Below are positions 1 to 64,000 of a stretch of 64,000 nt of DNA, one piece after another. Position 1 is the stretch's first letter. Every line of letters begins with the position of its first letter. Source of the stretch: a virus (lineage: Duplodnaviria; Caudoviricetes); IMG/VR virus record IMGVR_UViG_2684623024_000001, positions 4,207-68,206 of that record; one strand, 5' to 3'. The notes beneath the pieces are model-generated. The model ran no database searches. It was not told the DNA's origin and saw nothing but the letters and a program-made list of their open reading frames with translations. The translations under genes and the position numbers were made by a program.

Positions 1-92
1 CCGTTCAGGAGCAAAATGCTTCTTTTCTATGTGCGTTTGGGGGGCGGTGCGGCCCAAGTTCGGGCGAGAAGGGGGCTAGCCCGGAGGGGCGA

Positions 93-500
93 TCAACGAA
101 GCGGTCCAATCGCGCGCGGGGCGAGCCCCCGCGGGTTGGAAGGCAGAGGGATGGCGATGTCGCGAGGATCCGGCAGTGGATGGACGTAGAAGTAGCCGGG
201 CGGATGGGTGCGAAGGTTGGCCAGCCGGCCGAGGAGGGACACGTCGCCGGTGAGGTTGTTCCACGCGACGCCCGGCTCCTTGAGCAGGTCGAACTGAAGG
301 AGGAGGCGCCCGTCGTCGCCGTGCAGGCGCCACAGGCCGTACTCGCCGGGAGTGTCGGTCCGGGTCGCGACGATCGTCTTGATGCGCGGCTCGATCCTGG
401 CTGCGGTCACGCGCAGCCGCCGCAGTACGGCGCGTGCGAGGTCGCGGGTGGCCAGGCACACCTGACGGTCTGCGAGTGGGCAGGGGTCAACGGTCTTCAT
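93..500 (-). CDS. hypothetical phage protein
   Basis: 135-aa ORF with AAGGAG RBS, co-oriented with neighbours. Confidence 0.6.
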   Translation of the reverse strand: MKTVDPCPLADRQVCLATRDLARAVLRRLRVTAARIEPRIKTIVATRTDTPGEYGLWRLHGDDGRLLLQFDLLKEPGVAWNNLTGDVSLLGRLANLRTHPPGYFYVHPLPDPRDIAIPLPSNPRGLAPRAIGPLR

Positions 501-575
501 GAATAGGCTCCTTGGCGTAACTGCGCCCGGCGGCCGGGGGTGGTTTCCACCGGCCGCCGGGCGGGCCTGCGCGGA

Positions 576-872
576 CTACCAGGCGCGCAGGTCGTCCTGG
601 AGGTGCTGGATGACGAGGCGGGTCGAGGCGAGTTCCGGGCCGTCACCGCAGTGGCCGGTGAAGAAGGGCAGCAAGCGAATGACCACATCGAGCAGACCCT
701 CCGGCAACTGGGCGGCCCACACCTCGAACGCTACGTCGGTGCGGGAGGACTTCCATGCGGCGCGAAAGATGACGTGGATACGTTCCGACATGTAGGCGGT
801 CTCGACGTCGCTCAGATCGGTGTCCAGCTCGTGCAGTCGAGCCGCGATGCTCTTTGGGTCGATCAGCTTCAT
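576..872 (-). CDS. hypothetical phage protein
   Basis: ORF from MKLIDPK with GAGGAG RBS, downstream of the repeated promoter at 915-946. Confidence 0.6.
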   Translation of the reverse strand: MKLIDPKSIAARLHELDTDLSDVETAYMSERIHVIFRAAWKSSRTDVAFEVWAAQLPEGLLDVVIRLLPFFTGHCGDGPELASTRLVIQHLQDDLRAW

Positions 873-914
873 GGACGCTCCTCGGTTCACGGGAGGGCTC
901 CCCCCCTTTCGTAG

Positions 915-946
915 TTCTATTCTATATGCAATCGGAGAGGGGGCAA
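915..946 (-). promoter_or_regulatory. Repeated phage promoter/operator (TTGCCC-16-TAGAAT; TGCATATAGAATAGAA)
   Basis: 16-mer identical at 915, 7978, 11892 and 59042. Confidence 0.75.
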
Positions 947-980
947 GATTTTCACGCAAAGAATCTCGCCCCGTCGCCAC

Positions 981-1664
981 TTATTTCCGCAGGTCAGCGG
1001 CCTGCGAATGCGTGAGATCGCGGATGTGGAGGACCAGCCGTGACCCACTGACCACGTGCCCAAGCCGCATGTCCGGACCGACGACCCGCGTGTGGTCGTC
1101 GTCGTCCAGGACGCCCTGGTCCACGAGCCCGTCGACGCACGCCTTGAAGCTGGGGTACCAGTTGGCCGGGTCTCGCCTTTGCTGGTCGTCGGGGTGCAGA
1201 ACGCCGATGATGTGTGCCCGCTCCAGATGTGGCACTCCTCGCGAGGCCGCCCAGGCAGCACGCCGCAGAACCTTGGTGATCTCTGCGCGCCGGTGGTGGT
1301 GCAACCGCTGGTTGGAGTTGAGGAGCAGCAGCCGCGGGGGCATGGCCACCCTGAACCGGTGCCCCGGCATCCCGTCGAACCAGTCCGCTATCTCAGCCGC
1401 GGGCTCCTGGAGGTGCGGTGTCGCCGGCGGCGTGGCCTTGACCGGTGCGCTCTCGGGCGCATAGCCGCTCTTGCGCCTGCTGCCCGTTCCGGTGAGGGCC
1501 GTCGGGTGCAGGCTGGAGGCGAGGATGAGGCGCTGGCGGGCGCCGGTGGCGGCGTCGGCGACCAGGGCGCGCATGTCCCCTTCCTTGTACCGCACGATGC
1601 GGATGCGCGCTGTGTCCTGCGGGTGGCAGGCCGCGAAGATGCGGCCGGTTCGGATGTGGTTCAT
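981..1664 (-). CDS. RusA-like Holliday junction resolvase with N-terminal extension
   Basis: C-terminal RRDPANWYPSFKACVDGLVDQGVLDDD resembles the RusA D-x-x-N...K...D...DD motif. Confidence 0.7.
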   Translation of the reverse strand: MNHIRTGRIFAACHPQDTARIRIVRYKEGDMRALVADAATGARQRLILASSLHPTALTGTGSRRKSGYAPESAPVKATPPATPHLQEPAAEIADWFDGMPGHRFRVAMPPRLLLLNSNQRLHHHRRAEITKVLRRAAWAASRGVPHLERAHIIGVLHPDDQQRRDPANWYPSFKACVDGLVDQGVLDDDDHTRVVGPDMRLGHVVSGSRLVLHIRDLTHSQAADLRK

Positions 1665-1885
1665 GGGCGTTCCCGGTTCGCCAGTGCGGCCACGGCCCTC
1701 GCGATGAGGGCGGCTGGCCAGAAAACGATGACAACGGCGAGGTACAGAGCGACTGCGACCGGCCGCAGTTGGGCTGCGAGGCGCAGGAGCGGTTCCTCGT
1801 CGAGCAGGGTGGAGACGAAGGCGGTCAAGAAGATGCCTCCGGCGATCCAGCCGAGCAGGACGAATACGGCGAGCAGTCCGGTCAC
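1661..1885 (-). CDS. small membrane protein
   Basis: Two hydrophobic segments; start/stop overlaps with both neighbours. Confidence 0.6.
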   Translation of the reverse strand: MTGLLAVFVLLGWIAGGIFLTAFVSTLLDEEPLLRLAAQLRPVAVALYLAVVIVFWPAALIARAVAALANRERP

Positions 1886-2226
1886 GGTTTGCTCTCCCGG
1901 TCCGGCTGAACGGGGACGATCCTCAGCACTCCGGCTCGGGCGAGGCGGAGCGCGAGCGAGGCCGCGCGCCCGCTCGGGTGGACGGCGAACCCCGCGCAGA
2001 TGGCAGGGGCTTCGGTGCCGAGCGTGTCGTGGCAGACGATGTGGCCTTCGTCGGCGACGGCCTTCTTGACCATGTTCGCGACTCGGCCGGGATCGAGGTT
2101 CATGAGGTTGCCCGGCCGGAAGATGCATGTGGCGCAGCGGTCCGTGCAGACCCGCACGCTCCATGTGGCCGGGTCGGCAACGTCGTGGCGCAGCCCGTCA
2201 GTTGAGTACGTGGCGGAGGTGTTCAC
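1882..2226 (-). CDS. Cys-rich hypothetical phage protein
   Basis: CxxxCxxC...CH...C motifs; coupled overlaps. Confidence 0.6.
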   Translation of the reverse strand: MNTSATYSTDGLRHDVADPATWSVRVCTDRCATCIFRPGNLMNLDPGRVANMVKKAVADEGHIVCHDTLGTEAPAICAGFAVHPSGRAASLALRLARAGVLRIVPVQPDRESKP

Positions 2227-2660
2227 CGGTCGGCTCCCGGCGTGGCTGCGAGCACGGCTTCCCCGGTCGCGGCGAGGAGCGTGTGCATGCACGCGGGCCA
2301 CAGCTCGGGGTCCTCGGAGGTGAAGGCGGCCTGGTAGAGGGCCAGGGCCGTGTCGGTGTCGTTGTTGAGATAGGCGGCGATGAAGCGCGCGGCGAATAGG
2401 TGGTGGGGTGGGACGGTGTCCTCCGGGCGGGAACCATCGAGGGTCCGGATGCCCCAGAAGGACGTGTGTGTCTGATGGCCGTGCATCTTCGTCAGGGCGG
2501 CCTTGGCCACCGTGGCGATGCCGCAGGCGACGCCGTACATCATGGAGGGCGTCTGTGTCTGGGCCAGCTCGGCGAGGATCTGCACGGATTCCTCGTGGCG
2601 GCCCTCCACCCAGTGGCCGACGGCTTCCCAGATGCGGTCCGATATCTCCTCGTGCGTCAC
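2223..2660 (-). CDS. hypothetical protein
   Basis: GTG start overlapping the upstream stop; ordinary protein composition. Confidence 0.55.
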   Translation of the reverse strand: MTHEEISDRIWEAVGHWVEGRHEESVQILAELAQTQTPSMMYGVACGIATVAKAALTKMHGHQTHTSFWGIRTLDGSRPEDTVPPHHLFAARFIAAYLNNDTDTALALYQAAFTSEDPELWPACMHTLLAATGEAVLAATPGADR

Positions 2661-3004
2661 TGCGCTGCTCCGTTCGTCGGCTCGGGGTGGTCGGTGGTGG
2701 CCAGGTGGTGCAGTGCGGCGGCCAAGGCGCCCGGGTGGCTGCGACTGGTTGGCGTGGTCGAGCAGCGCCGGCATGACCAGGTCCAGGGTTCGCACAGCTG
2801 GCCCGTGCAGAAGTGGCCGGTTCGGCGGATGTGCAGGGGTGGCAGCGTTATCGGGTCGGGGTCGGGCAGGATTCGGTGCTCGCGCACGGCGGGGCAAGCG
2901 GCGGCTAGTTGGTCGAACGCCACGGCGTTGGCTTGCCGCTCGAATACGGCGCAGTGAGCGTCGGCCTTCGGGGCCGCGTACGGGTACTGGTGCAGGGTGG
3001 GCAC
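2657..3004 (-). CDS. hypothetical protein
   Basis: 115-aa ORF within the coupled operon. Confidence 0.5.
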   Translation of the reverse strand: MPTLHQYPYAAPKADAHCAVFERQANAVAFDQLAAACPAVREHRILPDPDPITLPPLHIRRTGHFCTGQLCEPWTWSCRRCSTTPTSRSHPGALAAALHHLATTDHPEPTNGAAQ

Positions 3005-3059
3005 TGGGCTCTCCGGGATCGGAGGCCGCCCCGGCGGTGGCCGGGGCGGCGGCGGCAGG

Positions 3060-3392
3060 TCAGGTGCGGGGCGTCTTGGGAGCCTTCCTTATGGCGCTGC
3101 CGTGTTGCGGGAGCGGCTTGGTGCCGTCGACCAGGGCCTTGAACGAGGCTCCGGGCCGGAAGCGGACCGCACGGGTGGCCTGCACCTGCACTCGTTCGCC
3201 GGTCTGCGGGTTACGCGCGAAACGCGCCGGGCGCTCCACAGGCTCGATGGAGCCGAACCCGGTCACGCGGACGCTCTTACCGTCGGCGACCGCGCGCACG
3301 ATGGAGTCGAAGACCGCTTCGACGGCCTCGGCTGCGGCGGCCCGGGAGCCGAGCTTGGCGGCGACGTCCTCTATGAGGAGGTTCTTGTTCAT
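3060..3392 (-). CDS. HU-family histone-like DNA-binding protein
   Basis: MNKNLLI...VRVTGFGSI...ARNPQTGE...FRPG HU signature. Confidence 0.92.
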   Translation of the reverse strand: MNKNLLIEDVAAKLGSRAAAAEAVEAVFDSIVRAVADGKSVRVTGFGSIEPVERPARFARNPQTGERVQVQATRAVRFRPGASFKALVDGTKPLPQHGSAIRKAPKTPRT

Positions 3393-3436
3393 GGCTTTCC
3401 TTGCTGTGAGTTGGGAGATGGGTCGGTGGCCGGATG

Positions 3437-3822
3437 TCAGGCCGCGGGTTCCTTGAGGGCGAGCACCCAGTGGTTGGCGGCTGGGGGAACCTGGGCGACG
3501 GCCCGGGGCACGTAGGCGACGGCCTCGACGGGGATGTCCGCGTAGTTGCCGTAGGTGCGGCGGCACAGGTTGCCTTGGGGAGTCGGCGCCGGGTCGGTGT
3601 GCGAGTCGGGATTACTGCTGCCGATTAGGTGCGCCCACCGTTCGTAGACGCCGTCCTCGGGCTTATACATGAGCAGCCGAACCCGGTGCTGTACTCCCCG
3701 TTGTCGTGGTGAATGGGGGCGAACTCGATGCGGGGTGCGGGCAGATCGGGGTTGAGCTGGGCGATGAGCGCCACGGCGGCAACAGGGCCGAGGAGTTCGC
3801 GCATCGATCGGTCTTCAAGCAC
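3437..3822 (-). pseudogene. Probable frameshifted hypothetical gene (two overlapping ORFs)
   Basis: ORFs 3625-3822 and 3437-3670 join into one frame if one base is added near 3680. Confidence 0.45.
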
Positions 3823-3843
3823 GGGTGTCTCTCCTTGAATGGA

Positions 3844-4296
3844 TCAGGCGACGTTGGGGAGTTCGAGCTGCTGCGCGTCGTCCTCGGCGTCCAGCGGGTT
3901 GGGGCCGGGCTGGTAGAAGGGCTCGCACCGGGGGCACTGCTGCTCGACAGCTCGTCGGTGGGCCCGGGACCCGGCGGCGGTGCCGCACGACTTGCGGATG
4001 ACCGGAGGCGGAAGCTCGCAGGGGTCGGCGTCCGGGAGGGCGTGGACGATCACGCCGTTGAGCCAGATTCGGCCGCCGCACACGCCGTCGAACTCGTTCT
4101 TGGCCGGGACGACCTGTTTGATGCAGGCGGCCCGGAACGGGCAGCTGCCGCAGACGTACAGGACGGGTTCGCAGATGGCGACCAGGTCCTTACCTGTCTT
4201 CCAGCGGCTGTCGGCTACGGCGAAGTCGGGATCGCCCCAGCACGGGGCATGGCCGGTGACGTGGGTACCGGGCAGGGCACTGCGAGATCCGGTCAC
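3844..4296 (-). CDS. WhiB-like (Wbl) Fe-S transcription factor with extra C-terminal Cys/His motif
   Basis: C...VCGSCPFRAAC...GVCGG (WhiB four-Cys pattern plus GVWGG-like turn); C-terminal CGT...H...CPRC. Confidence 0.7.
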   Translation of the reverse strand: MTGSRSALPGTHVTGHAPCWGDPDFAVADSRWKTGKDLVAICEPVLYVCGSCPFRAACIKQVVPAKNEFDGVCGGRIWLNGVIVHALPDADPCELPPPVIRKSCGTAAGSRAHRRAVEQQCPRCEPFYQPGPNPLDAEDDAQQLELPNVA

Positions 4297-5789
4297 AGGA
4301 CGGGCTCCAATCGCTGGCCTATCCACCTGGCGACGTTCACGGAAACCGCGTTGCCTGCCTGCATGGTCTGTTCGGCCTGGTTGCCGTACACCACGTACTT
4401 CGCAGGGAACCGCTGCCCTTCGAGCTGTTCGCGGGGCTTGAGCATCCTGAAGTAGCAGTCGTCGATGCTCGGGGCGCTGCGCACGAGGGCGGCCGAGTCG
4501 CGGGTGGAAAGGGTGTGGACGGGTTCGGCGGCCGTCTTCACCGCGGCCTTGCGGTACGGCACGACGAGCGTGTTCGTCGCCCGGTCGGGCACGCGGCCGG
4601 CGTGGGTGACTAGGCCGTGATGGTTGCCCTGGGCGGTGACTCCGCTGAGCGGGTTGCTCGCTGGGCTGGCGGTGGCGTGGTTGCGGAATTCGACGATGAA
4701 CGGGTCCACCGTCACGAGGGCTTCGCTCTCACGGGTGGTGCGGGTGCGTAGCGGCACGTCGACGGGGACGGCGTCGGTGTTCCATGATCCGCCGGTCGGG
4801 ACCAGGAGGGCGTCACCCTGCTTAGCGGTGCGGGTCGGGAGTGGCCGGTCCTCGACGGCGTACGCCCTGTCTCCGCCGTCCTTGCCGTGGGTGAGGGTGA
4901 TCGAGCTGGGGCGGTACGGGAACTTGATGAGGCCCGCGCGGATACGGTCCATCGTCGTGTCCACAAGGGGCTTCTTGCGGTCGCCGATCCGGGTCCCGAG
5001 GTCGTCCCAGTTGATGATGTCGCTGGCCGGGCGGACGTATGGCTCGACCATGGCGTGTCGGCAGCGGGTGTTCGGGCAGCGGTAGATGTAGTCGCGCCGG
5101 TACTTCCCGATGCGTACGCCTTCGACGTTCCAGGCCTGGACGGCGTGCACGTCCTCGCCGCAGTCCACGCACGGCGCGAGCGGCCTGGGTTCCAGGTCTG
5201 GCTTGCGCATGGTCTTGAGGGTGAAGACCACGTACATCCGGTCGCGCCACTGAGGGGCGCGCAGGTTGACGTCGTCGCCGATGTGCGCGCTGCTGACGCA
5301 CACGATCTGGTACTGGTAGCCGAGCAGTTCCATGGCTTCGAGCCACTTCGGGAACAAGATCCAGTCGAGCCCGAACTCGACGACGTTCTCGACGACGATC
5401 GCCTTGAATCGTTTGGCCTCGGCGGCGCGTACGACGCACCAGCCGGTGACGCGGGTCCGTTCGAAGGCGTCTTTGGTCAGGGCCTCCCAGTCCTCGCCCT
5501 CGTCGATCAGGTCGAGCAGGTCCATCTGGTTGGTCTCGCGCTGCCGCCCGCCGGCGGGGCTGATCTCGGTGCAGATGACCGAGGCCCACAGGACATCGGC
5601 GTTGGGCAGGTAGCGCATCGGGAAGCCGGAGATGTCGATGCAGGCGTGGTCGGCGTTGCGGTGGTTGGCGGCGTGCGTGTCGATGGCGAGCTGCCAGTGG
5701 TTGATCCCGAGGATCAGTTCGTACCCGGCTTCGACGAGCCCGGTGCTGCTGCCTCCTGCGCCGCACAGCAGGTCGATGACTTTGGCCAT
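4293..5789 (-). CDS. DNA (cytosine-5)-methyltransferase
   Basis: DLLCGAGG (motif I), SVIC (motif IV), VENV (motif VI), QWRDR (motif VIII), AGNAV (motif X). Confidence 0.9.
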   Translation of the reverse strand: MAKVIDLLCGAGGSSTGLVEAGYELILGINHWQLAIDTHAANHRNADHACIDISGFPMRYLPNADVLWASVICTEISPAGGRQRETNQMDLLDLIDEGEDWEALTKDAFERTRVTGWCVVRAAEAKRFKAIVVENVVEFGLDWILFPKWLEAMELLGYQYQIVCVSSAHIGDDVNLRAPQWRDRMYVVFTLKTMRKPDLEPRPLAPCVDCGEDVHAVQAWNVEGVRIGKYRRDYIYRCPNTRCRHAMVEPYVRPASDIINWDDLGTRIGDRKKPLVDTTMDRIRAGLIKFPYRPSSITLTHGKDGGDRAYAVEDRPLPTRTAKQGDALLVPTGGSWNTDAVPVDVPLRTRTTRESEALVTVDPFIVEFRNHATASPASNPLSGVTAQGNHHGLVTHAGRVPDRATNTLVVPYRKAAVKTAAEPVHTLSTRDSAALVRSAPSIDDCYFRMLKPREQLEGQRFPAKYVVYGNQAEQTMQAGNAVSVNVARWIGQRLEPVL

Positions 5790-5859
5790 GGTGGTGGTTG
5801 TTCTCCAAGAGGTTCTGCGGGGCCCGGCCCCGCGTCGCGGGGCCGGGCGATGGCCGGGA

Positions 5860-6342
5860 TCAGTGAGTGCGGAAGCCGCCGTGTGTCCTGGCGCGGCGCA
5901 GGAACGCCATCCAGTACCGCCACGTCGGGTCGCCCATGGGCATCTCGGCGATGTCCACGTGCGGGTGGGCCTCATAGGTGGTCAGGGCGGTATTGATCTC
6001 GGCGACGGTGACGAGGAAGCCGTCGTTGTTCATGAGCTTGTAGGTCGGGATGCCGGTCGGCTCGGCCTCCGTAGCGTCCATGACGGCCTGGTACGCGGCT
6101 CGGTATTCGGCGATGCGGTTGGCCGTTGCCTGGTCGGGCTGAGTGCCGGGCTGGAAGTCCTGGATCGCCAGGCCGTAGGTGGTCAGAGTCGGGGCGGAGG
6201 GAGCGGGCAGCTCGGTGAGCATCCCGAAGCTGGCCATGGCGTCGAGGGTTCGCGGCAGGGCGGTCCAGGCGAAGCGGAAGCAGTTCTCGTCGCCCTCGGC
6301 GGGCTTGCCGTCAGGGGTCTGGATGTACATCTGGTATCCCAC
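5860..6342 (-). CDS. hypothetical phage protein
   Basis: GTG start after CCTCTTGGAG RBS. Confidence 0.65.
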   Translation of the reverse strand: MGYQMYIQTPDGKPAEGDENCFRFAWTALPRTLDAMASFGMLTELPAPSAPTLTTYGLAIQDFQPGTQPDQATANRIAEYRAAYQAVMDATEAEPTGIPTYKLMNNDGFLVTVAEINTALTTYEAHPHVDIAEMPMGDPTWRYWMAFLRRARTHGGFRTH

Positions 6343-6401
6343 GGGGTGTTCTCCAAGAGGTCTGCGGCTGTCCGGCCCGTGGCGAGCGGGCCGGACAGCG
6401 T

Positions 6402-6557
6402 TCAGCGGTGGGCGGCGTGGCGGTGGTGCTGTTCGCCGCAGGTGGTGCATCGCGGGAGCCGGTTGCGGGCCTCCCAGCGCAGTTCGTCGATGACGATCAC
6501 GGCGAGGCCGGCGGCGACGCCGAGGGCGAGCGCGAGCAGCGCGTACATGGCGGTCAT
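6402..6557 (-). CDS. small membrane protein with CxxC
   Basis: N-terminal TM segment, CTTC; overlap coupling. Confidence 0.5.
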   Translation of the reverse strand: MTAMYALLALALGVAAGLAVIVIDELRWEARNRLPRCTTCGEQHHRHAAHR

Positions 6558-6772
6558 CGCGTCACCGGCTCGTCGCGCGCCGGGCAGGGCTGCATGAGCT
6601 GCATGCAGGCGATCAGCACGGCGTGGGCGTCGTTGGTCTTCAGTGCGTTGTCCAGGGCGGCCTGTGCGTGGGCTCGCTCCTCGTCGTTCTGCACGTGGGC
6701 GATCACGCAAGTGCACAGGCGTTTGGCGGTCTCCTCGGCCGTCCTCGGCTGGCCCGCTTCCGTGCCGGGCAT
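6554..6772 (-). CDS. hypothetical protein
   Basis: 72-aa coupled ORF. Confidence 0.5.
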   Translation of the reverse strand: MPGTEAGQPRTAEETAKRLCTCVIAHVQNDEERAHAQAALDNALKTNDAHAVLIACMQLMQPCPARDEPVTR

Positions 6773-7425
6773 CAGGCGGTGACCTGACCGACGTGGGCGA
6801 CGTAGACGGTGGCGACCTCGCCGTTCAGCTCCCAGACGGTGAGCGGCCAGTCAGTTCCGCCCTGCTCGTGGATGCATCGCCAACCGTTCTGCATCAGGTC
6901 GTGGGTGGCGTAGCCGTACTCCTTGACTGCCGCGTGGCGGTCATCGAAGGGGCCCTGGATGAGCTTGCTGATGCGCTTGTGGTTCTTCGTCACGCCGTCG
7001 AGCTGGACGGACATGAGGTCGATGAGCTTGGGAGCGAGGTGCCGCTCGGCGACGAAGGCGGTGATGGCCTGGACGAGGGGGACGACGTTGTTGCCGTGCT
7101 GCGAGTGCTCGCCGTCCTCGGTGGAGTTGTAGACCATCTCATCGACGGTCGGGTTGTCCTCGTGGCCGCGCCTGACGTGCCAGCCCTCGACCTCCTCGGC
7201 GTCGAGGGGCAGTTCCTCGACCGAGGAGATCCACAGGTGCGATCCGTCGGTGAGCTGCGCGGTGATGCCGAACATACCGCCGCAGATTTCGACGTCGGTG
7301 ACGAGCGGGATGCGCCGCAGTGCGGTGATGACCGGCTCGTAGGCGTTCCACAGCTTGCGCCACAGCGGGTCGTCGGTGTTGCCGTGCACGGGCACCGGTG
7401 CCATCTGCGCGAGGTCGTTGCTCAC
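6772..7425 (-). CDS. hypothetical protein
   Basis: GTG start after TCTTGGAG RBS. Confidence 0.65.
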   Translation of the reverse strand: MSNDLAQMAPVPVHGNTDDPLWRKLWNAYEPVITALRRIPLVTDVEICGGMFGITAQLTDGSHLWISSVEELPLDAEEVEGWHVRRGHEDNPTVDEMVYNSTEDGEHSQHGNNVVPLVQAITAFVAERHLAPKLIDLMSVQLDGVTKNHKRISKLIQGPFDDRHAAVKEYGYATHDLMQNGWRCIHEQGGTDWPLTVWELNGEVATVYVAHVGQVTA

Positions 7426-7505
7426 GGTGTTCTCTCCAAGAGATCTTGTGCCGCCCAACAGTACAGAGTTGGGATCTATTTGGGAACGGATTGAAACGCC
7501 TGCGA

Positions 7506-7934
7506 CTAGCAGACAGGGGGCCTCCGGCGCTCCTCTCGGGCACCTCGGGCGACGGCGGTCAGGACGGCGAGTTCGTCGGCGCGACTCTTGGCCACGTCGG
7601 CGATGTGCTGCGCCTGGCGGGCGAGGCTGCGCGCCTGCATGAGGGCGTGGTGGCTGTCGCGGGGGTCGAGGCGGATCTCCGCGCCGCCGAGCTCGTCGAG
7701 GAGTTCACCGACGATCTCGTCACGCACATGCTCGGCATGGCCGAGGCCGTCGAGGGCGCGCTCACGCTCGGCCTGGTCCTTGAGGTCGGCGATCTGAATG
7801 AGTATGTCCCCGACCCCCTCGGGGTCTTCGCGGTAGAGGTCGGCGAGGGTGCGGATCTGCTCGTGAGCGGCGGCGCTGCCGTCGAGCACGAGCGCACCCT
7901 TGTGCTCGCGGCGAAGGGTGGGCAGGTAGCTCAT
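7506..7934 (-). CDS. hypothetical protein
   Basis: GGAGG RBS; first gene after the repeated promoter at 7978. Confidence 0.65.
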   Translation of the reverse strand: MSYLPTLRREHKGALVLDGSAAAHEQIRTLADLYREDPEGVGDILIQIADLKDQAERERALDGLGHAEHVRDEIVGELLDELGGAEIRLDPRDSHHALMQARSLARQAQHIADVAKSRADELAVLTAVARGAREERRRPPVC

Positions 7935-7977
7935 GTCGTCCTCCCGGTTTCGAGGGGGCCCTTCCCCCTCTCCTTGG

Positions 7978-8009
7978 TTCTATTCTATATGCAATATCAG
8001 GGATGTCCA
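7978..8009 (-). promoter_or_regulatory. Repeated phage promoter/operator (TGGACA-16-TAGAAT)
   Basis: Copy of the 16-mer TGCATATAGAATAGAA. Confidence 0.75.
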
Positions 8010-8038
8010 GATTCCTGGGGAAATATTCGTTCGGGAGC

Positions 8039-9019
8039 CTAAGCTTTCTGCTGCCTGCGCGCCTTGGACTCAAGCACCGCCTCCCGTGCAGCCCTACGGG
8101 CGGCATCCACGGACTCCGGGCGTTCCTCGACCTGTTGGCGGCGGCTGGCCGCATCCTCGTGCCACTCATCCCAGAAGCGGCCGTGCGCCTGGTGCTCCAC
8201 TGCTTTGGCTTCCCGCCGGTCTCTCTCGCGTCCTGCACGCGGGTTGGTGCCGCATCCACGGCAGGAGGCGGCAGGGCGCCCACGGTGCCTCACACAGCCC
8301 TTCTGCGGCCCCTCACGGTCCGGCGGCGGGGTCTCTGCCGGGGCGGGCGCGGGCTCCCCTACGGCGTCAGCCGTGGGGGTAGGGGGGAAAGGAAGGACAG
8401 AGGAAGAACCAGGAAAGGAAGGGGTTTCACCGCTGGAACCCATTGGGTTCCCTCCGTGAAACTCATCGGGTTCCACCGGTGGAACCCGGCTCTCTGGCGC
8501 CTCCGGGTTCCCCCCGTGGAACCCTGCTTCTCCCCCTGGGTTCCCCGCGTGGAACCCTGCTTCCACCTGCGGCTTTTCAGCCTTCTGCTGCCGCTCAGCC
8601 TCACGGGCTTCGACGTCCTGATACGTCATCGCGGGCTTGGCCGGCGCCGACCGTACGACCCCGGAGCGGGCCTTGCGGGGGTTCTTGGGGGCAGCCTTGC
8701 GGGCCTCCGCAGCCGCCTTGAGTTCCGGGGTGGTCGGCGTGGGCGGCACGCCGAGGGGGAAGACTCGGTAGACCGCGGCGCGGCCCGCCTTGCCGGTCTC
8801 AACACGTTCGACGAGCCCCTTGGCTATCAGCTCCGTGACGACGGTGATGGCGCGCTTGTCGGTCACGCCGACCCAGGCGGCAAGGCGGGTGAGGCCGGGC
8901 CGGGCGAGGCGTGTCTCGTCGTCGGCGCTATCCGCGATCTTCATGAGGGCGAGTTTCTGGCTTTGGCTGAGCACGTCAGGCGGCAAGTACGCCGCAGCGA
9001 TCATCAGTTGGATGGACAC
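8039..9019 (-). CDS. Phage replication initiator (N-terminal HTH, O-like)
   Basis: QKLALMKIADSADD...PGLTRLAAWVGVTDKRAITVVTELIAKGLV HTH; internal iteron array; C-terminal CxxH...CxxC. Confidence 0.8.
   Translation of the reverse strand: MSIQLMIAAAYLPPDVLSQSQKLALMKIADSADDETRLARPGLTRLAAWVGVTDKRAITVVTELIAKGLVERVETGKAGRAAVYRVFPLGVPPTPTTPELKAAAEARKAAPKNPRKARSGVVRSAPAKPAMTYQDVEAREAERQQKAEKPQVEAGFHAGNPGGEAGFHGGNPEAPESRVPPVEPDEFHGGNPMGSSGETPSFPGSSSVLPFPPTPTADAVGEPAPAPAETPPPDREGPQKGCVRHRGRPAASCRGCGTNPRAGRERDRREAKAVEHQAHGRFWDEWHEDAASRRQQVEERPESVDAARRAAREAVLESKARRQQKA
8422..8557. repeat. Five 20-bp quasi-palindromic iterons (GGGTTCC-N4-GTGGAACCC), putative origin
   Basis: Copies at 8422, 8445, 8468, 8505 and 8538 inside the initiator gene. 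Confidence 0.8.
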
Positions 9020-9108
9020 GGTTCCCCTTGGGCGGTATGGGCATGGCGGCAGGACGGGGCGCCCCGCCCGTCGTTGACGGGCGGGGCTGAGGAGTGATGG
9101 GGCCCGGG

Positions 9109-10239
9109 TTAGGCCGGTCCGACGTTGATGACCGGAGCCGTCTTCTTGCCGGTCTTCCGCCGTGGGACGGGCAATCCCGCTGCCTTGAGGTTCTTGACCA
9201 TGCGATGCGCGTCCGGCTTCATCGGCACCGGGATGCCGGCGACCTCGTGGAGGTCGACCATGGCCTCCACGTCGTCCTTCTCCTCGTCGTTCCCACCGCG
9301 CCAGGAGAGCCTGTTGGGCCCGTAGATCCCGGCCGGGGACTGGTCCAGCTTCTTGCGTGCGAACTTCTTGATCCGGTCGCCCTCGCTGGCGAGTTCGAGT
9401 CCCTTCACGTAGTCGATGAGCGCCTGCTCGCGGTCGGCGTCGTTGTGAATGAGCGCCGTCTGCTCCGGTACGCCCGGCGCTGTCCCCGGCCAGCACAGGG
9501 AGCGGAACGGGCAGTAGTCGCAGATGGCATCCAGGCCCGGCCCGTTGAAGTCGCGCGGCATCTCTTCGGGGTCGCTGGTCTCGCGCACGCGCTCAACCCA
9601 CCACTGGGCCTCGGCAGCCCGCTGGGGATCGAAGTCGATCTCCTGGATGTGCTCCGCGCCGCTGTCGCGGTTGATGAAGCGGAAGCGGATGCGGCCGATG
9701 TCCAGTGGCCCCAGGCGGGATAGGTATCGCTGGCCGGGTACGTCCTCGAACCCCTCTTCGTGCAGCGCGCCCGCGTAGAGGTGGACCTGCCGCAGCTCGG
9801 CGGCCGTGGCGCCGTATCGGAGGACGCGGTCCCACATGTACGTGGACTTCGTCTTCACGTCCTCCACGGTGAGTACGTCGGCGGGTATCGCCGGTCTGTG
9901 CCGGGCAGGCAGGCGAGCGGCGGTCGTCGCGTCGAGCTGGACGACATCGACGTGACCCCGGATCAGGTCGTCCTGGACACTCCGCTCAACCAGCCATCCG
10001 TACTCCGTGCGCGCCGACTCCAGCAGGCCGTAGTGGATGAACGTGCCGAGGATCGCGGCGCGCTTGTCGGCGTGATCGGTCGGGGTGACGCCATGCAGGA
10101 TGTAGGCGGCGCGTCGGCCGCACACGGTGTCGGATGCCCCGAGCTGGGTCTGAAGAGAACGGGGGCGGCGGGCGTCGACGTCGTGAGCGGCGTCCCAAAT
10201 GGAGGGCGCGACACCGTCAACGATGGTGGCTACGGACAT
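9109..10239 (-). CDS. PD-(D/E)XK (Cas4/RecB-like) exonuclease
   Basis: CGRR...GTFIH...GHVD...EDVKT...QVHLY...CDYCPFRSLC. Confidence 0.85.
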   Translation of the reverse strand: MSVATIVDGVAPSIWDAAHDVDARRPRSLQTQLGASDTVCGRRAAYILHGVTPTDHADKRAAILGTFIHYGLLESARTEYGWLVERSVQDDLIRGHVDVVQLDATTAARLPARHRPAIPADVLTVEDVKTKSTYMWDRVLRYGATAAELRQVHLYAGALHEEGFEDVPGQRYLSRLGPLDIGRIRFRFINRDSGAEHIQEIDFDPQRAAEAQWWVERVRETSDPEEMPRDFNGPGLDAICDYCPFRSLCWPGTAPGVPEQTALIHNDADREQALIDYVKGLELASEGDRIKKFARKKLDQSPAGIYGPNRLSWRGGNDEEKDDVEAMVDLHEVAGIPVPMKPDAHRMVKNLKAAGLPVPRRKTGKKTAPVINVGPA

Positions 10240-10270
10240 GGGAGTACTCCAAGAGGTGAGTGCGAGCCGG

Positions 10271-11362
10271 TCACTGCTCGGCGTCCGCGTCCTGCTCGGC
10301 GGCCTTCCGCTTGGCAGCGGCGCGGAGCTTGTCGGCGTCGGTCAGTGGGCCCTCGCCCATCTCCGAGCGCGGGTTGTCCAGTTCAGCCGCCCTCTGCTCG
10401 GCGGCGGCCCGGACGGTGGCGATCTCCTCCCGGCTGAGGCGGTTGGCCGGGTCCGGGACGGAGCGCCACAGCGCGCCGAGAGCTTCCTTGTCCTTCAGCT
10501 CGGCGATGCGGGTCAGCCATGGCTGCACCAGGTCACCGGCGAGCGCGGGCATGATGCGCGGCTGGGATTCGACGGAGCAGCCGAGCTTGTTGAAGACCAG
10601 GTCCTCGATGCTGAAGTCCCGTAGCGTCAGCGGCTTCTTCTGCTCCACGCGCATCCGTAGCGAACGGACCTTGATGACCTGCGGGTCAGCATTGCGCTTC
10701 ATCCGCACCCAGCAGGTCGAGTCGAAGCCCAGGTCCTTCTGCGCCGCTACCTTCCACTCGCTCTTGTTCTGGATCGGCTGGCCGTTGTCGTCCGTCGCGC
10801 TGACCTGCTTACCGCGGGCCAGAACGATGGAGATGCCGGGTAGCGTGCGCAGCAGGTAGATGATCCTGTTCCACCGCTCCAGCGCGTCGTTCCACAGGTT
10901 CCGGCCGATGTCATAGGCGGCGTCCGGGTCCTCCTGGAGCAGCGCGCGGTTCTTCCTCGTCCTGCGGCCCCGCTCGTACGTCCAGTTGGTGAGCATCCGC
11001 CACAGGGCTGACCCCGAGTCGATGGTCAGGACGACCGGCGGTTCCCCGGCTGCCGCCGCGCGCCGAGCTTCTGCGTGCACGGCTTCGACCTGTTCGAGGA
11101 TGTCTCGGTACGTGCCGTCGTGCTCGATGATCAGGTAGTTGGCTCCCTCGATGGCCGCGTATTCGTCGGCCGATCCCTCGTCGAGGTCGATCCAGTACAT
11201 CTGACCGATGCGGTCGCTGCTGGAGAACTGGGCCGCCGAGTAAGTCTTGCCGGCACCTTCCTCGCCCTCGATGAGGAGGAGGGGCCACGGGACGATGCCG
11301 GTCGGCTTGCGGGTCTTGAGCTTGATGGCGGGCGGCTTTGCGGCGCCCGCTGGTGCGTTCAC
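10271..11362 (-). CDS. AAA-family ATPase, Sak4-like recombination protein
   Basis: Walker A GEEGAGKT, Walker B VLTIDS; adjacent to the exonuclease. Confidence 0.8.
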   Translation of the reverse strand: MNAPAGAAKPPAIKLKTRKPTGIVPWPLLLIEGEEGAGKTYSAAQFSSSDRIGQMYWIDLDEGSADEYAAIEGANYLIIEHDGTYRDILEQVEAVHAEARRAAAAGEPPVVLTIDSGSALWRMLTNWTYERGRRTRKNRALLQEDPDAAYDIGRNLWNDALERWNRIIYLLRTLPGISIVLARGKQVSATDDNGQPIQNKSEWKVAAQKDLGFDSTCWVRMKRNADPQVIKVRSLRMRVEQKKPLTLRDFSIEDLVFNKLGCSVESQPRIMPALAGDLVQPWLTRIAELKDKEALGALWRSVPDPANRLSREEIATVRAAAEQRAAELDNPRSEMGEGPLTDADKLRAAAKRKAAEQDADAEQ

Positions 11363-11385
11363 GATCTGGCTCCAAGAGGTCGTGG

Positions 11386-11730
11386 TCAGTCCGTGCGCAG
11401 AGCGCGGACTTCGAAGAGCGGGGACCACTCCGGGTGTTCGGCCAGCAGGAGCCGGACGTACCGGGAGCGGTAGTCGTTGTTCAGCGCGAACTCGTCGCCT
11501 CGGGTCGCCGCGCCGTACTGGTAGCGCAGAAGCTCGAAGAGCATCCCGATGCCGATGCGGCCGAACCCCTTCTCCGCGCAGTCGGCGGTCATCCGGGCCA
11601 GCGCCCTGAGGACCCAGGGGTTGAGCGCGTGGAATGCCTCGAACCGCTGCTGGATGCTCAGGTTGCCGACGTCGGCGGGGTGGCGAACGGGCTGGATGGT
11701 GCCGAACAACGGCGGCTGTTCGATCAGCAA
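11386..11730 (-). CDS. hypothetical phage protein
   Basis: TTG start with GAGGGGGAG RBS; RFEAFHALNP...LNNDYRSRYVR. Confidence 0.65.
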   Translation of the reverse strand: MLIEQPPLFGTIQPVRHPADVGNLSIQQRFEAFHALNPWVLRALARMTADCAEKGFGRIGIGMLFELLRYQYGAATRGDEFALNNDYRSRYVRLLLAEHPEWSPLFEVRALRTD

Positions 11731-11891
11731 GGCTCTCCCCCTCAGAGATAGCACGAACACTCTGGAGTGTTGGAATCTATCTCTGGTCAAGGGGATTGTC
11801 GATCGACAACATCGCCGAGCCCCGCCCGGCGGCGCTCTGGAAACCCGCATCTCACCCCCAAGCGAATAGAAGCGCACCCCCTTGGGTGCGC

Positions 11892-11924
11892 TTCTATTCT
11901 ATATGCAAATGCGGGTTAGATCAA
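11892..11924 (-). promoter_or_regulatory. Repeated phage promoter/operator (TTGATC-17-TAGAAT)
   Basis: Copy of the 16-mer, followed in the transcript by a hairpin at about 11871-11892. Confidence 0.75.
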
Positions 11925-11947
11925 GCACAAGTCGTGCTATAGCAACG

Positions 11948-12535
11948 TCAGTTGGAGGGCTGCCGCGCAGCCTTGCCGCGCGGCACGATCTTGGCCCCGG
12001 GGCCGTCGTACGTGCCGTCGCGCAGCGCAGCCAGGACCTGTTCGTCGACCGCCCAGTCCACGCCGCGCGCTCCAGCCTGGAGCGCGGGCACGTCTTCCAC
12101 CACCGGCTCAAGGAGCCAGATCGGCGATCCAGAAAGGGTGTAGTCGGCGGGACGGAAGCGGCCCGTGCCGACCGCCTTCCTCAGCAGGGCGCCGGACGGC
12201 AACCGGAACAGCGCGACCAGCTCGGCCTGACCCACCAGCGGCGGAAGCTGGCCGACCTCCCCGACCCAGTACCCCGGGTCCTGCTCCTTGACCAGTCGCG
12301 CAAGCTCGACCTCGTTGAGGTGCTTCGTGCGCGGGGTGGTCTGGCCGAAGCCCTTCACGAACTGGAGAAGCCAGTAGGGCGACCCGCTGATGATCTTGGC
12401 GTAGCGGTAGTCGAGCGTGTGGTCACGGCTGATCCACTGGCTGACCTGGAGCCGCTTCACGTCATACAGCGCGGCGAACTCGGCCCCGCCGGCCAGGTAC
12501 GGCTTCCTCGCCGCTGACCCCTGATCCCCTGCCAC
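11948..12535 (-). CDS. Putative DNA-binding protein with two tandem AlpA/Xis-like winged-HTH repeats
   Basis: Internal duplication LAGGAEFAALY...SGSPYWLL / LVGQAELVALF...SGSPIWLL. Confidence 0.65.
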   Translation of the reverse strand: MAGDQGSAARKPYLAGGAEFAALYDVKRLQVSQWISRDHTLDYRYAKIISGSPYWLLQFVKGFGQTTPRTKHLNEVELARLVKEQDPGYWVGEVGQLPPLVGQAELVALFRLPSGALLRKAVGTGRFRPADYTLSGSPIWLLEPVVEDVPALQAGARGVDWAVDEQVLAALRDGTYDGPGAKIVPRGKAARQPSN

Positions 12536-12642
12536 TCCATCGCCTCCCGCTCGCGGTACGTCTGCATATAGATTGTAACCAGCACGGAAGCGGAGTCCGT
12601 ATCCCCCCGGAGACCCGGTAGTGTGGGTGCTTCCAAGAGGTC

Positions 12643-12672
12643 GAAGGCCCCCGTCGAGAGACGGGGGCCTTC
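12643..12672 (-). terminator. Stem-loop after lysis cassette
   Basis: GAAGGCCCCCGTC-GAGA-GACGGGGGCCTTC inverted repeat. Confidence 0.7.
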
Positions 12673-12714
12673 TTCCTGCTTACTTGTGGGCTGCTCGGCG
12701 TCACGCCGATCTGG

Positions 12715-12969
12715 TCAGGTCCTCGGCAGCGGGAGCTGCGAGCCCTCGTACTTTGGCGGCCGGGCGTAGCCGAGCAGCCAGCCGAAGCAGGGCGACAGGT
12801 GCTCCTCGGCGAAGCGGAAGAGCCCGTAGTAGACGAAGATCGCGACGGGGGTGAGGACACCGGTGACGGCGGTCGCGTCCAGGTCGAGGCCATGCCGCAG
12901 GGCCACCGCGACGAGCCAGCCGACCGCGGCTGGCACTCCGGTGCGCAAGAGAGATGCGTACAGGTTCAT
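12715..12969 (-). CDS. holin-like membrane protein
   Basis: 84 aa, two TM segments, immediately after the endolysin. Confidence 0.7.
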   Translation of the reverse strand: MNLYASLLRTGVPAAVGWLVAVALRHGLDLDATAVTGVLTPVAIFVYYGLFRFAEEHLSPCFGWLLGYARPPKYEGSQLPLPRT

Positions 12970-12999
12970 GATGGTTGGCTCCTTGATGGGGATGGAGGG

Positions 13000-13845
13000 T
13001 CAGCCGAAGAGGCGGGCCCAGGTCTGGGGGCCGGGGAAGCCGTCGGCGTCGGAACCGCTCCACTTCTGAGCGAGCTGGAAGTCCCGGACGTTCAGGCGGT
13101 CGGCCTCGCCCCAGTCGCGGGACGGGCCCACGCGGTAGTGCTTGCCGAAGCCGCGCCGGACGAGCTGCTGGCCCAGGAGGAGGATCGACGCGTTCGACTT
13201 GCCGGGGCCGAAGGCGCTGCGGCCGGGGAACGGCGGCGGTCCCGGCTTGGGCGCGGGGCCCGTGGTGGGCCACTTCGGCATCGGACCCGGGTCTGTGTGC
13301 TGGTTTTCGGGCACCTGGCCATGGCCGTAGTGCCCGCCCGCGGTCTCCCAGGTGTGCTCGCTACGGTTCGCGCTCCAGGTGGGGGTGCCCATCGGCCAGG
13401 TGTCGGGTACTCCCCAACTCCGCGCCCAGGTCAGGATCTTGTCCAGGCCCTTGGCAGGGGTGTCACGAACGGTCGCGTAGGACTTCCCGTTCACCTGGCA
13501 GTAGGGGAAGAACAGCGTCTCGACCTGTAGGCAGACCCGGCCCGTGCGGTTGGTCCGGGTACCGCCGGCGGTGTCGACGACCGACTTCGACCGGCTGTTG
13601 GCCGGGTAGAAGTGGGCGGTCCTTCCGGTGAACGGGTCCCACAGCAGATGCGGAGCGGCCCCACTGCCGCCGCCGGTGAAGTACCGCACGAGCTGGTCGA
13701 ACGGGACGAGTCCGGCAGGCTTGGCCGCCGTGCCGTTCTTGTCCCAGGTGATGTGCCAGATCACGCGCGGGGCGTACTGGGCGTCGGTCGGTGCCGTGTC
13801 GCCAAGCGGATGCCGCTCGGCGCCGGGCAACCACAGGTCAGGCAT
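13000..13845 (-). CDS. Endolysin: amidase-like domain plus peptidoglycan-binding domain
   Basis: IWHIT...APHLLWD...GHGQVPENQHTDPG; C-terminal FQLAQ...ADGFPGPQTW. Confidence 0.88.
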   Translation of the reverse strand: MPDLWLPGAERHPLGDTAPTDAQYAPRVIWHITWDKNGTAAKPAGLVPFDQLVRYFTGGGSGAAPHLLWDPFTGRTAHFYPANSRSKSVVDTAGGTRTNRTGRVCLQVETLFFPYCQVNGKSYATVRDTPAKGLDKILTWARSWGVPDTWPMGTPTWSANRSEHTWETAGGHYGHGQVPENQHTDPGPMPKWPTTGPAPKPGPPPFPGRSAFGPGKSNASILLLGQQLVRRGFGKHYRVGPSRDWGEADRLNVRDFQLAQKWSGSDADGFPGPQTWARLFG

Positions 13846-13881
13846 GGCGCGTTCCAGTTCTCCCCCGCGCCTGTTGCGAGC

Positions 13882-14205
13882 TTACAGTCCGAGCTTGGCG
13901 ATCACGATCGCGACGATCAGGCCGACGGCAACCGGAGCGACGAGGGCCGTGAGTGCCAACCGACGTACGGTGCGGGCCTCTTGCTGCTCCGCAGCGCGAT
14001 CACGCTGGATGACGGTGATGTCCTCTTCGACGGCCTTGATCCTCAGCTCGTCAGTGCGTCGGTCGGCCTCGTACTGGATCTTGGTCACCATCTCGGCGAG
14101 CCTGGCCCCGAGCGCAGCGAAGTCGGAGCGCAGGTCGTCGCGCATCTGCTGCATAGCTCGCAGCAGCTCCCACGGCGTAGGGTCCTGGCCTTGCGGCTCG
14201 GTCAC
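13882..14205 (-). CDS. coiled-coil membrane protein (lysis-cassette associated)
   Basis: Coiled coil with C-terminal TM segment; GGAGG RBS. Confidence 0.65.
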   Translation of the reverse strand: MTEPQGQDPTPWELLRAMQQMRDDLRSDFAALGARLAEMVTKIQYEADRRTDELRIKAVEEDITVIQRDRAAEQQEARTVRRLALTALVAPVAVGLIVAIVIAKLGL

Positions 14206-14270
14206 GGCGTCGTCCTCCATAGGCCCCCACGCCGTGGTTCCAGTCTAGAGGCGGTATCGGCGCCCTCGCT

Positions 14271-14480
14271 TCACCGTGCAGGCGTCCCATCGCTGGTACG
14301 CAGGTCCGTGATCGGCTGTCCGCACTGCCCGCACTGGCCTCGGTAGAGAGGATGCTCAGGGTTTTCGAAATAGACCCCCTCGAAAGGGGTCGCTTCGGCG
14401 GGGCAGCCCTGGGTTCCGCAGGTGGCGATGAGCGTTACGGAGGGCCAGTTGGCCACTTCGGTGGGGTACGGTTCGGTCAT
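14271..14480 (-). CDS. small Cys-containing protein
   Basis: 69 aa with CxxxxC and CxxC, just after the tail fibre gene. Confidence 0.55.
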   Translation of the reverse strand: MTEPYPTEVANWPSVTLIATCGTQGCPAEATPFEGVYFENPEHPLYRGQCGQCGQPITDLRTSDGTPAR

Positions 14481-14485
14481 TTCGA

Positions 14486-16069
14486 TCAGCTCCCAATGAT
14501 CAGGTACCACACACTGGTGGTAGTGGTGGTTGATCGGTTGATCCACACCGTGAGGCCATTCGCAGTGACGTTGGTAGCGGTGCACTCCGCCACTGAGCCA
14601 GGCACTGATGAGTTCGCCGTAACGAAGGCGCGGAACGCGGTCCCCGCGACATTCAGTCCGCTGACCGTCACAGATGTGGGTGTGTTCGCCGTGGGGGTGA
14701 TCGACACAGTGCCGGACACGATGTTCGGGGCCCGCAGTACGCCTCCGCTGAACGTCATCTGCCGCGTGCCGCTGTTCCACGTGATCCCGGCGCCCTTGAC
14801 CACCATGGAGTGGAAGCCGCCGCCCACGTTACCGCCGCGGGCACCGTAGAGCGTAAGTGCCGAGTCTCCGTTCGGCCCACCGTTCTCGACGGTGATGTGG
14901 GCGTAACCATCCAGTTGGTCGGAGGGCTCCAGCCGTACCAGGCCCGTGCCGTTCAGCTCCGGCGAGCGGAGTGTCACGTCGGCCCTGGAGCTGGCCACTG
15001 CGGGGGACTCCAGCATGACTTCGGGCTGCGCCCAGGTGCCCATGTCCAGGACGTTGGCTCGCACTCGACCTGGAGCCACCTCCGAGGAGGATCCGGAGTA
15101 GATCTCCAGGGCGGGCTGGGAGTCGGAAGACGGGTTGAGGACGATTCGCCGGCCGCTGTCCGCCGTGCGTACGGTCGCACCGGTGACGACCTTGCCGTTG
15201 ACGGCGTTGGCGTCGAGCTTGTCCGCAGTGATGGCGCCTGCCTTGATGTGGGTGGCGTCGATCGAGCCGGCGGCGATCTTCTCTGCGGTGACTGCGTTGA
15301 CGGCAATCTTGTCAGCCGTGACGGCGAGCGCGGTCAGCTTCTCCGTCGTGACGGCGAGAGCCGCGATCTTCTCAGCGGTCACGCTCATGGCGAGCAGCTT
15401 GTCCGTGGTGACCGCCCCCGCCAGGAGCTTCGGCGTGGTGACGGCATCGTCGGCGATCGCAGTGGAGTTGACTGCCCCGAGCGCGAGCGCCGCGCTGGTC
15501 ACGGCCCCGCGGGCCAGCTTGGTTTCACTGACGATCCCGTCCAGGACCTCCTGGGCAACAACCGGGGCTGGACCCACCGGCCCGGCTTGGGCGGAGGGGG
15601 CTGATCCGGCCCCCGAGGTGTTTCGCGCCAGCAAGCGGACGTAGAGCGGCTGGTCGGCCGGGATCGTCAGCGTGCCTCCGCACGGGGATTCGAGCGTGCC
15701 GCAGAGGGTAGCCGCGCCCGGCGTGAAGCCGTCGAGGCCGGCCGCGTGAACCTCAATCCTGGCGAAGTCCAGGGGGGCGGCCACCGCGTCAGCGAAGATC
15801 CCATCCCAGGTGGCCGCCACACCGCCGAGGACCGAGGTGATGGTGGGCGGGCCCGGCGTGGGGGGCGGCGGGCCATTGACGACGTTGACTCCCGAGGTGC
15901 CATCGGGCTGCTGACCTATGACCGCGCGCAGGGACCCGTCATCGTCGAAGACGCTGATCGCGCCGTTCTCGATGGAGGAGAACGCCAGCTGGGCTGTGCG
16001 GCTTGCACTGTCCAGGCGTCGCTCTACAGCTGCCAGGCGGGCGGCGAGGCTGGCGATCTGGTTGACCAT
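14486..16069 (-). CDS. Tail fibre / minor tail protein
   Basis: 10-aa AVTAEKIAA-type repeats; position after baseplate genes. Confidence 0.8.
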   Translation of the reverse strand: MVNQIASLAARLAAVERRLDSASRTAQLAFSSIENGAISVFDDDGSLRAVIGQQPDGTSGVNVVNGPPPPTPGPPTITSVLGGVAATWDGIFADAVAAPLDFARIEVHAAGLDGFTPGAATLCGTLESPCGGTLTIPADQPLYVRLLARNTSGAGSAPSAQAGPVGPAPVVAQEVLDGIVSETKLARGAVTSAALALGAVNSTAIADDAVTTPKLLAGAVTTDKLLAMSVTAEKIAALAVTTEKLTALAVTADKIAVNAVTAEKIAAGSIDATHIKAGAITADKLDANAVNGKVVTGATVRTADSGRRIVLNPSSDSQPALEIYSGSSSEVAPGRVRANVLDMGTWAQPEVMLESPAVASSRADVTLRSPELNGTGLVRLEPSDQLDGYAHITVENGGPNGDSALTLYGARGGNVGGGFHSMVVKGAGITWNSGTRQMTFSGGVLRAPNIVSGTVSITPTANTPTSVTVSGLNVAGTAFRAFVTANSSVPGSVAECTATNVTANGLTVWINRSTTTTTSVWYLIIGS

Positions 16070-16072
16070 GTT

Positions 16073-17158
16073 TCAGGCTCCGTAGGTGTAGCGATCTGCC
16101 CGCGCCAGTTGCACGGTGACCTGCTCCGGCTCATCGCCGGAAGGTGGCTTGAGGGTCCAGCCGGTGATACGTGACCAGCCGTCGTACTGGGTCCACTCGT
16201 CGTTCAGGCGTACGCGTACGTCGTCGCCGATCTGGAAGGCCCCGATGCGCGCCGCCGGGTGGTCACGGAGAACGACCTCGGTGACTTCGCCGATGACCGA
16301 CCGGTTCACCCGCTCAGTTCGAGTGCGCGCGGCAAGCCGGTCGTTGGCCTTCTCGGCGGGGACTTCGAGGACCTGCTCCAGGCGCAGGCGACCGTTGCGG
16401 GCTGCGTCCACGACGCGGCGCCGTGAACGGCCTTCGCCGGCGCCGAGGCCGATGACGACCTGGGCGTAGCTGTCGGCGTCGTACTCCACTGGCACTGTGG
16501 ACGTGATGTTGATGCCCGAGGTGAAGCTGATGTCCTGCCGACGGGTGCCCAGGCGGGGCCACCCGATCCGGATGCGCTGTGTCGGCGTGTCACCGGACCA
16601 GGCAACGGACTCGGTCCACTCCGGTCCGCCGGCCACCGCCACCATGTCGTCCACGACCTTGCTGAGCGTCGGCGCCTCCCACCAAGGAGTGGAATACGGC
16701 TCTGCTGGCGTGCCGACCTTGGCGTTGGACGTCGTGCCGTCTACCGCAACGCGGAGGTTCCCGTCCGGCTGGGACTGGCAGTAGGCCCAGGCGTCGCGGA
16801 TCACGCGGCAGGGGTCAGCGTTGACCCACGGCCCACGCCCATCGAGGTTGCCGTGGAGGTCGGTTCGCTTGGTGAGGTAGGAGCCGAACCCACTGGCCTC
16901 AATGCGGAGCTTCTGCCCTTCAGGCTCAGCACGCCAGATGATGCCGCCCCACAACAGGGTGCGGTCTCGCTCGGCAAAGATCAGTGTGGTTCCAGGATCG
17001 ACCTGGGCAGGGGTGAGGTTCGCCAACCGCGGCTCGATGACGCCGGTGAAGTTGCCCGGTCCGCACAGTTCCGGACCGAACTCCACTTCGGTGAGCGGAA
17101 GATCCCAGGTGAGGGTGTCACCGGTAAGGGCGTGCGTGGTCAGGTAGCGGTACGACAT
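16073..17158 (-). CDS. Minor tail protein (Tal/hub-like)
   Basis: LLWGGIIW motif; synteny. Confidence 0.75.
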   Translation of the reverse strand: MSYRYLTTHALTGDTLTWDLPLTEVEFGPELCGPGNFTGVIEPRLANLTPAQVDPGTTLIFAERDRTLLWGGIIWRAEPEGQKLRIEASGFGSYLTKRTDLHGNLDGRGPWVNADPCRVIRDAWAYCQSQPDGNLRVAVDGTTSNAKVGTPAEPYSTPWWEAPTLSKVVDDMVAVAGGPEWTESVAWSGDTPTQRIRIGWPRLGTRRQDISFTSGINITSTVPVEYDADSYAQVVIGLGAGEGRSRRRVVDAARNGRLRLEQVLEVPAEKANDRLAARTRTERVNRSVIGEVTEVVLRDHPAARIGAFQIGDDVRVRLNDEWTQYDGWSRITGWTLKPPSGDEPEQVTVQLARADRYTYGA

Positions 17159-17160
17159 CG

Positions 17161-18090
17161 TCAGATGACGCCCTCGTTGAACTCCACGTCGCAGACGAGC
17201 GAGGTGGAACCATCCACGCTGAGGTTCCCGGTCTCGCTCTTCGACATGTAGGTCTGCACGTACAGGGCCTGGTTGGTGCCCCGCATGGCGGCCGTGACCC
17301 CGATGTTGTCAGCCAGGACGACGGTGGACCGGCGGACATTGTTGCCCTGGTCGTCGTCGATGATGGTGTTCTGCCCCTGGACCGTGCCGATGACCTGCTG
17401 CATCGATGCGAAGATGTCGGCGCTGTCCATGCGAAGTCCGGCGAAGGTGGTGACGGCCTTGAGATTGATGGCCCAGTCAGGCACCGGGATGGTCCAGCGG
17501 GCGGCGCCGGGCCACGTGTGCCACTTGTTGTCCTGGTAGGTGAGGCGCGACAGGCTGCCAGGGGAGGCCGTGTAGAGGCGGCGTTCCCGCCGCGGGTTGG
17601 CGATGCTCCGGAGATCCTTGATCATCGCGTCTGTGATGGCCGCGGTGTTCGGCGGGATGTCGAGACGGGCCAGCGGGATGGCCGTCATCCCGGCTGGCAC
17701 CGCCGTGGCGGTGGCCGAGACGTTGGGGATCACTTGGAAGTAGCCGATGTCGTCCTTGGCCGGGTCCCGGTTGCCCTCGTACTCAGGGTCCTCGACTCGC
17801 TGTATCAGCAGGTCCGACCGGCCTGAGGCCCCGGTCGGTGCCACGGGCACGATGGCGTCACCGACGTTGTACTGCGTGTAGGAGCCCTGGCCCCACGAGG
17901 CACCGCGTATGACCGATGACCCGTCACCGACTCGTACGGCGGAACCGGGCGTGGAGAGCTGCCGGACCTTGAGGTCGTTGGCCTCAGTCACGCCCTGGGA
18001 ACCGCGGGCGAGGTCTCTGACCATCATGCGAAATGCGCGGGCGGGGTGGGTGCCGCCGTGGGTGAGCATGGGCGGCTGGACGAGCGTCAC
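17161..18090 (-). CDS. Minor tail protein
   Basis: RSDLL...IPLARLDIPPNTAAIT...DLR actinophage minor-tail-like motif; synteny. Confidence 0.7.
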   Translation of the reverse strand: MTLVQPPMLTHGGTHPARAFRMMVRDLARGSQGVTEANDLKVRQLSTPGSAVRVGDGSSVIRGASWGQGSYTQYNVGDAIVPVAPTGASGRSDLLIQRVEDPEYEGNRDPAKDDIGYFQVIPNVSATATAVPAGMTAIPLARLDIPPNTAAITDAMIKDLRSIANPRRERRLYTASPGSLSRLTYQDNKWHTWPGAARWTIPVPDWAINLKAVTTFAGLRMDSADIFASMQQVIGTVQGQNTIIDDDQGNNVRRSTVVLADNIGVTAAMRGTNQALYVQTYMSKSETGNLSVDGSTSLVCDVEFNEGVI

Positions 18091-18106
18091 AGCAGGGTCC
18101 TCCTTC

Positions 18107-19003
18107 TTACAGGGCGGTCCACGCCGACCGCCACGAGACGGTCAGGCGCGTGGTGTTGGTGTAGTCGGCGGCCGTCCAGCGGATCTCGCTGCGACCCGGC
18201 GGGATCTGGAAGAGGTCCAGACGAGAAGCACTGGACAACGCCGAGGCGGCGTTCCCGCTGCCGTTTCGCAGAACCCAGCGCGTACCGGGGCGGGTCTCGA
18301 TGTCGATGCGCTCGCCCACCCCGAGAGTGATGTCGAGGTTCAGGACGCGACCCGAGTCGACGTGCAGGATGCGCGGGTTGGCGACGGGGCCGGTGATCCG
18401 GATGGAGGGCCAGGCCCCGATGTTGCCCTCGTTGAGCACCCATCCCGGTCGGGTCTCCGGGGTGGCGATGCCTGTGGTGATGGGCGCCACGAGCGGCGCC
18501 GTGAAGCCTCCGCTGCTGTGGGAGATGTCCAGGGGCAGGGTGACGCTGGAGGTCTCGTCATCGTGCAGGCGTGGGTCGAGGGCGGTGAACTCCAGATCGA
18601 GCGGTATCCATCCGTGAATGGCCTGGGCCGTGGACACCGCTTCGGCGCGGCGGATCCGTCCGAAGAGGACTCTCGTCCCGCGTCCGGGCCAGCGCACCCG
18701 CAGCTGTGCGAGTGCGCCAGCGGTCCGGCGGATGGCCGCGTTCGCGGCGACCGCTTCTATCTCGGCGAGTTTGTCCAGGGCTGCGGCCGGGTCGCCCGGG
18801 GTCCGGATTCCGGCTTCGATCCGCACCGTACGCGGCGAGTAGAGGTCCACTCCGGGGAAGGCGCCGTCGTCGGCAGGGTTCAGCACATCCTGCGTGCGTA
18901 GCTCGGCGGCGCCGAGTCCTTCCACGTCGGAGACGGAAACTTCGGTCTTGTGGCCGATCAGGACTCCGGCGAAGTCGATCTGCCATTCGGCAAGGGGCAC
19001 CAT
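18107..19003 (-). CDS. Distal tail protein (Dit)
   Basis: Directly after tape measure; FTALDP...NEG...PSIRITGP...IPPG. Confidence 0.8.
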   Translation of the reverse strand: MVPLAEWQIDFAGVLIGHKTEVSVSDVEGLGAAELRTQDVLNPADDGAFPGVDLYSPRTVRIEAGIRTPGDPAAALDKLAEIEAVAANAAIRRTAGALAQLRVRWPGRGTRVLFGRIRRAEAVSTAQAIHGWIPLDLEFTALDPRLHDDETSSVTLPLDISHSSGGFTAPLVAPITTGIATPETRPGWVLNEGNIGAWPSIRITGPVANPRILHVDSGRVLNLDITLGVGERIDIETRPGTRWVLRNGSGNAASALSSASRLDLFQIPPGRSEIRWTAADYTNTTRLTVSWRSAWTAL

Positions 19004-22000
19004 CAGACCCGCCCCCCGCGCTGTGCGTTCCGCAGCCGGCGCATGATCTCCCCGGACAGCTCCTGCGGTGAGCTGTCGCGGCCTTGGACGGTGATCGGCA
19101 TGTTCTCCACCAGGGCTTTCGGCTGCTGTTGGACGACGGTGACCTTGATGGCAGTCGGCGGCCGGGCGTCGACGAGTCGCATGGCGGGTGCGGCGGCTCC
19201 GCTGGCCAGGCGCATACCGAAGCGCGTGGCGACGTCGTTCAGGACAGACAGGGCGCTGCTGCGCTTGGCGGCGCCGAGCGGGATGAATGCCTCGCCTCCC
19301 GTGCTCGGCTCGGCGAACTTGATCAGGCCACCGGAGGTTGCGTAGAGACCGGGCGTGAGGATGCCGCCGTTGGCGTACGACAAGCCCTTGTTGGCGCGGC
19401 TCAGGTCGGAGAAGAACTTGGCGCCCTTCGAGCCCAGTGCGCTCTTGAGACGGGAAAGGCCCAGGTTGGCGATCTCGATGATGTGGTCCTCATCGAGTCC
19501 GGTGGCTTCGGCTACCGCGTGCAAGCCGGTCGTCTTGCTCTTGACCGCGCTGATGATCGCGACCAGGTCCGGCAGGTCGTCAGCGGGTACGGTCTTGTCC
19601 GCGCTGCGGGCGGCGTCGTTCGCCGCCTTCGCCTTCTTCTTGTCCTTCACGGCCTGGGCGGCGAGGTCGGCCGCGTCCTGGTCTCCCTGCTGGGCCAGGC
19701 GCTTGGCCAGATCTCCGAAGCCGTTGGCCGCGAGCTTGGCGAGGTTCTGTTCGAAGCCGGTCTGGTCCTTCACCGCCTGGCGGAGCTGTCCGGTGTACTC
19801 GCCGAGGCTCGCCTTCGATGCTGCGGCTAGGTCCCGCAGGTCCTTCGCCATCGACCGCACGTAGCGTGAGCTGCCTGTCGCCATCTTGCGGGTGAGCGAG
19901 ACTCCCTCTTCGCCCATCTCTGCAAGAGCGTCCGCCACGTCCTGGCCGGCACGGCGAGCCACTGTGTCGAGGTCGCGGCGCCACCGCTGAGCGGTCGCCA
20001 CGGAGGAGTGCAGCTTCTTCGCGAAGAGGGCGAGGCTGAAGTTGCCCTTCTTGTCCTGCGAATCGCTGGCGATTCCCGAGAGGGAGTAGAGCGACTGGGG
20101 CCGGTAGGTGAAGCCCGAGAGGCCCCCTTCGGCGTGGTAGCTGACCTCCCCACCGAAGCGGTGGGCTACCTCCTCCAGGATGCGTTTGGACCTGGCCCGC
20201 TTGGCTCCGGCCAGCGGTATGTACGCCTCGCCCTGAGTCTCCGGCTCGGCCCACACACGCCATGCGCCGCCAGGCGCAATTTGGGCCGTGTGCTCCTCTC
20301 GGCGGCGCACGCCGCCGTCGGCGTAGAAGTCGAGCAGACCTCCGTTGGCCTGCTTCGTGGGGGCCTGGATCGAGTCCGGGACACCGTTACCGTCCTTGTC
20401 CCACGAGGATGCCTGGATCTTGGCGAAGAACGGGATGGTCACCGCGGCGGGCTTGTTGACAGTGACGGTGATCGTCTTGGTTCCGGGGATGCGCCCCACG
20501 GAAGCGCCGATGCCGTCGAGCTGGCTCTGAACGGCGGCCATGTCACCGGACAGCAGTGCGCTGGTGAGGGCGGTGGCTGCCTCCGTTCCCTTGGACTGGG
20601 CCACGGCAACGATGAGGCTGAGCATCCCGGACCACTCAGAGTTCGACTGGACTCCTGCCTGCTTGAAGGCGTGCACCACTCCGGACAGGTCGGGCGCCTT
20701 GATCGGCATGTCCGCGCCGTACATGTAGCTGAGCTGTGTGCGGATCTGCTCGACATCGCCCTTGAGGAAGGACTGTGCGAGCGAGGTGGACGCCTCCTTG
20801 CCGTACTTGGCGGAGACGTCCGCGAGCAGCTTCATGCCTTGTTCGAGCTGTGCGGACGCAGCCTTGGGCAGCTTGTTTGCTGCCTTCGACATGTCCGCGA
20901 CGGCCATGTCCTGCATGGCGCGGGCGAGCTTCCCCGGATCATTCGTCGCCGCGGCGTCAGCCCAGGCTTCGGCGACCTTCTTCCCGTACTTCGCCGAGAT
21001 GGCCGGTAGCTGCTCCAGGCCGGCTCGGAAGGCGGGAGTAGACCGGGCGGAAGACTCCTCGATGATCGATTCGAGTTCGTCGGCGACCTTGCCCTTGCCC
21101 TTTTCGAGCTGCTTCACCAACTCGTCAAGTATGGGCGCCGAGTCCGGGCCCAGGTTGGAGAAGTGGTCAGCGAGGTCCAGTCGGCCTTCGGTGGCGAGTA
21201 GCCCCAGGTTCTTCTGGAAGTCCCGCTGGGCCTTGAGCTGCTTGCGCAGCTCCTCGACGTAGTCGGCGAGCGACGCTTTGGAAGCGTCGGCGGAGCGGCC
21301 TGCCTTGCGGTTCGCCTCGGCGACCTTGTCCTGGGCCGCCTTCCACGCCTTCGCTGGATCGACGATCGAGGCGAGGGACTTCCCCATCGCCTCCATCTGG
21401 TCAGTGAACTGCGGGGCTCCGCTCTTGTCCGTCGGCAGGGCCTGGGTCAGGTCCCAAGCCCCAAGCATCTCCTTTCGGTTGTGCTTGATCTTGTTGTTGA
21501 CGATGGCCATGTTCGCGGCAAGCTCGTTCTCCTTCTTGACCGCGTTCGACCAGATCTTGTGCTGCTTGTCCAGCACCGTCTTTGCTCGGTCGAAGGAGAT
21601 GTCGTAGGTGTATACGCCGCCGCCGGATTCCCAGGACGCAGACTTTCCCGCAGCAAGCTCGTCCTTGAGGCGTTTCAGCTTCTCCCCGCCCGAGGTGATC
21701 GCATCGATGGCTGTGGTCACGTCCACGCCGGCGTCCTTGAGCTTCTTGACGTCGTCGCTGTTGGTCAGTTGCTCGGTGAGGGTGCGCAGGCCAGCACCTT
21801 GCTCGCCCTCATCGCGCTCTTTGCGGAGGGCGTCGACCAACTCATCGGTGGCCGCCTTGGCCTTCTGCTTGCTGGCCGAATATGCGGCGTACACCCCGAC
21901 GCCGATCGCCATCAGCGCGGTGAGGCCCGCCACTGCGATCCCGGCGCCGCTGAGGACAGCAGGCAGCATCGAGCCTCCTGCTCGTGCTGCCGCAAGCTCT

Positions 22001-23277
22001 GTGCGAAACACCGTGAGCTGCGCGCCGAACTTCAGGAACGCGGCCTTCCCCAGCAGCGCGGCGGCCGACAGCGCAATCATGATGCCCATCAGCGACTTCA
22101 CCGGGCCTGGAAGGTCGTTGATCGCCCCGGCCAGGACGTTCAGGTACTCCCCGACGCTCTGCAACGCCGGTAGCAGTACCCGGGCCATGTCGATGCCGAG
22201 GGCCTGGGCTTGGTTCTGGAACAGACTCCACTGACCGGCGGTCGTGTCCATCTGGATCGCGTACGCCTTGTGCGTCGCCCCGGCCCGCTCGACCTCCTGG
22301 CTGATGCCTTGGTAGGTCGCGGCGTAGTTCTTGCCGTCGGCGGCGGAGAGCGCCAGTGCAGCGCGAACCGCGCGGATGTCTCGCAGGAGGGGAACGAGCT
22401 GGTCCGCGCTGCCGCCAGTCGCGTTGCGGACCTTCTGCATGACGACGTACAGGCCGTCCTGCTGGAGGGCCGCGGCAGCCGACTCGTAGCCGAAGCCCTT
22501 GATCATGTCGGACAGCTCTTGGGTGGGCTTCATCATGCGCGTCAACAGCATGTTGAGGGCCGTGGCCGTCTCAGCTGCCGGGATGCCCGACAGAGTGATC
22601 GCCGCGAAGGCGGAGCTGAGGTCATCGAACTTCACTCCCGCCGCAGCCGCCATCGGTACGACATCACCGAGCTGCTGGGCCAGCTCTTCAAAGCTCACGA
22701 CGCCGTAGTTGACGGTCTGGAACATGACATCCATGACGTCGCTGGCCTGCGAGGCATCCATCCCGTACGCCTTGAGCACTCCGAGCAGGGCGCGGGCGGA
22801 CGTCTCGGTCGTCGTCAGGCCGGCTGCGGCACCGCGGGCCGCAACGCGCAGGATTGTCATGGCGTCCGCGCCGTCGAACCCGGTCGAGACAACCTGGTAC
22901 AAGCCCTCGGCAAGCTGGTCGGCGGACTGCGGGAGCTGCGTGCTCAGCTCGACGATCTGATCTGTGAACTTGCTGATGTTGGCGGCGTTGATCTCCTTGG
23001 AGATCGTCATGACGTTCGCCATGTGCTTCTCAAGCTCGATGGCGCTGCGTACGCCCATGACGAACGCTCCGCCGAGCGCGACTCCCATCACGGTGAACCC
23101 GGTGGCCATCGCGCGGCGGGTCCGATCCGACCGTGCCGCGAGAGCGTTGAGGTCGCCGTCGAGGCGGCGTACCTGACCGCCGAATGCGGTGACTTGGCCT
23201 GCCGCGGTGCGCAGACCGCCGACCAGGCCGGACACGCCGGCCTGTACCTGGACGTACAGGGTGTAGGCCCCAGCCAC
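19003..23277 (-). CDS. Tape measure protein
   Basis: 1424 aa, Ala-rich, TP901-like N-terminal core, two AEPxTxGEA(Y/F)IPL motifs. Confidence 0.95.
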   Translation of the reverse strand: MAGAYTLYVQVQAGVSGLVGGLRTAAGQVTAFGGQVRRLDGDLNALAARSDRTRRAMATGFTVMGVALGGAFVMGVRSAIELEKHMANVMTISKEINAANISKFTDQIVELSTQLPQSADQLAEGLYQVVSTGFDGADAMTILRVAARGAAAGLTTTETSARALLGVLKAYGMDASQASDVMDVMFQTVNYGVVSFEELAQQLGDVVPMAAAAGVKFDDLSSAFAAITLSGIPAAETATALNMLLTRMMKPTQELSDMIKGFGYESAAAALQQDGLYVVMQKVRNATGGSADQLVPLLRDIRAVRAALALSAADGKNYAATYQGISQEVERAGATHKAYAIQMDTTAGQWSLFQNQAQALGIDMARVLLPALQSVGEYLNVLAGAINDLPGPVKSLMGIMIALSAAALLGKAAFLKFGAQLTVFRTELAAARAGGSMLPAVLSGAGIAVAGLTALMAIGVGVYAAYSASKQKAKAATDELVDALRKERDEGEQGAGLRTLTEQLTNSDDVKKLKDAGVDVTTAIDAITSGGEKLKRLKDELAAGKSASWESGGGVYTYDISFDRAKTVLDKQHKIWSNAVKKENELAANMAIVNNKIKHNRKEMLGAWDLTQALPTDKSGAPQFTDQMEAMGKSLASIVDPAKAWKAAQDKVAEANRKAGRSADASKASLADYVEELRKQLKAQRDFQKNLGLLATEGRLDLADHFSNLGPDSAPILDELVKQLEKGKGKVADELESIIEESSARSTPAFRAGLEQLPAISAKYGKKVAEAWADAAATNDPGKLARAMQDMAVADMSKAANKLPKAASAQLEQGMKLLADVSAKYGKEASTSLAQSFLKGDVEQIRTQLSYMYGADMPIKAPDLSGVVHAFKQAGVQSNSEWSGMLSLIVAVAQSKGTEAATALTSALLSGDMAAVQSQLDGIGASVGRIPGTKTITVTVNKPAAVTIPFFAKIQASSWDKDGNGVPDSIQAPTKQANGGLLDFYADGGVRRREEHTAQIAPGGAWRVWAEPETQGEAYIPLAGAKRARSKRILEEVAHRFGGEVSYHAEGGLSGFTYRPQSLYSLSGIASDSQDKKGNFSLALFAKKLHSSVATAQRWRRDLDTVARRAGQDVADALAEMGEEGVSLTRKMATGSSRYVRSMAKDLRDLAAASKASLGEYTGQLRQAVKDQTGFEQNLAKLAANGFGDLAKRLAQQGDQDAADLAAQAVKDKKKAKAANDAARSADKTVPADDLPDLVAIISAVKSKTTGLHAVAEATGLDEDHIIEIANLGLSRLKSALGSKGAKFFSDLSRANKGLSYANGGILTPGLYATSGGLIKFAEPSTGGEAFIPLGAAKRSSALSVLNDVATRFGMRLASGAAAPAMRLVDARPPTAIKVTVVQQQPKALVENMPITVQGRDSSPQELSGEIMRRLRNAQRGGRV

Positions 23278-23280
23278 TGG

Positions 23281-23625
23281 CTACGCCTTCTTTCTGGGCC
23301 GAAGCCCGACCTTCACCCCACGCCCCTCCGGACCCTCCGGGACCTGCTCCTGCTCCATGGCAATCAGCTCGCAGCCGATGCACCGGTGCGTCTCGGTGAC
23401 GTACGCGAAGCGGTCGCCGCCCGCCTGCTCGTCCCACTCCCCCGGCCTGGTCCCACACGACTCGCACACGGTTCGCGAGTAGGCGAGGTAGGCGATGGCC
23501 TTCGCACGGTCGAGCGCCGACCACCGCCCGTCTCCTGCGCCGGTGAACTGCGAGTGCGGTATGCCGTACGAGTCACAGACCTCCATCTCCGTGCGGAAGC
23601 CCAGGTCGGAGATCAGCCTTTTCCC
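23281..23625 (-). CDS. Tail assembly chaperone GT (frameshift extension)
   Basis: Frame reached by a -1 slip at GGGAAAA (23619-23625). Confidence 0.75.
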   Translation of the reverse strand, partial: GKRLISDLGFRTEMEVCDSYGIPHSQFTGAGDGRWSALDRAKAIAYLAYSRTVCESCGTRPGEWDEQAGGDRFAYVTETHRCIGCELIAMEQEQVPEGPEGRGVKVGLRPRKKA

Positions 23626-24221
23626 AGGTCAGCCCTCAGCGTCTGGTTGGCCAGGAGAGCGCAGGTGAACAGGGCCTTGGCCTCGGAGTCCGGCCAGGCG
23701 TCCAGGAGTTCCTGTGCCTCCGGTTCGCTCATGCCAGGTACCTCTTGGCCCGACTCGTCCCGCTCGATGTGGCATGCGGCGATGAGGGCAGCCGGATAGG
23801 TCTCGACGTTGTACTCCATGCCCTGGTCCGCCTGGGCTTCTGTCGGGGGGTGATCGCGCAGGAGCTGTTCCCAGGCGGGCCGCGGCAGAGCACGGAAGGT
23901 CAGGACGACCGTCGCGTCCTCCAGGACACTTTCAACGGCGTCGAGTCGAAGCTGCGCAGCGACAACGTCCGGACGCGCGATCATCCACGCCTCGCGATCG
24001 ACCTCGGCGATCCCCTGCTCGATGGAATCGGCACGGGCGGTGGTGCGGGCTTTCGCCAGCTCCAGGGCCGCGTCGGTGGCGTTTTTCTTCGCCTCATCGT
24101 CGTCACACAGACGCAGGCTGCGCTCTGGCAGCTTGCGTGCCTTGAGCCGGGCCATCTTGGCGGACCAGTGGGCGTCCCGGGCGACTGCAGCGGCGGGCGG
24201 TTCAGCGTTAACGGTGGTCAT
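23613..24221 (-). CDS. Tail assembly chaperone G
   Basis: Between tail tube and tape measure; ends in LGKG with a slippery site. Confidence 0.8.
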   Translation of the reverse strand: MTTVNAEPPAAAVARDAHWSAKMARLKARKLPERSLRLCDDDEAKKNATDAALELAKARTTARADSIEQGIAEVDREAWMIARPDVVAAQLRLDAVESVLEDATVVLTFRALPRPAWEQLLRDHPPTEAQADQGMEYNVETYPAALIAACHIERDESGQEVPGMSEPEAQELLDAWPDSEAKALFTCALLANQTLRADLGKG

Positions 24222-24235
24222 GCGGCACCCCCGCC

Positions 24236-24730
24236 TCAGACGGTCTTCGCCGGCACGGCGACGTCGAGGACCGGTTCGTCGGTGATGCCGAAGGTGACCT
24301 TGAACTTGGCGGGCTCGCTCGCCGTGGAGTAGGAGGGGCTGCGGCTGCCGACGCGGACGGGGAAGACGTCCATCGACTTGGACTGCGGCACGTCGCCCTT
24401 GCGGAGGATGACGATGAAACCGATGACGCCTTTGGAGAGCAGGGTCTCGATGGTGTCGCTGACCTTGTCCTCGTAGAACGTCAGCGACGAGTTGTCGGCC
24501 TTGTCCTCGCCGGGGATGGTGGTAGCGAACGTGCTGCCCATGTCAGGGGTGTCGATCGGGGTGTTCTCCAACGACCATCCTTCGACGTCGGAGATGGTGT
24601 CCGACAGGTTCGTGGCGTTGGTGGGCGCCAGCTCGGCGCGGGTCGGGGTGTTGTCGTCGGAGGCGATCTTCTGCAGGAAGTAGAAGAGGGTGGTGCCTCG
24701 GCGCATAAAACGCTGCTGCGTGGTGGACAC
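24236..24730 (-). CDS. Major tail (tube) protein
   Basis: PTRAEL...DTPDMGSTF...IPG...DVFPV; synteny. Confidence 0.85.
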   Translation of the reverse strand: MSTTQQRFMRRGTTLFYFLQKIASDDNTPTRAELAPTNATNLSDTISDVEGWSLENTPIDTPDMGSTFATTIPGEDKADNSSLTFYEDKVSDTIETLLSKGVIGFIVILRKGDVPQSKSMDVFPVRVGSRSPSYSTASEPAKFKVTFGITDEPVLDVAVPAKTV

Positions 24731-24862
24731 GCGACTCTCACTCTCCGGGGACGCTGACGGCTCCGGAATGCGGCAGGCCCGTCCCCAACAGATCAAGCTG
24801 GGAGTCGGCCCGTACCGAGTGGTCGGGCGTCCGCGATGGGCCTCCGCGGTGAGGTGAGTCGG

Positions 24863-25297
24863 TTAGCTGCTGAGGGTGGTGACCTCGATCGCGAACCGCT
24901 GAACGTAACTGTATACGCCGCTGGCGACAGCCACGCCTTCTTCCTTGTCCAGCTCACGGGACATGACCACGTAGCCGGTAGCAGCGATCGGGTAGGTGTA
25001 GCCAAGCGGAGTGCGAGCCAGCATGCCCGATCGGACCTTGTCAGCCATCCACTCGGCCTGCTCGGCCGTCGTGGCAACTGAAGTGATTTGGTAGACGATT
25101 CGGGCGTCTGCGCTTGCGTCGCCGAAGGGCGGACCGTCGCTCGTGGAACCGACGGGATACAGCACGCAGTACGGCGTCGCGGCCCCCGTCGGCAGGCTGC
25201 TCGCTGTGGGTGCCGTTCCGTACCCGCACGATCTGCCCGTCGCGGTGCCGAGCATCGTCTGAACCGCGAGGCTGAGCACCCGTCCGGATACGGCCAT
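24863..25297 (-). CDS. Tail terminator-like protein
   Basis: PYCVLY...YQITSV...QAEWMADKV; synteny. Confidence 0.7.
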   Translation of the reverse strand: MAVSGRVLSLAVQTMLGTATGRSCGYGTAPTASSLPTGAATPYCVLYPVGSTSDGPPFGDASADARIVYQITSVATTAEQAEWMADKVRSGMLARTPLGYTYPIAATGYVVMSRELDKEEGVAVASGVYSYVQRFAIEVTTLSS

Positions 25298-25728
25298 CAG
25301 TCGCCCACCGCCGCTCCGACGGCTGCCAGGAATGCGGGCCGGATCTGCTCGACGGCCGGTCCCACGTGCGGAAACGGCGGCTGGTTGTAGATCCGCCCGA
25401 TGCTGTCTGCTCCGACGTAGCCATACTCCAGCCGCCTGCTTTGCGGCTTGTTGGTACCGACGATCGCCTCGACGTTCAGGCCGCTGGTGCTGAACTCGTG
25501 GGTCCATGAGCGACGGTAGTCGCCCGTCGGCGCGTTGGGCCCTGGTCTGCCGCTGGCGTTGGCCTTGATCGCGGTCTCCAGAAGCATGGCGTAGTGCTGC
25601 ACGACGCTGGCCACTGCGGGGAGCGCGGCTGCCGCGCGGGCATTCAACCGGGCCGCGATCTGGGGCGCGTTGCTGTATGCCCCCGCCAGTGGGTGAGCGT
25701 TTGGGTGCGGATTCTGCTGGGATGCCAT
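25297..25728 (-). CDS. HK97 gp10-like neck protein
   Basis: PTGDYRRSW...RRLEYG...QPPFPH. Confidence 0.8.
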   Translation of the reverse strand: MASQQNPHPNAHPLAGAYSNAPQIAARLNARAAAALPAVASVVQHYAMLLETAIKANASGRPGPNAPTGDYRRSWTHEFSTSGLNVEAIVGTNKPQSRRLEYGYVGADSIGRIYNQPPFPHVGPAVEQIRPAFLAAVGAAVGD

Positions 25729-26132
25729 CAGCTTGACTCCTGGGCTTGGTCGAACTCCCCCAGCGCCCACTGCTGGAGCTGCGCCAGAACAGCCTTGGTG
25801 AATCCGTGCGGGCCGCCGTCCATGTCCGGACGGGCGAGCGCCGCCTTCTCCAGCAGGCCGGCGTCGATGGCCGCCAGGAAGTGCGCTGCCGCCGGACCGG
25901 GTTCGTACGGGACGCCGATAGAGACCCGTGCATAGCCATCGAAGTCTGGGCTGGTTCTTCCCTGAGCACACTGGAGAACCAAATCCGGTGCATGGCCCGC
26001 TTGTTGGTGAATGGTGTAGCCGGAAATGACGTGCGAGTAGTCGACCCCGCCTATCTGTACCGACGCCTTGGTGCCGTCCACCGAGATCCTGACCTGCTGA
26101 AGCTCGGCGGGCGGAGTGTCCGTGATCTCCAT
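25728..26132 (-). CDS. hypothetical protein (head-tail module)
   Basis: 134-aa ORF; TACGCT 6 nt before ATG. Confidence 0.6.
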   Translation of the reverse strand: MEITDTPPAELQQVRISVDGTKASVQIGGVDYSHVISGYTIHQQAGHAPDLVLQCAQGRTSPDFDGYARVSIGVPYEPGPAAAHFLAAIDAGLLEKAALARPDMDGGPHGFTKAVLAQLQQWALGEFDQAQESS

Positions 26133-26172
26133 ACATCGAGCGTAGGGCGATTCTCAGACACTCCGATTCGCC

Positions 26173-26598
26173 TCACGACGGCGGCGTGATCTCGTCCAAC
26201 CGCGTCACGCGCACCAGTTCCACGGTTGATGCTTCGGCCGGGTCAAGGACCTGCCAGACACGCCCACCTGTTGCCGCGCTGCCCGAGTGCGCAACGGTCA
26301 CCTCGACCCGGTCGTACCGGGCTGGCACTGGCGCACCAAGTGGCGTCAGCAACCGGTACCAGGAAACGGTGTCGTCGAGCCACTGTTTGCCGATGATCCC
26401 CTCGGCGGTCACCTGGCCGTGTCCGGACAGCATGGAGCCGGGACCTTCGTAAACCAGGTCAGCAGGCACCTCTCCGAGGAGACCCGTGGCGAGGTCGAGT
26501 ACCGGCGTGCCCGTGGGCCGGGTGACCCGCACCGTATCGAGGAGGAGCTTGGCTTCCAGCTCCTTGCGGACTTCCTCTGGATCGATGGCGGTGGTCAC
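26173..26598 (-). CDS. DUF6093-like head-tail joining protein (paralog 2)
   Basis: LDTVRVTRP...VYEGPG...YRLLTPL. Confidence 0.7.
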   Translation of the reverse strand: MTTAIDPEEVRKELEAKLLLDTVRVTRPTGTPVLDLATGLLGEVPADLVYEGPGSMLSGHGQVTAEGIIGKQWLDDTVSWYRLLTPLGAPVPARYDRVEVTVAHSGSAATGGRVWQVLDPAEASTVELVRVTRLDEITPPS

Positions 26599-26599
26599 C

Positions 26600-27031
26600 T
26601 CACGCTCCTGTCGTCTGCGTGTTCTGGTCCACCCACGTGGTGCGGACGATGCTGAGAGTGGAGGTCTCCCCGATGTCGATCACTCGCCATGTCCGACCGA
26701 TGGCCGACTCGTCTTCGGCTTGCACGACGGTCACGGTGTCCTCGCGGGAGGCGACCGGCGCCGACAACGGAGTCAGCAGTCGGTACCGGGACGGGGTGTC
26801 GTCCACGTACGCCTGCCCGGCGAGGTGCAGGACAACGGAGGGCCCGCCAGTGGGGAAGATCGCGCCTGGGCCTTCGTAGATGGTGACGGGCGGACCGGGC
26901 TCGTACTGCCCTGTGTCCGGGTTGAAGATCGGCTCGCCAGGCCGGTAGATACGGATCTTGTCGGTGAGGATCTTCTTCTCAACGATCGCGCTGACGGCCC
27001 CCAGAGTCAGCCCTTCAGTAGGCACGCTCAT
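26600..27031 (-). CDS. DUF6093-like head-tail joining protein (paralog 1)
   Basis: TDKIRIYRP...IYEGPG...YRLLTPL. Confidence 0.7.
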   Translation of the reverse strand: MSVPTEGLTLGAVSAIVEKKILTDKIRIYRPGEPIFNPDTGQYEPGPPVTIYEGPGAIFPTGGPSVVLHLAGQAYVDDTPSRYRLLTPLSAPVASREDTVTVVQAEDESAIGRTWRVIDIGETSTLSIVRTTWVDQNTQTTGA

Positions 27032-27112
27032 GCGTTCGAGCGTAGCCGCGCCCGCCGACAGCCCGGAATCTGTGCCCTGGGCCGACTTCACCAGCCCCTC
27101 CCCACCACGACG

Positions 27113-28228
27113 TCAGGCACTAGCGGAAGGTGCTGCAGCACACACGCGGGTGATCACAGATTCGCTGGTGTTGAGGGCGGTGAACAGGTCCACTCGCAGG
27201 TCTTCGGGAATGGCGCCGGAGCCCAAAGCACACCCCTCGACGATTCTCTGAAGACGGCCTGCCTGCTGGGCGGTCATGTACTCGTGGCAACCAGGGTGAG
27301 ACAGCACATCGCGAGCTGCGTAGCCGTCGCCTACCGCGATGGTCTCCTCGACGAGATCTGTGGCGATACGGCTGGCAATCCCCGAACCCTGTCCGCCAGC
27401 AAGGTCGATGGCGGACAGCCCCAGCCGTGTGAGGAACACCGCCAGGCCAGCACTTCGCTCCAGGGAACGGTAGAGATCCACCAAGCCGTCGAGAGCAGTG
27501 TGGACCGGCAGGTTCGCCGTCCGCCTGCACAGCACCGTAAGAAGTACTGCAATCGTGCTCTCCCACGCCTCACCAGGAACGGTGCCACTCAGAAGGACCT
27601 CGGCCCGTTCGATGTCTCCCGCCGTGATGTGGGCTATGACGGCAACCTGGCGGCCGTCGAGCATTCTGCTGCCGATGCCCTTGTGCCGCTGGACCTGGGC
27701 GTGTGCCTCCGCCCACATGTCGGCGCTGGCCAGGGCGCGCGTACCGTCGGCCAGCAGTACGGTCCACAGCCATTGATGAAGCTTGCGACGGTCCTCGTTC
27801 GCCCCGGTGATGTGCTCAAAGGACACCTCGTTCCCGTCGATCGTGACGGCCGTGCCGGACGTCACCGCTCGGTACATCGAGTCGAGAAGAGCAAAGCCAC
27901 CGCCTCCGTCGCCGGAACGGATCAGCAGCCGCGCGAGGTTGACCAGGGGCTCCAGGCCGAACCGGGCGACCTGCGCACCCAGGGGCTGGGTGCGCAGGTA
28001 CGCCACGGCGTGACGCCAGCACAGAGCTGTGGCCAGGTCCGGAAGGGCACAGTCGCTGGCGAGCAGGGCCGCCTTGTTGAAGGCGGCAGATGCTGGAGCC
28101 AGCCGGCCTGTGCACTCGGCCTCCCGTGCAAGGCCGCCGATCTCCTGAACGCGATCCACGAGGGGCGAACAGGCCGGCCGAGGCCGGGCGACCAGCGGAA
28201 AACGCCGCACTATCTGGCTGGCGTCCAT
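27113..28228 (-). CDS. Conserved hypothetical protein of FxLD lanthipeptide clusters
   Basis: RFPLVARPRPAC...NKAALLASDC...LEPLVNLARL...LDGRQVAV; starts 1 nt after the methyltransferase stop. Confidence 0.7.
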   Translation of the reverse strand: MDASQIVRRFPLVARPRPACSPLVDRVQEIGGLAREAECTGRLAPASAAFNKAALLASDCALPDLATALCWRHAVAYLRTQPLGAQVARFGLEPLVNLARLLIRSGDGGGGFALLDSMYRAVTSGTAVTIDGNEVSFEHITGANEDRRKLHQWLWTVLLADGTRALASADMWAEAHAQVQRHKGIGSRMLDGRQVAVIAHITAGDIERAEVLLSGTVPGEAWESTIAVLLTVLCRRTANLPVHTALDGLVDLYRSLERSAGLAVFLTRLGLSAIDLAGGQGSGIASRIATDLVEETIAVGDGYAARDVLSHPGCHEYMTAQQAGRLQRIVEGCALGSGAIPEDLRVDLFTALNTSESVITRVCAAAPSASA

Positions 28229-28229
28229 C

Positions 28230-30350
28230 TCACTGCCACTCGATGACGATCCGGTTGAGGGCATTGTCGAACGCGAATCGTCCCGGCGCCGAGACCGGCG
28301 GTGCACCATCGAGCTTCTGGACTTCGAAGGCCACGTCGCGCTCGCGGAAACCGCGATCCCATACGCCCATCTCTTCGGCCACCCGATCCGCGAGCTCCTT
28401 TCCTGCCGGACCGTGGCCGATGGCTCCCGCCTCGTACAACTGCCCGCCGTCCTCGGCAAGACCAGCCTTCCGCAGCGTGAGGTAGGCGAAGCTGCTTTGT
28501 TCCGCTACCGCCATGGGCCGGAACCCGTCGGCCAGGTTGCTGGCCCCGGCGCCGTTGCGATCGACTTCCATCCGGCTGAGGGCGTTGTCCAGGCTGCACG
28601 ACAGCCAGAGCCACATGTACTCCGGCGACTCAGACCCCCGGAACGTCACGCCCGACCACGCTTCGGTTCCCGGCTGGTCGAGCACGCCGCGCAGCGCCTC
28701 GTCCGCCTTCTGCTCCTGGTTGAACTGGAGCTTGACTGCGCCGTCGTCGGTCAGGGCGACAAGGCGCCGCGGGTCATCAGCTACGCCTGCCCGCAGCGGC
28801 ATGAACGTGCACATCGCACTGCGGACGCTACGCCAGCGGCCATCTGCGTCCCGCTCGAAGGCGACAGCACGCGAGACGCTGCCCCGCAGCCGGAGCGGCA
28901 CGACGAGGCGGCCGTCGGACGCGAGCTGGTCGAGCCAGGCCGACGGGATGCCGTGAGCACCAACGGTCGCGACGATCCGGTCATAGGGAGCGCCCTCCGG
29001 GTGGCCGACCGCGCCGTCTCCGAGGATTACGGTCACGACGTCGGCGAATCCGGCTTCTTCGACGGCCGCTTGGGCGTTGTCCACGAGGTCCTGGTCCACG
29101 TCGATCGTGTAGACGTGCCCCTCTTCACCGACCAGACGTCCCATGGTCGAGGCGAACAGGCCGCTGCCGGCGCCGCCTTCCAGGATCCTCATGCCCGGCT
29201 TCGCTTCGGTGAGTTCCAGCATGAGGGCGTTGACCGACGGCTGGGAGACGGCGCTGATGGACGCACCGGAGCTGTCGAACTTGGTGTGGACCGGGGTGTC
29301 GGCGTACGCCTCTTCGAGGGTGGCGCCAGGTTTCGACTGGCGTACGAACACGTGTCGAGGTACTGCCCGAAGAGCGGCTTCGATGTCGTCGCTGTGCACG
29401 CGCCCATCGGCCTTGAGCTGGTCGACCAGCTTATTGCGGAGGTTCTCGGCAGCGGTGTTGTCGTTGATCGTGTCGGTATCCACGCCGGTGAGGCTAGCGG
29501 CGTCAGCGGCCGTGCCTGATGCAGACGCGGCGGATTCGCTCGTTCCCATGACTACCTCTTTCGCCAGGTTTGACAAGGTGCTTTGGTCCTCACTGCTGAG
29601 GCCCAATCGGTTCCAGTGGAAGATCAGGTGGTGGGCGAGTACCGCTCGAAACCCGCGTTCCAGCCGTCCAAGGCGGTGGAGGCGAGCGAGCCGCTGCCCT
29701 GCCCACTCGAACGTGGCAAGCCAGTCGGCCAGTCCCGCCAGCGGGCCTCCGTCGACGAGCCTGCTGGTGGCGCTGACATCGACGGTCATGAGCTGTCGCA
29801 CAGCCTTCGCGGCCCGGTCGGACACGGGCGCGACCGCCGTGCCTTGTCGTTCAGCGGCCACCCTCGCCCATACGTCGCCCTGCTCGAAACGATCCAGGCC
29901 CGCGGAGCGCATGAAAACGCTGAACAGCAGGATCGCCAGCTCGCGCCGTCCCAGGCTCGGCGCCTCGGGGGCTTCCCGCACAGCGGCGGCGAATTCGAGG
30001 ATGTGGCGGCTGTCGTGGTGAAACAGCTCGTGGGCCAGCTTCATCCCGGCGGCGCCGCCGAATGCCACCGTCTCCGGCTCGTAGATCCCCACCGTCCACT
30101 CGCTGACTAAGCCCTCGGCCCGCAGGCGTTCCAAGAGGCTGTCCAGGCGTGTGGAAGCCCGATCGTCAGTGGGCTCATACCGGATCCGCCAGCACGGGAA
30201 TTTGCGCAGGAACGACCACTGCGCGATCTCGCCCTCCGCTGCACCGACCTCAAGCTCGGGCAGAAGGTGTTCGGCGGCGAGCTGTTCGGAGTCCGGCCAG
30301 GTGGCGAACTGGACGAGGCGCTGCGGCCACTCGTCAGGTGCCATATTCAC
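28230..30350 (-). CDS. fxlM: Glutamyl-lyase (thiopeptide-type elimination) domain fused to FxLD-system L-isoaspartate O-methyltransferase (LanS-type)
   Basis: N-terminal WSFLRK...YEPETVAFGG...HHLIFHWNRLG; C-terminal PIMT VPRH...SQPS...LEGGAGSG...PYDRI. Confidence 0.88.
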   Translation of the reverse strand: MNMAPDEWPQRLVQFATWPDSEQLAAEHLLPELEVGAAEGEIAQWSFLRKFPCWRIRYEPTDDRASTRLDSLLERLRAEGLVSEWTVGIYEPETVAFGGAAGMKLAHELFHHDSRHILEFAAAVREAPEAPSLGRRELAILLFSVFMRSAGLDRFEQGDVWARVAAERQGTAVAPVSDRAAKAVRQLMTVDVSATSRLVDGGPLAGLADWLATFEWAGQRLARLHRLGRLERGFRAVLAHHLIFHWNRLGLSSEDQSTLSNLAKEVVMGTSESAASASGTAADAASLTGVDTDTINDNTAAENLRNKLVDQLKADGRVHSDDIEAALRAVPRHVFVRQSKPGATLEEAYADTPVHTKFDSSGASISAVSQPSVNALMLELTEAKPGMRILEGGAGSGLFASTMGRLVGEEGHVYTIDVDQDLVDNAQAAVEEAGFADVVTVILGDGAVGHPEGAPYDRIVATVGAHGIPSAWLDQLASDGRLVVPLRLRGSVSRAVAFERDADGRWRSVRSAMCTFMPLRAGVADDPRRLVALTDDGAVKLQFNQEQKADEALRGVLDQPGTEAWSGVTFRGSESPEYMWLWLSCSLDNALSRMEVDRNGAGASNLADGFRPMAVAEQSSFAYLTLRKAGLAEDGGQLYEAGAIGHGPAGKELADRVAEEMGVWDRGFRERDVAFEVQKLDGAPPVSAPGRFAFDNALNRIVIEWQ

Positions 30351-30371
30351 TGTTGCCTCTCGTCGTACGGG

Positions 30372-31640
30372 TCAGTTGATCAAGAAGCATGTGTCCCAGC
30401 CGGATATGGGGGGCGTGCCTGTCTGCGTCGCGTGCAGAGCGAGAGCCACGCCGGCTGCGCCTTCGAGCAGTCCGATGTCGCCGGGCCCGTTCGGCGGCCG
30501 AAGAAGCGATGTGGCCAGAGCATCTGGCTCGACGTGTGTGATGGGAGCGAGCAGGCGAGGCAGGTGCTCGGCGAGGACGGGCTTGATCGCGTCCGCCGCC
30601 ATGCTCCGCGTGATGTGCGCCAGTCCCGCAAATCCGTGACAGATGGAGTGATCTCCAGTCGCTTGCAGCTGTTCCGGATCTGTCATCGCGTGTGCCATGG
30701 CGCTCTCGGCCATCTGTTGCCGCTCTGTGTCGCCCGTCGCGATTCCAGCGAGTTGCAAAGCTCGGGCAATGCCCGCTGTTCCGTAGCACCAGCTCGGGCG
30801 TGAGGGGCCGTTGCCGGCATCGCCGGAGCGAAGCTGCTCTCGGGTGATCCAGTAGGGCCACCAGGGTCCGGCTGGTCCGTCCTGACGCCATCGATCCAGC
30901 CATGCGCAGGTCCGGCTGATTGCCTCGGCCTGTCCGTCGACAGTGACACCGCGCCGTGCGGCGATCGACAGAAGAGCGAGTGGGCCACCGATGCCGTGCG
31001 CTACGCCCGTGTTGGCGTGGCCTTGAGGGAATTCCGGTGACGGCTTGCCGGAGGGGGCCAGGTCGCACCACCAGCCGGGTAGGAGCTCGCCGGAGCTTTC
31101 GATCGGTTCGGTGAGCCGGACCAGGTAGGAAAGGACAGCTCGTGCCAGGTCGACTTGGCCCTCGCGCCTGAGCAGAAGAGCACCGAGGCCGCTCAGGCCC
31201 CGAATGGTGTCGAACTCCGCCAGCGCGGGCAGCTGCCCACAGTCCATTCGGAGATGTGCACGCTCCAGCCGGTGACGCGTCATGTTCTCGATGTGCCGGT
31301 CGAGGGTGTCCAGGGCGCGGGCATACCGCTCGGGCCGGTCTGCCGCGGCGTTCAGAGCGAAGGCGAGCGCGGGGGCGCCGTAGTAGAGGTGACCGTCCGC
31401 GCCGCCGACGGCTGGGGCTTCAGCGGCGCAGGTGAGCCAGTCGTGAGCGCGTTTCCACGACGCGATGCCGGAGCGTGCCCGCTCGATGTGTAAGAGAGCG
31501 ACGCCTGCGGCGCCGTACGCCAGAGACTGCGGAAACCAGCCCTGTGTGAGTTCAAGCCCGCGCACATCGGCCGGTGAAGCCAAGCGATCGGCGATGGCGT
31601 CGGCTGCTGCCTGCACCCTGAGATCTGACGTTTCGGTCAT
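30372..31640 (-). CDS. lanC: Lanthionine cyclase
   Basis: GVAHG, SWCYG, SICHG Zn-ligand motifs; GLLEG. Confidence 0.95.
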   Translation of the reverse strand: MTETSDLRVQAAADAIADRLASPADVRGLELTQGWFPQSLAYGAAGVALLHIERARSGIASWKRAHDWLTCAAEAPAVGGADGHLYYGAPALAFALNAAADRPERYARALDTLDRHIENMTRHRLERAHLRMDCGQLPALAEFDTIRGLSGLGALLLRREGQVDLARAVLSYLVRLTEPIESSGELLPGWWCDLAPSGKPSPEFPQGHANTGVAHGIGGPLALLSIAARRGVTVDGQAEAISRTCAWLDRWRQDGPAGPWWPYWITREQLRSGDAGNGPSRPSWCYGTAGIARALQLAGIATGDTERQQMAESAMAHAMTDPEQLQATGDHSICHGFAGLAHITRSMAADAIKPVLAEHLPRLLAPITHVEPDALATSLLRPPNGPGDIGLLEGAAGVALALHATQTGTPPISGWDTCFLIN

Positions 31641-34600
31641 GAATGCCGCGCTTTCCAGGCGAGCGCAGCGGCACGAGCCAGCCTCAGGCATGTGCGCTCG
31701 TCGTCTTTGTCGATGCCGGCGGCTCGGATGTGGTGGCCATGGAGGAGCGAATCAAGGATGGTGTCGGGGTTCACGTCCTCGGCCTGGCGTAATAGCTCCC
31801 GATACTGGCCCAGGGCGCGGTCGCGGGCTGCCCACTGGGCGTAGATCGTCTCTCCGCCGGGGGCTGCACGGAGTCCGGCCCAGTTGTCCGAGGGGTCAGC
31901 CAGCCGTACCGCCTCCGCGAGCACGTGTCGATCCAGCGGTTCGGAAGCGTCAATCTTGCCGTATCTGATCATCCAGTCCATGCCCTCGCGCGAGCCGCCG
32001 GAGAAGGCCACCGCGATGGCTACGAGGTTGCTGGCTGCGAGGACCTGCGGGTGGGGGCCGCCTGGTAGGGCGAACTGTTGGGCCAGACAGTGTGAGTCGG
32101 CGGCGAAGACGGCCTCGACGGCTTGCATGGCTGCCCCGCGTCCCCACCTTCCGGTCTCGGGATAGGAGGTGGCGAATTGCAGGTCGCTGAGCAAGCCTTC
32201 CTCACGAAGACCATCCGCCCACCTGCTGATGCGCGCGGCGGCCTGGCCGAAGGCTGCGGGGTCAGGAAGAGCAACCCTCAGGCGAATGTGCGGGCGCGGG
32301 TCGCGATACCTCATGTACCACCACGCTGGCGGCTGGTCCCATTGCGCGAGGAGCTGCGGGAGGTAGTGGCCCAGGATTTCTGGCTGCCGCTCGTTGTGCC
32401 CGTACAGCTTGGCCATAAGCCATTCGGATCCGCCGGGCAGGCGCCCGTGGCCACGTCCAATGAGGCGGGAAGCGGAGACAGCTGGTGCGGCGGGCCACTG
32501 CGGGGGAGCGGCTGCCGTCATCGGAACGGTGATCTCGTGGGCATGGCCACCGAACCAGGTGCTGGTGCCCTGGGGGGCTTCGGTGAGCACCGCGCGCTCG
32601 GAAGCGTCCAGGTGCGAGCGCAGGAGTTCGAGGTGTGCGCTGTGCCCGAGGTCCAGGTGCAGAAGTCGGTCGCCCTCGGTCAGGTAGACCGAGTTCGGGA
32701 GCCGGCGTTGCTCTGCCCACCTTTGCAGCTCCTCGCGCCACTCTTTCCACGGAGCAGCGCGGCTGGGCAGTTCGGAGCGCGTCAGTCGCCACCTGGCCGG
32801 CGAGAGGACCGTTCGGCCGTAGCGCAGGCGCGGAAGGAACGGGAGCCGATCAGCAATGCCCCACGTGAAGCCGGTGACGACGGCGGCCTGCGCTTTGCCG
32901 ATCTCGCTGAGGAACCGGGCCAAGGGCGGGGTGTGTGTTCGCAGGTCGAGAGCGTGTAGTGCGTAGGCGTCCACTCGGGCCTTTCGGGATACCGAAGCCA
33001 GGTAGAGGCGACGTCGGTCGCAGCCCACTGCGAGATCGCCCAGCGGAATCACGCTCGGGCTTGCTGGTCGGTGTTCCGCCACGCTGATGATCTCGGGGGC
33101 CAATGCGGGCGCGCGGGTTACGTGGGCGTCGCTCGGGTCGAGCGGTGCAAAGGAGAGCTGGGCCAGCCGCGTACCGGGATCGGTCGTCGGCAGTTGCGCG
33201 ATTTCACGGGCTGCTCGGGCTCGATCAGATTCGTCCAGCAAACCGATGAAGCGACCGGACAGGGTACCGACGCCGCGGGAGGCACTGATGACAGAGAGCG
33301 TGAAGTCGCCGCTGTCGAGTGCGTGGACCGACTCGGCGTGAAGTTGGAACCGCAGCTCGAAGTGAGGAGGGATCTGCACCCTCTTCCGGTCCCCAAGCTG
33401 TAGCTCGGTGATCGTTTGCCCATCGAGCTGGACCTCGTCGCGACCGTCGAGCGCGGCGCTTTGGGCCAGGGCAAGAAGCTGGTGATCGCGCGTGCTCACC
33501 GGCCCTTCCGGCTCGGGCTCTCCATCGAGGTATCCAGCAGGGAACCCAAGACCGATGTCGGGGTCAACGACGTCCCGGAGCGGGACGAGAGAGCCGATCC
33601 CGTACCGCTCAAAGAACCTGTTGTGGTACTCCTTCCACGCCGCAGTCCCGAACGGCCAGGCAGTCAGCTGCGCCAACGCCGTCGCTGCCGATTCGGCTTC
33701 ACGGCGAACCCCCCGCGGGAGGGTGAGTGAGCAGTCCACACGCAGGTCCACCGCCAGGGGCTGAGAGGCGACGGCGCTCACGTCCGTCATCAGGCCCCGC
33801 AGCTCGGCGCGCAGACACCGGCTGGCGGGACCGGTGCCTACCTGGTTGTGCTCGTTCATGCGACGGCGAACAGAGCGGAGACGACCAACGATCTCACTGG
33901 CCTCAGGCACGTCTTCGATACGGGCCGCTTCCACCTGATCCATGAGGTGAGCGAAGGCGTCGAACGTGGTCGACGGCGCATGGAGGCTGGTGATCAGGGC
34001 TCCGTGTTCCACCAGGGTCTCGATGAGGGGAGCAATCTTGCCCGCTGCCTTGGGGAACTCGGCGGCCACCTTCTCCACCAGCTCGTCGTAGCGGACCGGC
34101 GCTCGGGCAGCTTCGACCGCTACCCGGACTGGTGCGGTGTACCTCAGGCGCGCCTCGGCCACGGCACCACCTTCCACGGAGCGACGCGGGGACGGGTATG
34201 GAACGACCAGCCGGTTGCCCCGTAAGAACACCGCTGCATTTGCCATGAGCGGCAGCCGACACAGCACCTCCGGCACGGCTTCCAGCTGGCCGATGACGTC
34301 ACTGAGCCAGGCGGCATCAGCACGGGCAAGAGCACGGTGCCGTTCGCCCCAACGAACCGCGGTCTCGGCGCCGAATTCGGCCGGCGCCACACCAGCGAAC
34401 AGTCCGAAAGGTGTGGCCCGACTCGTCATCCGCAGCACGTATCGGATCACGGACAGAACCATTCGGCGCGCCTGCCGTACGTCCAAGCGCGCGTCGGAGC
34501 ACACCGCTCCCACCTGCTTTGCAAGGTCCGGGCTCGCCAGCTCGATCGCTTCGGCAACCGCGGACAACGCCCAGACTTCAGCCAGCCATTCGCGCCACCG

Positions 34601-34729
34601 CTGCACCTGTCCGGGCGAATCGTCAGCCATGTCCGGCCAGGCTGGCAGGTCCAGTTCGGACCAACAGGCGGCCCGTACGAGCACCGACTCACCACACCGA
34701 TACAGCTGTCGGCTACGTCTCGAAGCCAT
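31637..34729 (-). CDS. lanB: Class I lanthipeptide dehydratase
   Basis: 1030 aa; RMTSRATPFGLFAG, LPFLPRLRYG, WWYMRYRDPRPHIRLR. Confidence 0.95.
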   Translation of the reverse strand: MASRRSRQLYRCGESVLVRAACWSELDLPAWPDMADDSPGQVQRWREWLAEVWALSAVAEAIELASPDLAKQVGAVCSDARLDVRQARRMVLSVIRYVLRMTSRATPFGLFAGVAPAEFGAETAVRWGERHRALARADAAWLSDVIGQLEAVPEVLCRLPLMANAAVFLRGNRLVVPYPSPRRSVEGGAVAEARLRYTAPVRVAVEAARAPVRYDELVEKVAAEFPKAAGKIAPLIETLVEHGALITSLHAPSTTFDAFAHLMDQVEAARIEDVPEASEIVGRLRSVRRRMNEHNQVGTGPASRCLRAELRGLMTDVSAVASQPLAVDLRVDCSLTLPRGVRREAESAATALAQLTAWPFGTAAWKEYHNRFFERYGIGSLVPLRDVVDPDIGLGFPAGYLDGEPEPEGPVSTRDHQLLALAQSAALDGRDEVQLDGQTITELQLGDRKRVQIPPHFELRFQLHAESVHALDSGDFTLSVISASRGVGTLSGRFIGLLDESDRARAAREIAQLPTTDPGTRLAQLSFAPLDPSDAHVTRAPALAPEIISVAEHRPASPSVIPLGDLAVGCDRRRLYLASVSRKARVDAYALHALDLRTHTPPLARFLSEIGKAQAAVVTGFTWGIADRLPFLPRLRYGRTVLSPARWRLTRSELPSRAAPWKEWREELQRWAEQRRLPNSVYLTEGDRLLHLDLGHSAHLELLRSHLDASERAVLTEAPQGTSTWFGGHAHEITVPMTAAAPPQWPAAPAVSASRLIGRGHGRLPGGSEWLMAKLYGHNERQPEILGHYLPQLLAQWDQPPAWWYMRYRDPRPHIRLRVALPDPAAFGQAAARISRWADGLREEGLLSDLQFATSYPETGRWGRGAAMQAVEAVFAADSHCLAQQFALPGGPHPQVLAASNLVAIAVAFSGGSREGMDWMIRYGKIDASEPLDRHVLAEAVRLADPSDNWAGLRAAPGGETIYAQWAARDRALGQYRELLRQAEDVNPDTILDSLLHGHHIRAAGIDKDDERTCLRLARAAALAWKARHS

Positions 34730-34761
34730 GTGCTCCCTCCCTCGTAAGCCCTTCAGCCAGG

Positions 34762-34801
34762 TGCCGGTTCGGGCAGCGGCGTACCACTGCCCGAACCGGC
34801 A
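34762..34801 (-). terminator. Stem-loop between precursor genes and lanB
   Basis: TGCCGGTTCGGGCAG...CTGCCCGAACCGGCA inverted repeat. Confidence 0.65.
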
Positions 34802-34820
34802 TGGACTAGCGCCCCTGTGG

Positions 34821-34967
34821 TCAGGCCACCTTGGTGGCGCACGCGCTGGGGCACGAGCTGCCGCAGCCGTCGTCCGTCAGCACGATCAGCCGACCGTCAT
34901 CGACGCCGGACTCCAGAACGCTGACGTCCAGGTCGAACTCGTCCTTCATCTCCACTTTCATCTCCAC
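34821..34967 (-). CDS. lanA: FxLD-family lanthipeptide precursor A2 (48 aa)
   Basis: GGAGG RBS; MEMKVEMKDEFDLDVSVLE...TDDGCGSSCPSACATKVA. Confidence 0.92.
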   Translation of the reverse strand: MEMKVEMKDEFDLDVSVLESGVDDGRLIVLTDDGCGSSCPSACATKVA

Positions 34968-35083
34968 GGGGTTTCCTCCAAGGGTTGAGGCCGATCCGAA
35001 GGTTCGGCTCGGTGAGCCGGTTCCGCCGTCGCCGACGGCGCCCAGAACACGTTGGCGTCGGTCCTGGGAGTTCGAGGTGTTGC

Positions 35084-35257
35084 TCAGGCAGCGTTGCTGA
35101 CACACGAGGTGCCGCAGGTGCTCCCACAACCACCGTCGGAGGCCACGAGTTCGATGGTGGTCTTACCAGCGTCCAAGACGGTGATGTCCAGATCGAACGG
35201 GTCCTGAGCGACGGCGCCGGTGGACTCCGGCTGCCCTTCCAGCGTGCTGAGCATCAT
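35084..35257 (-). CDS. lanA: FxLD-family lanthipeptide precursor A1 (57 aa, not in ORF track)
   Basis: Hand-translated MMLSTLEGQPESTGAVAQDPFDLDITVLDAGKTTIELVASDGGCGSTCGTSCVSNAA; GGAGGT RBS. Confidence 0.92.
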   Translation of the reverse strand: MMLSTLEGQPESTGAVAQDPFDLDITVLDAGKTTIELVASDGGCGSTCGTSCVSNAA

Positions 35258-35464
35258 GGTGATACCTCCGTTGACTGGTCGAGACGATCTTGCGGTGTTG
35301 CAGATAGCCGGTCAGGCCCTGGAGCGTAGTGAGATAGCCACACCGCCCAGGCAGTTCCGGCCACCGGTCCGAGGTGCCATGCACCACCAGCTGGAGCGTG
35401 CGGGGCCGCTTCCCCCGGACCGGGGTTCAGGTGTGCCGCCGACGCTCACCGCGGCGGCCGTCGT

Positions 35465-36385
35465 TCATGCCACAGCCACTTCGAGCTGGTGGTTGAGCAC
35501 ATCAGAGAGGATGTCGGCGTCGAGCGTGAGGCGGACAACGTGGTGATCCGAGTCCGCCTCCGGGACCTCGATCACGTCAACGCCGACCACAGTTCCCAAC
35601 AGGTCGCTCGTGGCGTAGATGCGGTCGATGCGTGAGTCCGGACCGTGGGTCTCGCAACCGTTGACCGTGCGAGAAAGCGCCTTCGCGCTCCCATCCCGCG
35701 TGTTCGCCCAGTGGCGCGCGACATCCTCCAGCCCCGCCGTGCGCAGCGCCTCGTCCGGGCGGGTGTCCATGACGCGCCTGCCGCCGGGCCCAACGAAGGA
35801 TCGGTGCAAGCGGTGCGGCCGGTCGGCTATGGCCTTCAGTTCCGGCAAGGCGACGTCTCCCTCTACACCCGGTGAGGGGTACGAGTTGTTGTCCCCAGCC
35901 AGGAGAGCTGGCATCCGCACGGTCTCGCCGTCGGCCGTCGTCCACGTCTTGTCGGCCCAGACCGTGAGCCATTCGGCCTCGGCGAGCCGGGTGGTCGGGG
36001 AGGCGTAGTTCAGGTGGTACGAGGCCACCGCGATCGGCATGGATCGACTGCCCGCCGGCGTGAACCGCAAAGTCATGGCTGTCGGAGGCAGCACCCACAT
36101 TGGGCCGGTCTGCGGCCACTCTCTCAGCGGCTGGAACTTGCGGGGGTCGGCGAACACCGCAGTGCACGCCCGCGGGCCCAGCCAGCCGCGCAGGCCGAGG
36201 ACATCCTCCAGCTCGTACATGATCTCGTTGCCGTTGGCGTCCGCTCCCCACATCTCCTGCCGGAGGACGAGGTGCGGGTTGAGGGATACAAGCAACTCGT
36301 GCGCCCGGAGCCTCTTCGCTGCAATGCCCGCACCATTGCGCTCGAAGTTCCAGGACAGGACGGTAATTTGGGGCTTCCGGTTCAT
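35465..36385 (-). CDS. Endonuclease/exonuclease/phosphatase (EEP) family protein
   Basis: SWN, LRQE, SYHL, AGDNN, RIDRIY, SDH motifs. Confidence 0.88.
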   Translation of the reverse strand: MNRKPQITVLSWNFERNGAGIAAKRLRAHELLVSLNPHLVLRQEMWGADANGNEIMYELEDVLGLRGWLGPRACTAVFADPRKFQPLREWPQTGPMWVLPPTAMTLRFTPAGSRSMPIAVASYHLNYASPTTRLAEAEWLTVWADKTWTTADGETVRMPALLAGDNNSYPSPGVEGDVALPELKAIADRPHRLHRSFVGPGGRRVMDTRPDEALRTAGLEDVARHWANTRDGSAKALSRTVNGCETHGPDSRIDRIYATSDLLGTVVGVDVIEVPEADSDHHVVRLTLDADILSDVLNHQLEVAVA

Positions 36386-36403
36386 TGGTGGTCGCCTCCC
36401 GAG

Positions 36404-37330
36404 TTAGGCAGCCGTGGCGGCGCTGGGTGCCAGTGCGCGGCGCACACCGGAGAGGCTGAAGGTGGCCACGACGGGACAGTGATCGGACGCTTCACGGATC
36501 TCGTCGTTGACGATGACTTCCAGGCTCGTCAGGGCCTGGGTGACCTGCGGCGTGGCGTAGATCCGGTCGATGCGCTGCATCTCGCCTTGGTCCCTGCGCC
36601 ACAGGGACGCGGTCGGAGAGAGCGCGCCGGGCTGGCGCAGCCGCGTTGCGGCGTACTGCCCCAACTCGACGAACACCGGAGGCCGGCCGTGGTGCGTACC
36701 GGCGAGGATGTGATCCGGACGCGTGTCGGAAACGCGCTGCCCATCCCGGTCGACCGTGCGGTGCTCGAAGTGACTGCGATCCTCCACCTCGTCCCAGTCC
36801 GGAAGGAAGGCCGCCTCATCCTCACTGTGCGGATAGGAGTTGCAGTCGCCACCGATGATCGCCGCCATGCCAGGCTTGCCCAGGGTGGTCAACCGCCGCG
36901 CCTCGTTGACTCGCCGGTCGGGATCGAAGGAGCAGAGGTGGAACGACGCGAGACTCAGGTTTGTCTGGGCACCCTTCAGCCGCACGACAGGGTTGCAGAT
37001 GGGATGCCACATGCCGGTCGCGTGCTCGTAGAACTCGGTCGGCTCGCACAGGCCCGGATCGGTGTAGACGCCGGTCGCGTTTGCGGACTCCGGTGTGGCG
37101 CTGGCGAGGAACGCGCTGTGGCCTCCCAGACGAGCGGCCTCAGCCCACACCGCGCGCCTGCCGTACATGTCCGCGCGGGTCAGCTCCTGGCGCAACAGCA
37201 CATGGGGCTTGAGAGCAGCAAGGACGTCCATGGCGAGATGCCAGCGTTCGTCCGAGCCATCACGGCCGGTGCCGTTGTGCTCGACGTTCCACGAGACCAC
37301 GCGGAAGGCATCGTCATCGGACATACTCAA
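36404..37330 (-). CDS. Endonuclease/exonuclease/phosphatase (EEP) family protein
   Basis: SWNV, LRQE, SFHL, GGDCN, RIDRIY, SDH motifs. Confidence 0.88.
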   Translation of the reverse strand: MSMSDDDAFRVVSWNVEHNGTGRDGSDERWHLAMDVLAALKPHVLLRQELTRADMYGRRAVWAEAARLGGHSAFLASATPESANATGVYTDPGLCEPTEFYEHATGMWHPICNPVVRLKGAQTNLSLASFHLCSFDPDRRVNEARRLTTLGKPGMAAIIGGDCNSYPHSEDEAAFLPDWDEVEDRSHFEHRTVDRDGQRVSDTRPDHILAGTHHGRPPVFVELGQYAATRLRQPGALSPTASLWRRDQGEMQRIDRIYATPQVTQALTSLEVIVNDEIREASDHCPVVATFSLSGVRRALAPSAATAA

Positions 37331-37390
37331 GGAGTCCCCCTCAAGGTGGATTGATGAAGGCGGTCAGCAAGCAGGGCGGAGGAAGCGGGG

Positions 37391-38077
37391 TCAAGAGCGA
37401 GCAGCCGCGACCTCCCGTTCGAGATCAACGACAGTGACGCCACGCAGCTCGCGCACGAGCTGGGAGGCCAGAAACCAGGGCCTGAGCAGACGTTCCTTGT
37501 AGGGCAGGGGCGTGTCCTCGTCCTCGTCACTGACCTTCACGGGCACGGGCCGGAGATCAGGTCCAGTCGTATAGAGAGTGCCGATCACCCCGTACAGGCG
37601 CGGCACACGTACCCGAAGCACCACAGCCCCCGCCCTCACCACGTGGCCACACTGCTCGACCGCAACCACAGCGCAATCAAGGCAGAGAGGCGGCTGCCAG
37701 GTAAGGGCGCCCTCCGGCCAATCCGGCTTCACAGAACCATCTGGCCTCGTCGCCAGGAACAGGTAACCTCTGGCGGTATGGCTGGCCCGTTGGACGACAC
37801 ACACCTGGCACCGGAGGCCCCGCATCGTCTCGCGCTGCCGAGACGGATGTACATCCCCCCATCGCGGAGACCCGGCCGGCCAACCGTCTTCGAGAATCTG
37901 GGAACAGCGGGCCCAGAGGATCCCTTGGTCGTCCCGGTCCCTAGGGCTCTCGTCCAGGTAGCAGATTCCTCTGCCGCCGGGGCGAAGCCCGAGCATTGCG
38001 GCAGATTCTGGGTCCTCGCCACGCCGAGCGGTGATGTACGGGACAACGGCATACCAGGGCATGGGAAGAGTAGTCAT
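37391..38077 (-). CDS. hypothetical Cys-containing protein
   Basis: VVPYIT...HPSRQ...CQVC...PPLCLDCA...CGH. Confidence 0.7.
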   Translation of the reverse strand: MTTLPMPWYAVVPYITARRGEDPESAAMLGLRPGGRGICYLDESPRDRDDQGILWARCSQILEDGWPAGSPRWGDVHPSRQRETMRGLRCQVCVVQRASHTARGYLFLATRPDGSVKPDWPEGALTWQPPLCLDCAVVAVEQCGHVVRAGAVVLRVRVPRLYGVIGTLYTTGPDLRPVPVKVSDEDEDTPLPYKERLLRPWFLASQLVRELRGVTVVDLEREVAAARS

Positions 38078-38376
38078 GCCGCAGCCCTCATAACGCGCGA
38101 GAGCGGGCGGTGCGGCTCGACGATCCGGCCGTCCGGAAGCAGCTCACCGGTGTCGTCGAAGAGCAGGACGCCATTGCACAGCAGGCTCCAGCCTTGCTCG
38201 GGATGGCAGGCCACGGGATGCGCTGCTTCCCGGTCAGTGGCCTCCGCGGCGGGGCAGGCGGGACGGTGTTGACAACGGCGGTACGCGTCCGGCTTGCGGA
38301 ACACCGGTGACGTGGCGCGTGAGCTGGCTCGCACGGCAAGTTGGCCTTTCATCGCTGGGCTGGCGGCACTGGGCAT
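38074..38376 (-). CDS. DUF5999-like protein
   Basis: CQHRPACP...HPEQGWSLLCNGVLLFDDTGELLPDG. Confidence 0.8.
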   Translation of the reverse strand: MPSAASPAMKGQLAVRASSRATSPVFRKPDAYRRCQHRPACPAAEATDREAAHPVACHPEQGWSLLCNGVLLFDDTGELLPDGRIVEPHRPLSRVMRAAA

Positions 38377-38610
38377 GGCGACCGGCCGCCGCTCTCTCCG
38401 CGTAAGGAGCGGCGGCCGGGGCCCGGCTCCCTGCGCCGACGGGGGACGGCGTACCCACCAGGGAGCGGGCCGCTTCCTCCGCCCTGACCATCCCGGGACC
38501 AGGCCGTGCCCGTGTCGGCGAGCGCAGCGGTCGCGAGGTGGCGGAGGAAGCCATCTGCGGTCATCGCGGCGCAGGGGACAGCGGTCCGGCCGCGCGGAGA
38601 TGACCTGTTC

Positions 38611-38817
38611 TTAGGGGCCGAGGTGAACGACGTACTGGTAAGTGAGCCAGCCGACGACACCGATGGTGAAGGAACCGACCACGGCGGCCTGGCCGAGGCC
38701 GAATCCAGTGCTGCTGATCGCCTTGTCGTGGTTGCGAAGGAGCGTCTGGTAGGGATGCTTGATCGCCCAGCGCAGGCGCGGCAACCGGCGCTTCCTTCTA
38801 TGCGCGGCACTCATCAT
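38611..38817 (-). CDS. small membrane protein
   Basis: Basic N-terminus, C-terminal TM segment; GGGGGAGG RBS. Confidence 0.5.
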   Translation of the reverse strand: MMSAAHRRKRRLPRLRWAIKHPYQTLLRNHDKAISSTGFGLGQAAVVGSFTIGVVGWLTYQYVVHLGP

Positions 38818-38891
38818 CGCCTCCCCCACTTCGAGCCGAAGAGTGCGAGGAGTCCGAAGGCGACCACAATGCCTAAGCCGATGGATGTCAC
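38814..38891 (-). CDS. 25-aa single-TM peptide (not in ORF track)
   Basis: MTSIGLGIVVAFGLLALFGSKWGRR; GTGA and ATGA overlaps on both sides, GAGGAG RBS. Confidence 0.5.
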   Translation of the reverse strand: MTSIGLGIVVAFGLLALFGSKWGRR

Positions 38892-39103
38892 GACACCCGC
38901 TCCTCACCGGTGAGGACGCGGTGCAGGCGGCGCCAGGTCCGGGGAGCGTCCGAGACGTGGAAGAAGTCGGGTGCGCGCTCCTCCAGTTCGTGTCGCGCGT
39001 CGAGCTGTTCCATGGCCTGCTGAGGCGTACGGACCGGCAAGGGGTCGTACGTGGTGCCCGGCTGAATGATCCGGGGCGTGGTATCGCGGCGTCCCTCAAG
39101 CAT
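38888..39103 (-). CDS. hypothetical protein
   Basis: 71 aa, GGAGG RBS, divergent from XRE. Confidence 0.5.
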   Translation of the reverse strand: MLEGRRDTTPRIIQPGTTYDPLPVRTPQQAMEQLDARHELEERAPDFFHVSDAPRTWRRLHRVLTGEERVS

Positions 39104-39476
39104 GGGTTGCCTCCACGGTGTTGGTTGTGCCGGCTGCCAGTCGCATGGCACCTGGGTGAGGAATCGGAGCCGGAGCGCAGCCGCGCTCATCGGACAGGGA
39201 CGGATCTTCTTCTCCGCCACCCACGCGAACCGCACTGCACGGCGCGCTCCGGCCGCCGGCGCGGGCTCACCTCCCCCAGGAGATCGCCCCTCGCCGGCAC
39301 AACTACGTTGGCGCTTATGCGGCTTCATCGGCAACCGAATCTGCGTTGAATATTCAGCTGAAGACACATTGGTATATGCCGAGATCCGCACAAGGGGCTG
39401 CGGAGCCCGCACACGGGATGCCACACTCTGCGCACACCAGCAGGTGATCCGCACAGCGGTATGGGGAGGGCGCACA

Positions 39477-40373
39477 GTGGCAGCGAAGCGTGGGGCAACC
39501 GGACGACGTCTGGAACTCGGGCTCCAGCTACGGCAGATGCGGGAAAGCATCGTCATGAAGACCGGCAAGCCAATGACGCGCAAGGCTGCTGTCACCGGCA
39601 CGAAGCTCTCCGAGGCCGCGCTACAGCGCATCGAGACAGGCGCCCTGAACTTCCGGAACGTCGGTGACCTACGCAAGTTGCTGGACAAGTACGGCGTCAC
39701 AGACGAGGAGGTCATCGAGACTCTTGTCGAGCTGAACCGCGACTCGTCGAACCAGGACTGGGTGACCCGCTACCGCAGAGTCATGCAGGCCGGTATGCCG
39801 ACCTTCGTGGGAGTCGAGTCGGAGGCGCGGGAGATCCGCGTGTACCAACCGACGGCAGTCCATGGCTTGTTGCAGACCGAGGGTTATGCTCAGGCCATAT
39901 TCGACATCGGGAAGCCGGTCGAGGAGACCACCACGGAGTTCTGCCGCCAGAACGTCGCGCTTCGCATGGAGCGCAAGGAGAGGGTCCTGCGGCGGGAGCC
40001 CGATCCGGTCAAGCTGTGGGTGATCCTGGGTGAGGCGGCGCTGCGCCACATCGTTGGGGACATAGAGGTGATGCGTGAGCAGTACGAAGAGATCACGAAG
40101 CTGGCTGCACTCGATCATGTAGCGATTCAAGTGCTCCCCCTCGCCGGCCGGGGCTACCGCGCATCCCACGACTTCGCCATCCTCGACCTTGGCGATGGTC
40201 TGCCACCGATGGTGCAGATCGACACCGCCTGGGGTGCCGTCTCGACCTCCGACAAGCCACGCGAGGTCGATAGGTTCAAGCGCCGATTCGACACGATGAT
40301 GTCCTCGGCGCTCCCGCCAGAGGACACCGCCGAGTTCATGCAACGACTAGACCGAGAGTTGAAGAGCCATTAA
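39477..40373 (+). CDS. XRE-family HTH regulator with DUF5753 domain
   Basis: RRLELGLQLRQMRE...RIETG; GLLQTEGYA; ILGEAAL...MREQ; paired with DUF397. Confidence 0.9.
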   Translation: MAAKRGATGRRLELGLQLRQMRESIVMKTGKPMTRKAAVTGTKLSEAALQRIETGALNFRNVGDLRKLLDKYGVTDEEVIETLVELNRDSSNQDWVTRYRRVMQAGMPTFVGVESEAREIRVYQPTAVHGLLQTEGYAQAIFDIGKPVEETTTEFCRQNVALRMERKERVLRREPDPVKLWVILGEAALRHIVGDIEVMREQYEEITKLAALDHVAIQVLPLAGRGYRASHDFAILDLGDGLPPMVQIDTAWGAVSTSDKPREVDRFKRRFDTMMSSALPPEDTAEFMQRLDRELKSH

Positions 40374-40380
40374 CACTCAC

Positions 40381-40599
40381 ATGCACCACCCCACGGCCCC
40401 CGAACTGGCGCCCGAGAGCGCCTGGTACAAGTCGTCGTACAGCAGCGGCGACACGGGCAACTGCATCGAGATTGTCAACCTGAGCAGTCAGATCGGCATC
40501 CGCGACTCCAAAGACACGAGCGGACCGGCGCTCGTCGTGTCGACTGCCGCGTGGTCGTCGTTCGTAGACCTCGTGCGTTCAGGTGATGTCGACCTGTAG
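40381..40599 (+). CDS. DUF397 protein
   Basis: WYKSSYS...NCIEI...IRDSKD..GPAL...AW..F. Confidence 0.93.
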   Translation: MHHPTAPELAPESAWYKSSYSSGDTGNCIEIVNLSSQIGIRDSKDTSGPALVVSTAAWSSFVDLVRSGDVDL

Positions 40600-40607
40600 T
40601 CATGGCA

Positions 40608-40648
40608 CGGAGTGGTCCTCCCCAGGGGATTTGGGGAGGACCACTCCG
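40608..40648. terminator. Stem-loop between convergent genes at the island edge
   Basis: CGGAGTGGTCCTCCCCA...TGGGGAGGACCACTCCG. Confidence 0.75.
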
Positions 40649-40686
40649 CGTCTGCGCTTCACCCTGACGTACGGGTCCGACAATCG

Positions 40687-41559
40687 TCAGGTCGCACGTG
40701 GAGCGTACGCATGTTCTGACCTCTTCTCCCCATCGCTGCGCTGCCGCGGTAGCTGGGCATCCGGCCTAGGGCCGAAGGCCCGCCGACAGCGCGGATGCGA
40801 GATGGGCCACTCTGCTGCGTCCTCGACGGCTCGGAGCGTTCCAGTCGCCTTGTCCGGGTCCTGGTGAGAAGTCCACCCGCAGTCGGAGCCGTCGAAGACC
40901 TCAACGAAGCTGACACCGGCTTGGCGGGACCGGTTGAGGGTGCCCGCGTTGTACGCGACGGCTGACTTCGCGAGCGTGGCAGCCTCTGCCCACGCACGCA
41001 CCGGGACGCGGGCTCCGTTGCGGTAGATGACGTGCGTCAGCTTGTGCTTCGCGGCGAGCCGGTCCGCGAGGTTCTTCGCGGCCCGCTTCGCGGTCATGTT
41101 GCCCGCTGCCAGCAGTGGCACTTCGCGGCGAGCAGCCTGCCGCACTGCCCGGTAGAACTGGCTGGCCATCCGTTCGGCTTCCTCGGAGCGGCGCAGGAAG
41201 TCGGCGTAGGAATCTGCTGCGAGCGACTGCAGTGCGTCACGGTGGAACGTGGTCCAGGTGAAGGTCACGCCCAGGGCCTCGGCAGCCGTCCGCCCGCCCT
41301 CTTCGTACAGATGAGGGAGCTGCCGCTGTACGAACTGCCGGGCCTCTTGATCCACGCGCTGCCGGAAGTCCCTGATCGCCTGCTTGAACTCCTCCAGAGT
41401 CGCCAGGGTGTAGGGAGTACGCGGATTGTCCGCGAACTTGGCGATCACCTCCCGCTGTTTGGCCTCCAGGCGCTGCCAGGCGTCCTCGAGTACGGCTGCG
41501 ACGCGGCGCGCGATCTCGTCGGAGTCGCCGGGTATCAGTGGCGGCCACTCGTACGGCAT
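40687..41559 (-). CDS. Minor capsid / head morphogenesis (MuF-like) protein
   Basis: C-terminal DCGW...HPRCRR motif. Confidence 0.75.
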   Translation of the reverse strand: MPYEWPPLIPGDSDEIARRVAAVLEDAWQRLEAKQREVIAKFADNPRTPYTLATLEEFKQAIRDFRQRVDQEARQFVQRQLPHLYEEGGRTAAEALGVTFTWTTFHRDALQSLAADSYADFLRRSEEAERMASQFYRAVRQAARREVPLLAAGNMTAKRAAKNLADRLAAKHKLTHVIYRNGARVPVRAWAEAATLAKSAVAYNAGTLNRSRQAGVSFVEVFDGSDCGWTSHQDPDKATGTLRAVEDAAEWPISHPRCRRAFGPRPDAQLPRQRSDGEKRSEHAYAPRAT

Positions 41560-41566
41560 GGCCGCT

Positions 41567-41893
41567 CTACCTTGTACGCCGAGACGGCAGGAGCGGCGCG
41601 GTGACCAGGTCGGCGCTGGCCCCTCCTGCCGCCGGATCATCCGGGGCGACGAGTCCAGTGAGGCCCGTGATCTGGCGCTCCAGTCCGGCAAGGTTGTTGC
41701 TCTGATCGATAGTGACCACGCCGTCAACGGTCATGCGCAGCGGTTCAGCGAGCAGCTTGGCACGGCGTTCGGCAAGAACCTCTGCGGCGACCGCGCGGGC
41801 TCGTCCGAGTCGGGCGTAGCGGGCAGCGAGGTCTTGTTCGTCCGTGGCGGTGCCGAGCTGCGCCCGAAGCCAGGCGAGGAGGATCGGGTCCAT
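41567..41893 (-). CDS. head-tail connector-like protein
   Basis: 108 aa; synteny after capsid. Confidence 0.55.
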   Translation of the reverse strand: MDPILLAWLRAQLGTATDEQDLAARYARLGRARAVAAEVLAERRAKLLAEPLRMTVDGVVTIDQSNNLAGLERQITGLTGLVAPDDPAAGGASADLVTAPLLPSRRTR

Positions 41894-41964
41894 CAGTGCT
41901 CCTGGATGGCCGTGGCCCGCCCCCACCAAGGCGGGGCGGGGACGGGCTGAGGTGTCGTGTGCTC

Positions 41965-42252
41965 TTACTCGTCGGCGTCGGCGGCCTTCCTGCGCCGCCT
42001 CGGTGCCGGAGCCGTGGGTTCGGGCTCGGGCTCGGGCGGCGCGGTAAAGCCGAAGGGCTTCGGCTCGTCCTTCTTCGGCTCGTCCGGCTCGGACTCCTCC
42101 AGGCCGGGCGACGGCTCGTCGTCCTCCCAGGCATCCGGATTGGTGATCTCCGCGGCCAGGTCGTCGTCGGGCTCGTCACCCGGCTCCAACACGATCCACT
42201 CGCGCGAAGTCGGGTGCTGGACATGGACGGCGGTGGCGAGGCGGCGGCCCAT
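41965..42252 (-). CDS. hypothetical capsid-associated protein
   Basis: LEPGDE...ITNPDAW; coupled to the capsid gene. Confidence 0.65.
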   Translation of the reverse strand: MGRRLATAVHVQHPTSREWIVLEPGDEPDDDLAAEITNPDAWEDDEPSPGLEESEPDEPKKDEPKPFGFTAPPEPEPEPTAPAPRRRRKAADADE

Positions 42253-43307
42253 CAGATCACCTTGGCCACGATGTGAGCGTCCGGCGTGTGCAGTACAGGC
42301 ATCCCGACCGCCGCGCCCTTGGTCCAGATCTGAACCGGGTCATCCTGCGCACCGCGCGTGATGATGATGCCCGGACGGTCCTCCTTGGTGATCTCCGGGT
42401 TCGTGCCGCGCGACAGGGCCAGGCCCTCGGCGGTCACACCGAAGATCGTCTGCCCCCACTTCGTGCGGTCCGGCGGGAGCATGATCCACCGGTCTTCCGG
42501 GAGCACCTTTGTCTGGACGCCATCGACGCGCACCTGGCCCTTGTAGAAGGTGATCGGGGGCAGGCCGTAGTTATCGCGGACCACGTTGATCTGCTGCGGG
42601 GTGAGCGTCGCGGTCGGGGTGTTCGAGGGGTTCACCGAACCGTAGTAGGCGGCGCGGTAGGCGTTGTTGGCGGCGAGGAAGCTGAACGCCTTGCGGCTGG
42701 TGACCACCATGTCGGGGAACGGGGCGCCCCGGTCGTCGAGGTACTGGATCCACGCCAGCTCGTCCTTGATCGGGTCGGAGGTGGGGTCCGACCACAGCTT
42801 CGGCGCAGTCGGCAGATTGCCCGCCGGCACGCCCCAGTCCACCTCGATCGTCAGGCCGTTCTCCGCGTTGAGGGAGAACTTGCCGTCGACCAGGACGTCA
42901 CCCCAGGCGAGTTCGACACGGGAGCGGATCGCCTCAACGTGCCGCTCGGTGTCGTCGTACAGCAGCTCGATCAGCCGGTCCTCGTCGGCACCGCGGGACG
43001 CCTCCAGCAGGATCTGCTCCTGCTCTCCGACGAGCAGCTTCTGTCCGAGCGGCGGCAGCATGCCCTCGCGGGTGGTCTGCCACGCCTCGCGGGAGGCGAA
43101 CGGCACCGACGCGTCGAATGCCCGGTACTTTGCGACGTTCACGTAGCGGCCGTTGTCCTTGACCCGCCACTTCACCTCGTCCTGCTCCAGCGTCGGGATG
43201 ATCCCGCCGTCCTGGGTGAGCAGGTGGTCCTTCTGCGAGGGGATGGCGCGGGCGAAAGTCGTGAGATCGCGGGCGGCGACGTTCTTGATCAGGTCCTGAA
43301 TGGTCAT
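42252..43307 (-). CDS. Major capsid protein (lambda gpE-like)
   Basis: 351 aa; YRAFDA...LPPLGQK...AVGMPVL; follows the decoration protein. Confidence 0.9.
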   Translation of the reverse strand: MTIQDLIKNVAARDLTTFARAIPSQKDHLLTQDGGIIPTLEQDEVKWRVKDNGRYVNVAKYRAFDASVPFASREAWQTTREGMLPPLGQKLLVGEQEQILLEASRGADEDRLIELLYDDTERHVEAIRSRVELAWGDVLVDGKFSLNAENGLTIEVDWGVPAGNLPTAPKLWSDPTSDPIKDELAWIQYLDDRGAPFPDMVVTSRKAFSFLAANNAYRAAYYGSVNPSNTPTATLTPQQINVVRDNYGLPPITFYKGQVRVDGVQTKVLPEDRWIMLPPDRTKWGQTIFGVTAEGLALSRGTNPEITKEDRPGIIITRGAQDDPVQIWTKGAAVGMPVLHTPDAHIVAKVI

Positions 43308-43320
43308 CGTCGGTCGCCTC

Positions 43321-43740
43321 TCACACGTACCGGATCTGGGGACCGGTCACCGACGGGGTGACCTTGCTGGTGTCGATGCCGCCGGGGACCTTCGCGGCCA
43401 CAACGACGCCGTGCCACAGCAGCGCGGCGGGGGCCTTCGTTGCGGTCGGCGCGAACAGCACCTCGGCGAAGACGTGACCAGCCAGGACCTGGCGGCCGTC
43501 GGTCGCCGCCGGGTCGAAGGCGCCGTACAGGCCACTCGCGGTGATCTTGCCGACGGGCACACCGGACAGCACCCGGCTGTACGGCTGGTTGGTGTCGGCC
43601 GACGCGGCAGTGTGCGTGCCTGCGGTCAGCTTCGACATGTCGAGCGTGATGGTCTCGGTGGAGTCGGTGCCGTGCAGCGCCGCGAGCCAGGCCCGGTCGG
43701 CGGTGTACGACGTCGATGTGGTGATGGGCTGGAGTGTCAC
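43321..43740 (-). CDS. Head decoration protein
   Basis: SGVPVGKITASGLYG...DGRQVLAG...LLWHG. Confidence 0.85.
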   Translation of the reverse strand: MTLQPITTSTSYTADRAWLAALHGTDSTETITLDMSKLTAGTHTAASADTNQPYSRVLSGVPVGKITASGLYGAFDPAATDGRQVLAGHVFAEVLFAPTATKAPAALLWHGVVVAAKVPGGIDTSKVTPSVTGPQIRYV

Positions 43741-43889
43741 AGCCGTCCTCCCGTGGACGTGAAGCGAATCGGATTCGCGCACTCACCTGGTGGTGGCGCC
43801 GTCCACGGGAGGAGCGAGGGGCGTGGTCCCCATGTCCGGCCTGCCCGCCGGTGGGGTCATGGTGTGCGCCATGACGTCGCTGAGCCTGG

Positions 43890-44579
43890 TCAGTCGGAGC
43901 TGATGAAGCCCCGACGCCGAGCCATTTCCAACCCGGCCGCGCCGGGCTTGGGCGGCAGGCCGCCACGCGATGGCGGCCCGCCGGCGGGAGATCCGCCAGG
44001 AGCGGGCGGTGTGGTCTCGCGGGTCTGGCCGAACAGCTCCGGTCGCCGCTCCTTCAACTGCTCGGCAGCCGCGGCGACCGCATCCTCGTCGGCGTCGGGA
44101 TGGTCGTCGAGGGCCCGGTCGATGAGAAGTATGGCGTCGCTGAGGTCGTCTCCGGCTGCGCCGAGTCCAGCGAGAGCCGCACGTCGGATGGCGGCGCATT
44201 CCCGGGCTGCGGCCTGGGCCTCGCGGGTCTCGGCCGTCCTCAGCATTTCCTCGGCGGCCTGCTCCCGGCGTTCGACCTCCGTCAGCGCGGCCTGTTCGGC
44301 GTCGCGCTTGGCGGTGATGAACTCGGTCAGCGCCTCGGAGTTGTCGAAGCCAAGTTCGCCGAGCAGCTTCTTGACGGCGGCGCGTCCGCCTTGCGTCTTC
44401 TCGCGGGCCAGCAGCCGAGACAGATCCTCCTGCGAGACGGCATCGCCCAGCGTCCCGCCGTCGCCTTCGCGCTTGTTGGAGTCATCCTCCGGGGAAGCAC
44501 CGAGGATCGGGTAGATCGGCCGCCCGTTACGACGGTGCCCGAGCGGCACGTGCGGGTTAGGGAGCATAGGGCGCGTCAT
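43890..44579 (-). CDS. Capsid scaffolding protein
   Basis: Coiled coil, RPELF, located before decoration/capsid genes. Confidence 0.75.
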   Translation of the reverse strand: MTRPMLPNPHVPLGHRRNGRPIYPILGASPEDDSNKREGDGGTLGDAVSQEDLSRLLAREKTQGGRAAVKKLLGELGFDNSEALTEFITAKRDAEQAALTEVERREQAAEEMLRTAETREAQAAARECAAIRRAALAGLGAAGDDLSDAILLIDRALDDHPDADEDAVAAAAEQLKERRPELFGQTRETTPPAPGGSPAGGPPSRGGLPPKPGAAGLEMARRRGFISSD

Positions 44580-44719
44580 GCGTGAACCATCCACAGGTCT
44601 CCAGCGCCCCCGCACCGATGATCAGTCTAGCGATCTGCGGGACCGGGCTGTTTCCTCATGGGCTTGACAGCTCAAGTCGGGCGACGCCGGTGATCGCAGG
44701 CCCGAAGGGAGGGTTTCCA

Positions 44720-45694
44720 TTACGCCTCTGGAAGAGGAGTGATGGCGTGCACGATTGTGGCAGCGTGATCACAAGCGGCCACAACTTCGGCCCATGTGGG
44801 CCGCACCCCCGCATGCGCAGCCCGATTCCTGATGTTTGCGAGTTGCGCGCCAAGCTTGTTCTTGGACACACCTGGATCCGCGCCCAGCTCCGTACAAAGA
44901 CTGTGCAGACTCATCAGTCCATTGACACCCTTGATCACTTCATCGATGAATGACGCACCGACGCCCCTCGAAGTGAGTTCGCGAGTGATGTAGCCACCCA
45001 TCGCCACCTCGACGGCCGTGGCCGCATCAACGACTGCTTTGCGGGGCATGGCCCCAACCTTCGCCTCCACAGCTTCGAGTAGCGTGCGGTGCTCGGGAGG
45101 GAGCAATTCGCCAGCAGAAGCACGCCGCATCGCACCGGCAACTTGGTCTCGGTTGAGGGGCCTTGGCCAGACATACACGCCTCGTTCCCTCGGCCCGTTG
45201 CTGATGACCGCTCCTTGATCGTCCACAACGTGCACAACGGAAGGGAGGTACGGGTCGAAGTCCTGCATCGGCTCACCACTCCAGGCACAGGCCCATTCCT
45301 GGAAGATGCGGAACCACGAGAAGAACTTGTTACCGAGATCACGAACAGGCTCGTCCAGCACATCCTCTTCAGGATCGAGGATCGGCGAGATGGCTACTGC
45401 CTCGACGTAGCAGATGCGCTGCGTGCTGCGATACCCCCACACATCCGTGCAGGTGCGCAGCAGGGCCTTGGGCAGCGCCTCACCGGTCACGTCAGGCGGC
45501 GCGATGAGTCGGTCCAGCCGCCCAAGGCGGTCAGGGGGCGGGGTGAACTGGGCTTCACCTTCGAGGACGGGAAGGGTAACCGTGACTTGGTGTCTTCCGA
45601 TCGTCACGTCTAAGGCAAGCCCCAACACCTCCACATCAACGGGCACAGGGCGCGGGAACTGGGCTATGCCGGGGTACCGATGGTGGGACGACAT
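44720..45694 (-). CDS. Hypothetical moron with C-terminal HEPN-like Rx4H motif
   Basis: IRNRAAH; AATAVE helix; inserted between portal and scaffold. Confidence 0.55.
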   Translation of the reverse strand: MSSHHRYPGIAQFPRPVPVDVEVLGLALDVTIGRHQVTVTLPVLEGEAQFTPPPDRLGRLDRLIAPPDVTGEALPKALLRTCTDVWGYRSTQRICYVEAVAISPILDPEEDVLDEPVRDLGNKFFSWFRIFQEWACAWSGEPMQDFDPYLPSVVHVVDDQGAVISNGPRERGVYVWPRPLNRDQVAGAMRRASAGELLPPEHRTLLEAVEAKVGAMPRKAVVDAATAVEVAMGGYITRELTSRGVGASFIDEVIKGVNGLMSLHSLCTELGADPGVSKNKLGAQLANIRNRAAHAGVRPTWAEVVAACDHAATIVHAITPLPEA

Positions 45695-45747
45695 GCGTCG
45701 ATTATCCGGGGCACAGCCACCGTGAAGCTCGGAGTTTCCCCCTTACC

Positions 45748-47580
45748 TCACTCGCCACGTGCTTCGGCTGGAATCAGGGGCGTGTTCGGCAACTCCGGGT
45801 CGGCTTCGGGCAGCCCGAGGTATTCGCGGACAGCAGCATTGTCCCCGGTGGCGTCCGCGAGACGGGCGGCGGCCTCGAATGCGCGGGCCTGGATTCGCTC
45901 GATCTCCGCTTGGGCGTCTCCGATGGGATATCCGGCGTCGATCAGCATTCGGACGCCGGTCTCGACGGACAGCACACCGGCGCCCACGCCCTTGACCACC
46001 TCGTCGAGCACGGCGGCACGGTCGGTGGGGGTGTGCGGCCCCCACATCAAGCGCGAGGGAAGGGACTCCCCCGCGGGCCATCCCTCGGCCTGCCCGGCCT
46101 GGTGGAGCCGCTGCACCATGCGCAGCAGGATGGCGTACTTGTGATTGCGGGCCAGGCGCATTGCGGCGACCAACGTGTCTAGCGGGCCGAGGGCCAGCTG
46201 TAGGGCGTACCCGGAAGGCAGGGCTGTTGGGTCGAGAGTGCCGAGGCCGGCGGCCGTGAGGCGGGAGTTCGCGGCGATGCGGTCGAGGATGTGGTCGACG
46301 CGGGCGCGCAGTTCGGCGAGCTGGGCGGAGGTGTCCAGGACATCCATGCGTCCGTTGTCGTTGAGCTGCCACACCGTCCCGGCCCGGACCTTGACCGGGA
46401 GAGGTTGGCCGGTGGCGCGGTCGATGGGCAGGCGGGCACCGGCCAGGCCGATGATCGGCGAGCCGGTGGTGGCCGAGGCACCGGAGCTGTCGGTGTCGGT
46501 GGCGGACAGCTCATCGAGGGCCTGGAGGACGGTGGCGACGGTCGGCTTGCCCCAGTGCTCGCCACTGGCAGGGATGGAGTTGGTGACGTGGATGAGGGGG
46601 ATGAAGTCCACCATCAGGTCGAGCCGGTCGAGGACTTCACCGTCGGATCGGACTCGGTAGGTGGCCTTGTGCATGGGCAGGTCGTAGAGGAAGTCGGCGT
46701 ACTTGAGGTCGTCCAACTCCCATTCGGCGTCGGTGAGATAGCACGTCCACGGGGTCGGCCGGTTCGGAGCCCACGGGTAAGTGCGGGTGATCACGCCGGT
46801 CTCCCTGTTGAGGGAGTCCCCCCTGGCGAGGACCGGTTCGCCGTCGTCGGCGTAGATGTACTCGCGCACGGCGTTGCCGTTCTTCGCGGTGCCGCGTCGG
46901 CTGGCCGGAGCGATCGGCCCGAGTTCGTAGGTGACGCGGCGGAGCCTGGCTTTCAGGCCGCGCCGCTTGTCCTCCGGCAGTTCCCAGGCCAGATGGACGC
47001 GCATGGGGAACTCGGCTCCGTCTTGCTCGCCGTCCTCGGGCCACTCCGGGAAGTACAGGCCCGGATCCCATGTGCGCAGCAGGACGCGGCCCTTTGCCGG
47101 GTCCCAGGCGAGGCTGTAGACCGCGTCGCCCAGCAGGATCGCTGTGCGCTCGGCCTGCTGGATGCGCAGCGGCAGCAGCTCCTTCTCAGCCCATGCCCTC
47201 AGCTTGTCCTGGACTGCGAGCGCCATAGCGGCCTCGTCCGTCGGTTCGTCGTCGCCGTGCTCCGCGCCCGCGACCGTGATGGTCTGGTCGGAGCCGAGGA
47301 GGTAGCCGAGGGCGGTGTCGACGAGCTTCGAGGCGTCGCCGAGTTCGCGCCGCTCGGTTCCCGCCTCGTCGTCCCCGGTTATGGCTGCGACCTGGCCGGC
47401 CTGGTTGGAGTCGTACGCGGCCAGCAGGCGGTAGGCGGCGAGGCGGCGCAGGTCCTCGTCGGGGACCCAGGATGAGGTCAGCTCCGCCCAGGCGTTGCGC
47501 CCCGGTCGGCGCGGGTCGGCCATGACTGGCTTGTAGTCCAGCCAGCTCCAGACGTCGGTGATCAGCTCGCGCAGGCCCAC
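45748..47580 (-). CDS. Portal protein
   Basis: 610 aa between terminase and scaffold; FIPLIHVTN...HWG...SGYAL. Confidence 0.85.
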   Translation of the reverse strand: MGLRELITDVWSWLDYKPVMADPRRPGRNAWAELTSSWVPDEDLRRLAAYRLLAAYDSNQAGQVAAITGDDEAGTERRELGDASKLVDTALGYLLGSDQTITVAGAEHGDDEPTDEAAMALAVQDKLRAWAEKELLPLRIQQAERTAILLGDAVYSLAWDPAKGRVLLRTWDPGLYFPEWPEDGEQDGAEFPMRVHLAWELPEDKRRGLKARLRRVTYELGPIAPASRRGTAKNGNAVREYIYADDGEPVLARGDSLNRETGVITRTYPWAPNRPTPWTCYLTDAEWELDDLKYADFLYDLPMHKATYRVRSDGEVLDRLDLMVDFIPLIHVTNSIPASGEHWGKPTVATVLQALDELSATDTDSSGASATTGSPIIGLAGARLPIDRATGQPLPVKVRAGTVWQLNDNGRMDVLDTSAQLAELRARVDHILDRIAANSRLTAAGLGTLDPTALPSGYALQLALGPLDTLVAAMRLARNHKYAILLRMVQRLHQAGQAEGWPAGESLPSRLMWGPHTPTDRAAVLDEVVKGVGAGVLSVETGVRMLIDAGYPIGDAQAEIERIQARAFEAAARLADATGDNAAVREYLGLPEADPELPNTPLIPAEARGE

Positions 47581-47815
47581 TGTGCCCCTCCAGGCAGTCG
47601 GCCCCGCGCCGCAGGCAATACCCTACGTGCCCGAGGTCCACCCCAAGATCGCTCATAACGACTTGGTAACGTCCAGTAGGGGCATGCCGGGGCTTCTATC
47701 GGGGTTTCAACGCATAATCGCTGCTCAAGCACCCGCAATTCTCACGTGACGACCTAAAGTCACCCTCTTGCATCAGGGTGACTGCGCTAGCCTTCATGGC
47801 ATGGGAGGTGGGGCG

Positions 47816-48730
47816 GTGACCAAGGATGAGCTGAAGGTTGGCGAGGTAGTGGCGCGGCGCGATCTGCACGCGCGCTTCGGCGGTACTCCTCAAGGCGGTA
47901 TCTCACCGTCGACCCAGGCCCAGATGGTGATGGTCTTCGTCGCCGAGCGACCAAGCCCAGATGACTTCACGGGGTGGGGGGAGGACGGAACCTTCCACCT
48001 CTCGGGCGCCGGCATGCACGGCGACCAAGAGATGACGCGAGGGAACCTGGCACTGCTGCGCCATAAGGAGCAGGGTCGCGCAGTGCACCTGTTCCACCAA
48101 CTCCGTAGGCATTCAGACGAACCAGGTCGGCTCTATCGCCACCTGGGCCGCTTCGAGGTCGACGCTGAACAGCCGTACTACGTCGCGGACGCAGCAGACG
48201 CCAACGGCCACATGCGGACCGTGATCGTCTTCCGGCTGCGGCCGGTCGGAGCCACCGTCCCCGACGGACCGCGCCTGCCGGTCACTCCGCTGACCGAAAC
48301 ACGCATCACCAGGGCACCTGAATTCAGCGCCGAATTCACCATCCGCGAGCGCCGACAGCCCCAGGAAACCGCGGGGGCCATCGTCAAACGCTTGACTGCG
48401 GACTACGCCAGGCACCTAAACGGGCTCGGGCGCGAGGTCGTCACCGCCCAGGTGCGAGTGAAAGGCGAAACCTGGGTTGCTCGCGTCGATCTCCTGGACG
48501 CCACCGAGAACAGACTCATCGAGGTGAAGCACAGCGCCACCCGGCAGTCAGTTCGAACGGCGATCGGTGCCCTCATGGACTACCGCCGCTTCTTCCACCC
48601 AACTCCCACCCTCACGCTGCTCGTGCCCGCGGCGCCGAGAGAGGACCTGCTCGACCTCTGCGCGTCCCTGTGCATCGAGGTCGTATGGCCGAACTATGGG
48701 GGAGGAGGCTTCACGTCGACCCATGACTAA
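47816..48730 (+). CDS. SRA-like domain plus PD-(D/E)XK nuclease (putative modification-dependent restriction enzyme)
   Basis: FGG..QGGISPS...SGAGMHGDQ..RGN...GRAVHLF; RVDLLD...LIEVK...AIGALMDY. Confidence 0.75.
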   Translation: MTKDELKVGEVVARRDLHARFGGTPQGGISPSTQAQMVMVFVAERPSPDDFTGWGEDGTFHLSGAGMHGDQEMTRGNLALLRHKEQGRAVHLFHQLRRHSDEPGRLYRHLGRFEVDAEQPYYVADAADANGHMRTVIVFRLRPVGATVPDGPRLPVTPLTETRITRAPEFSAEFTIRERRQPQETAGAIVKRLTADYARHLNGLGREVVTAQVRVKGETWVARVDLLDATENRLIEVKHSATRQSVRTAIGALMDYRRFFHPTPTLTLLVPAAPREDLLDLCASLCIEVVWPNYGGGGFTSTHD

Positions 48731-48855
48731 CGGCTGAGGCAGTACGCGCACTGCAATGCGCCGCTGCCCCAGCCGCCGTCTGGTTACCACAGGGGTCCTA
48801 GTCGCTGTGAGTAACCGTGCGCCCTTGTCCAGCAACGAACAGGAGCTACTCCATT

Positions 48856-49032
48856 ATGTGCGAAAACAACACCGTGCTCGAAGTCAGCAACGGCCACGAC
48901 GCCACCGCGGCCCGAATCTACGGGCTCGCCCTGGTGGCCGGCGTGCTGCTGATCATCTTCGGGGACACCAGCCCGGTCGAAGCGTCGGGGTTCGTCGCCC
49001 CGTTCCTGGTCATGTTCGAGCAGCGGCGGTAG
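48856..49032 (+). CDS. small membrane protein
   Basis: AGGAG RBS, hydrophobic segments. Confidence 0.4.
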   Translation: MCENNTVLEVSNGHDATAARIYGLALVAGVLLIIFGDTSPVEASGFVAPFLVMFEQRR

Positions 49033-49110
49033 CTAGCCGGTGGCGGTCGCTCCAGTGGTGCGACCGCCACCGTGCCCGAGGCAGAGCACACCATCGGTTC
49101 ACACCACGCA

Positions 49111-49491
49111 TTACGTCCTCTGCCCGGCCGCCTCAGCCACGGCCTCGTCGTAGCCGGGCATGCCCGGGGCCGGAATTGAAGAACAAGCTGCGAGGAAGCC
49201 ACCTCGGTCGCCTGCGCTCTGCTCGTGCTCGCCGAGCTGATCCCATCGGTCGGCGCACTCCTTCTCGCTCGGGCTGGAGTAGGAAGGTGCTGCGCCACTG
49301 GCGATCTTCTGTCGCTGCATGGCCAGCCCTTCTCTGCGCCCGAGCTGGTACGTCTCGCGAACGCGGTCGAGGTGCGCGGTGCGCTGCTCCTCTTTTGTCG
49401 GCTTCTCGGTCCCGGTCGAACAGCCCGTAAGACAGACAGCCGCGAGCGTTGCGATGCACAGGGCTGTGGCCCAACTCCCCCTGATCCCCAT
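49111..49491 (-). CDS. putative lipoprotein
   Basis: Signal peptide with lipobox LTGC; TAGCCT 6 nt before ATG. Confidence 0.65.
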   Translation of the reverse strand: MGIRGSWATALCIATLAAVCLTGCSTGTEKPTKEEQRTAHLDRVRETYQLGRREGLAMQRQKIASGAAPSYSSPSEKECADRWDQLGEHEQSAGDRGGFLAACSSIPAPGMPGYDEAVAEAAGQRT

Positions 49492-49692
49492 GCCCGGAGG
49501 CTAGCAGCGCGGGAGCACCCAGCAGTTGTCCACAGGCACAAGGCTGATTAGCCGCAGAGTTCGCGAAAGCTGCCACGATACGGAGGTGCAGTGCATAGGG
49601 TCGGCTTGCTACAACTGTGGGTCACCCATCCCGCTCGCCTGTTCATGAGTTCGGGCATGTCCTCTACGCCTTAACGGTGAAGGGAGAGTGTG

Positions 49693-49797
49693 ATGGGAGA
49701 GCACGCCAAGCCGAAGCGGAGGCAGCTGACTGGCCGCCGAGTCTGGTTACTCATCCAGATCGCGGTCTGGATGAGCAGCCACTTCGGCGACCAGTAG
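49693..49797 (+). CDS. 34-aa basic/hydrophobic peptide (not in ORF track)
   Basis: MGEHAKPKRRQLTGRRVWLLIQIAVWMSSHFGDQ with AAGGGAG RBS and downstream hairpin. Confidence 0.4.
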   Translation: MGEHAKPKRRQLTGRRVWLLIQIAVWMSSHFGDQ

Positions 49798-50038
49798 CCG
49801 GGCTGGGCATCGGCCGTTCTCGACTGGCATCTTGGCGGCCGGTGCCCGCATCTCGCGGGTGGTGCTCACTCAACAGGGGTCACCCCCCGGTGGGGTAGCC
49901 CCTGCCGAGCATAGCGGGATGACGCGTAAAACTTGCCTCCTGTGAAGAACACGTACTCACGTGAGTATGTGGCCGTCCACTGCGCGGCTATGGGCCGTTT
50001 CTTCATGGGGCCGTTTTACTGTCAGCAGGCCAGCCGGT

Positions 50039-51577
50039 TCAGCGGCGCCCGTCGAAGCGGTCGTCGTCGATGTCGGATGGCAGGGTGTCCAGTTGATCCG
50101 GGTCGGCTAGTTCGGTCAGCCCATGCACCGCGGCGTCCATGCGGTCCGGGCTATCCATTCCCTCGACCCAGGTGACCATCTGGTCCTCCAGTTCGCTGTA
50201 CTCACCGACGTGGTGGACGAGCTGCTGTTCGTACAGCTGTGCCACCGGTGCCGCGCGCAGGCGCTTGCCCACCTTGGCAGTGACTTCCAGGATCATCGGC
50301 ATGAGCAGTCCCTTGGTGACGCCTTCGCGGCGTAGCTGCTCCCATGCCTGCGTGACGATCTGGCGGGCCATGTCTCCGCCATAGTTCTTCTCGACCACGA
50401 TCGCGTCGGCCTTGAGTTCGAGCGCGAGGCGGCAGGCGGCCAGGCCCCAGTCATTCGCGCCCATGGAGCCGGACCGGTCGGCGAGGACGTACAGCTGCCT
50501 GTCGAAGTCCCGACCGACGCCTATGACGCCGGTCTCGTCGCCGACGGTGGACTCTCCGCCGGCGGGGTCGACTGCCACGACGATGCGCGCCATGTCGATG
50601 CCGGAGAACTGGACGGCGTTGATGCGGGCGGTGTCGATCCACTCGCGCTTCCAAACGCCTCCCTCGGGCGGGCGGGGCTTTTGCATGTAGAGGGCGCCCC
50701 AGACCCGTTCGCCGACACGCTTACGGGTTCGCGCGTGGTGGGCTACGTCGAATCGCTGGGGCCACAGCGGCTCGCCGGGTGCCCGGCCGAGCGGGTCATC
50801 GGGGCTGTCGGCAAGGGCCGGGAGGTCGATGACGCGCCATGCGTCTCGCTCGGTGGCGAGGATGCGCCCGGCGAGGTCGTCCTCGTGCCAGCGCGTCTGG
50901 ATCAGGCAGATGGCTCCGGTGGGTTCGAGTCGGGTCTGTATTACGGAGGTCCACCAGTCCCAGGCGCGTTTGCGCATGGTCGGCGAGTCCGCGTCGGCCA
51001 TGTCCTTGACCGGGTCGTCCACGATGGCGATGTGGGCGCCGCGTCCGGTGAGGCCGCCTCCGATGCCCGCAGCGAGGAGCCCGCCTTCGCCGCCGACGAT
51101 GTCGAAGCGGTTGGCGGCCTTGCTGCCGGCCGCGAGCTGGATGCCGAGGTCGTCGCCCCAGGTGTAGATGGCGTCCCTGATCCATCGGCCGTGGTCGTCG
51201 GCCAGGTCGGCGGAGTAGCTGGCGATCATCATGCGGTGGCCGGGGTTGCGCCTCAGGTACCAGAGCGGAGCCCAGCGGGAGGCGCGTCGGCTCTTGCCGT
51301 GCCGCGGGGGCATCGTGAGCATGACCCGGTCGCACCGCCCCTCGGCCATGTCGATGAACGCGCGGTCGATCAGGTCCAGGTGCGGTGCCTGCATCTCTCG
51401 CCCGCCGGTGAGGACGGCGGCGAGCGCGCCTGGCGAGCGGTCCATGGCCAACTGACGCTCCGCGCGTGCCAGCTCAGCCCGTAGCGTCGGGGAGGCGGAC
51501 CGGGCGATGGCACGGCGTTGGGCTGGCGGCAGCGTCTTGTAGTGGGCGATGACGCTCTCGTTGTCCCGGGGCCTCAT
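50039..51577 (-). CDS. terL: Terminase large subunit
   Basis: MPPRHGKS Walker A, IVDDP, QTRWHEDD, VAVDPA, SPDRMDA. Confidence 0.95.
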   Translation of the reverse strand: MRPRDNESVIAHYKTLPPAQRRAIARSASPTLRAELARAERQLAMDRSPGALAAVLTGGREMQAPHLDLIDRAFIDMAEGRCDRVMLTMPPRHGKSRRASRWAPLWYLRRNPGHRMMIASYSADLADDHGRWIRDAIYTWGDDLGIQLAAGSKAANRFDIVGGEGGLLAAGIGGGLTGRGAHIAIVDDPVKDMADADSPTMRKRAWDWWTSVIQTRLEPTGAICLIQTRWHEDDLAGRILATERDAWRVIDLPALADSPDDPLGRAPGEPLWPQRFDVAHHARTRKRVGERVWGALYMQKPRPPEGGVWKREWIDTARINAVQFSGIDMARIVVAVDPAGGESTVGDETGVIGVGRDFDRQLYVLADRSGSMGANDWGLAACRLALELKADAIVVEKNYGGDMARQIVTQAWEQLRREGVTKGLLMPMILEVTAKVGKRLRAAPVAQLYEQQLVHHVGEYSELEDQMVTWVEGMDSPDRMDAAVHGLTELADPDQLDTLPSDIDDDRFDGRR

Positions 51578-52110
51578 TCGGCGTCCGGGTCGGTCAGGGC
51601 GATCAGCGCGTCGAGTTCGTCGGCGGTGACGTTCTCGATCTGCACCGGCCCGCCGTCGGGGCCGGACAGCTCCGTCCTGACGGGCATGTCGAGGCCGAGC
51701 AGTCGGGCGCGCCGTTCCATGATCCGCAGGGTTCGGTCGATGGCCGCGAGGTCCTGGTCCCGGACGGCCTTCTTGTAGGCGACGAAGAACAGCCGGTCGA
51801 GCCGGTCGGCTTCAAGCGCGCGCAGCTCGTCAACGTCGTCGTTTAGCTCGGCGCGGCGGTCGGCGAGTGCTGTGCGGACGTCCCGGCAGGCGGCGTGGAT
51901 CAGGGCCTCGTCGGTGGGCGGGTCCTGGTTCTTGCGGTACCGCTCGATGCCGTAGCCCTGGGGGTAGGCGATGCCGTCAGAGTTCGCGGTCGGGTCGGCA
52001 GCCAGCTTGCGGGCGATCGTCAGCCAGTCCACGCCGGCGAGTCGTAGGTCGATGGCGTCCGAGCGGCGGCGCGCGATGGCCGCCCGCGCGGCTTTGTCGG
52101 GGCGTCCCAC
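51574..52110 (-). CDS. terS: Terminase small subunit
   Basis: HTH, RRARLLGLD..ELSGPDGGPVQ; overlaps terL start. Confidence 0.8.
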   Translation of the reverse strand: MGRPDKAARAAIARRRSDAIDLRLAGVDWLTIARKLAADPTANSDGIAYPQGYGIERYRKNQDPPTDEALIHAACRDVRTALADRRAELNDDVDELRALEADRLDRLFFVAYKKAVRDQDLAAIDRTLRIMERRARLLGLDMPVRTELSGPDGGPVQIENVTADELDALIALTDPDAE

Positions 52111-52500
52111 GGCGGGGTCCTCCACAGCTCGGGTGCGCCCCCGCGCCCGGGTCCATGATCGCACCACCGGCGGGAGCAGGCGCTCCGCCTCTTCACCTGT
52201 TCCCCAGACAGCGACTCTGCGGCCCACTACCATGTCGGCTGGAAGTCCGGGAAGCGCCCCCACAGTTGAAGGGCGTGCACTCCCGGGTGCTCCGAGAAGT
52301 CCGGGCGGATCCAGCGACCTGCCTGACTCGCCACGGTGCACGGACGAGCGACCACTTTCGCGACGCCAAGAGAAGCCAGAAAAGTCTGAACGCCCTGAGT
52401 TTCTATCGCTGGTACGGAACTCAGTTCAGCCACAAGTTGTGGCCGAGCTGAGTATGCGTGCCCGCATTCAGTTCGGCCCTGTACAGAAAGGGACCGAACG

Positions 52501-52806
52501 GTGGACTCGTCTGCGGTTCTTTGGATTCTCGCCTGGTCGGGCGTGATCTCTGTTTTGATCTTCGTCCTGACCGGAATCTTGGGGCAGCTCCTCCCCTTGA
52601 TCGAGGCGTGGCGCAAGCTGCGCAGCACTTTCCGGGACGACAGCGAGCGGAACCGTTCGGAAGGCAGCGAGTTGGCGCTCGCACAGGAGTGCACAAATGC
52701 GCCGACCGCCGACCCGGTGCAGTCCGAAACTGCTGGATCAGCGATCGGCGCGGAGCGGCATGGCGAGGCGGATTCCGCCGCACCGGCGCCGCCGTCACAT
52801 CAGTGA
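52501..52806 (+). CDS. small membrane protein
   Basis: AAGGG RBS; N-terminal TM segment. Confidence 0.5.
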   Translation: MDSSAVLWILAWSGVISVLIFVLTGILGQLLPLIEAWRKLRSTFRDDSERNRSEGSELALAQECTNAPTADPVQSETAGSAIGAERHGEADSAAPAPPSHQ

Positions 52807-53307
52807 CATCTGCTCGCCTTCACCCGGCCTCTTGGGCGGAATGAACTCCGGCGGCGCATCCGGCGCATCCCGGCGGGTCCGCAGCCACCAGGCGAACTGG
52901 TAATTGCGGCAGGTGCGGTAGCGCACGGAGTTCCGGCGCGGCTCGTCGGCGGGAATGCTGTGCTCGCCCCATCCGGTGATGGGGCGAGCGTTGGCGAGGT
53001 GTACGTGGAGTCCCGGCACCATGGCGGGGCCGTCCCACTCTTCGCCCGGGGCGCCCTCGAAGGCCAGGTGGGCGTTCTGACTCCAGTTCCAGGGATTGGG
53101 CAGAGCGCACAGGTACCAGGCCAGCGGCGGGTTGTCCTGAGGGAGGTCGACGGTTTGGTGGCGGCGACGTACGTCCACCCGCGGGCGGTCGGGCCGGCCG
53201 AAGCTGCGCAGGCAGTGCTGGTCGAGGGCGACGTGCCGCACGCCAGCCAGCCACATGATGTGGTACCGACTTCGGGATTCGATTTGGATTTGTATTCGCT
53301 GCGACAT
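52795..53307 (-). CDS. hypothetical protein downstream of ParB-methyltransferase
   Basis: GGGAG RBS; HC, YLC, HL, CR motifs. Confidence 0.65.
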   Translation of the reverse strand: MSQRIQIQIESRSRYHIMWLAGVRHVALDQHCLRSFGRPDRPRVDVRRRHQTVDLPQDNPPLAWYLCALPNPWNWSQNAHLAFEGAPGEEWDGPAMVPGLHVHLANARPITGWGEHSIPADEPRRNSVRYRTCRNYQFAWWLRTRRDAPDAPPEFIPPKRPGEGEQMSLM

Positions 53308-53327
53308 GCACTCCCCAATTGCGTTCC

Positions 53328-54773
53328 CTAACTGGAGAGAGATTCATTTCTCTCTACTGTCAATTTTATCAAATTTCCCACCAATTCCAGATGCCTGTCA
53401 TGACGGAAGCCATTCGGATAAGGCATGTTGAATTCCTCTTCGAATGCTTTCTCGTATTCCTCTTTGGGGAGCGCGATGGGACGGCGACATGTCGCTTTGA
53501 GGTTGGACCCGCTGAGGTCGGTGACCTTCACTTCCTCGAAGTAGCGGCGCAGCATGGGCTCCAGCGTCTCGGGGGTGTGGAAGCGGAGCTTCTGCCACTT
53601 CCCCTTGACGAAGTTCATCTCGACGTTGTCCTCGTCGAGGAAGCTCATCTTCGTGGTCGCGGTCTGGGAGGTTACGCGCTTGGCCTGCTCGTCACGAAGT
53701 TCGCGGGCGAGGCTCCGCGTACCGAGGCAGACCACTCCGTCGGCGGCGCACAGGGCGTTGACGGTGGTCATCACCCAGTGCTGGTAGCCGAGCGAGGTGG
53801 TGGCGTTGATGACGGAGTCGAGGACAACGACGTCGTACAGCCCGTTGGCCTGGATGTCCTTGTCGATGTCGCGGATCATGCCGACGACCGCGCGGATGTC
53901 GACGGCGTATGAGCCGTCCCGGCAGCGGTAGGGCTCGTAGTCGTGGATGTTGAAGCCCTTGGCGCGCAGGTGCTTGGCGTAGTCGCCGTATCCGGCGCCG
54001 AAGTCCACGACGCGGTGTGTGGGCTTGAGCCAGGGGGTGACGAGCTGGTCCCACGTTTCGGAGCCGTAGGCGAGCTTCCCCGCCTTGGCCTTGGAGGAGA
54101 ACTGCCTGAGCCTTTTGGGCTGGACGATGTGCTGGTTCCAGACAGGGGCCTTGTTCTCGATCGCGGTCCAGTCGTAGACGCCGTACTCGCCGGTGAGGTC
54201 GGCGTGGAGCTGTGCTGCGTCGGCCGAGGACACGGTCCAGGCGAGGACATCGAAGCGCGAGAAGGAGGCGACCACGGCGTACTCGGCGTTGAGGACGATG
54301 CGGCCCTGGTCATCGATGACGACGCTGCCCCAGGGGCCGTGGCCGGCGGTCATGTGGCCGATGGCGTTGACGAAGGACAGGTTCTTGCGTTCAGCGACGC
54401 GGATGGACTGCCACGGTATCCAGGACCAGGCGCCGATCTCGCCGGGCTCGGCGTAGACGATGCTGGCCTCGGTCTCCACGCGGTTGTGGAGCAAGTTGAA
54501 TTGGATCTCGTCCTGCAACCTGACCTTGGTGCCGAGCATGACCGCGGGGGTGTGGGTCAGACCGATGGCCTTGAGTCCCTTGGTCCTCTGGTGACCTGCG
54601 ACGAGGGTGCCATCCGCGTTGAGGATGACCGGCTTGACAACACCGTGGCGGCGCAGCGATGCCTGGAGCCGGACGAAGGCCGTCTCGCTGAGGCGGCGCG
54701 GGTTGTAGTCGGCGGGGCGCAGTTGGTCGAGCGGGTACGCCTCGTGGAAGGTGGTGGTGGGTGCCTTGCTCAT
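53328..54773 (-). CDS. ParB/Srx N-terminal domain fused to class I SAM-dependent methyltransferase
   Basis: PADYNPR...GVVKPVI...AGHQR; VVDFGAGYG...YDVVVLDSVINA. Confidence 0.8.
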   Translation of the reverse strand: MSKAPTTTFHEAYPLDQLRPADYNPRRLSETAFVRLQASLRRHGVVKPVILNADGTLVAGHQRTKGLKAIGLTHTPAVMLGTKVRLQDEIQFNLLHNRVETEASIVYAEPGEIGAWSWIPWQSIRVAERKNLSFVNAIGHMTAGHGPWGSVVIDDQGRIVLNAEYAVVASFSRFDVLAWTVSSADAAQLHADLTGEYGVYDWTAIENKAPVWNQHIVQPKRLRQFSSKAKAGKLAYGSETWDQLVTPWLKPTHRVVDFGAGYGDYAKHLRAKGFNIHDYEPYRCRDGSYAVDIRAVVGMIRDIDKDIQANGLYDVVVLDSVINATTSLGYQHWVMTTVNALCAADGVVCLGTRSLARELRDEQAKRVTSQTATTKMSFLDEDNVEMNFVKGKWQKLRFHTPETLEPMLRRYFEEVKVTDLSGSNLKATCRRPIALPKEEYEKAFEEEFNMPYPNGFRHDRHLELVGNLIKLTVERNESLSS

Positions 54774-55429
54774 GCGGGTTCGCCCTCCTGGTGGGCTTCC
54801 TGGAGGACGTGCCAGCCGAAGCCGAGGTCACTGTTGGTGTCGTCGACGAACTTCGCGTAGATGGCGTTGAGGGCTTCGACTTCTTCGGAGGTGATCCGCA
54901 CTCGCTTGGACTCCCACTGGAGGTAGCCCCACTGGAGGTAGTCGACCGTGGCGGCAGCTCCGGTGCCCGCGCCGTCCGATGTCAGCTCCAGTGCCTCGGG
55001 GAGTGAGGTGTCGTCCAGGAGTCGGTCGACGCTCTCGCGGTCGTATCCCGTACCCGCGAGGTCGGGGATCTCGGAGAGGACTTCGGCGAGCAGGGCGCTG
55101 TCGTACCCGGCGAGGTCGTTGGTCCGGTTGTCGACGATGACGATGCGGGCCGCTGCTTCGTCATCGACGTCGACCCAGGTGGCCGCGATCTGTTCCCAGC
55201 CGAGCTGCTGGGCGGCGGCGACGGTGTGATTGCCTGCCAGGATCTCGTTCGGCCGCCCGGTGTGGGTGCCTTTGTTCACCACGACCGGCCGGTACTGGCC
55301 GTTGACCGTCAGCGACTCGGCGATGGATGGGATGTCGCCGCTACGGGGGTTGCGGTAGTACGGCGCCAGGTCCCCGATGGGGACGGCCAGCGGCAGGAGC
55401 TGTTCGGGGATGTTGGCGAGCGCGGTCAC
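54770..55429 (-). CDS. ParB/Srx-like domain protein
   Basis: PYYRNPR...IAESL...GQYRPVVV...ILAGNH...IVDNR. Confidence 0.82.
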   Translation of the reverse strand: MTALANIPEQLLPLAVPIGDLAPYYRNPRSGDIPSIAESLTVNGQYRPVVVNKGTHTGRPNEILAGNHTVAAAQQLGWEQIAATWVDVDDEAAARIVIVDNRTNDLAGYDSALLAEVLSEIPDLAGTGYDRESVDRLLDDTSLPEALELTSDGAGTGAAATVDYLQWGYLQWESKRVRITSEEVEALNAIYAKFVDDTNSDLGFGWHVLQEAHQEGEPA

Positions 55430-55484
55430 GGTCGTCCCTTGTGTAGGCCGTTCCCCGCGCCCTACGCACGCCAACACTAGACGA

Positions 55485-55688
55485 TCACTGGGCTTGTGGC
55501 GGCTCCGAGTCCACGTGGCCGGCCTGTGCGGTCGAGCCTGTCTCGGTGGACGTCGTCTCCTTCGTGACGATGGCTCGGTAGTGGCGGAGTTCAGCCCGTA
55601 TGGAGTCGAGCTGGTCGTCTGTGATGGTGCTGGCGGTGAGCTGATCGAGGTCGACCGGCTCACCGCCGCAGTGGCGCGAGGTGGTCAT
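55485..55688 (-). CDS. hypothetical protein
   Basis: 67-aa ORF; TAGATT upstream. Confidence 0.4.
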   Translation of the reverse strand: MTTSRHCGGEPVDLDQLTASTITDDQLDSIRAELRHYRAIVTKETTSTETGSTAQAGHVDSEPPQAQ

Positions 55689-55818
55689 GGCGCCTGAATC
55701 TAGCGGTTGTTGCAGCGACAGATGCCGGGCGGCAGGCACCACGAATCGCACGAGTCGCACCACACAGCTCCAGGAACCGGCGGGACGCGGGTTTCCATCG
55801 TCTCCTGGTTGTCGTGAT

Positions 55819-56025
55819 TCATGCCGCTCTTCTCCTTGATCGTGGCGAGATGGCCGCTTCGAGGTCGGCCAAGTGCCGCTGGGCGTCGTTGTTCTGGCTT
55901 CTTGGGGCCTTTAGACCGGGGTCGCGTTCGATGAGGGCGTTGATCGGCGGGCCGTCACGCTCGACGAGGAGGCGCAGGTACAGCTCGCGGTCCGCTGGAT
56001 CCCCCTTGAAGTCCTCTGCGTTCAT
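55819..56025 (-). CDS. hypothetical protein
   Basis: GGGAG RBS, MNAEDFKGDP... Confidence 0.45.
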   Translation of the reverse strand: MNAEDFKGDPADRELYLRLLVERDGPPINALIERDPGLKAPRSQNNDAQRHLADLEAAISPRSRRRAA

Positions 56026-56256
56026 GGCGCTCCCGAGTGCACGGGGACCCGCCCCCGTGGGCGAGGGCGGGTCCGGGCGTGATCGTGGACGTGGCGGCAT
56101 CCCGGGTGGCTTCACGTCGGCGCGGAGCCGGTGCCTGGCGGGTAGGGCGCGGGGGATTGGCCACCCGCCAGGCACCGAAGGGGATGCCGCATGCCACGGC
56201 ATGTTGGTGGGCCGGTTCCTCGGCTGTGGCCGTTCCCGCCAACGAGATAGACCGTA

Positions 56257-57195
56257 TCACTCTTGAGTGTTGGGATCTATCTTGCGCAAAGAGTGGTCCC
56301 GCCCGTCATGCGGCGCTCCGTAGCCGAGCCCGTCGAGAGGCGCTGTTCCGTGAGCGGTCGGTTCGTCTGTGAGGAACAGGTCCTGCTGCACCGCGCGGGG
56401 CTGAGCGGTGAAGCCCTCGGGCCTGAGCGTGATCTGTCGCATGCCGCGAGGGGGAGCCACGTCGCGGACCGGGATGACCGCGATCACAGTGGCCACCCCT
56501 ACCGCCGGGAACGCGTCTGCGGGCAGCTCCCACAGGGTTCCCCGCGCCTCCCAGATCCGGGCGAGGAAGTCATTGGTCCTGTGATCGCCCCGGTAGGTGA
56601 GGCTGCCGTACATGATCGCGACGAGGAGGCCGCCGGGCTGGATGAAGCGCAGCGCCCGCTCCACGTGCCGGATGTCCTGGCGTCCGGCAAACGGCGGGTT
56701 CATGATGACGCGCTGGTAGCGGCGCTGCACCGGCACGCTGAAGAAGTCGGCGTTCGTGACCTGCCGGGCGTACCCGCCGGCGCGGATGTGCTCGGCGCGG
56801 GCGGTGTCGAGTTCGACGCAGTCCACGATGGCCCCGCGGGCGGCGACGGCTTCGGCGATGGCGCCGCGCCCCGCCGAGGGCTCCAGCACCTCGCATCCAG
56901 TTTCGAGTTCGGCCAGGTCCAGGAGGCGTTCGACCGTGGGCTCCGGCGTCGGGTAGAACCCCCGGTCGACATCGGTGATCACCTCGCCCGTGGCGAGCAG
57001 CCCGGCTATGGCGTCGGCGGCGTCGATGGTGAAGATGTGGGCCTTCTTGTAGCGGTGCCAGACGCCGCCCACCGTGTGAAGGGCGAGGTTGACGCGCTCG
57101 TACAACTTGCGTTCGAGCTGGCCGTTCAGGCGGAGCGCCGGGCCGTCGACCGTGGCCGCGCGGAGGACGTCGAGAACGTCGGGATCTATCTGCAT
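56257..57195 (-). CDS. Amino-(N6-adenine/N4-cytosine) DNA methyltransferase
   Basis: FYPTP, VLEPSAGRG, IMNPPF. Confidence 0.88.
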   Translation of the reverse strand: MQIDPDVLDVLRAATVDGPALRLNGQLERKLYERVNLALHTVGGVWHRYKKAHIFTIDAADAIAGLLATGEVITDVDRGFYPTPEPTVERLLDLAELETGCEVLEPSAGRGAIAEAVAARGAIVDCVELDTARAEHIRAGGYARQVTNADFFSVPVQRRYQRVIMNPPFAGRQDIRHVERALRFIQPGGLLVAIMYGSLTYRGDHRTNDFLARIWEARGTLWELPADAFPAVGVATVIAVIPVRDVAPPRGMRQITLRPEGFTAQPRAVQQDLFLTDEPTAHGTAPLDGLGYGAPHDGRDHSLRKIDPNTQE

Positions 57196-57210
57196 GGTTG
57201 GGTCTCCTGA

Positions 57211-57462
57211 TCAGGCGTATTGGGTGCAGTTGGCGGCGAGCGGATGGCCCTTGTGGTCCGCGCAGACGGCGTCCCCCGTCGCAGGGTCCGTGCCGCCGTC
57301 ACACAGCTCGCACACCCAGTAGCCGCAGACGACGCAGATCGCGGAGGCGAGCTGGTTGTGGGTGTCGGCCAGGTCGGCGTCGCAACGGCGACAGATCTCG
57401 GGCGGTAGGGTGCCGTCTTCGGGCCAGGTCTTGAGGCCGTTGATGCGCTCGGGCCGCTTCAT
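57211..57462 (-). CDS. Cys-rich zinc-finger-like protein
   Basis: Several CxxC motifs. Confidence 0.55.
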   Translation of the reverse strand: MKRPERINGLKTWPEDGTLPPEICRRCDADLADTHNQLASAICVVCGYWVCELCDGGTDPATGDAVCADHKGHPLAANCTQYA

Positions 57463-57794
57463 ACGGTCTGGCCCTCAGCCTCGTTCGTGGCGCCGGCGAC
57501 GAGCAGCGCCGCTTCGAGTTCCACCAGGCGCGCCGCGACCATGATGGGGAAGCGGACATAGACGGAACCACCGGCCTGGTTGAGGAGTTCGGCTGCGGCG
57601 AGGAAGGTCGCGTTGCTGGCCTCGTTCAGAACCTGCGGGTCGTTGTCGCGGCGGGCCTTGACCAGATGCTGCGCGGCCTCCCGAACGAGCTGGGCGGCGT
57701 CGGAGTCGTACTCCTCAAGGGCGTTGGCCGTGGCCGGCACCCCCTCGAACAGGTTGCGATTGATGTTGCGCATGGTGCGGATGTCGTTCATCAC
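57459..57794 (-). CDS. hypothetical protein
   Basis: 111 aa with GGGAG RBS. Confidence 0.55.
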   Translation of the reverse strand: MMNDIRTMRNINRNLFEGVPATANALEEYDSDAAQLVREAAQHLVKARRDNDPQVLNEASNATFLAAAELLNQAGGSVYVRFPIMVAARLVELEAALLVAGATNEAEGQTV

Positions 57795-57854
57795 TGTGGG
57801 TCTCCCGGTGGAAAGAGGGGGCGGCCCGCTGGGGGCCGCCCCGGGATGGATCGT

Positions 57855-58991
57855 TCAGGCCGCGATGGCGACCGGCTCGGCCTCGGCGTCCCCCGCCTCC
57901 GGTTCCGGGGCGCTCTCCTGCTCCGTGTCGTCAGCCGCCTCGGCCTGCGGGACGGTGGACCCCGCCTCCGCGTCCGTCTCCGAAGTAGCGTCGGCGGTCG
58001 GCTCGGCGGCGGGCTCCAGGCTGGCGAGCGCGGCGTCGGCCTCCGCGACCAGGTCGGGGGCAGCCGCCGCGGGGTTGACCATGATCTCGCTGGCGTCGGC
58101 GTGCGCCTTCGCCTGGCGGAGCTGGAAGCGGGCCTTCTGGACGAAGTTGGCGACGCGGTCCATCTGTTCCAGCCGCTTGCCGACCTGGCCCTCCAGGGTG
58201 CGGGCCAGATCCATCGGGTCGGCCTTGCCGATGGCGTCCAGCAGCTCGCACATCCGCTCGATCTCGTCCAGGTCGCTCTTGGTCTTGGCCTGTGCTCGGC
58301 TGCGCTGGGCCTTCTCCTCGGGGGTCATCTCCTCGATGTCGACCATGGAGTCCTGCTTGGCCGCCTTCTCCTGCTTGCGCATGGCGTAGGCGATGTGGAC
58401 GAGCTGGTTGTCGCTCTTGTCGCCCTTCTTCCAGTCCTCGAAGACCGCCTTCTGGTTGTCGCGCGACAGGGCGGCGATCTGCACGGCTGCCTGGGTGCCG
58501 ATGTGCCCAAGGTCGACGGCCGTCTGGATCTCGGGGCGCAGGGCGAGCAGGGCGAGGCGCTGGTTGACGTACTGGACCGACTTGGAGAAGGACTTCGCGA
58601 CGGTCTCCGGGGTGGCGCCCTCCTCGCCATCGAGGACCTTCTTGAAACCACGCGCCTCCTCCAGCGGCAGCATGTCCTCACGGTTCAGGTTCTCGGCCAT
58701 CGCCTTCTTGAAGGACTCCATGTCGCTGATCTCGGCGTCACCCTCGGCCAGCAGGATCTTCGCCTCGATGGTGATGTTGCCCGCCTGCTCGTTGGCGCGG
58801 AAGCGGCGCTCGCCGGCGACCAGCTCATACCCGCCCGCCTCGACCTTACGGACCACAATCGGCTGGAGGAGGCCGTGCTCCTTAATGGAGGCGGTCAGCT
58901 CGTTCAGCGCCTCCTCGTCGAAGGTTTCGCGCGGCTGGTTCGGGTTGCGGCGGATCTGGCGCATCTTCAGGCTGGCGTATTTGTGCGGCAT
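57855..58991 (-). CDS. ParB/RepB/Spo0J family protein
   Basis: NPNQPR..F, GLLQPIVVR, LVAGERRFRA, ENLNREDM, HTH. Confidence 0.92.
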   Translation of the reverse strand: MPHKYASLKMRQIRRNPNQPRETFDEEALNELTASIKEHGLLQPIVVRKVEAGGYELVAGERRFRANEQAGNITIEAKILLAEGDAEISDMESFKKAMAENLNREDMLPLEEARGFKKVLDGEEGATPETVAKSFSKSVQYVNQRLALLALRPEIQTAVDLGHIGTQAAVQIAALSRDNQKAVFEDWKKGDKSDNQLVHIAYAMRKQEKAAKQDSMVDIEEMTPEEKAQRSRAQAKTKSDLDEIERMCELLDAIGKADPMDLARTLEGQVGKRLEQMDRVANFVQKARFQLRQAKAHADASEIMVNPAAAAPDLVAEADAALASLEPAAEPTADATSETDAEAGSTVPQAEAADDTEQESAPEPEAGDAEAEPVAIAA

Positions 58992-59041
58992 TTCGGGCTC
59001 CAAGAGGTCAGTGGGGGCTTCTCCTCTCCCCCTCCTTCTGG

Positions 59042-59074
59042 TTCTATTCTATATGCATTCCGAGAGGGGGTCCA
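59042..59074 (-). promoter_or_regulatory. Repeated phage promoter/operator (TGGACC-17-TAGAAT)
   Basis: Copy of the 16-mer upstream of parB. Confidence 0.75.
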
Positions 59075-59110
59075 CAATTTTTCGAGAAGTTTCCGCAGGT
59101 CAAACACCTA

Positions 59111-59138
59111 GGTGCGGACCCCGACAGGGGTCCGCACC
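59111..59138. terminator. Perfect stem-loop
   Basis: GGTGCGGACCCC-GACA-GGGGTCCGCACC. Confidence 0.65.
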
Positions 59139-59528
59139 CAATGAACCTTCATCAGTCAGCCCGCAGTAACCAGACCGGCCGCACTGCACCGCTTGACTCC
59201 GCACTCAACCCGCCCGGGGTCGACCACCGATAGGGCGCCGAGCACTTCGTGTGCCACTTCCCCATCGAGATGGACATTCGGCACGCCCCCAGATTCCTCC
59301 AACCGGGCCAGCACACGCTCCAGCTCGATTCCCACCCCGATCCTCCCCGTGTTCCAGCACCCCACTAGCAAGAGGGCGCCGCTTAGATCCCCACACAGAC
59401 GAGTTCGAGGCACACATGGGCGGCCTGGGGGTGCCGGTCACAATCTCGCAGCCTGGAAGGCGATGAGGGATGACGACCACATGTAAGTGCTTGATCTACG
59501 TCTGCCGTGATCCTGCTTGCAGGTACTC

Positions 59529-59554
59529 CTAATGTCAACCAACCTAGACATTAG
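59529..59554. promoter_or_regulatory. Inverted repeat, candidate operator
   Basis: CTAATGTC-N10-GACATTAG upstream of the XRE gene. Confidence 0.45.
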
Positions 59555-59658
59555 ACTGCCTTGCGAGTCACCGTCGCCGCGAAGCACATCGAAAATGCGC
59601 CAATTCTCGACACCGGCCCCGGCCGGCCCTGCCACCCCACCGAGGAGTAGCCAGCACC

Positions 59659-60186
59659 ATGCCGCTTGGCCCGGACACCCCTCTATCCAGCAAGCTCGCC
59701 GTATTGCTTGGCAGGAAGCGCGGGGCAGACGGGAAAACCCCAAGCACACGCGTCATCGCTGCCGCCACCGCCGAGACTCCTGGCGGGAAGCCGGCGATGA
59801 CCCACCAAGTCGTCAACGACCTGCTGAACGGGGTCAAGTCCAATCCGTCGACCTCTCAACTCATGGGCCTCGCACGCGCGCTTGAGTGTCCGGCGGCCTA
59901 CTTGCTTCCCGGCTACAACGGTTTGACCTCACTATCGGTCTACGAGGAGCACCAAGACGCCCGCGAGGCGCTTCGACTCGTCCATGACCTGGGCGAAGCT
60001 GGAGCTGCCGAACTCCTGGAGGCGGCACGTGAGATCCGGCTGCGACACGGCGGCAGCGACCTCACAGTCCCAGAGGTTCCCGATCCGCCACCGCCTGCCG
60101 CAGAACCCCCGCGGCCAGGGCGGCGGAGGCGACTCAGCTTCACCGAAGCAGCCGAGCGGGCCGTCTCTGATCTGGAAGGAAATTGA
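59659..60186 (+). CDS. XRE-like HTH regulator
   Basis: HQVVNDLLNGVKSNPS...LARALECPAAYL; GAGGAG RBS. Confidence 0.75.
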   Translation: MPLGPDTPLSSKLAVLLGRKRGADGKTPSTRVIAAATAETPGGKPAMTHQVVNDLLNGVKSNPSTSQLMGLARALECPAAYLLPGYNGLTSLSVYEEHQDAREALRLVHDLGEAGAAELLEAAREIRLRHGGSDLTVPEVPDPPPPAAEPPRPGRRRRLSFTEAAERAVSDLEGN

Positions 60187-60190
60187 ACAC

Positions 60191-60967
60191 ATGGACGGCA
60201 TCGTCTTCGGCTTGTGCGCCCTGGTTTGCATAGCTGGCATCGCGCTCTCCGGCCGGGAAGCCTGGCGACAGCGCGCCCGCAAGGAGTACCGCGTCGCCCG
60301 TTTCGCGCGCACAGTGGCCTTTGGTGTCTGCGGTGTGGGCGTCCTCCTCGCCGTGCCCGAGGTCGAAAGCCTCGTCGAGTCCATGACCGGTATGAACAAC
60401 GCGGCCAAGCTCGGGGCTCACATCTGCGCCGTCCTGTGGTGCGGCAGCCTCCAGCTCATGCTCGTGGACTGGTCGTACAACCAGGACGTCCTCAAGGCCA
60501 GTCTCTACGCGCGCATCGCCTTCGGCATGTGCGTCCTTACGGCGATGCTGCCGCTGTTCATCGAGACGACTGGGGACAGCATCGAATTCACGACCGAATA
60601 CGCCGCAGCTCCGGGCGTCACCGTGTACCTCATGGTCTACCTGGGCTACGTGGCGGTCACCTGCGGCGAGATCGCATTTCTCTGCTCCGGGATGGCCCTG
60701 TCCGCCCGCCGGAGCGGCCACAGCTGGACGGCCAGCGGGCTGGCTGTGTCGGCGACGGCAGCATTGCTTGGTGTCGCTTACGCCGCCAGCAAGGGGTCGT
60801 ACCTGGTGATGCACTACCTGGGCCACCCCTGGCCGCTGCGCTACGAAGAGATCATCTCGCCGCTGCTGGCCGGTCTGGCCGTAATCGCGCTCATCACGGG
60901 CCTGACTATGGCCATGGTCGGTCGGCGGGTCGCGGCCCGGAAGTTGGTCGGATCAACCGCTGTCTGA
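60191..60967 (+). CDS. MAB_1171c-like multi-pass membrane protein
   Basis: About 7 TM segments, NNAAKLGAH, YLGY; follows XRE. Confidence 0.7.
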   Translation: MDGIVFGLCALVCIAGIALSGREAWRQRARKEYRVARFARTVAFGVCGVGVLLAVPEVESLVESMTGMNNAAKLGAHICAVLWCGSLQLMLVDWSYNQDVLKASLYARIAFGMCVLTAMLPLFIETTGDSIEFTTEYAAAPGVTVYLMVYLGYVAVTCGEIAFLCSGMALSARRSGHSWTASGLAVSATAALLGVAYAASKGSYLVMHYLGHPWPLRYEEIISPLLAGLAVIALITGLTMAMVGRRVAARKLVGSTAV

Positions 60968-61915
60968 CGCACGGGACGGCTTGCGCCAGTGGAGGACGAC
61001 TCGGCCTGGCTCGACGGTGCGTACGCCGCGGGCACTCGCAGGGAAAACCTCCACCTTCTCCAACAGCAGCCTCGTGATGGCCCTCTTTGATGAATGCGGC
61101 GCCGTGTTCCACCACCTGACGAGGTCTTTGGCACTGCCCAGCGAGAAGTTCGCCATCTGCTCTGCGTATCGAATTCGCGAGCGAATGTCCTTCAGGTTTG
61201 CGGTGATCGCACCGTCGGCCGTTACGAACGCATCGCTGCTGATCTGGCGCTTGCCATAGAGGGTGGCCGCGTCCGTCCGACGCCCCTCTAGGTCCTTCGC
61301 CTCTGTCTCCAGCTTCTTGACCTGCGCTCGCACGGCTGCTTGGGCAGTGCGGATCTGGTCCCGGATGCCGGGCTTGAGGAGTTCTGCCACGACGTACTCA
61401 CCGACGTAGTTCTCCAACAGCTCGGCATTTATGCGAACCTCGCCGCAACCTCCCCGCCCCTGCTTGTCCTTCGGACGGCAGCGGTAGCCCGGCGTACCCG
61501 CGTTCGTACGAGAGCCCTGCATAGCCTTCGTACACTTACCGCACTGGCTGTCGCCGTCCACCAGTAGATAATCGTGCGGCGCGTCTGGATCCGCAGTCTT
61601 CCGGCCCTTGTCCCGCTCCTGGAGAGCCTCGAACTCCTCGCGTGTGATGGCGCCAGGGTGGCCGGCGTCGACGAGCTCACCGTTCTCGTCGTAGCGCAGA
61701 CCGGCGATGGCCGGGTTACGGAAGAGGCGTCCAACAGAGGCGTCCTTCCACTCCCCGCCCAGCGTTCCCCGGTAGCCCTCGCCGTTCGCCCACAAGGCAA
61801 CGTCCGCGTTCGATTGTCCAGCCAGCGCCCGGCTCACCATTTGCCGAAGCGGATCCACTTCGTCATCACGCAGTCGCTGACGCGACTGGTCGTCGAACCC
61901 GTAGAGCCGTGGCAT
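60953..61915 (-). CDS. Large-serine-recombinase recombinase + zinc-ribbon + coiled-coil domains lacking the catalytic domain
   Basis: YGF..., LFRNPAIAG, HPGAIT.EEF, CGKC...YRC...C; no YxRxS motif. Confidence 0.8.
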   Translation of the reverse strand: MPRLYGFDDQSRQRLRDDEVDPLRQMVSRALAGQSNADVALWANGEGYRGTLGGEWKDASVGRLFRNPAIAGLRYDENGELVDAGHPGAITREEFEALQERDKGRKTADPDAPHDYLLVDGDSQCGKCTKAMQGSRTNAGTPGYRCRPKDKQGRGGCGEVRINAELLENYVGEYVVAELLKPGIRDQIRTAQAAVRAQVKKLETEAKDLEGRRTDAATLYGKRQISSDAFVTADGAITANLKDIRSRIRYAEQMANFSLGSAKDLVRWWNTAPHSSKRAITRLLLEKVEVFPASARGVRTVEPGRVVLHWRKPSRASDSG

Positions 61916-62027
61916 GCGGTCGTCCGTTCTTGTCTCGTGCTCCGTAGCCGCCCGATCCTAGGCCACAGCCCTGTTGCCAGGCTGCGGCCCCTTGAGGAGA
62001 TCGGGTACGCCAAGGACTACGGAATGA

Positions 62028-62279
62028 TCACTGCGCCGGTGGGGCTACCCCGAGCACTCGCCAAAGCGCAGCTGTAGGGACCTTCACCGTGCTCCCCAGC
62101 GTGAGGGTCTGCACGGGAAAAGACCCCGTCTTGATCAAGCCGTAAGCCTTGTGCACACCGATCCCCAGCGCCCGCGCAGCCGTCGTGACGTTCACGGTCG
62201 GCGGCAGTGCGAGCAGTTCATCCAGAGTCATCGCGCCGGCCCTGGTGTCCGTAGCCGCTGAAGCGTCCTTCGTTGTCAT
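62028..62279 (-). CDS. xis: Excisionase-like HTH protein
   Basis: LPPTVNVTTAARALGIG...AY...FP...KVPTA; divergent from integrase. Confidence 0.8.
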   Translation of the reverse strand: MTTKDASAATDTRAGAMTLDELLALPPTVNVTTAARALGIGVHKAYGLIKTGSFPVQTLTLGSTVKVPTAALWRVLGVAPPAQ

Positions 62280-62416
62280 TCCCGTTGTCGCGTTCTCCCC
62301 CGCGCCAACGTGCCATAAGGATACGCCAACACTGGAGTGTTGGGGCAATATGGAGCACCGGTTCGACAAGGACCGTCACAGAAGATCCACAACCGAAGGC
62401 CACGAAGGGGATATAC

Positions 62417-64000
62417 GTGTTCAACCCCAGCTACAAGCGGCAGTGTGCGTGCCGGGAGCCCGCGATCGGAGACGACGGCACCCCGATACTCAACGACGAC
62501 GGCACCCCTAAGCGGCGCCTGGTCGGTGCAAGCTGCCCCAAGCTCAAGCAGAAGGGCCACGGCCGCTGGTACTTCTACTTCGAGCTCGAAGCAGGTGAGG
62601 GCGGAAGTCGGCAGCGCGTACGGCGAGGCGGCTTCCTGACGAAGGAGGCGGCGCAGACCAAGGCTGCCGAGGTCTACCGGGACGCCGTCAACGGCGCGGA
62701 CGTGCTCAGCAACGCCACCGTCAAGGAGGACCTGGACGCCTGGCTCAAAAGGAAGCGGAGCCTGGCGCGCACGACCTTCCACGGGTACGAGGAGCACGTC
62801 CGGCTCTACCTCGAACCCCACCTTGGGCACGTCAAGCGGCGGGACCTCAAGCTGCGGCACGTCGAGGCGATGTATGACGCGATCGAGCGGGAGAACGCCG
62901 AGCGGCTGATCCACCACGGCCGGATAGTCGAGTTGGAGGAAGCTCGCGACGCCGCCTACACGGCATGGGTCCGCGCCGCCGGAAACAAGGAGGAGCGTCG
63001 CACCACGCGCCGCGCCTACCTCGATGCAAACGCCGCGCTCCGCGAAGGCCGCAAGGGCAAGCGGAAGATCACCAGCGCCGCCACGATGCATCGCATCAAC
63101 GCCACCCTCAGCTCGTTCCTGGGCAGCGGTATCAAGCGTGGCGACTACATGACCAACTGGGCTGCGATGGTCGAGCTGCCGCCGATCAAGCGCCCCAAGG
63201 CGCTGGTCTGGACCCTGGAGCGGGTCGCGGAGTGGAAGCGCACAGGCGTCAAACCCAGTCCCGTCATGGTCTGGACCCCTGAGCAGACCGGCGAGTTCCT
63301 GGACTTCATCGCCGACGACAGACTGTGCGGCATGTGGCACGGCTTCATCTTCCGAGGCCCCCGCCGCGGTGAGATGTGCGCGCTGCCGTGGAGCGAGGTC
63401 AGCCTGAACAGCTCCTGGTTCCGCATCTCCGCCCAGATCGTCGAGATCGCCTACAGGATGTACGACGAGGCCCCGAAGCAGGACAGCGTACGCACCGTCA
63501 CGCTCGACGCTCTGACACGCGCTCTGTGGGCCGCATGGCGAGAGACCCAGAAACGGGAGCGTCAGCAGTGGTCCGGGGAGAAGGCGTGGGTTGAGAGCAA
63601 CCGGGTCTGGACCCACGAGAACGGCGAGCCGCTCCATCCCGACTGGATCAGCCGGCGGTTCAATCGGCTGGTCGAACTGTCTGGGCTTCCTCCGATCCGC
63701 CTGCACGACACCCGGCATCTGTCGGCAACGCTGGCGCTGCTCGGCAAGGCGGACATCAAGGTGGTCCAAGAACGGCTGGGGCACAGCTCCCGCCAGATCA
63801 CCTCGGACACCTACACGAGCGTCCTGCCTCAGCTACTGACCGCCGAGGCGGAATCCACGAGCGCGGTCGTACCCCGTTCGAAGAAGGCCGGTCCCCAGCG
63901 AGACAAGGCGACGCGACCGGACGAGCAGGATGAGGCACCCGAGACGGGCGCGGACGATGACGGCGATGAGCCGGACGAGGGACTTTGTCCCGCCGCGTGA
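62417..64000 (+). CDS. int: Tyrosine integrase
   Basis: GPRRGE, RLHDTRH, LGHSS, DTY catalytic residues; RRGGF arm domain. Confidence 0.95.
   Translation: MFNPSYKRQCACREPAIGDDGTPILNDDGTPKRRLVGASCPKLKQKGHGRWYFYFELEAGEGGSRQRVRRGGFLTKEAAQTKAAEVYRDAVNGADVLSNATVKEDLDAWLKRKRSLARTTFHGYEEHVRLYLEPHLGHVKRRDLKLRHVEAMYDAIERENAERLIHHGRIVELEEARDAAYTAWVRAAGNKEERRTTRRAYLDANAALREGRKGKRKITSAATMHRINATLSSFLGSGIKRGDYMTNWAAMVELPPIKRPKALVWTLERVAEWKRTGVKPSPVMVWTPEQTGEFLDFIADDRLCGMWHGFIFRGPRRGEMCALPWSEVSLNSSWFRISAQIVEIAYRMYDEAPKQDSVRTVTLDALTRALWAAWRETQKRERQQWSGEKAWVESNRVWTHENGEPLHPDWISRRFNRLVELSGLPPIRLHDTRHLSATLALLGKADIKVVQERLGHSSRQITSDTYTSVLPQLLTAEAESTSAVVPRSKKAGPQRDKATRPDEQDEAPETGADDDGDEPDEGLCPAA

What the first reader, a model, noticed from the sequence alone, without database searches (positions are those of the whole stretch)
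27113..40648. Class I FxLD lanthipeptide cluster carried as cargo inside a prophage head-neck module
Seen: lanA x2, lanB, lanC, a GL-PIMT fusion and a conserved hypothetical form one minus-strand run between the MuF-like and DUF6093 genes, with no transporter, protease or immunity gene. Known: this layout matches the S. coelicolor coi-type class I clusters, a family reported to have intracellular anti-phage activity (lanthivirins). Inference: the temperate phage may deliver a RiPP-based chemical defence to its lysogen against competing phages and spread it by virion, an unusual moron in a structural operon.
Basis: partly seen in the sequence, partly recalled or inferred. Interest (0 to 1): 0.92.

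Follow-up and report, generated by a model that had tools for sequence, protein, structure and literature searches.

The report
Anti-phage lanthipeptide cassette in prophage hotspot
A Streptomyces prophage carries a complete gene set for a modified peptide of a family reported to block other phages, in a swap site between its head and neck genes that in related prophages always holds cargo and in about half of them holds a different version of the same kind of gene set.

Summary
Window 27113-35257 (minus strand) holds two FxLD precursors, LanB, LanC, a GL-PIMT fusion and a CoiH-family gene. They lie in a 13.7-kb variable island between a MuF-like minor head gene and two DUF6093 genes with a weak neck/stopper-like fold.

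The record is a provirus. A 90-96% identical, colinear copy in S. lydicamycinicus TP-A0598 is flanked by a 47-bp direct repeat at a tRNA-Met, giving a 71.9-kb element.

What I add:
- The site is a hotspot. In 40 of 40 related Streptomycetaceae prophages where both flanks sit on one contig, it holds 8.6-38.8 kb of cargo. It is never empty.
- 19 of those 40 carry LanB+LanC cassettes, all co-oriented with the head genes.
- Cassettes are swapped independently of the backbone. The 21 elements compared fall into 10 LanC lineages at 70% identity.
- Other islands carry matches to known defence proteins.

Prophage carriage of such clusters is already in print (Sharma 2023; Shomar 2024), so the core idea is not new. 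The hotspot and its cassette turnover were not found in my literature searches. Anti-phage function and virion transfer remain untested.

The parts
27051..40756 (.). Variable cargo island (hotspot content), delimited by loss of homology to related prophages
   Evidence: In blastn against six relatives, homology on the head side ends at window 40757-40760, inside the 3' end of the MuF-like gene. Against G001 it resumes at 27050, about 14 codons into DUF6093a.
27113..28228 (-). LanH, CoiH-family gene (371 aa), putative methyllanthionine sulfoxide-forming enzyme
   Evidence: No Pfam or NCBIfam hit. 920 homologues, all named 'hypothetical'; the 100% identical 371-aa form lies on an 8,313,629-bp contig. 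In an alignment of 25 homologues D59, N97 and R100 are invariant, the same residues and numbers reported essential in CoiH.
28230..30350 (-). LanSA: N-terminal glutamyl-lyase domain fused to a C-terminal PIMT-type O-methyltransferase
   Evidence: PF14028 at residues 21-265 and PF01135 at 305-520. TIGR04364, 424 bits against a cut-off of 320.
30372..31691 (-). LanC cyclase
   Evidence: PF05147, E 3.5e-51.
31637..34729 (-). LanB dehydratase, full length (glutamylation and elimination domains)
   Evidence: PF04738 E 9.7e-218 and PF14028 E 2.5e-40.
34763..34800 (-). Stem-loop between lanA2 and lanB, a likely attenuator or mRNA-stabilising hairpin
   Evidence: Stem read from the sequence. The 91-nt RNA folds at -56.8 kcal/mol, z = -5.5, and 0 of 200 shuffles fold as well.
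34821..34967 (-). LanA2 precursor (48 aa), FDLD leader, core with T-D-D-G-C and three Cys
   Evidence: TIGR04363, 48.1 bits against a cut-off of 30. Start codon and SD read.
35084..35257 (-). LanA1 precursor (57 aa), FDLD leader, core with S-D-G-G-C and three Cys
   Evidence: TIGR04363, 37.8 bits against a cut-off of 30. ORF; SD.
35465..37330 (-). Two tandem EEP-fold (endonuclease/exonuclease/phosphatase) paralogues, 35465-36385 and 36404-37330; function unknown
   Evidence: PF03372 at E 1.7e-4 and 2.4e-5, at or below the cut-off. No PADLOC hit. Homologues occur in hotspot islands both with and without Lan genes.
37391..38376 (-). ORF without a family (37391-38077) plus a DUF5999 gene (38074-38376); this pair often precedes lanA in related cassettes
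   Evidence: PF19462, E 1.5e-34. A DUF5999 and/or g37391 homologue lies upstream of lanA in L021, L022, L023, L026, L029, L039 and L082 and in L093; both together in L021, L022, L023, L029 and L093. Both also lie upstream of lanA in L185, a different phage-like lineage.
39066..40599 (+). HTH_31-DUF5753 regulator-like gene (ORF 39066-40373; likely true start near 39470) and DUF397 gene (40363-40599), transcribed towards the MuF-like gene
   Evidence: PF19054 E 9e-45 and PF13560. PF04149, 66 bits against a cut-off of 24.
40608..40648 (.). 17-bp perfect inverted repeat with a 7-nt loop between the convergent MuF-like and DUF397 genes; candidate bidirectional terminator
40687..41727 (-). MuF-like minor head gene, head-side flank of the hotspot
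   Evidence: phrog_37388 E 4.6e-107 and phrog_4611 'minor head protein' E 4e-15. The Pfam hit is below its cut-off.
42252..51811 (-). Head and packaging module: MCP 42252-43307, decoration 43321-43782, scaffold 43890-44615, portal 45748-47580, large terminase 50039-51811
26173..27091 (-). Two DUF6093 paralogues, neck-side flank; weak stopper/head-closure-like fold
   Evidence: PF19586, E 2.6e-27 and 3.7e-22. AlphaFold model from 24 sequences, pLDDT 71.4. Foldseek: 8 of the top 10 PDB hits are phage neck or connector chains, but all have E of 1.9e-3 or weaker and TM 0.35-0.64.
19003..24796 (-). Tail module: tail tube 24236-24796, two small ORFs, tape measure 19003-23277
   Evidence: PF25595 E 8.5e-44 and PF10145 E 3.3e-33.
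62255..64000 (+). Tyrosine integrase, cut by the end of the record
   Evidence: PF00589, E 5.4e-14. In the relative G006 the gene is followed by the attR copy of a 47-bp repeat inside a tRNA-Met.

Best explanation
The window is most of an integrated Streptomyces temperate siphovirus-type prophage of about 72 kb, inserted at a tRNA-Met. Between its MuF-like minor head gene and its DUF6093 neck genes lies a recombination hotspot that is always filled with cargo.

Here the cargo is a complete coi/lanthivirin-type class I FxLD lanthipeptide operon (2 LanA, LanB, LanC, GL-PIMT LanSA, CoiH-like LanH), plus two EEP-fold genes, DUF5999 and an HTH_31-DUF5753/DUF397 pair.

Proposed mechanism (inferred from the published family, not shown here):
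1. LanB and the LanSA lyase domain dehydrate Ser/Thr residues.
2. LanC closes three thioether rings.
3. The PIMT domain methylates a ring Asp.
4. LanH oxidises the first methyllanthionine to a sulfoxide.
5. The product stays inside the cell, since no exporter or protease is present.
6. It blocks late transcription of superinfecting phages and so protects the lysogen.

Shown here: the gene content, the prophage context, the hotspot, and the swapping of cassettes independently of the phage backbone.
For: Gene content. The published coi layout and the roles of CoiSA and CoiH. Published anti-phage activity and intracellular action of the family.

Prophage context:
- TerL, portal, scaffold, decoration, MCP, tail tube, TMP and integrase are all present.
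- The record is classed as a provirus.
- It is colinear at 90-96% nt identity with S. lydicamycinicus TP-A0598.
- In that strain a 47-bp direct repeat (306239-306285 and 378066-378112) overlaps a tRNA-Met.
- The window's own LanH lies on an 8.3-Mb contig.

Hotspot:
- Of the 80 genome loci kept (of 101 confirmed relatives) for the MuF-like gene, I searched 50 of the 60 with full flanks for DUF6093a. 45 matched.
- 40 had both flanks on one contig, with 8.6-38.8 kb between them.
- 19 of these 40 carry LanB+LanC, all on the strand of the head genes.

Cassette swapping:
- Among 210 pairs of 21 elements, 52 have MCP identity of at least 93%. In 40 of those 52, LanC identity is below 70%.
- 14 of the 90 pairs with MCP identity of 50% or less have LanC identity of at least 70%.
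- Spearman rho is 0.06. There are 10 LanC lineages at 70% identity.
- Breakpoints are sharp.

Enrichment: in 401 Streptomyces species genomes, 8 hold a near full-length close MuF homologue and 4 of these hold LanH inside the hotspot. Overall there are 95 LanH match rows in 86 genomes.

Other cargo at the same site matches known defence proteins (mad2/3/8, pVip, AriA, ATPase-Toprim).
Against: - No experiment: anti-phage activity, product and expression of this cluster are unknown.
- No isolated phage in the 50,697-record collection carries this LanC type (1 distant Staphylococcus hit) or a close MuF homologue (only ZL12, at 35%).
- CheckV estimates 75% completeness for the record.
- Island size varies by 30 kb between relatives. 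This is hard to reconcile with a fixed capsid capacity, so some or all of these elements may not package their whole genome.
- LanA1 departs from the published TxDxC core motif.
- I could not place LanC on the published 'defensive clade' tree or compare LanH directly with the CoiH sequence.
- Much non-Lan cargo looks metabolic rather than defensive.
- Gene calls in relatives are crude (GC3-based ORFs and tblastn at E <= 1e-5 with at least 30% query coverage).
Confidence: 0.72

Rival explanations
1. The element is a defective or domesticated prophage. The lanthipeptide cluster is fixed chromosomal cargo that is inherited and exchanged by ordinary recombination and is not spread in virions.
For: - The island ranges from 8.6 to 38.8 kb between relatives, which argues against a constant packaged genome.
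- No close isolated phage was found.
- CheckV completeness is 75%.
- A stand-alone C-terminal half of a serine recombinase at 60953-61957 suggests some decay.
- Fragmentary MuF matches occur in 4 of 401 genomes.
Against: - All structural ORFs in the window align over nearly their full length to relatives, without breaks.
- Perfect 47-bp att repeats flank the relative.
- MCP is 93-99% identical across different named species, while neighbouring modules are mosaic. That is the pattern of a recently mobile phage.
Confidence: 0.2
2. The cassette mainly serves the phage during its own lytic growth. It would be co-transcribed with late genes as a weapon against co-infecting phages or as a modulator of transcription, rather than (or as well as) serving as a lysogen defence.
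For: - All 19 Lan cassettes are co-oriented with the head and tail genes.
- In the window the LanH stop lies 21 nt from the DUF6093a start, with no inverted repeat between them, so the lan operon and the neck genes look transcriptionally fused.
- A strong hairpin follows the MuF-like gene.
- No PF00583 GNAT, the family of the published escape locus, was found in the record.
Against: - Transcription has not been measured. The promoter and terminator scans were uninformative.
- Co-orientation with late genes is usual for phage morons.
- The GNAT of the published phages is said not to resemble known enzymes, so a Pfam miss is weak evidence.
Confidence: 0.15
3. The product is an ordinary secreted antibacterial or signalling lanthipeptide that benefits the lysogen in bacterial competition.
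For: Most characterised class I lanthipeptides are antibacterial (general knowledge). Phage-borne bacteriocin clusters are cited (its reference 62).
Against: - No transporter, leader protease or immunity family was found in the island.
- All family-specific accessory genes of the anti-phage family are present.
- The published family showed no activity in spent media.
Confidence: 0.06
4. The junctions are an assembly artefact that joins a chromosomal lanthipeptide cluster to phage fragments.
For: None found.
Against: - The same junctions occur in an independent assembly at 96.5% nt identity across 26177-43042.
- They also occur in two IMG/VR records.
- The same architecture is seen in 19 further genomes, including complete chromosomes.
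Confidence: 0.01

Closest known systems
coi cluster of Streptomyces coelicolor A3(2) and the 'lanthiphage'/'lanthivirin' family (Shomar et al. 2024 preprint; Chen, Zhu and van der Donk 2026 preprint)
   Same: - FxLD-leader precursors (FDLD + VLE/VLD).
- Full-length LanB, and LanC.
- A fused N-terminal GL and C-terminal O-methyltransferase.
- A CoiH-family gene with D59, N97 and R100.
- A T-D-D-G-C first-ring motif in LanA2.
- No exporter or protease.
   Different: - Two precursors rather than the three described for coi.
- LanA1 has S-D-G-G-C in place of the TxDxC motif.
- It lies inside a prophage structural region, next to EEP-fold, DUF5999 and HTH/DUF397 genes.
- Activity and product are untested.
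Prophage-borne class I lanthipeptide BGCs reported in surveys (Sharma et al. 2023, Sci Rep; Shomar et al. 2024, Fig 1d)
   Same: This is the same phenomenon. Sharma et al. state that class I lanthipeptide clusters occur in Streptomyces prophages. Shomar et al. state that the defensive clade is more often on prophages or plasmids.
   Different: The passages I read give no position within the phage genome, no phage lineage and no cassette turnover.
Defence hotspots of P2-like phages and P4-like satellites (Rousset et al. 2022; abstract seen in a search listing only)
   Same: Conserved flanking phage genes enclose a hypervariable slot that holds anti-phage systems, which are exchanged independently of the backbone.
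   Different: - The host phylum and the phage lineage differ.
- The slot here sits between head-morphogenesis and neck genes.
- About half of the slots hold a multi-gene RiPP pathway rather than protein-based systems.
- Many slots also hold metabolic-looking genes.
OlvSA-type lanthipeptide methyltransferases
   Same: A PIMT-type domain that methylates a conserved Asp and leads to isoAsp (as summarised).
   Different: OlvSA lacks the GL domain. The window's protein has one.

Membership tests
coi/lanthivirin (lanthiphage) class I FxLD lanthipeptide BGC | Precursor peptide(s) with an FxLD leader | tested here: met
   TIGR04363 at 37.8 and 48.1 bits against a cut-off of 30. FDLD read in both ORFs.
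coi/lanthivirin (lanthiphage) class I FxLD lanthipeptide BGC | LanB-like dehydratase and LanC-like cyclase (LphB, LphC) | tested here: met
   PF04738 + PF14028, and PF05147.
coi/lanthivirin (lanthiphage) class I FxLD lanthipeptide BGC | Accessory PF14028 + PF01135 protein (LphDE / CoiSA; GL at the N terminus, methyltransferase at the C terminus) | tested here: met
   Domain order 21-265 and 305-520. TIGR04364, 424 bits against a cut-off of 320. Definition taken.
coi/lanthivirin (lanthiphage) class I FxLD lanthipeptide BGC | LphF / CoiH-family protein with the residues reported essential (Asp59, Asn97, Arg100, Leu332) | tested here: met
   D59, N97 and R100 are invariant in 25 aligned homologues, at the same numbers. 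L335 and L326 are nearly invariant, with no exact L332. I held no CoiH sequence, so there was no direct alignment to CoiH.
coi/lanthivirin (lanthiphage) class I FxLD lanthipeptide BGC | Core motif TxDxCxxxCxxxC (present in 57% of family cores) | tested here: met
   LanA2 core T-D-D-G-C-G-S-S-C-P-S-A-C fits. LanA1 core S-D-G-G-C-G-S-T-C-G-T-S-C keeps the Cys spacing but not T or the D at position 3.
coi/lanthivirin (lanthiphage) class I FxLD lanthipeptide BGC | LanC falls in the 'defensive clade' of the published cyclase tree | not tested
   The tree and the profile HMMs are in supplements or on GitHub and were not available to me.
coi/lanthivirin (lanthiphage) class I FxLD lanthipeptide BGC | Confers protection against phage infection | not testable with these tools
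   Needs plaque assays.
Integrated temperate tailed prophage | Terminase, portal, scaffold, major capsid, tail tube and tape measure genes without breaks | tested here: met
   Full-length alignments to relatives.
Integrated temperate tailed prophage | Integrase and flanking att repeats in a host chromosome | tested here: met
   Integrase at 62255-64000. The window's record stops before the ends. In the colinear relative, a 47-bp repeat at a tRNA-Met flanks 71.9 kb.
Integrated temperate tailed prophage | Excision and production of infectious virions | not testable with these tools
   No RNA or raw-read run was usable.
Phage-encoded defence hotspot (P2/P4-type concept) | Conserved flanks with variable content that is exchanged independently of the backbone | tested here: met
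   40 of 40 islands are filled, at 8.6-38.8 kb. 206 clusters among 282 ORFs of the 21 non-Lan islands. MCP and LanC identities are uncorrelated. Breakpoints are sharp.
Phage-encoded defence hotspot (P2/P4-type concept) | Content is dominated by anti-phage systems | tested here: inconclusive
   19 of 40 islands hold Lan cassettes. Of 44 recurrent non-Lan cluster representatives, 8 PADLOC families matched with at most 9 member hits. Many others are metabolic-type families. 162 further clusters were not scanned.

The most novel reading that the evidence does not exclude
A widespread lineage of Streptomycetaceae temperate phages keeps a dedicated exchange slot at the head-neck junction. This slot acts as a shuttle and diversification site for lanthivirin cassettes: 10 or more LanC lineages on near-identical capsid backbones, always co-oriented with the late genes and apparently fused to them transcriptionally. 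On this reading the RiPP is made both in the lysogen and during the phage's own late phase, as a weapon in phage-phage competition to which the carrier phage is itself immune. At least one more distant siphovirus lineage, and a separate group of phage-like records with a portal-MuF fusion gene, show the same habit of placing the cassette next to structural genes. That would make phages a main route of horizontal spread for this defence chemistry.
Probability: 0.3. Interest if true: 0.72.

Novelty: new member of a known kind. Interest (0 to 1): 0.5.

Why it matters
- If the cassette works like its published relatives, this is a multi-gene chemical defence carried by a phage for its host.
- The family of prophages offers a natural panel: near-identical phage backbones carrying many different lanthivirin cassettes and other cargo at one defined site. 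That is convenient for testing specificity, self-immunity and the still unknown target of these peptides.
- There is a practical point for surveys. IMG/VR provirus calls for this lineage often stop at or within a few kilobases of the hotspot. Counts of BGCs or defence systems 'inside prophages' may therefore miss such cargo.
- The strain S. lydicamycinicus TP-A0598 carries a 96-97% identical copy and could be used directly.

Tried and rejected
- **Chymera and Samy.** I checked whether the element matches the described Streptomyces prophages Chymera and Samy. Chymera is a 35-kb element elsewhere in S. venezuelae. Samy is a 61-kb PhiC31-like phage with a serine integrase. Neither matches. My first recollection of Chymera as a phage-BGC hybrid was wrong.
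- **Conservon guess.** I took the three ORFs after LanH in several IMG/VR records for a conservon. Pfam showed a portal-MuF fusion instead.
- **Single-sequence fold of DUF6093a.** Useless at pLDDT 34. Redone with 24 sequences.
- **phmmer of DUF6093a against PDB sequences.** Nothing meaningful.
- **Promoter and terminator consensus scan of 26000-42500.** 0 promoter-like and 1 terminator-like site, fewer than in shuffles; uninformative for this organism.
- **PADLOC on ten island proteins of the window.** 0 hits.
- **Sequencing runs.** No RNA holder listed; 4 DNA runs are kept as contigs only.
It has no copy in the island.
- **Literature on the hotspot.** Searches found no description of this hotspot. 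They cover only the held library, and supplements were closed.
- **The portal-MuF group.** The lineage and completeness of these records were not resolved.

Full report
**1. What is in the window**

- Two short ORFs carry FDLD leaders and Cys-rich cores. Both pass NCBIfam TIGR04363, 'FxLD family lanthipeptide', at 37.8 and 48.1 bits against a cut-off of 30. Reading the DNA places LanA2's start at a GTG at 34967 behind a GGAGG, which gives 48 aa. LanA1 starts at 35257 behind a GGAGG.
- Next come a full-length LanB, a LanC and a 706-aa protein with Lant_dehydr_C at residues 21-265 and PCMT at 305-520. This last protein passes TIGR04364, 'methyltransferase, FxLD system', at 424 bits against a cut-off of 320.
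- The last gene has no Pfam or NCBIfam family. The protein database holds its exact 371-aa form on an 8,313,629-bp contig, together with 920 homologues, all named 'hypothetical'.
- In an alignment of 25 of these homologues (46-81% identical to the window's protein), D59, N97 and R100 are invariant. Chen et al. report that Asp59, Asn97, Arg100 and Leu332 are essential in CoiH. I therefore call the gene a CoiH-family member, although I had no CoiH sequence to align directly.
- A strong stem-loop lies between lanA2 and lanB (-56.8 kcal/mol, z = -5.5).

**2. The rest of the island**

Between lanA1 and the MuF-like gene lie:
- two EEP-fold paralogues, with weak PF03372 hits;
- an ORF without a family, and a DUF5999 gene;
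- two uncertain small ORFs;
- on the plus strand, an HTH_31-DUF5753 gene and a DUF397 gene.

None of ten island proteins hit PADLOC. No transporter, protease or immunity family appeared in any scan.

A 17-bp perfect inverted repeat sits between the convergent MuF-like and DUF397 genes. No inverted repeat was found in the 21 nt between the LanH stop and the DUF6093a start.

**3. The prophage**

The window is 64.0 kb of a 68.2-kb record that the tools class as a provirus, with CheckV completeness of 75%.

It encodes a large terminase, portal, scaffold, decoration protein, E-type major capsid protein, a MuF-like minor head protein, two DUF6093 proteins, a tail tube protein, a 1424-aa tape measure and a tyrosine integrase. 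It also has ParB-like and methyltransferase genes, a C5 methylase and a PD-(D/E)XK nuclease.

DUF6093a was modelled with 24 sequences (pLDDT 71.4). It gave weak but consistent Foldseek matches: 8 of the top 10 are chains of phage neck or connector complexes, including the SPP1 gp6/gp15/gp16 connector. All have E of 1.9e-3 or weaker. Together with the gene order, this supports a neck (stopper-like) role but does not prove it.

The whole record is colinear at 84-96% nt identity with a 1.03-Mb contig of S. lydicamycinicus TP-A0598; most blocks are 90-96% and the island-to-MCP block is the most conserved at 96.5%. In that strain a perfect 47-bp direct repeat lies at 306239-306285 and 378066-378112, and the right copy overlaps a tRNA-Met. 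This makes it an integrated element of 71.9 kb. The window is therefore a nearly complete prophage, and the junctions are not an assembly artefact.

**4. The site is a hotspot**

*IMG/VR relatives.* A scan with the MuF-like protein gave 16 loci.
- One near-identical record has the same island.
- A second, G001, has head and tail proteins that are 74-99% identical to the window's (MCP 98.6%, DUF6093a 88%, tail tube 93%). At the same place it carries a different coi-type cassette: LanB 54%, LanC 63%, LanSA 68% and LanH 61% identical.
- Five records end within 30 nt after the matched part of the MuF-like gene. Six more end 0.7-2.7 kb after it. This suggests that provirus callers cut these elements at the island.

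*Species-representative genomes.* 101 stretches encode relatives of the MuF-like protein, and 80 were kept. All are Streptomyces, Kitasatospora, Actinacidiphila or Peterkaempfera.
- 21 of the 80 show Lan genes within the 10 kb downstream of the MuF-like gene.
- I searched 50 of the 60 loci with full flanks for DUF6093a, and 45 matched.
- 40 have the MuF-like gene and DUF6093 on one contig, in the right order and strand. Nine had no such hit. One, L059, was dropped because its hit lay on another contig.
- In these 40 the interval is 8.6-38.8 kb. None is empty.
- 19 of the 40 carry LanB+LanC, always on the strand of the head genes. Counting L035, L056, L081 and L093, which have incomplete islands, at least 23 of the 80 loci are Lan-positive.
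- Several cluster architectures occur. One is the fused coi type. Another is a split type with a separate methyltransferase gene upstream and an EEP gene between LanC and the lyase gene (L031, L033). A third lacks LanH (L052, L054).

**5. Cassettes move independently of the backbone**

I compared 210 pairs among 21 elements (the window, G001 and 19 loci).
- 52 pairs have MCP identity of at least 93%. In 40 of these LanC identity is below 70%, in 33 it is below 55%, and in only 2 is it 90% or more.
- 14 of the 90 pairs with MCP identity of 50% or less share LanC at 70% or more.
- Spearman rho is 0.06, though the pairs are not independent.
- Single linkage at 70% gives 10 LanC lineages.

Homology to six relatives stops at window 40757-40760, about 23 codons before the MuF stop. 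Against G001 it resumes at 27050.

**6. Enrichment**

In 401 Streptomyces species genomes:
- 21 match the MuF-like protein at E <= 1e-20. Eight of these are close and near full length, and four are fragments.
- 86 genomes (95 match rows) hold a LanH homologue.
- Four of the eight prophages have LanH inside the hotspot. This is 4 of the 95 rows.

So this lineage carries only a small share of all such clusters, but its slot is loaded with them far more often than genomic background would give.

**7. Other cargo**

The 21 non-Lan islands gave 282 crude ORFs in 206 clusters. I scanned the 44 representatives of the recurrent clusters; one 2647-aa representative was left out.
- Pfam hits include GT4 'conflict' glycosyltransferases, HATPase_c, glutamine synthetase, EPSP synthase, permeases and sugar-nucleotide enzymes.
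- PADLOC hits include mad2, mad3, mad8, pVip, AriA and ATPase-Toprim.

The slot is thus a general cargo site with a defence flavour, not a purely defensive one.

**8. Other phage contexts**

A profile scan of IMG/VR with the LanH alignment found 13 records.
- Two are the ones described above.
- Two (L178, L182) belong to a more distant lineage, with a tail tube protein 52-56% identical. In these, LanH is followed directly by neck and tail genes.
- In seven, an 810-824-aa gene lies 0.1-5 kb downstream of LanH. The L186 copy hits Phage_portal plus Phage_Mu_F, and the other six copies are 50-75% identical to it. The group is unrelated to the window's portal.
- In the other two records (L181, L188) I found no phage structural gene near the cluster.

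**9. Comparison with what is known**

- Shomar et al. (preprint; I read the abstract, sections 5 and 7 in part, and passages found by term) define more than 2000 'lanthiphage' clusters by LphB, LphC, LphD/E/DE and LphF. They show anti-phage activity for five of them and argue for intracellular action and GNAT-linked escape. They state that the defensive clade is more often on prophages or plasmids.
- Chen et al. (preprint; sections 3, 9 and 10 read) describe the coi layout and CoiH chemistry, and use the name 'lanthivirins'.
- Sharma et al. 2023 (passages read) report BGCs in prophages of 13 of 2112 genomes and single out class I lanthipeptide clusters in Streptomyces prophages.

I did not find the head-neck hotspot, its constant occupancy or the cassette turnover in the searched library.

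**10. Verdict**

Function and virion transfer are inferred, not shown. The 30-kb spread of island sizes is the main reason to doubt that all these elements are still packaged whole.

Noticed in passing
L179, L180, L183, L184, L185, L186, L187 (IMG/VR records): A lanthivirin-type cluster, or LanH at the record's edge, lies 0.1-5 kb upstream of an 810-824-aa gene, with one or more smaller ORFs between. The L186 copy hits Phage_portal + Phage_Mu_F; the others are 50-75% identical to it. In four of the records (L183-L186) large opposite-strand ORFs follow. This is a second phage-like context, unrelated to the window's portal.
   Followed up: partly
L178 and L182 (IMG/VR records): In a more distant siphovirus-type lineage (tail tube protein 52-56% identical), LanH is followed directly by homologues of the window's neck and tail genes. 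Both records begin exactly at LanH.
   Followed up: partly
L004, L005, L009, L011, L014 and six further IMG/VR loci: Provirus records of this lineage end within 30 nt (five records) or 0.7-2.7 kb (six records) after the matched part of the MuF-like gene. Automatic provirus calling appears to cut the prophage at the hotspot, which would hide its cargo from prophage surveys.
   Followed up: no
L031 and L033 islands (loci L108/L109 and L112): In a split-type cassette an EEP-fold gene (39% identical to the window's EEP2) sits between LanC and the lyase-domain gene, inside the lan operon. EEP pairs also occur in non-Lan islands (L041, L048).
   Followed up: no
L020:13876-14763 (G001 island, next to DUF6093a): A 295-aa ORF with a two-transmembrane domain of the CyanoTRADDas_TM / SLATT type, which is found in conflict systems (E 7.8e-7).
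   Followed up: no
window 915, 7978, 11892, 59042: An AT-rich repeat of 14-16 bp occurs four times on the plus strand of an otherwise 67% G+C record. None of the copies is inside the island.
   Followed up: partly
window 60953-61957: An ORF with only the Recombinase and Zn-ribbon domains of a large serine recombinase and no catalytic N-terminal domain, next to a separate tyrosine integrase.
   Followed up: no
L189/L190 (G210:C1:6424000-6463999): The LanH closest to the window's in the 401-genome sample, apart from G006, is 60% identical. It sits with LanSA and only a partial LanC hit. No LanB hit and none of this lineage's phage genes lie within about 20 kb, so it may be a decayed cluster in another context.
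   Followed up: partly
Non-Lan hotspot islands (L104-L150): Recurrent cargo includes glutamine synthetase, EPSP synthase, amino-acid permease, asparagine synthase, acyl-CoA dehydrogenase and sugar-nucleotide enzymes. These look like small biosynthetic sets rather than classical defence genes.
   Followed up: no
window 53328-55684 and 57855-59048: Three ParB_N-domain genes lie upstream of the terminase, one of them fused to a methyltransferase domain.
   Followed up: no
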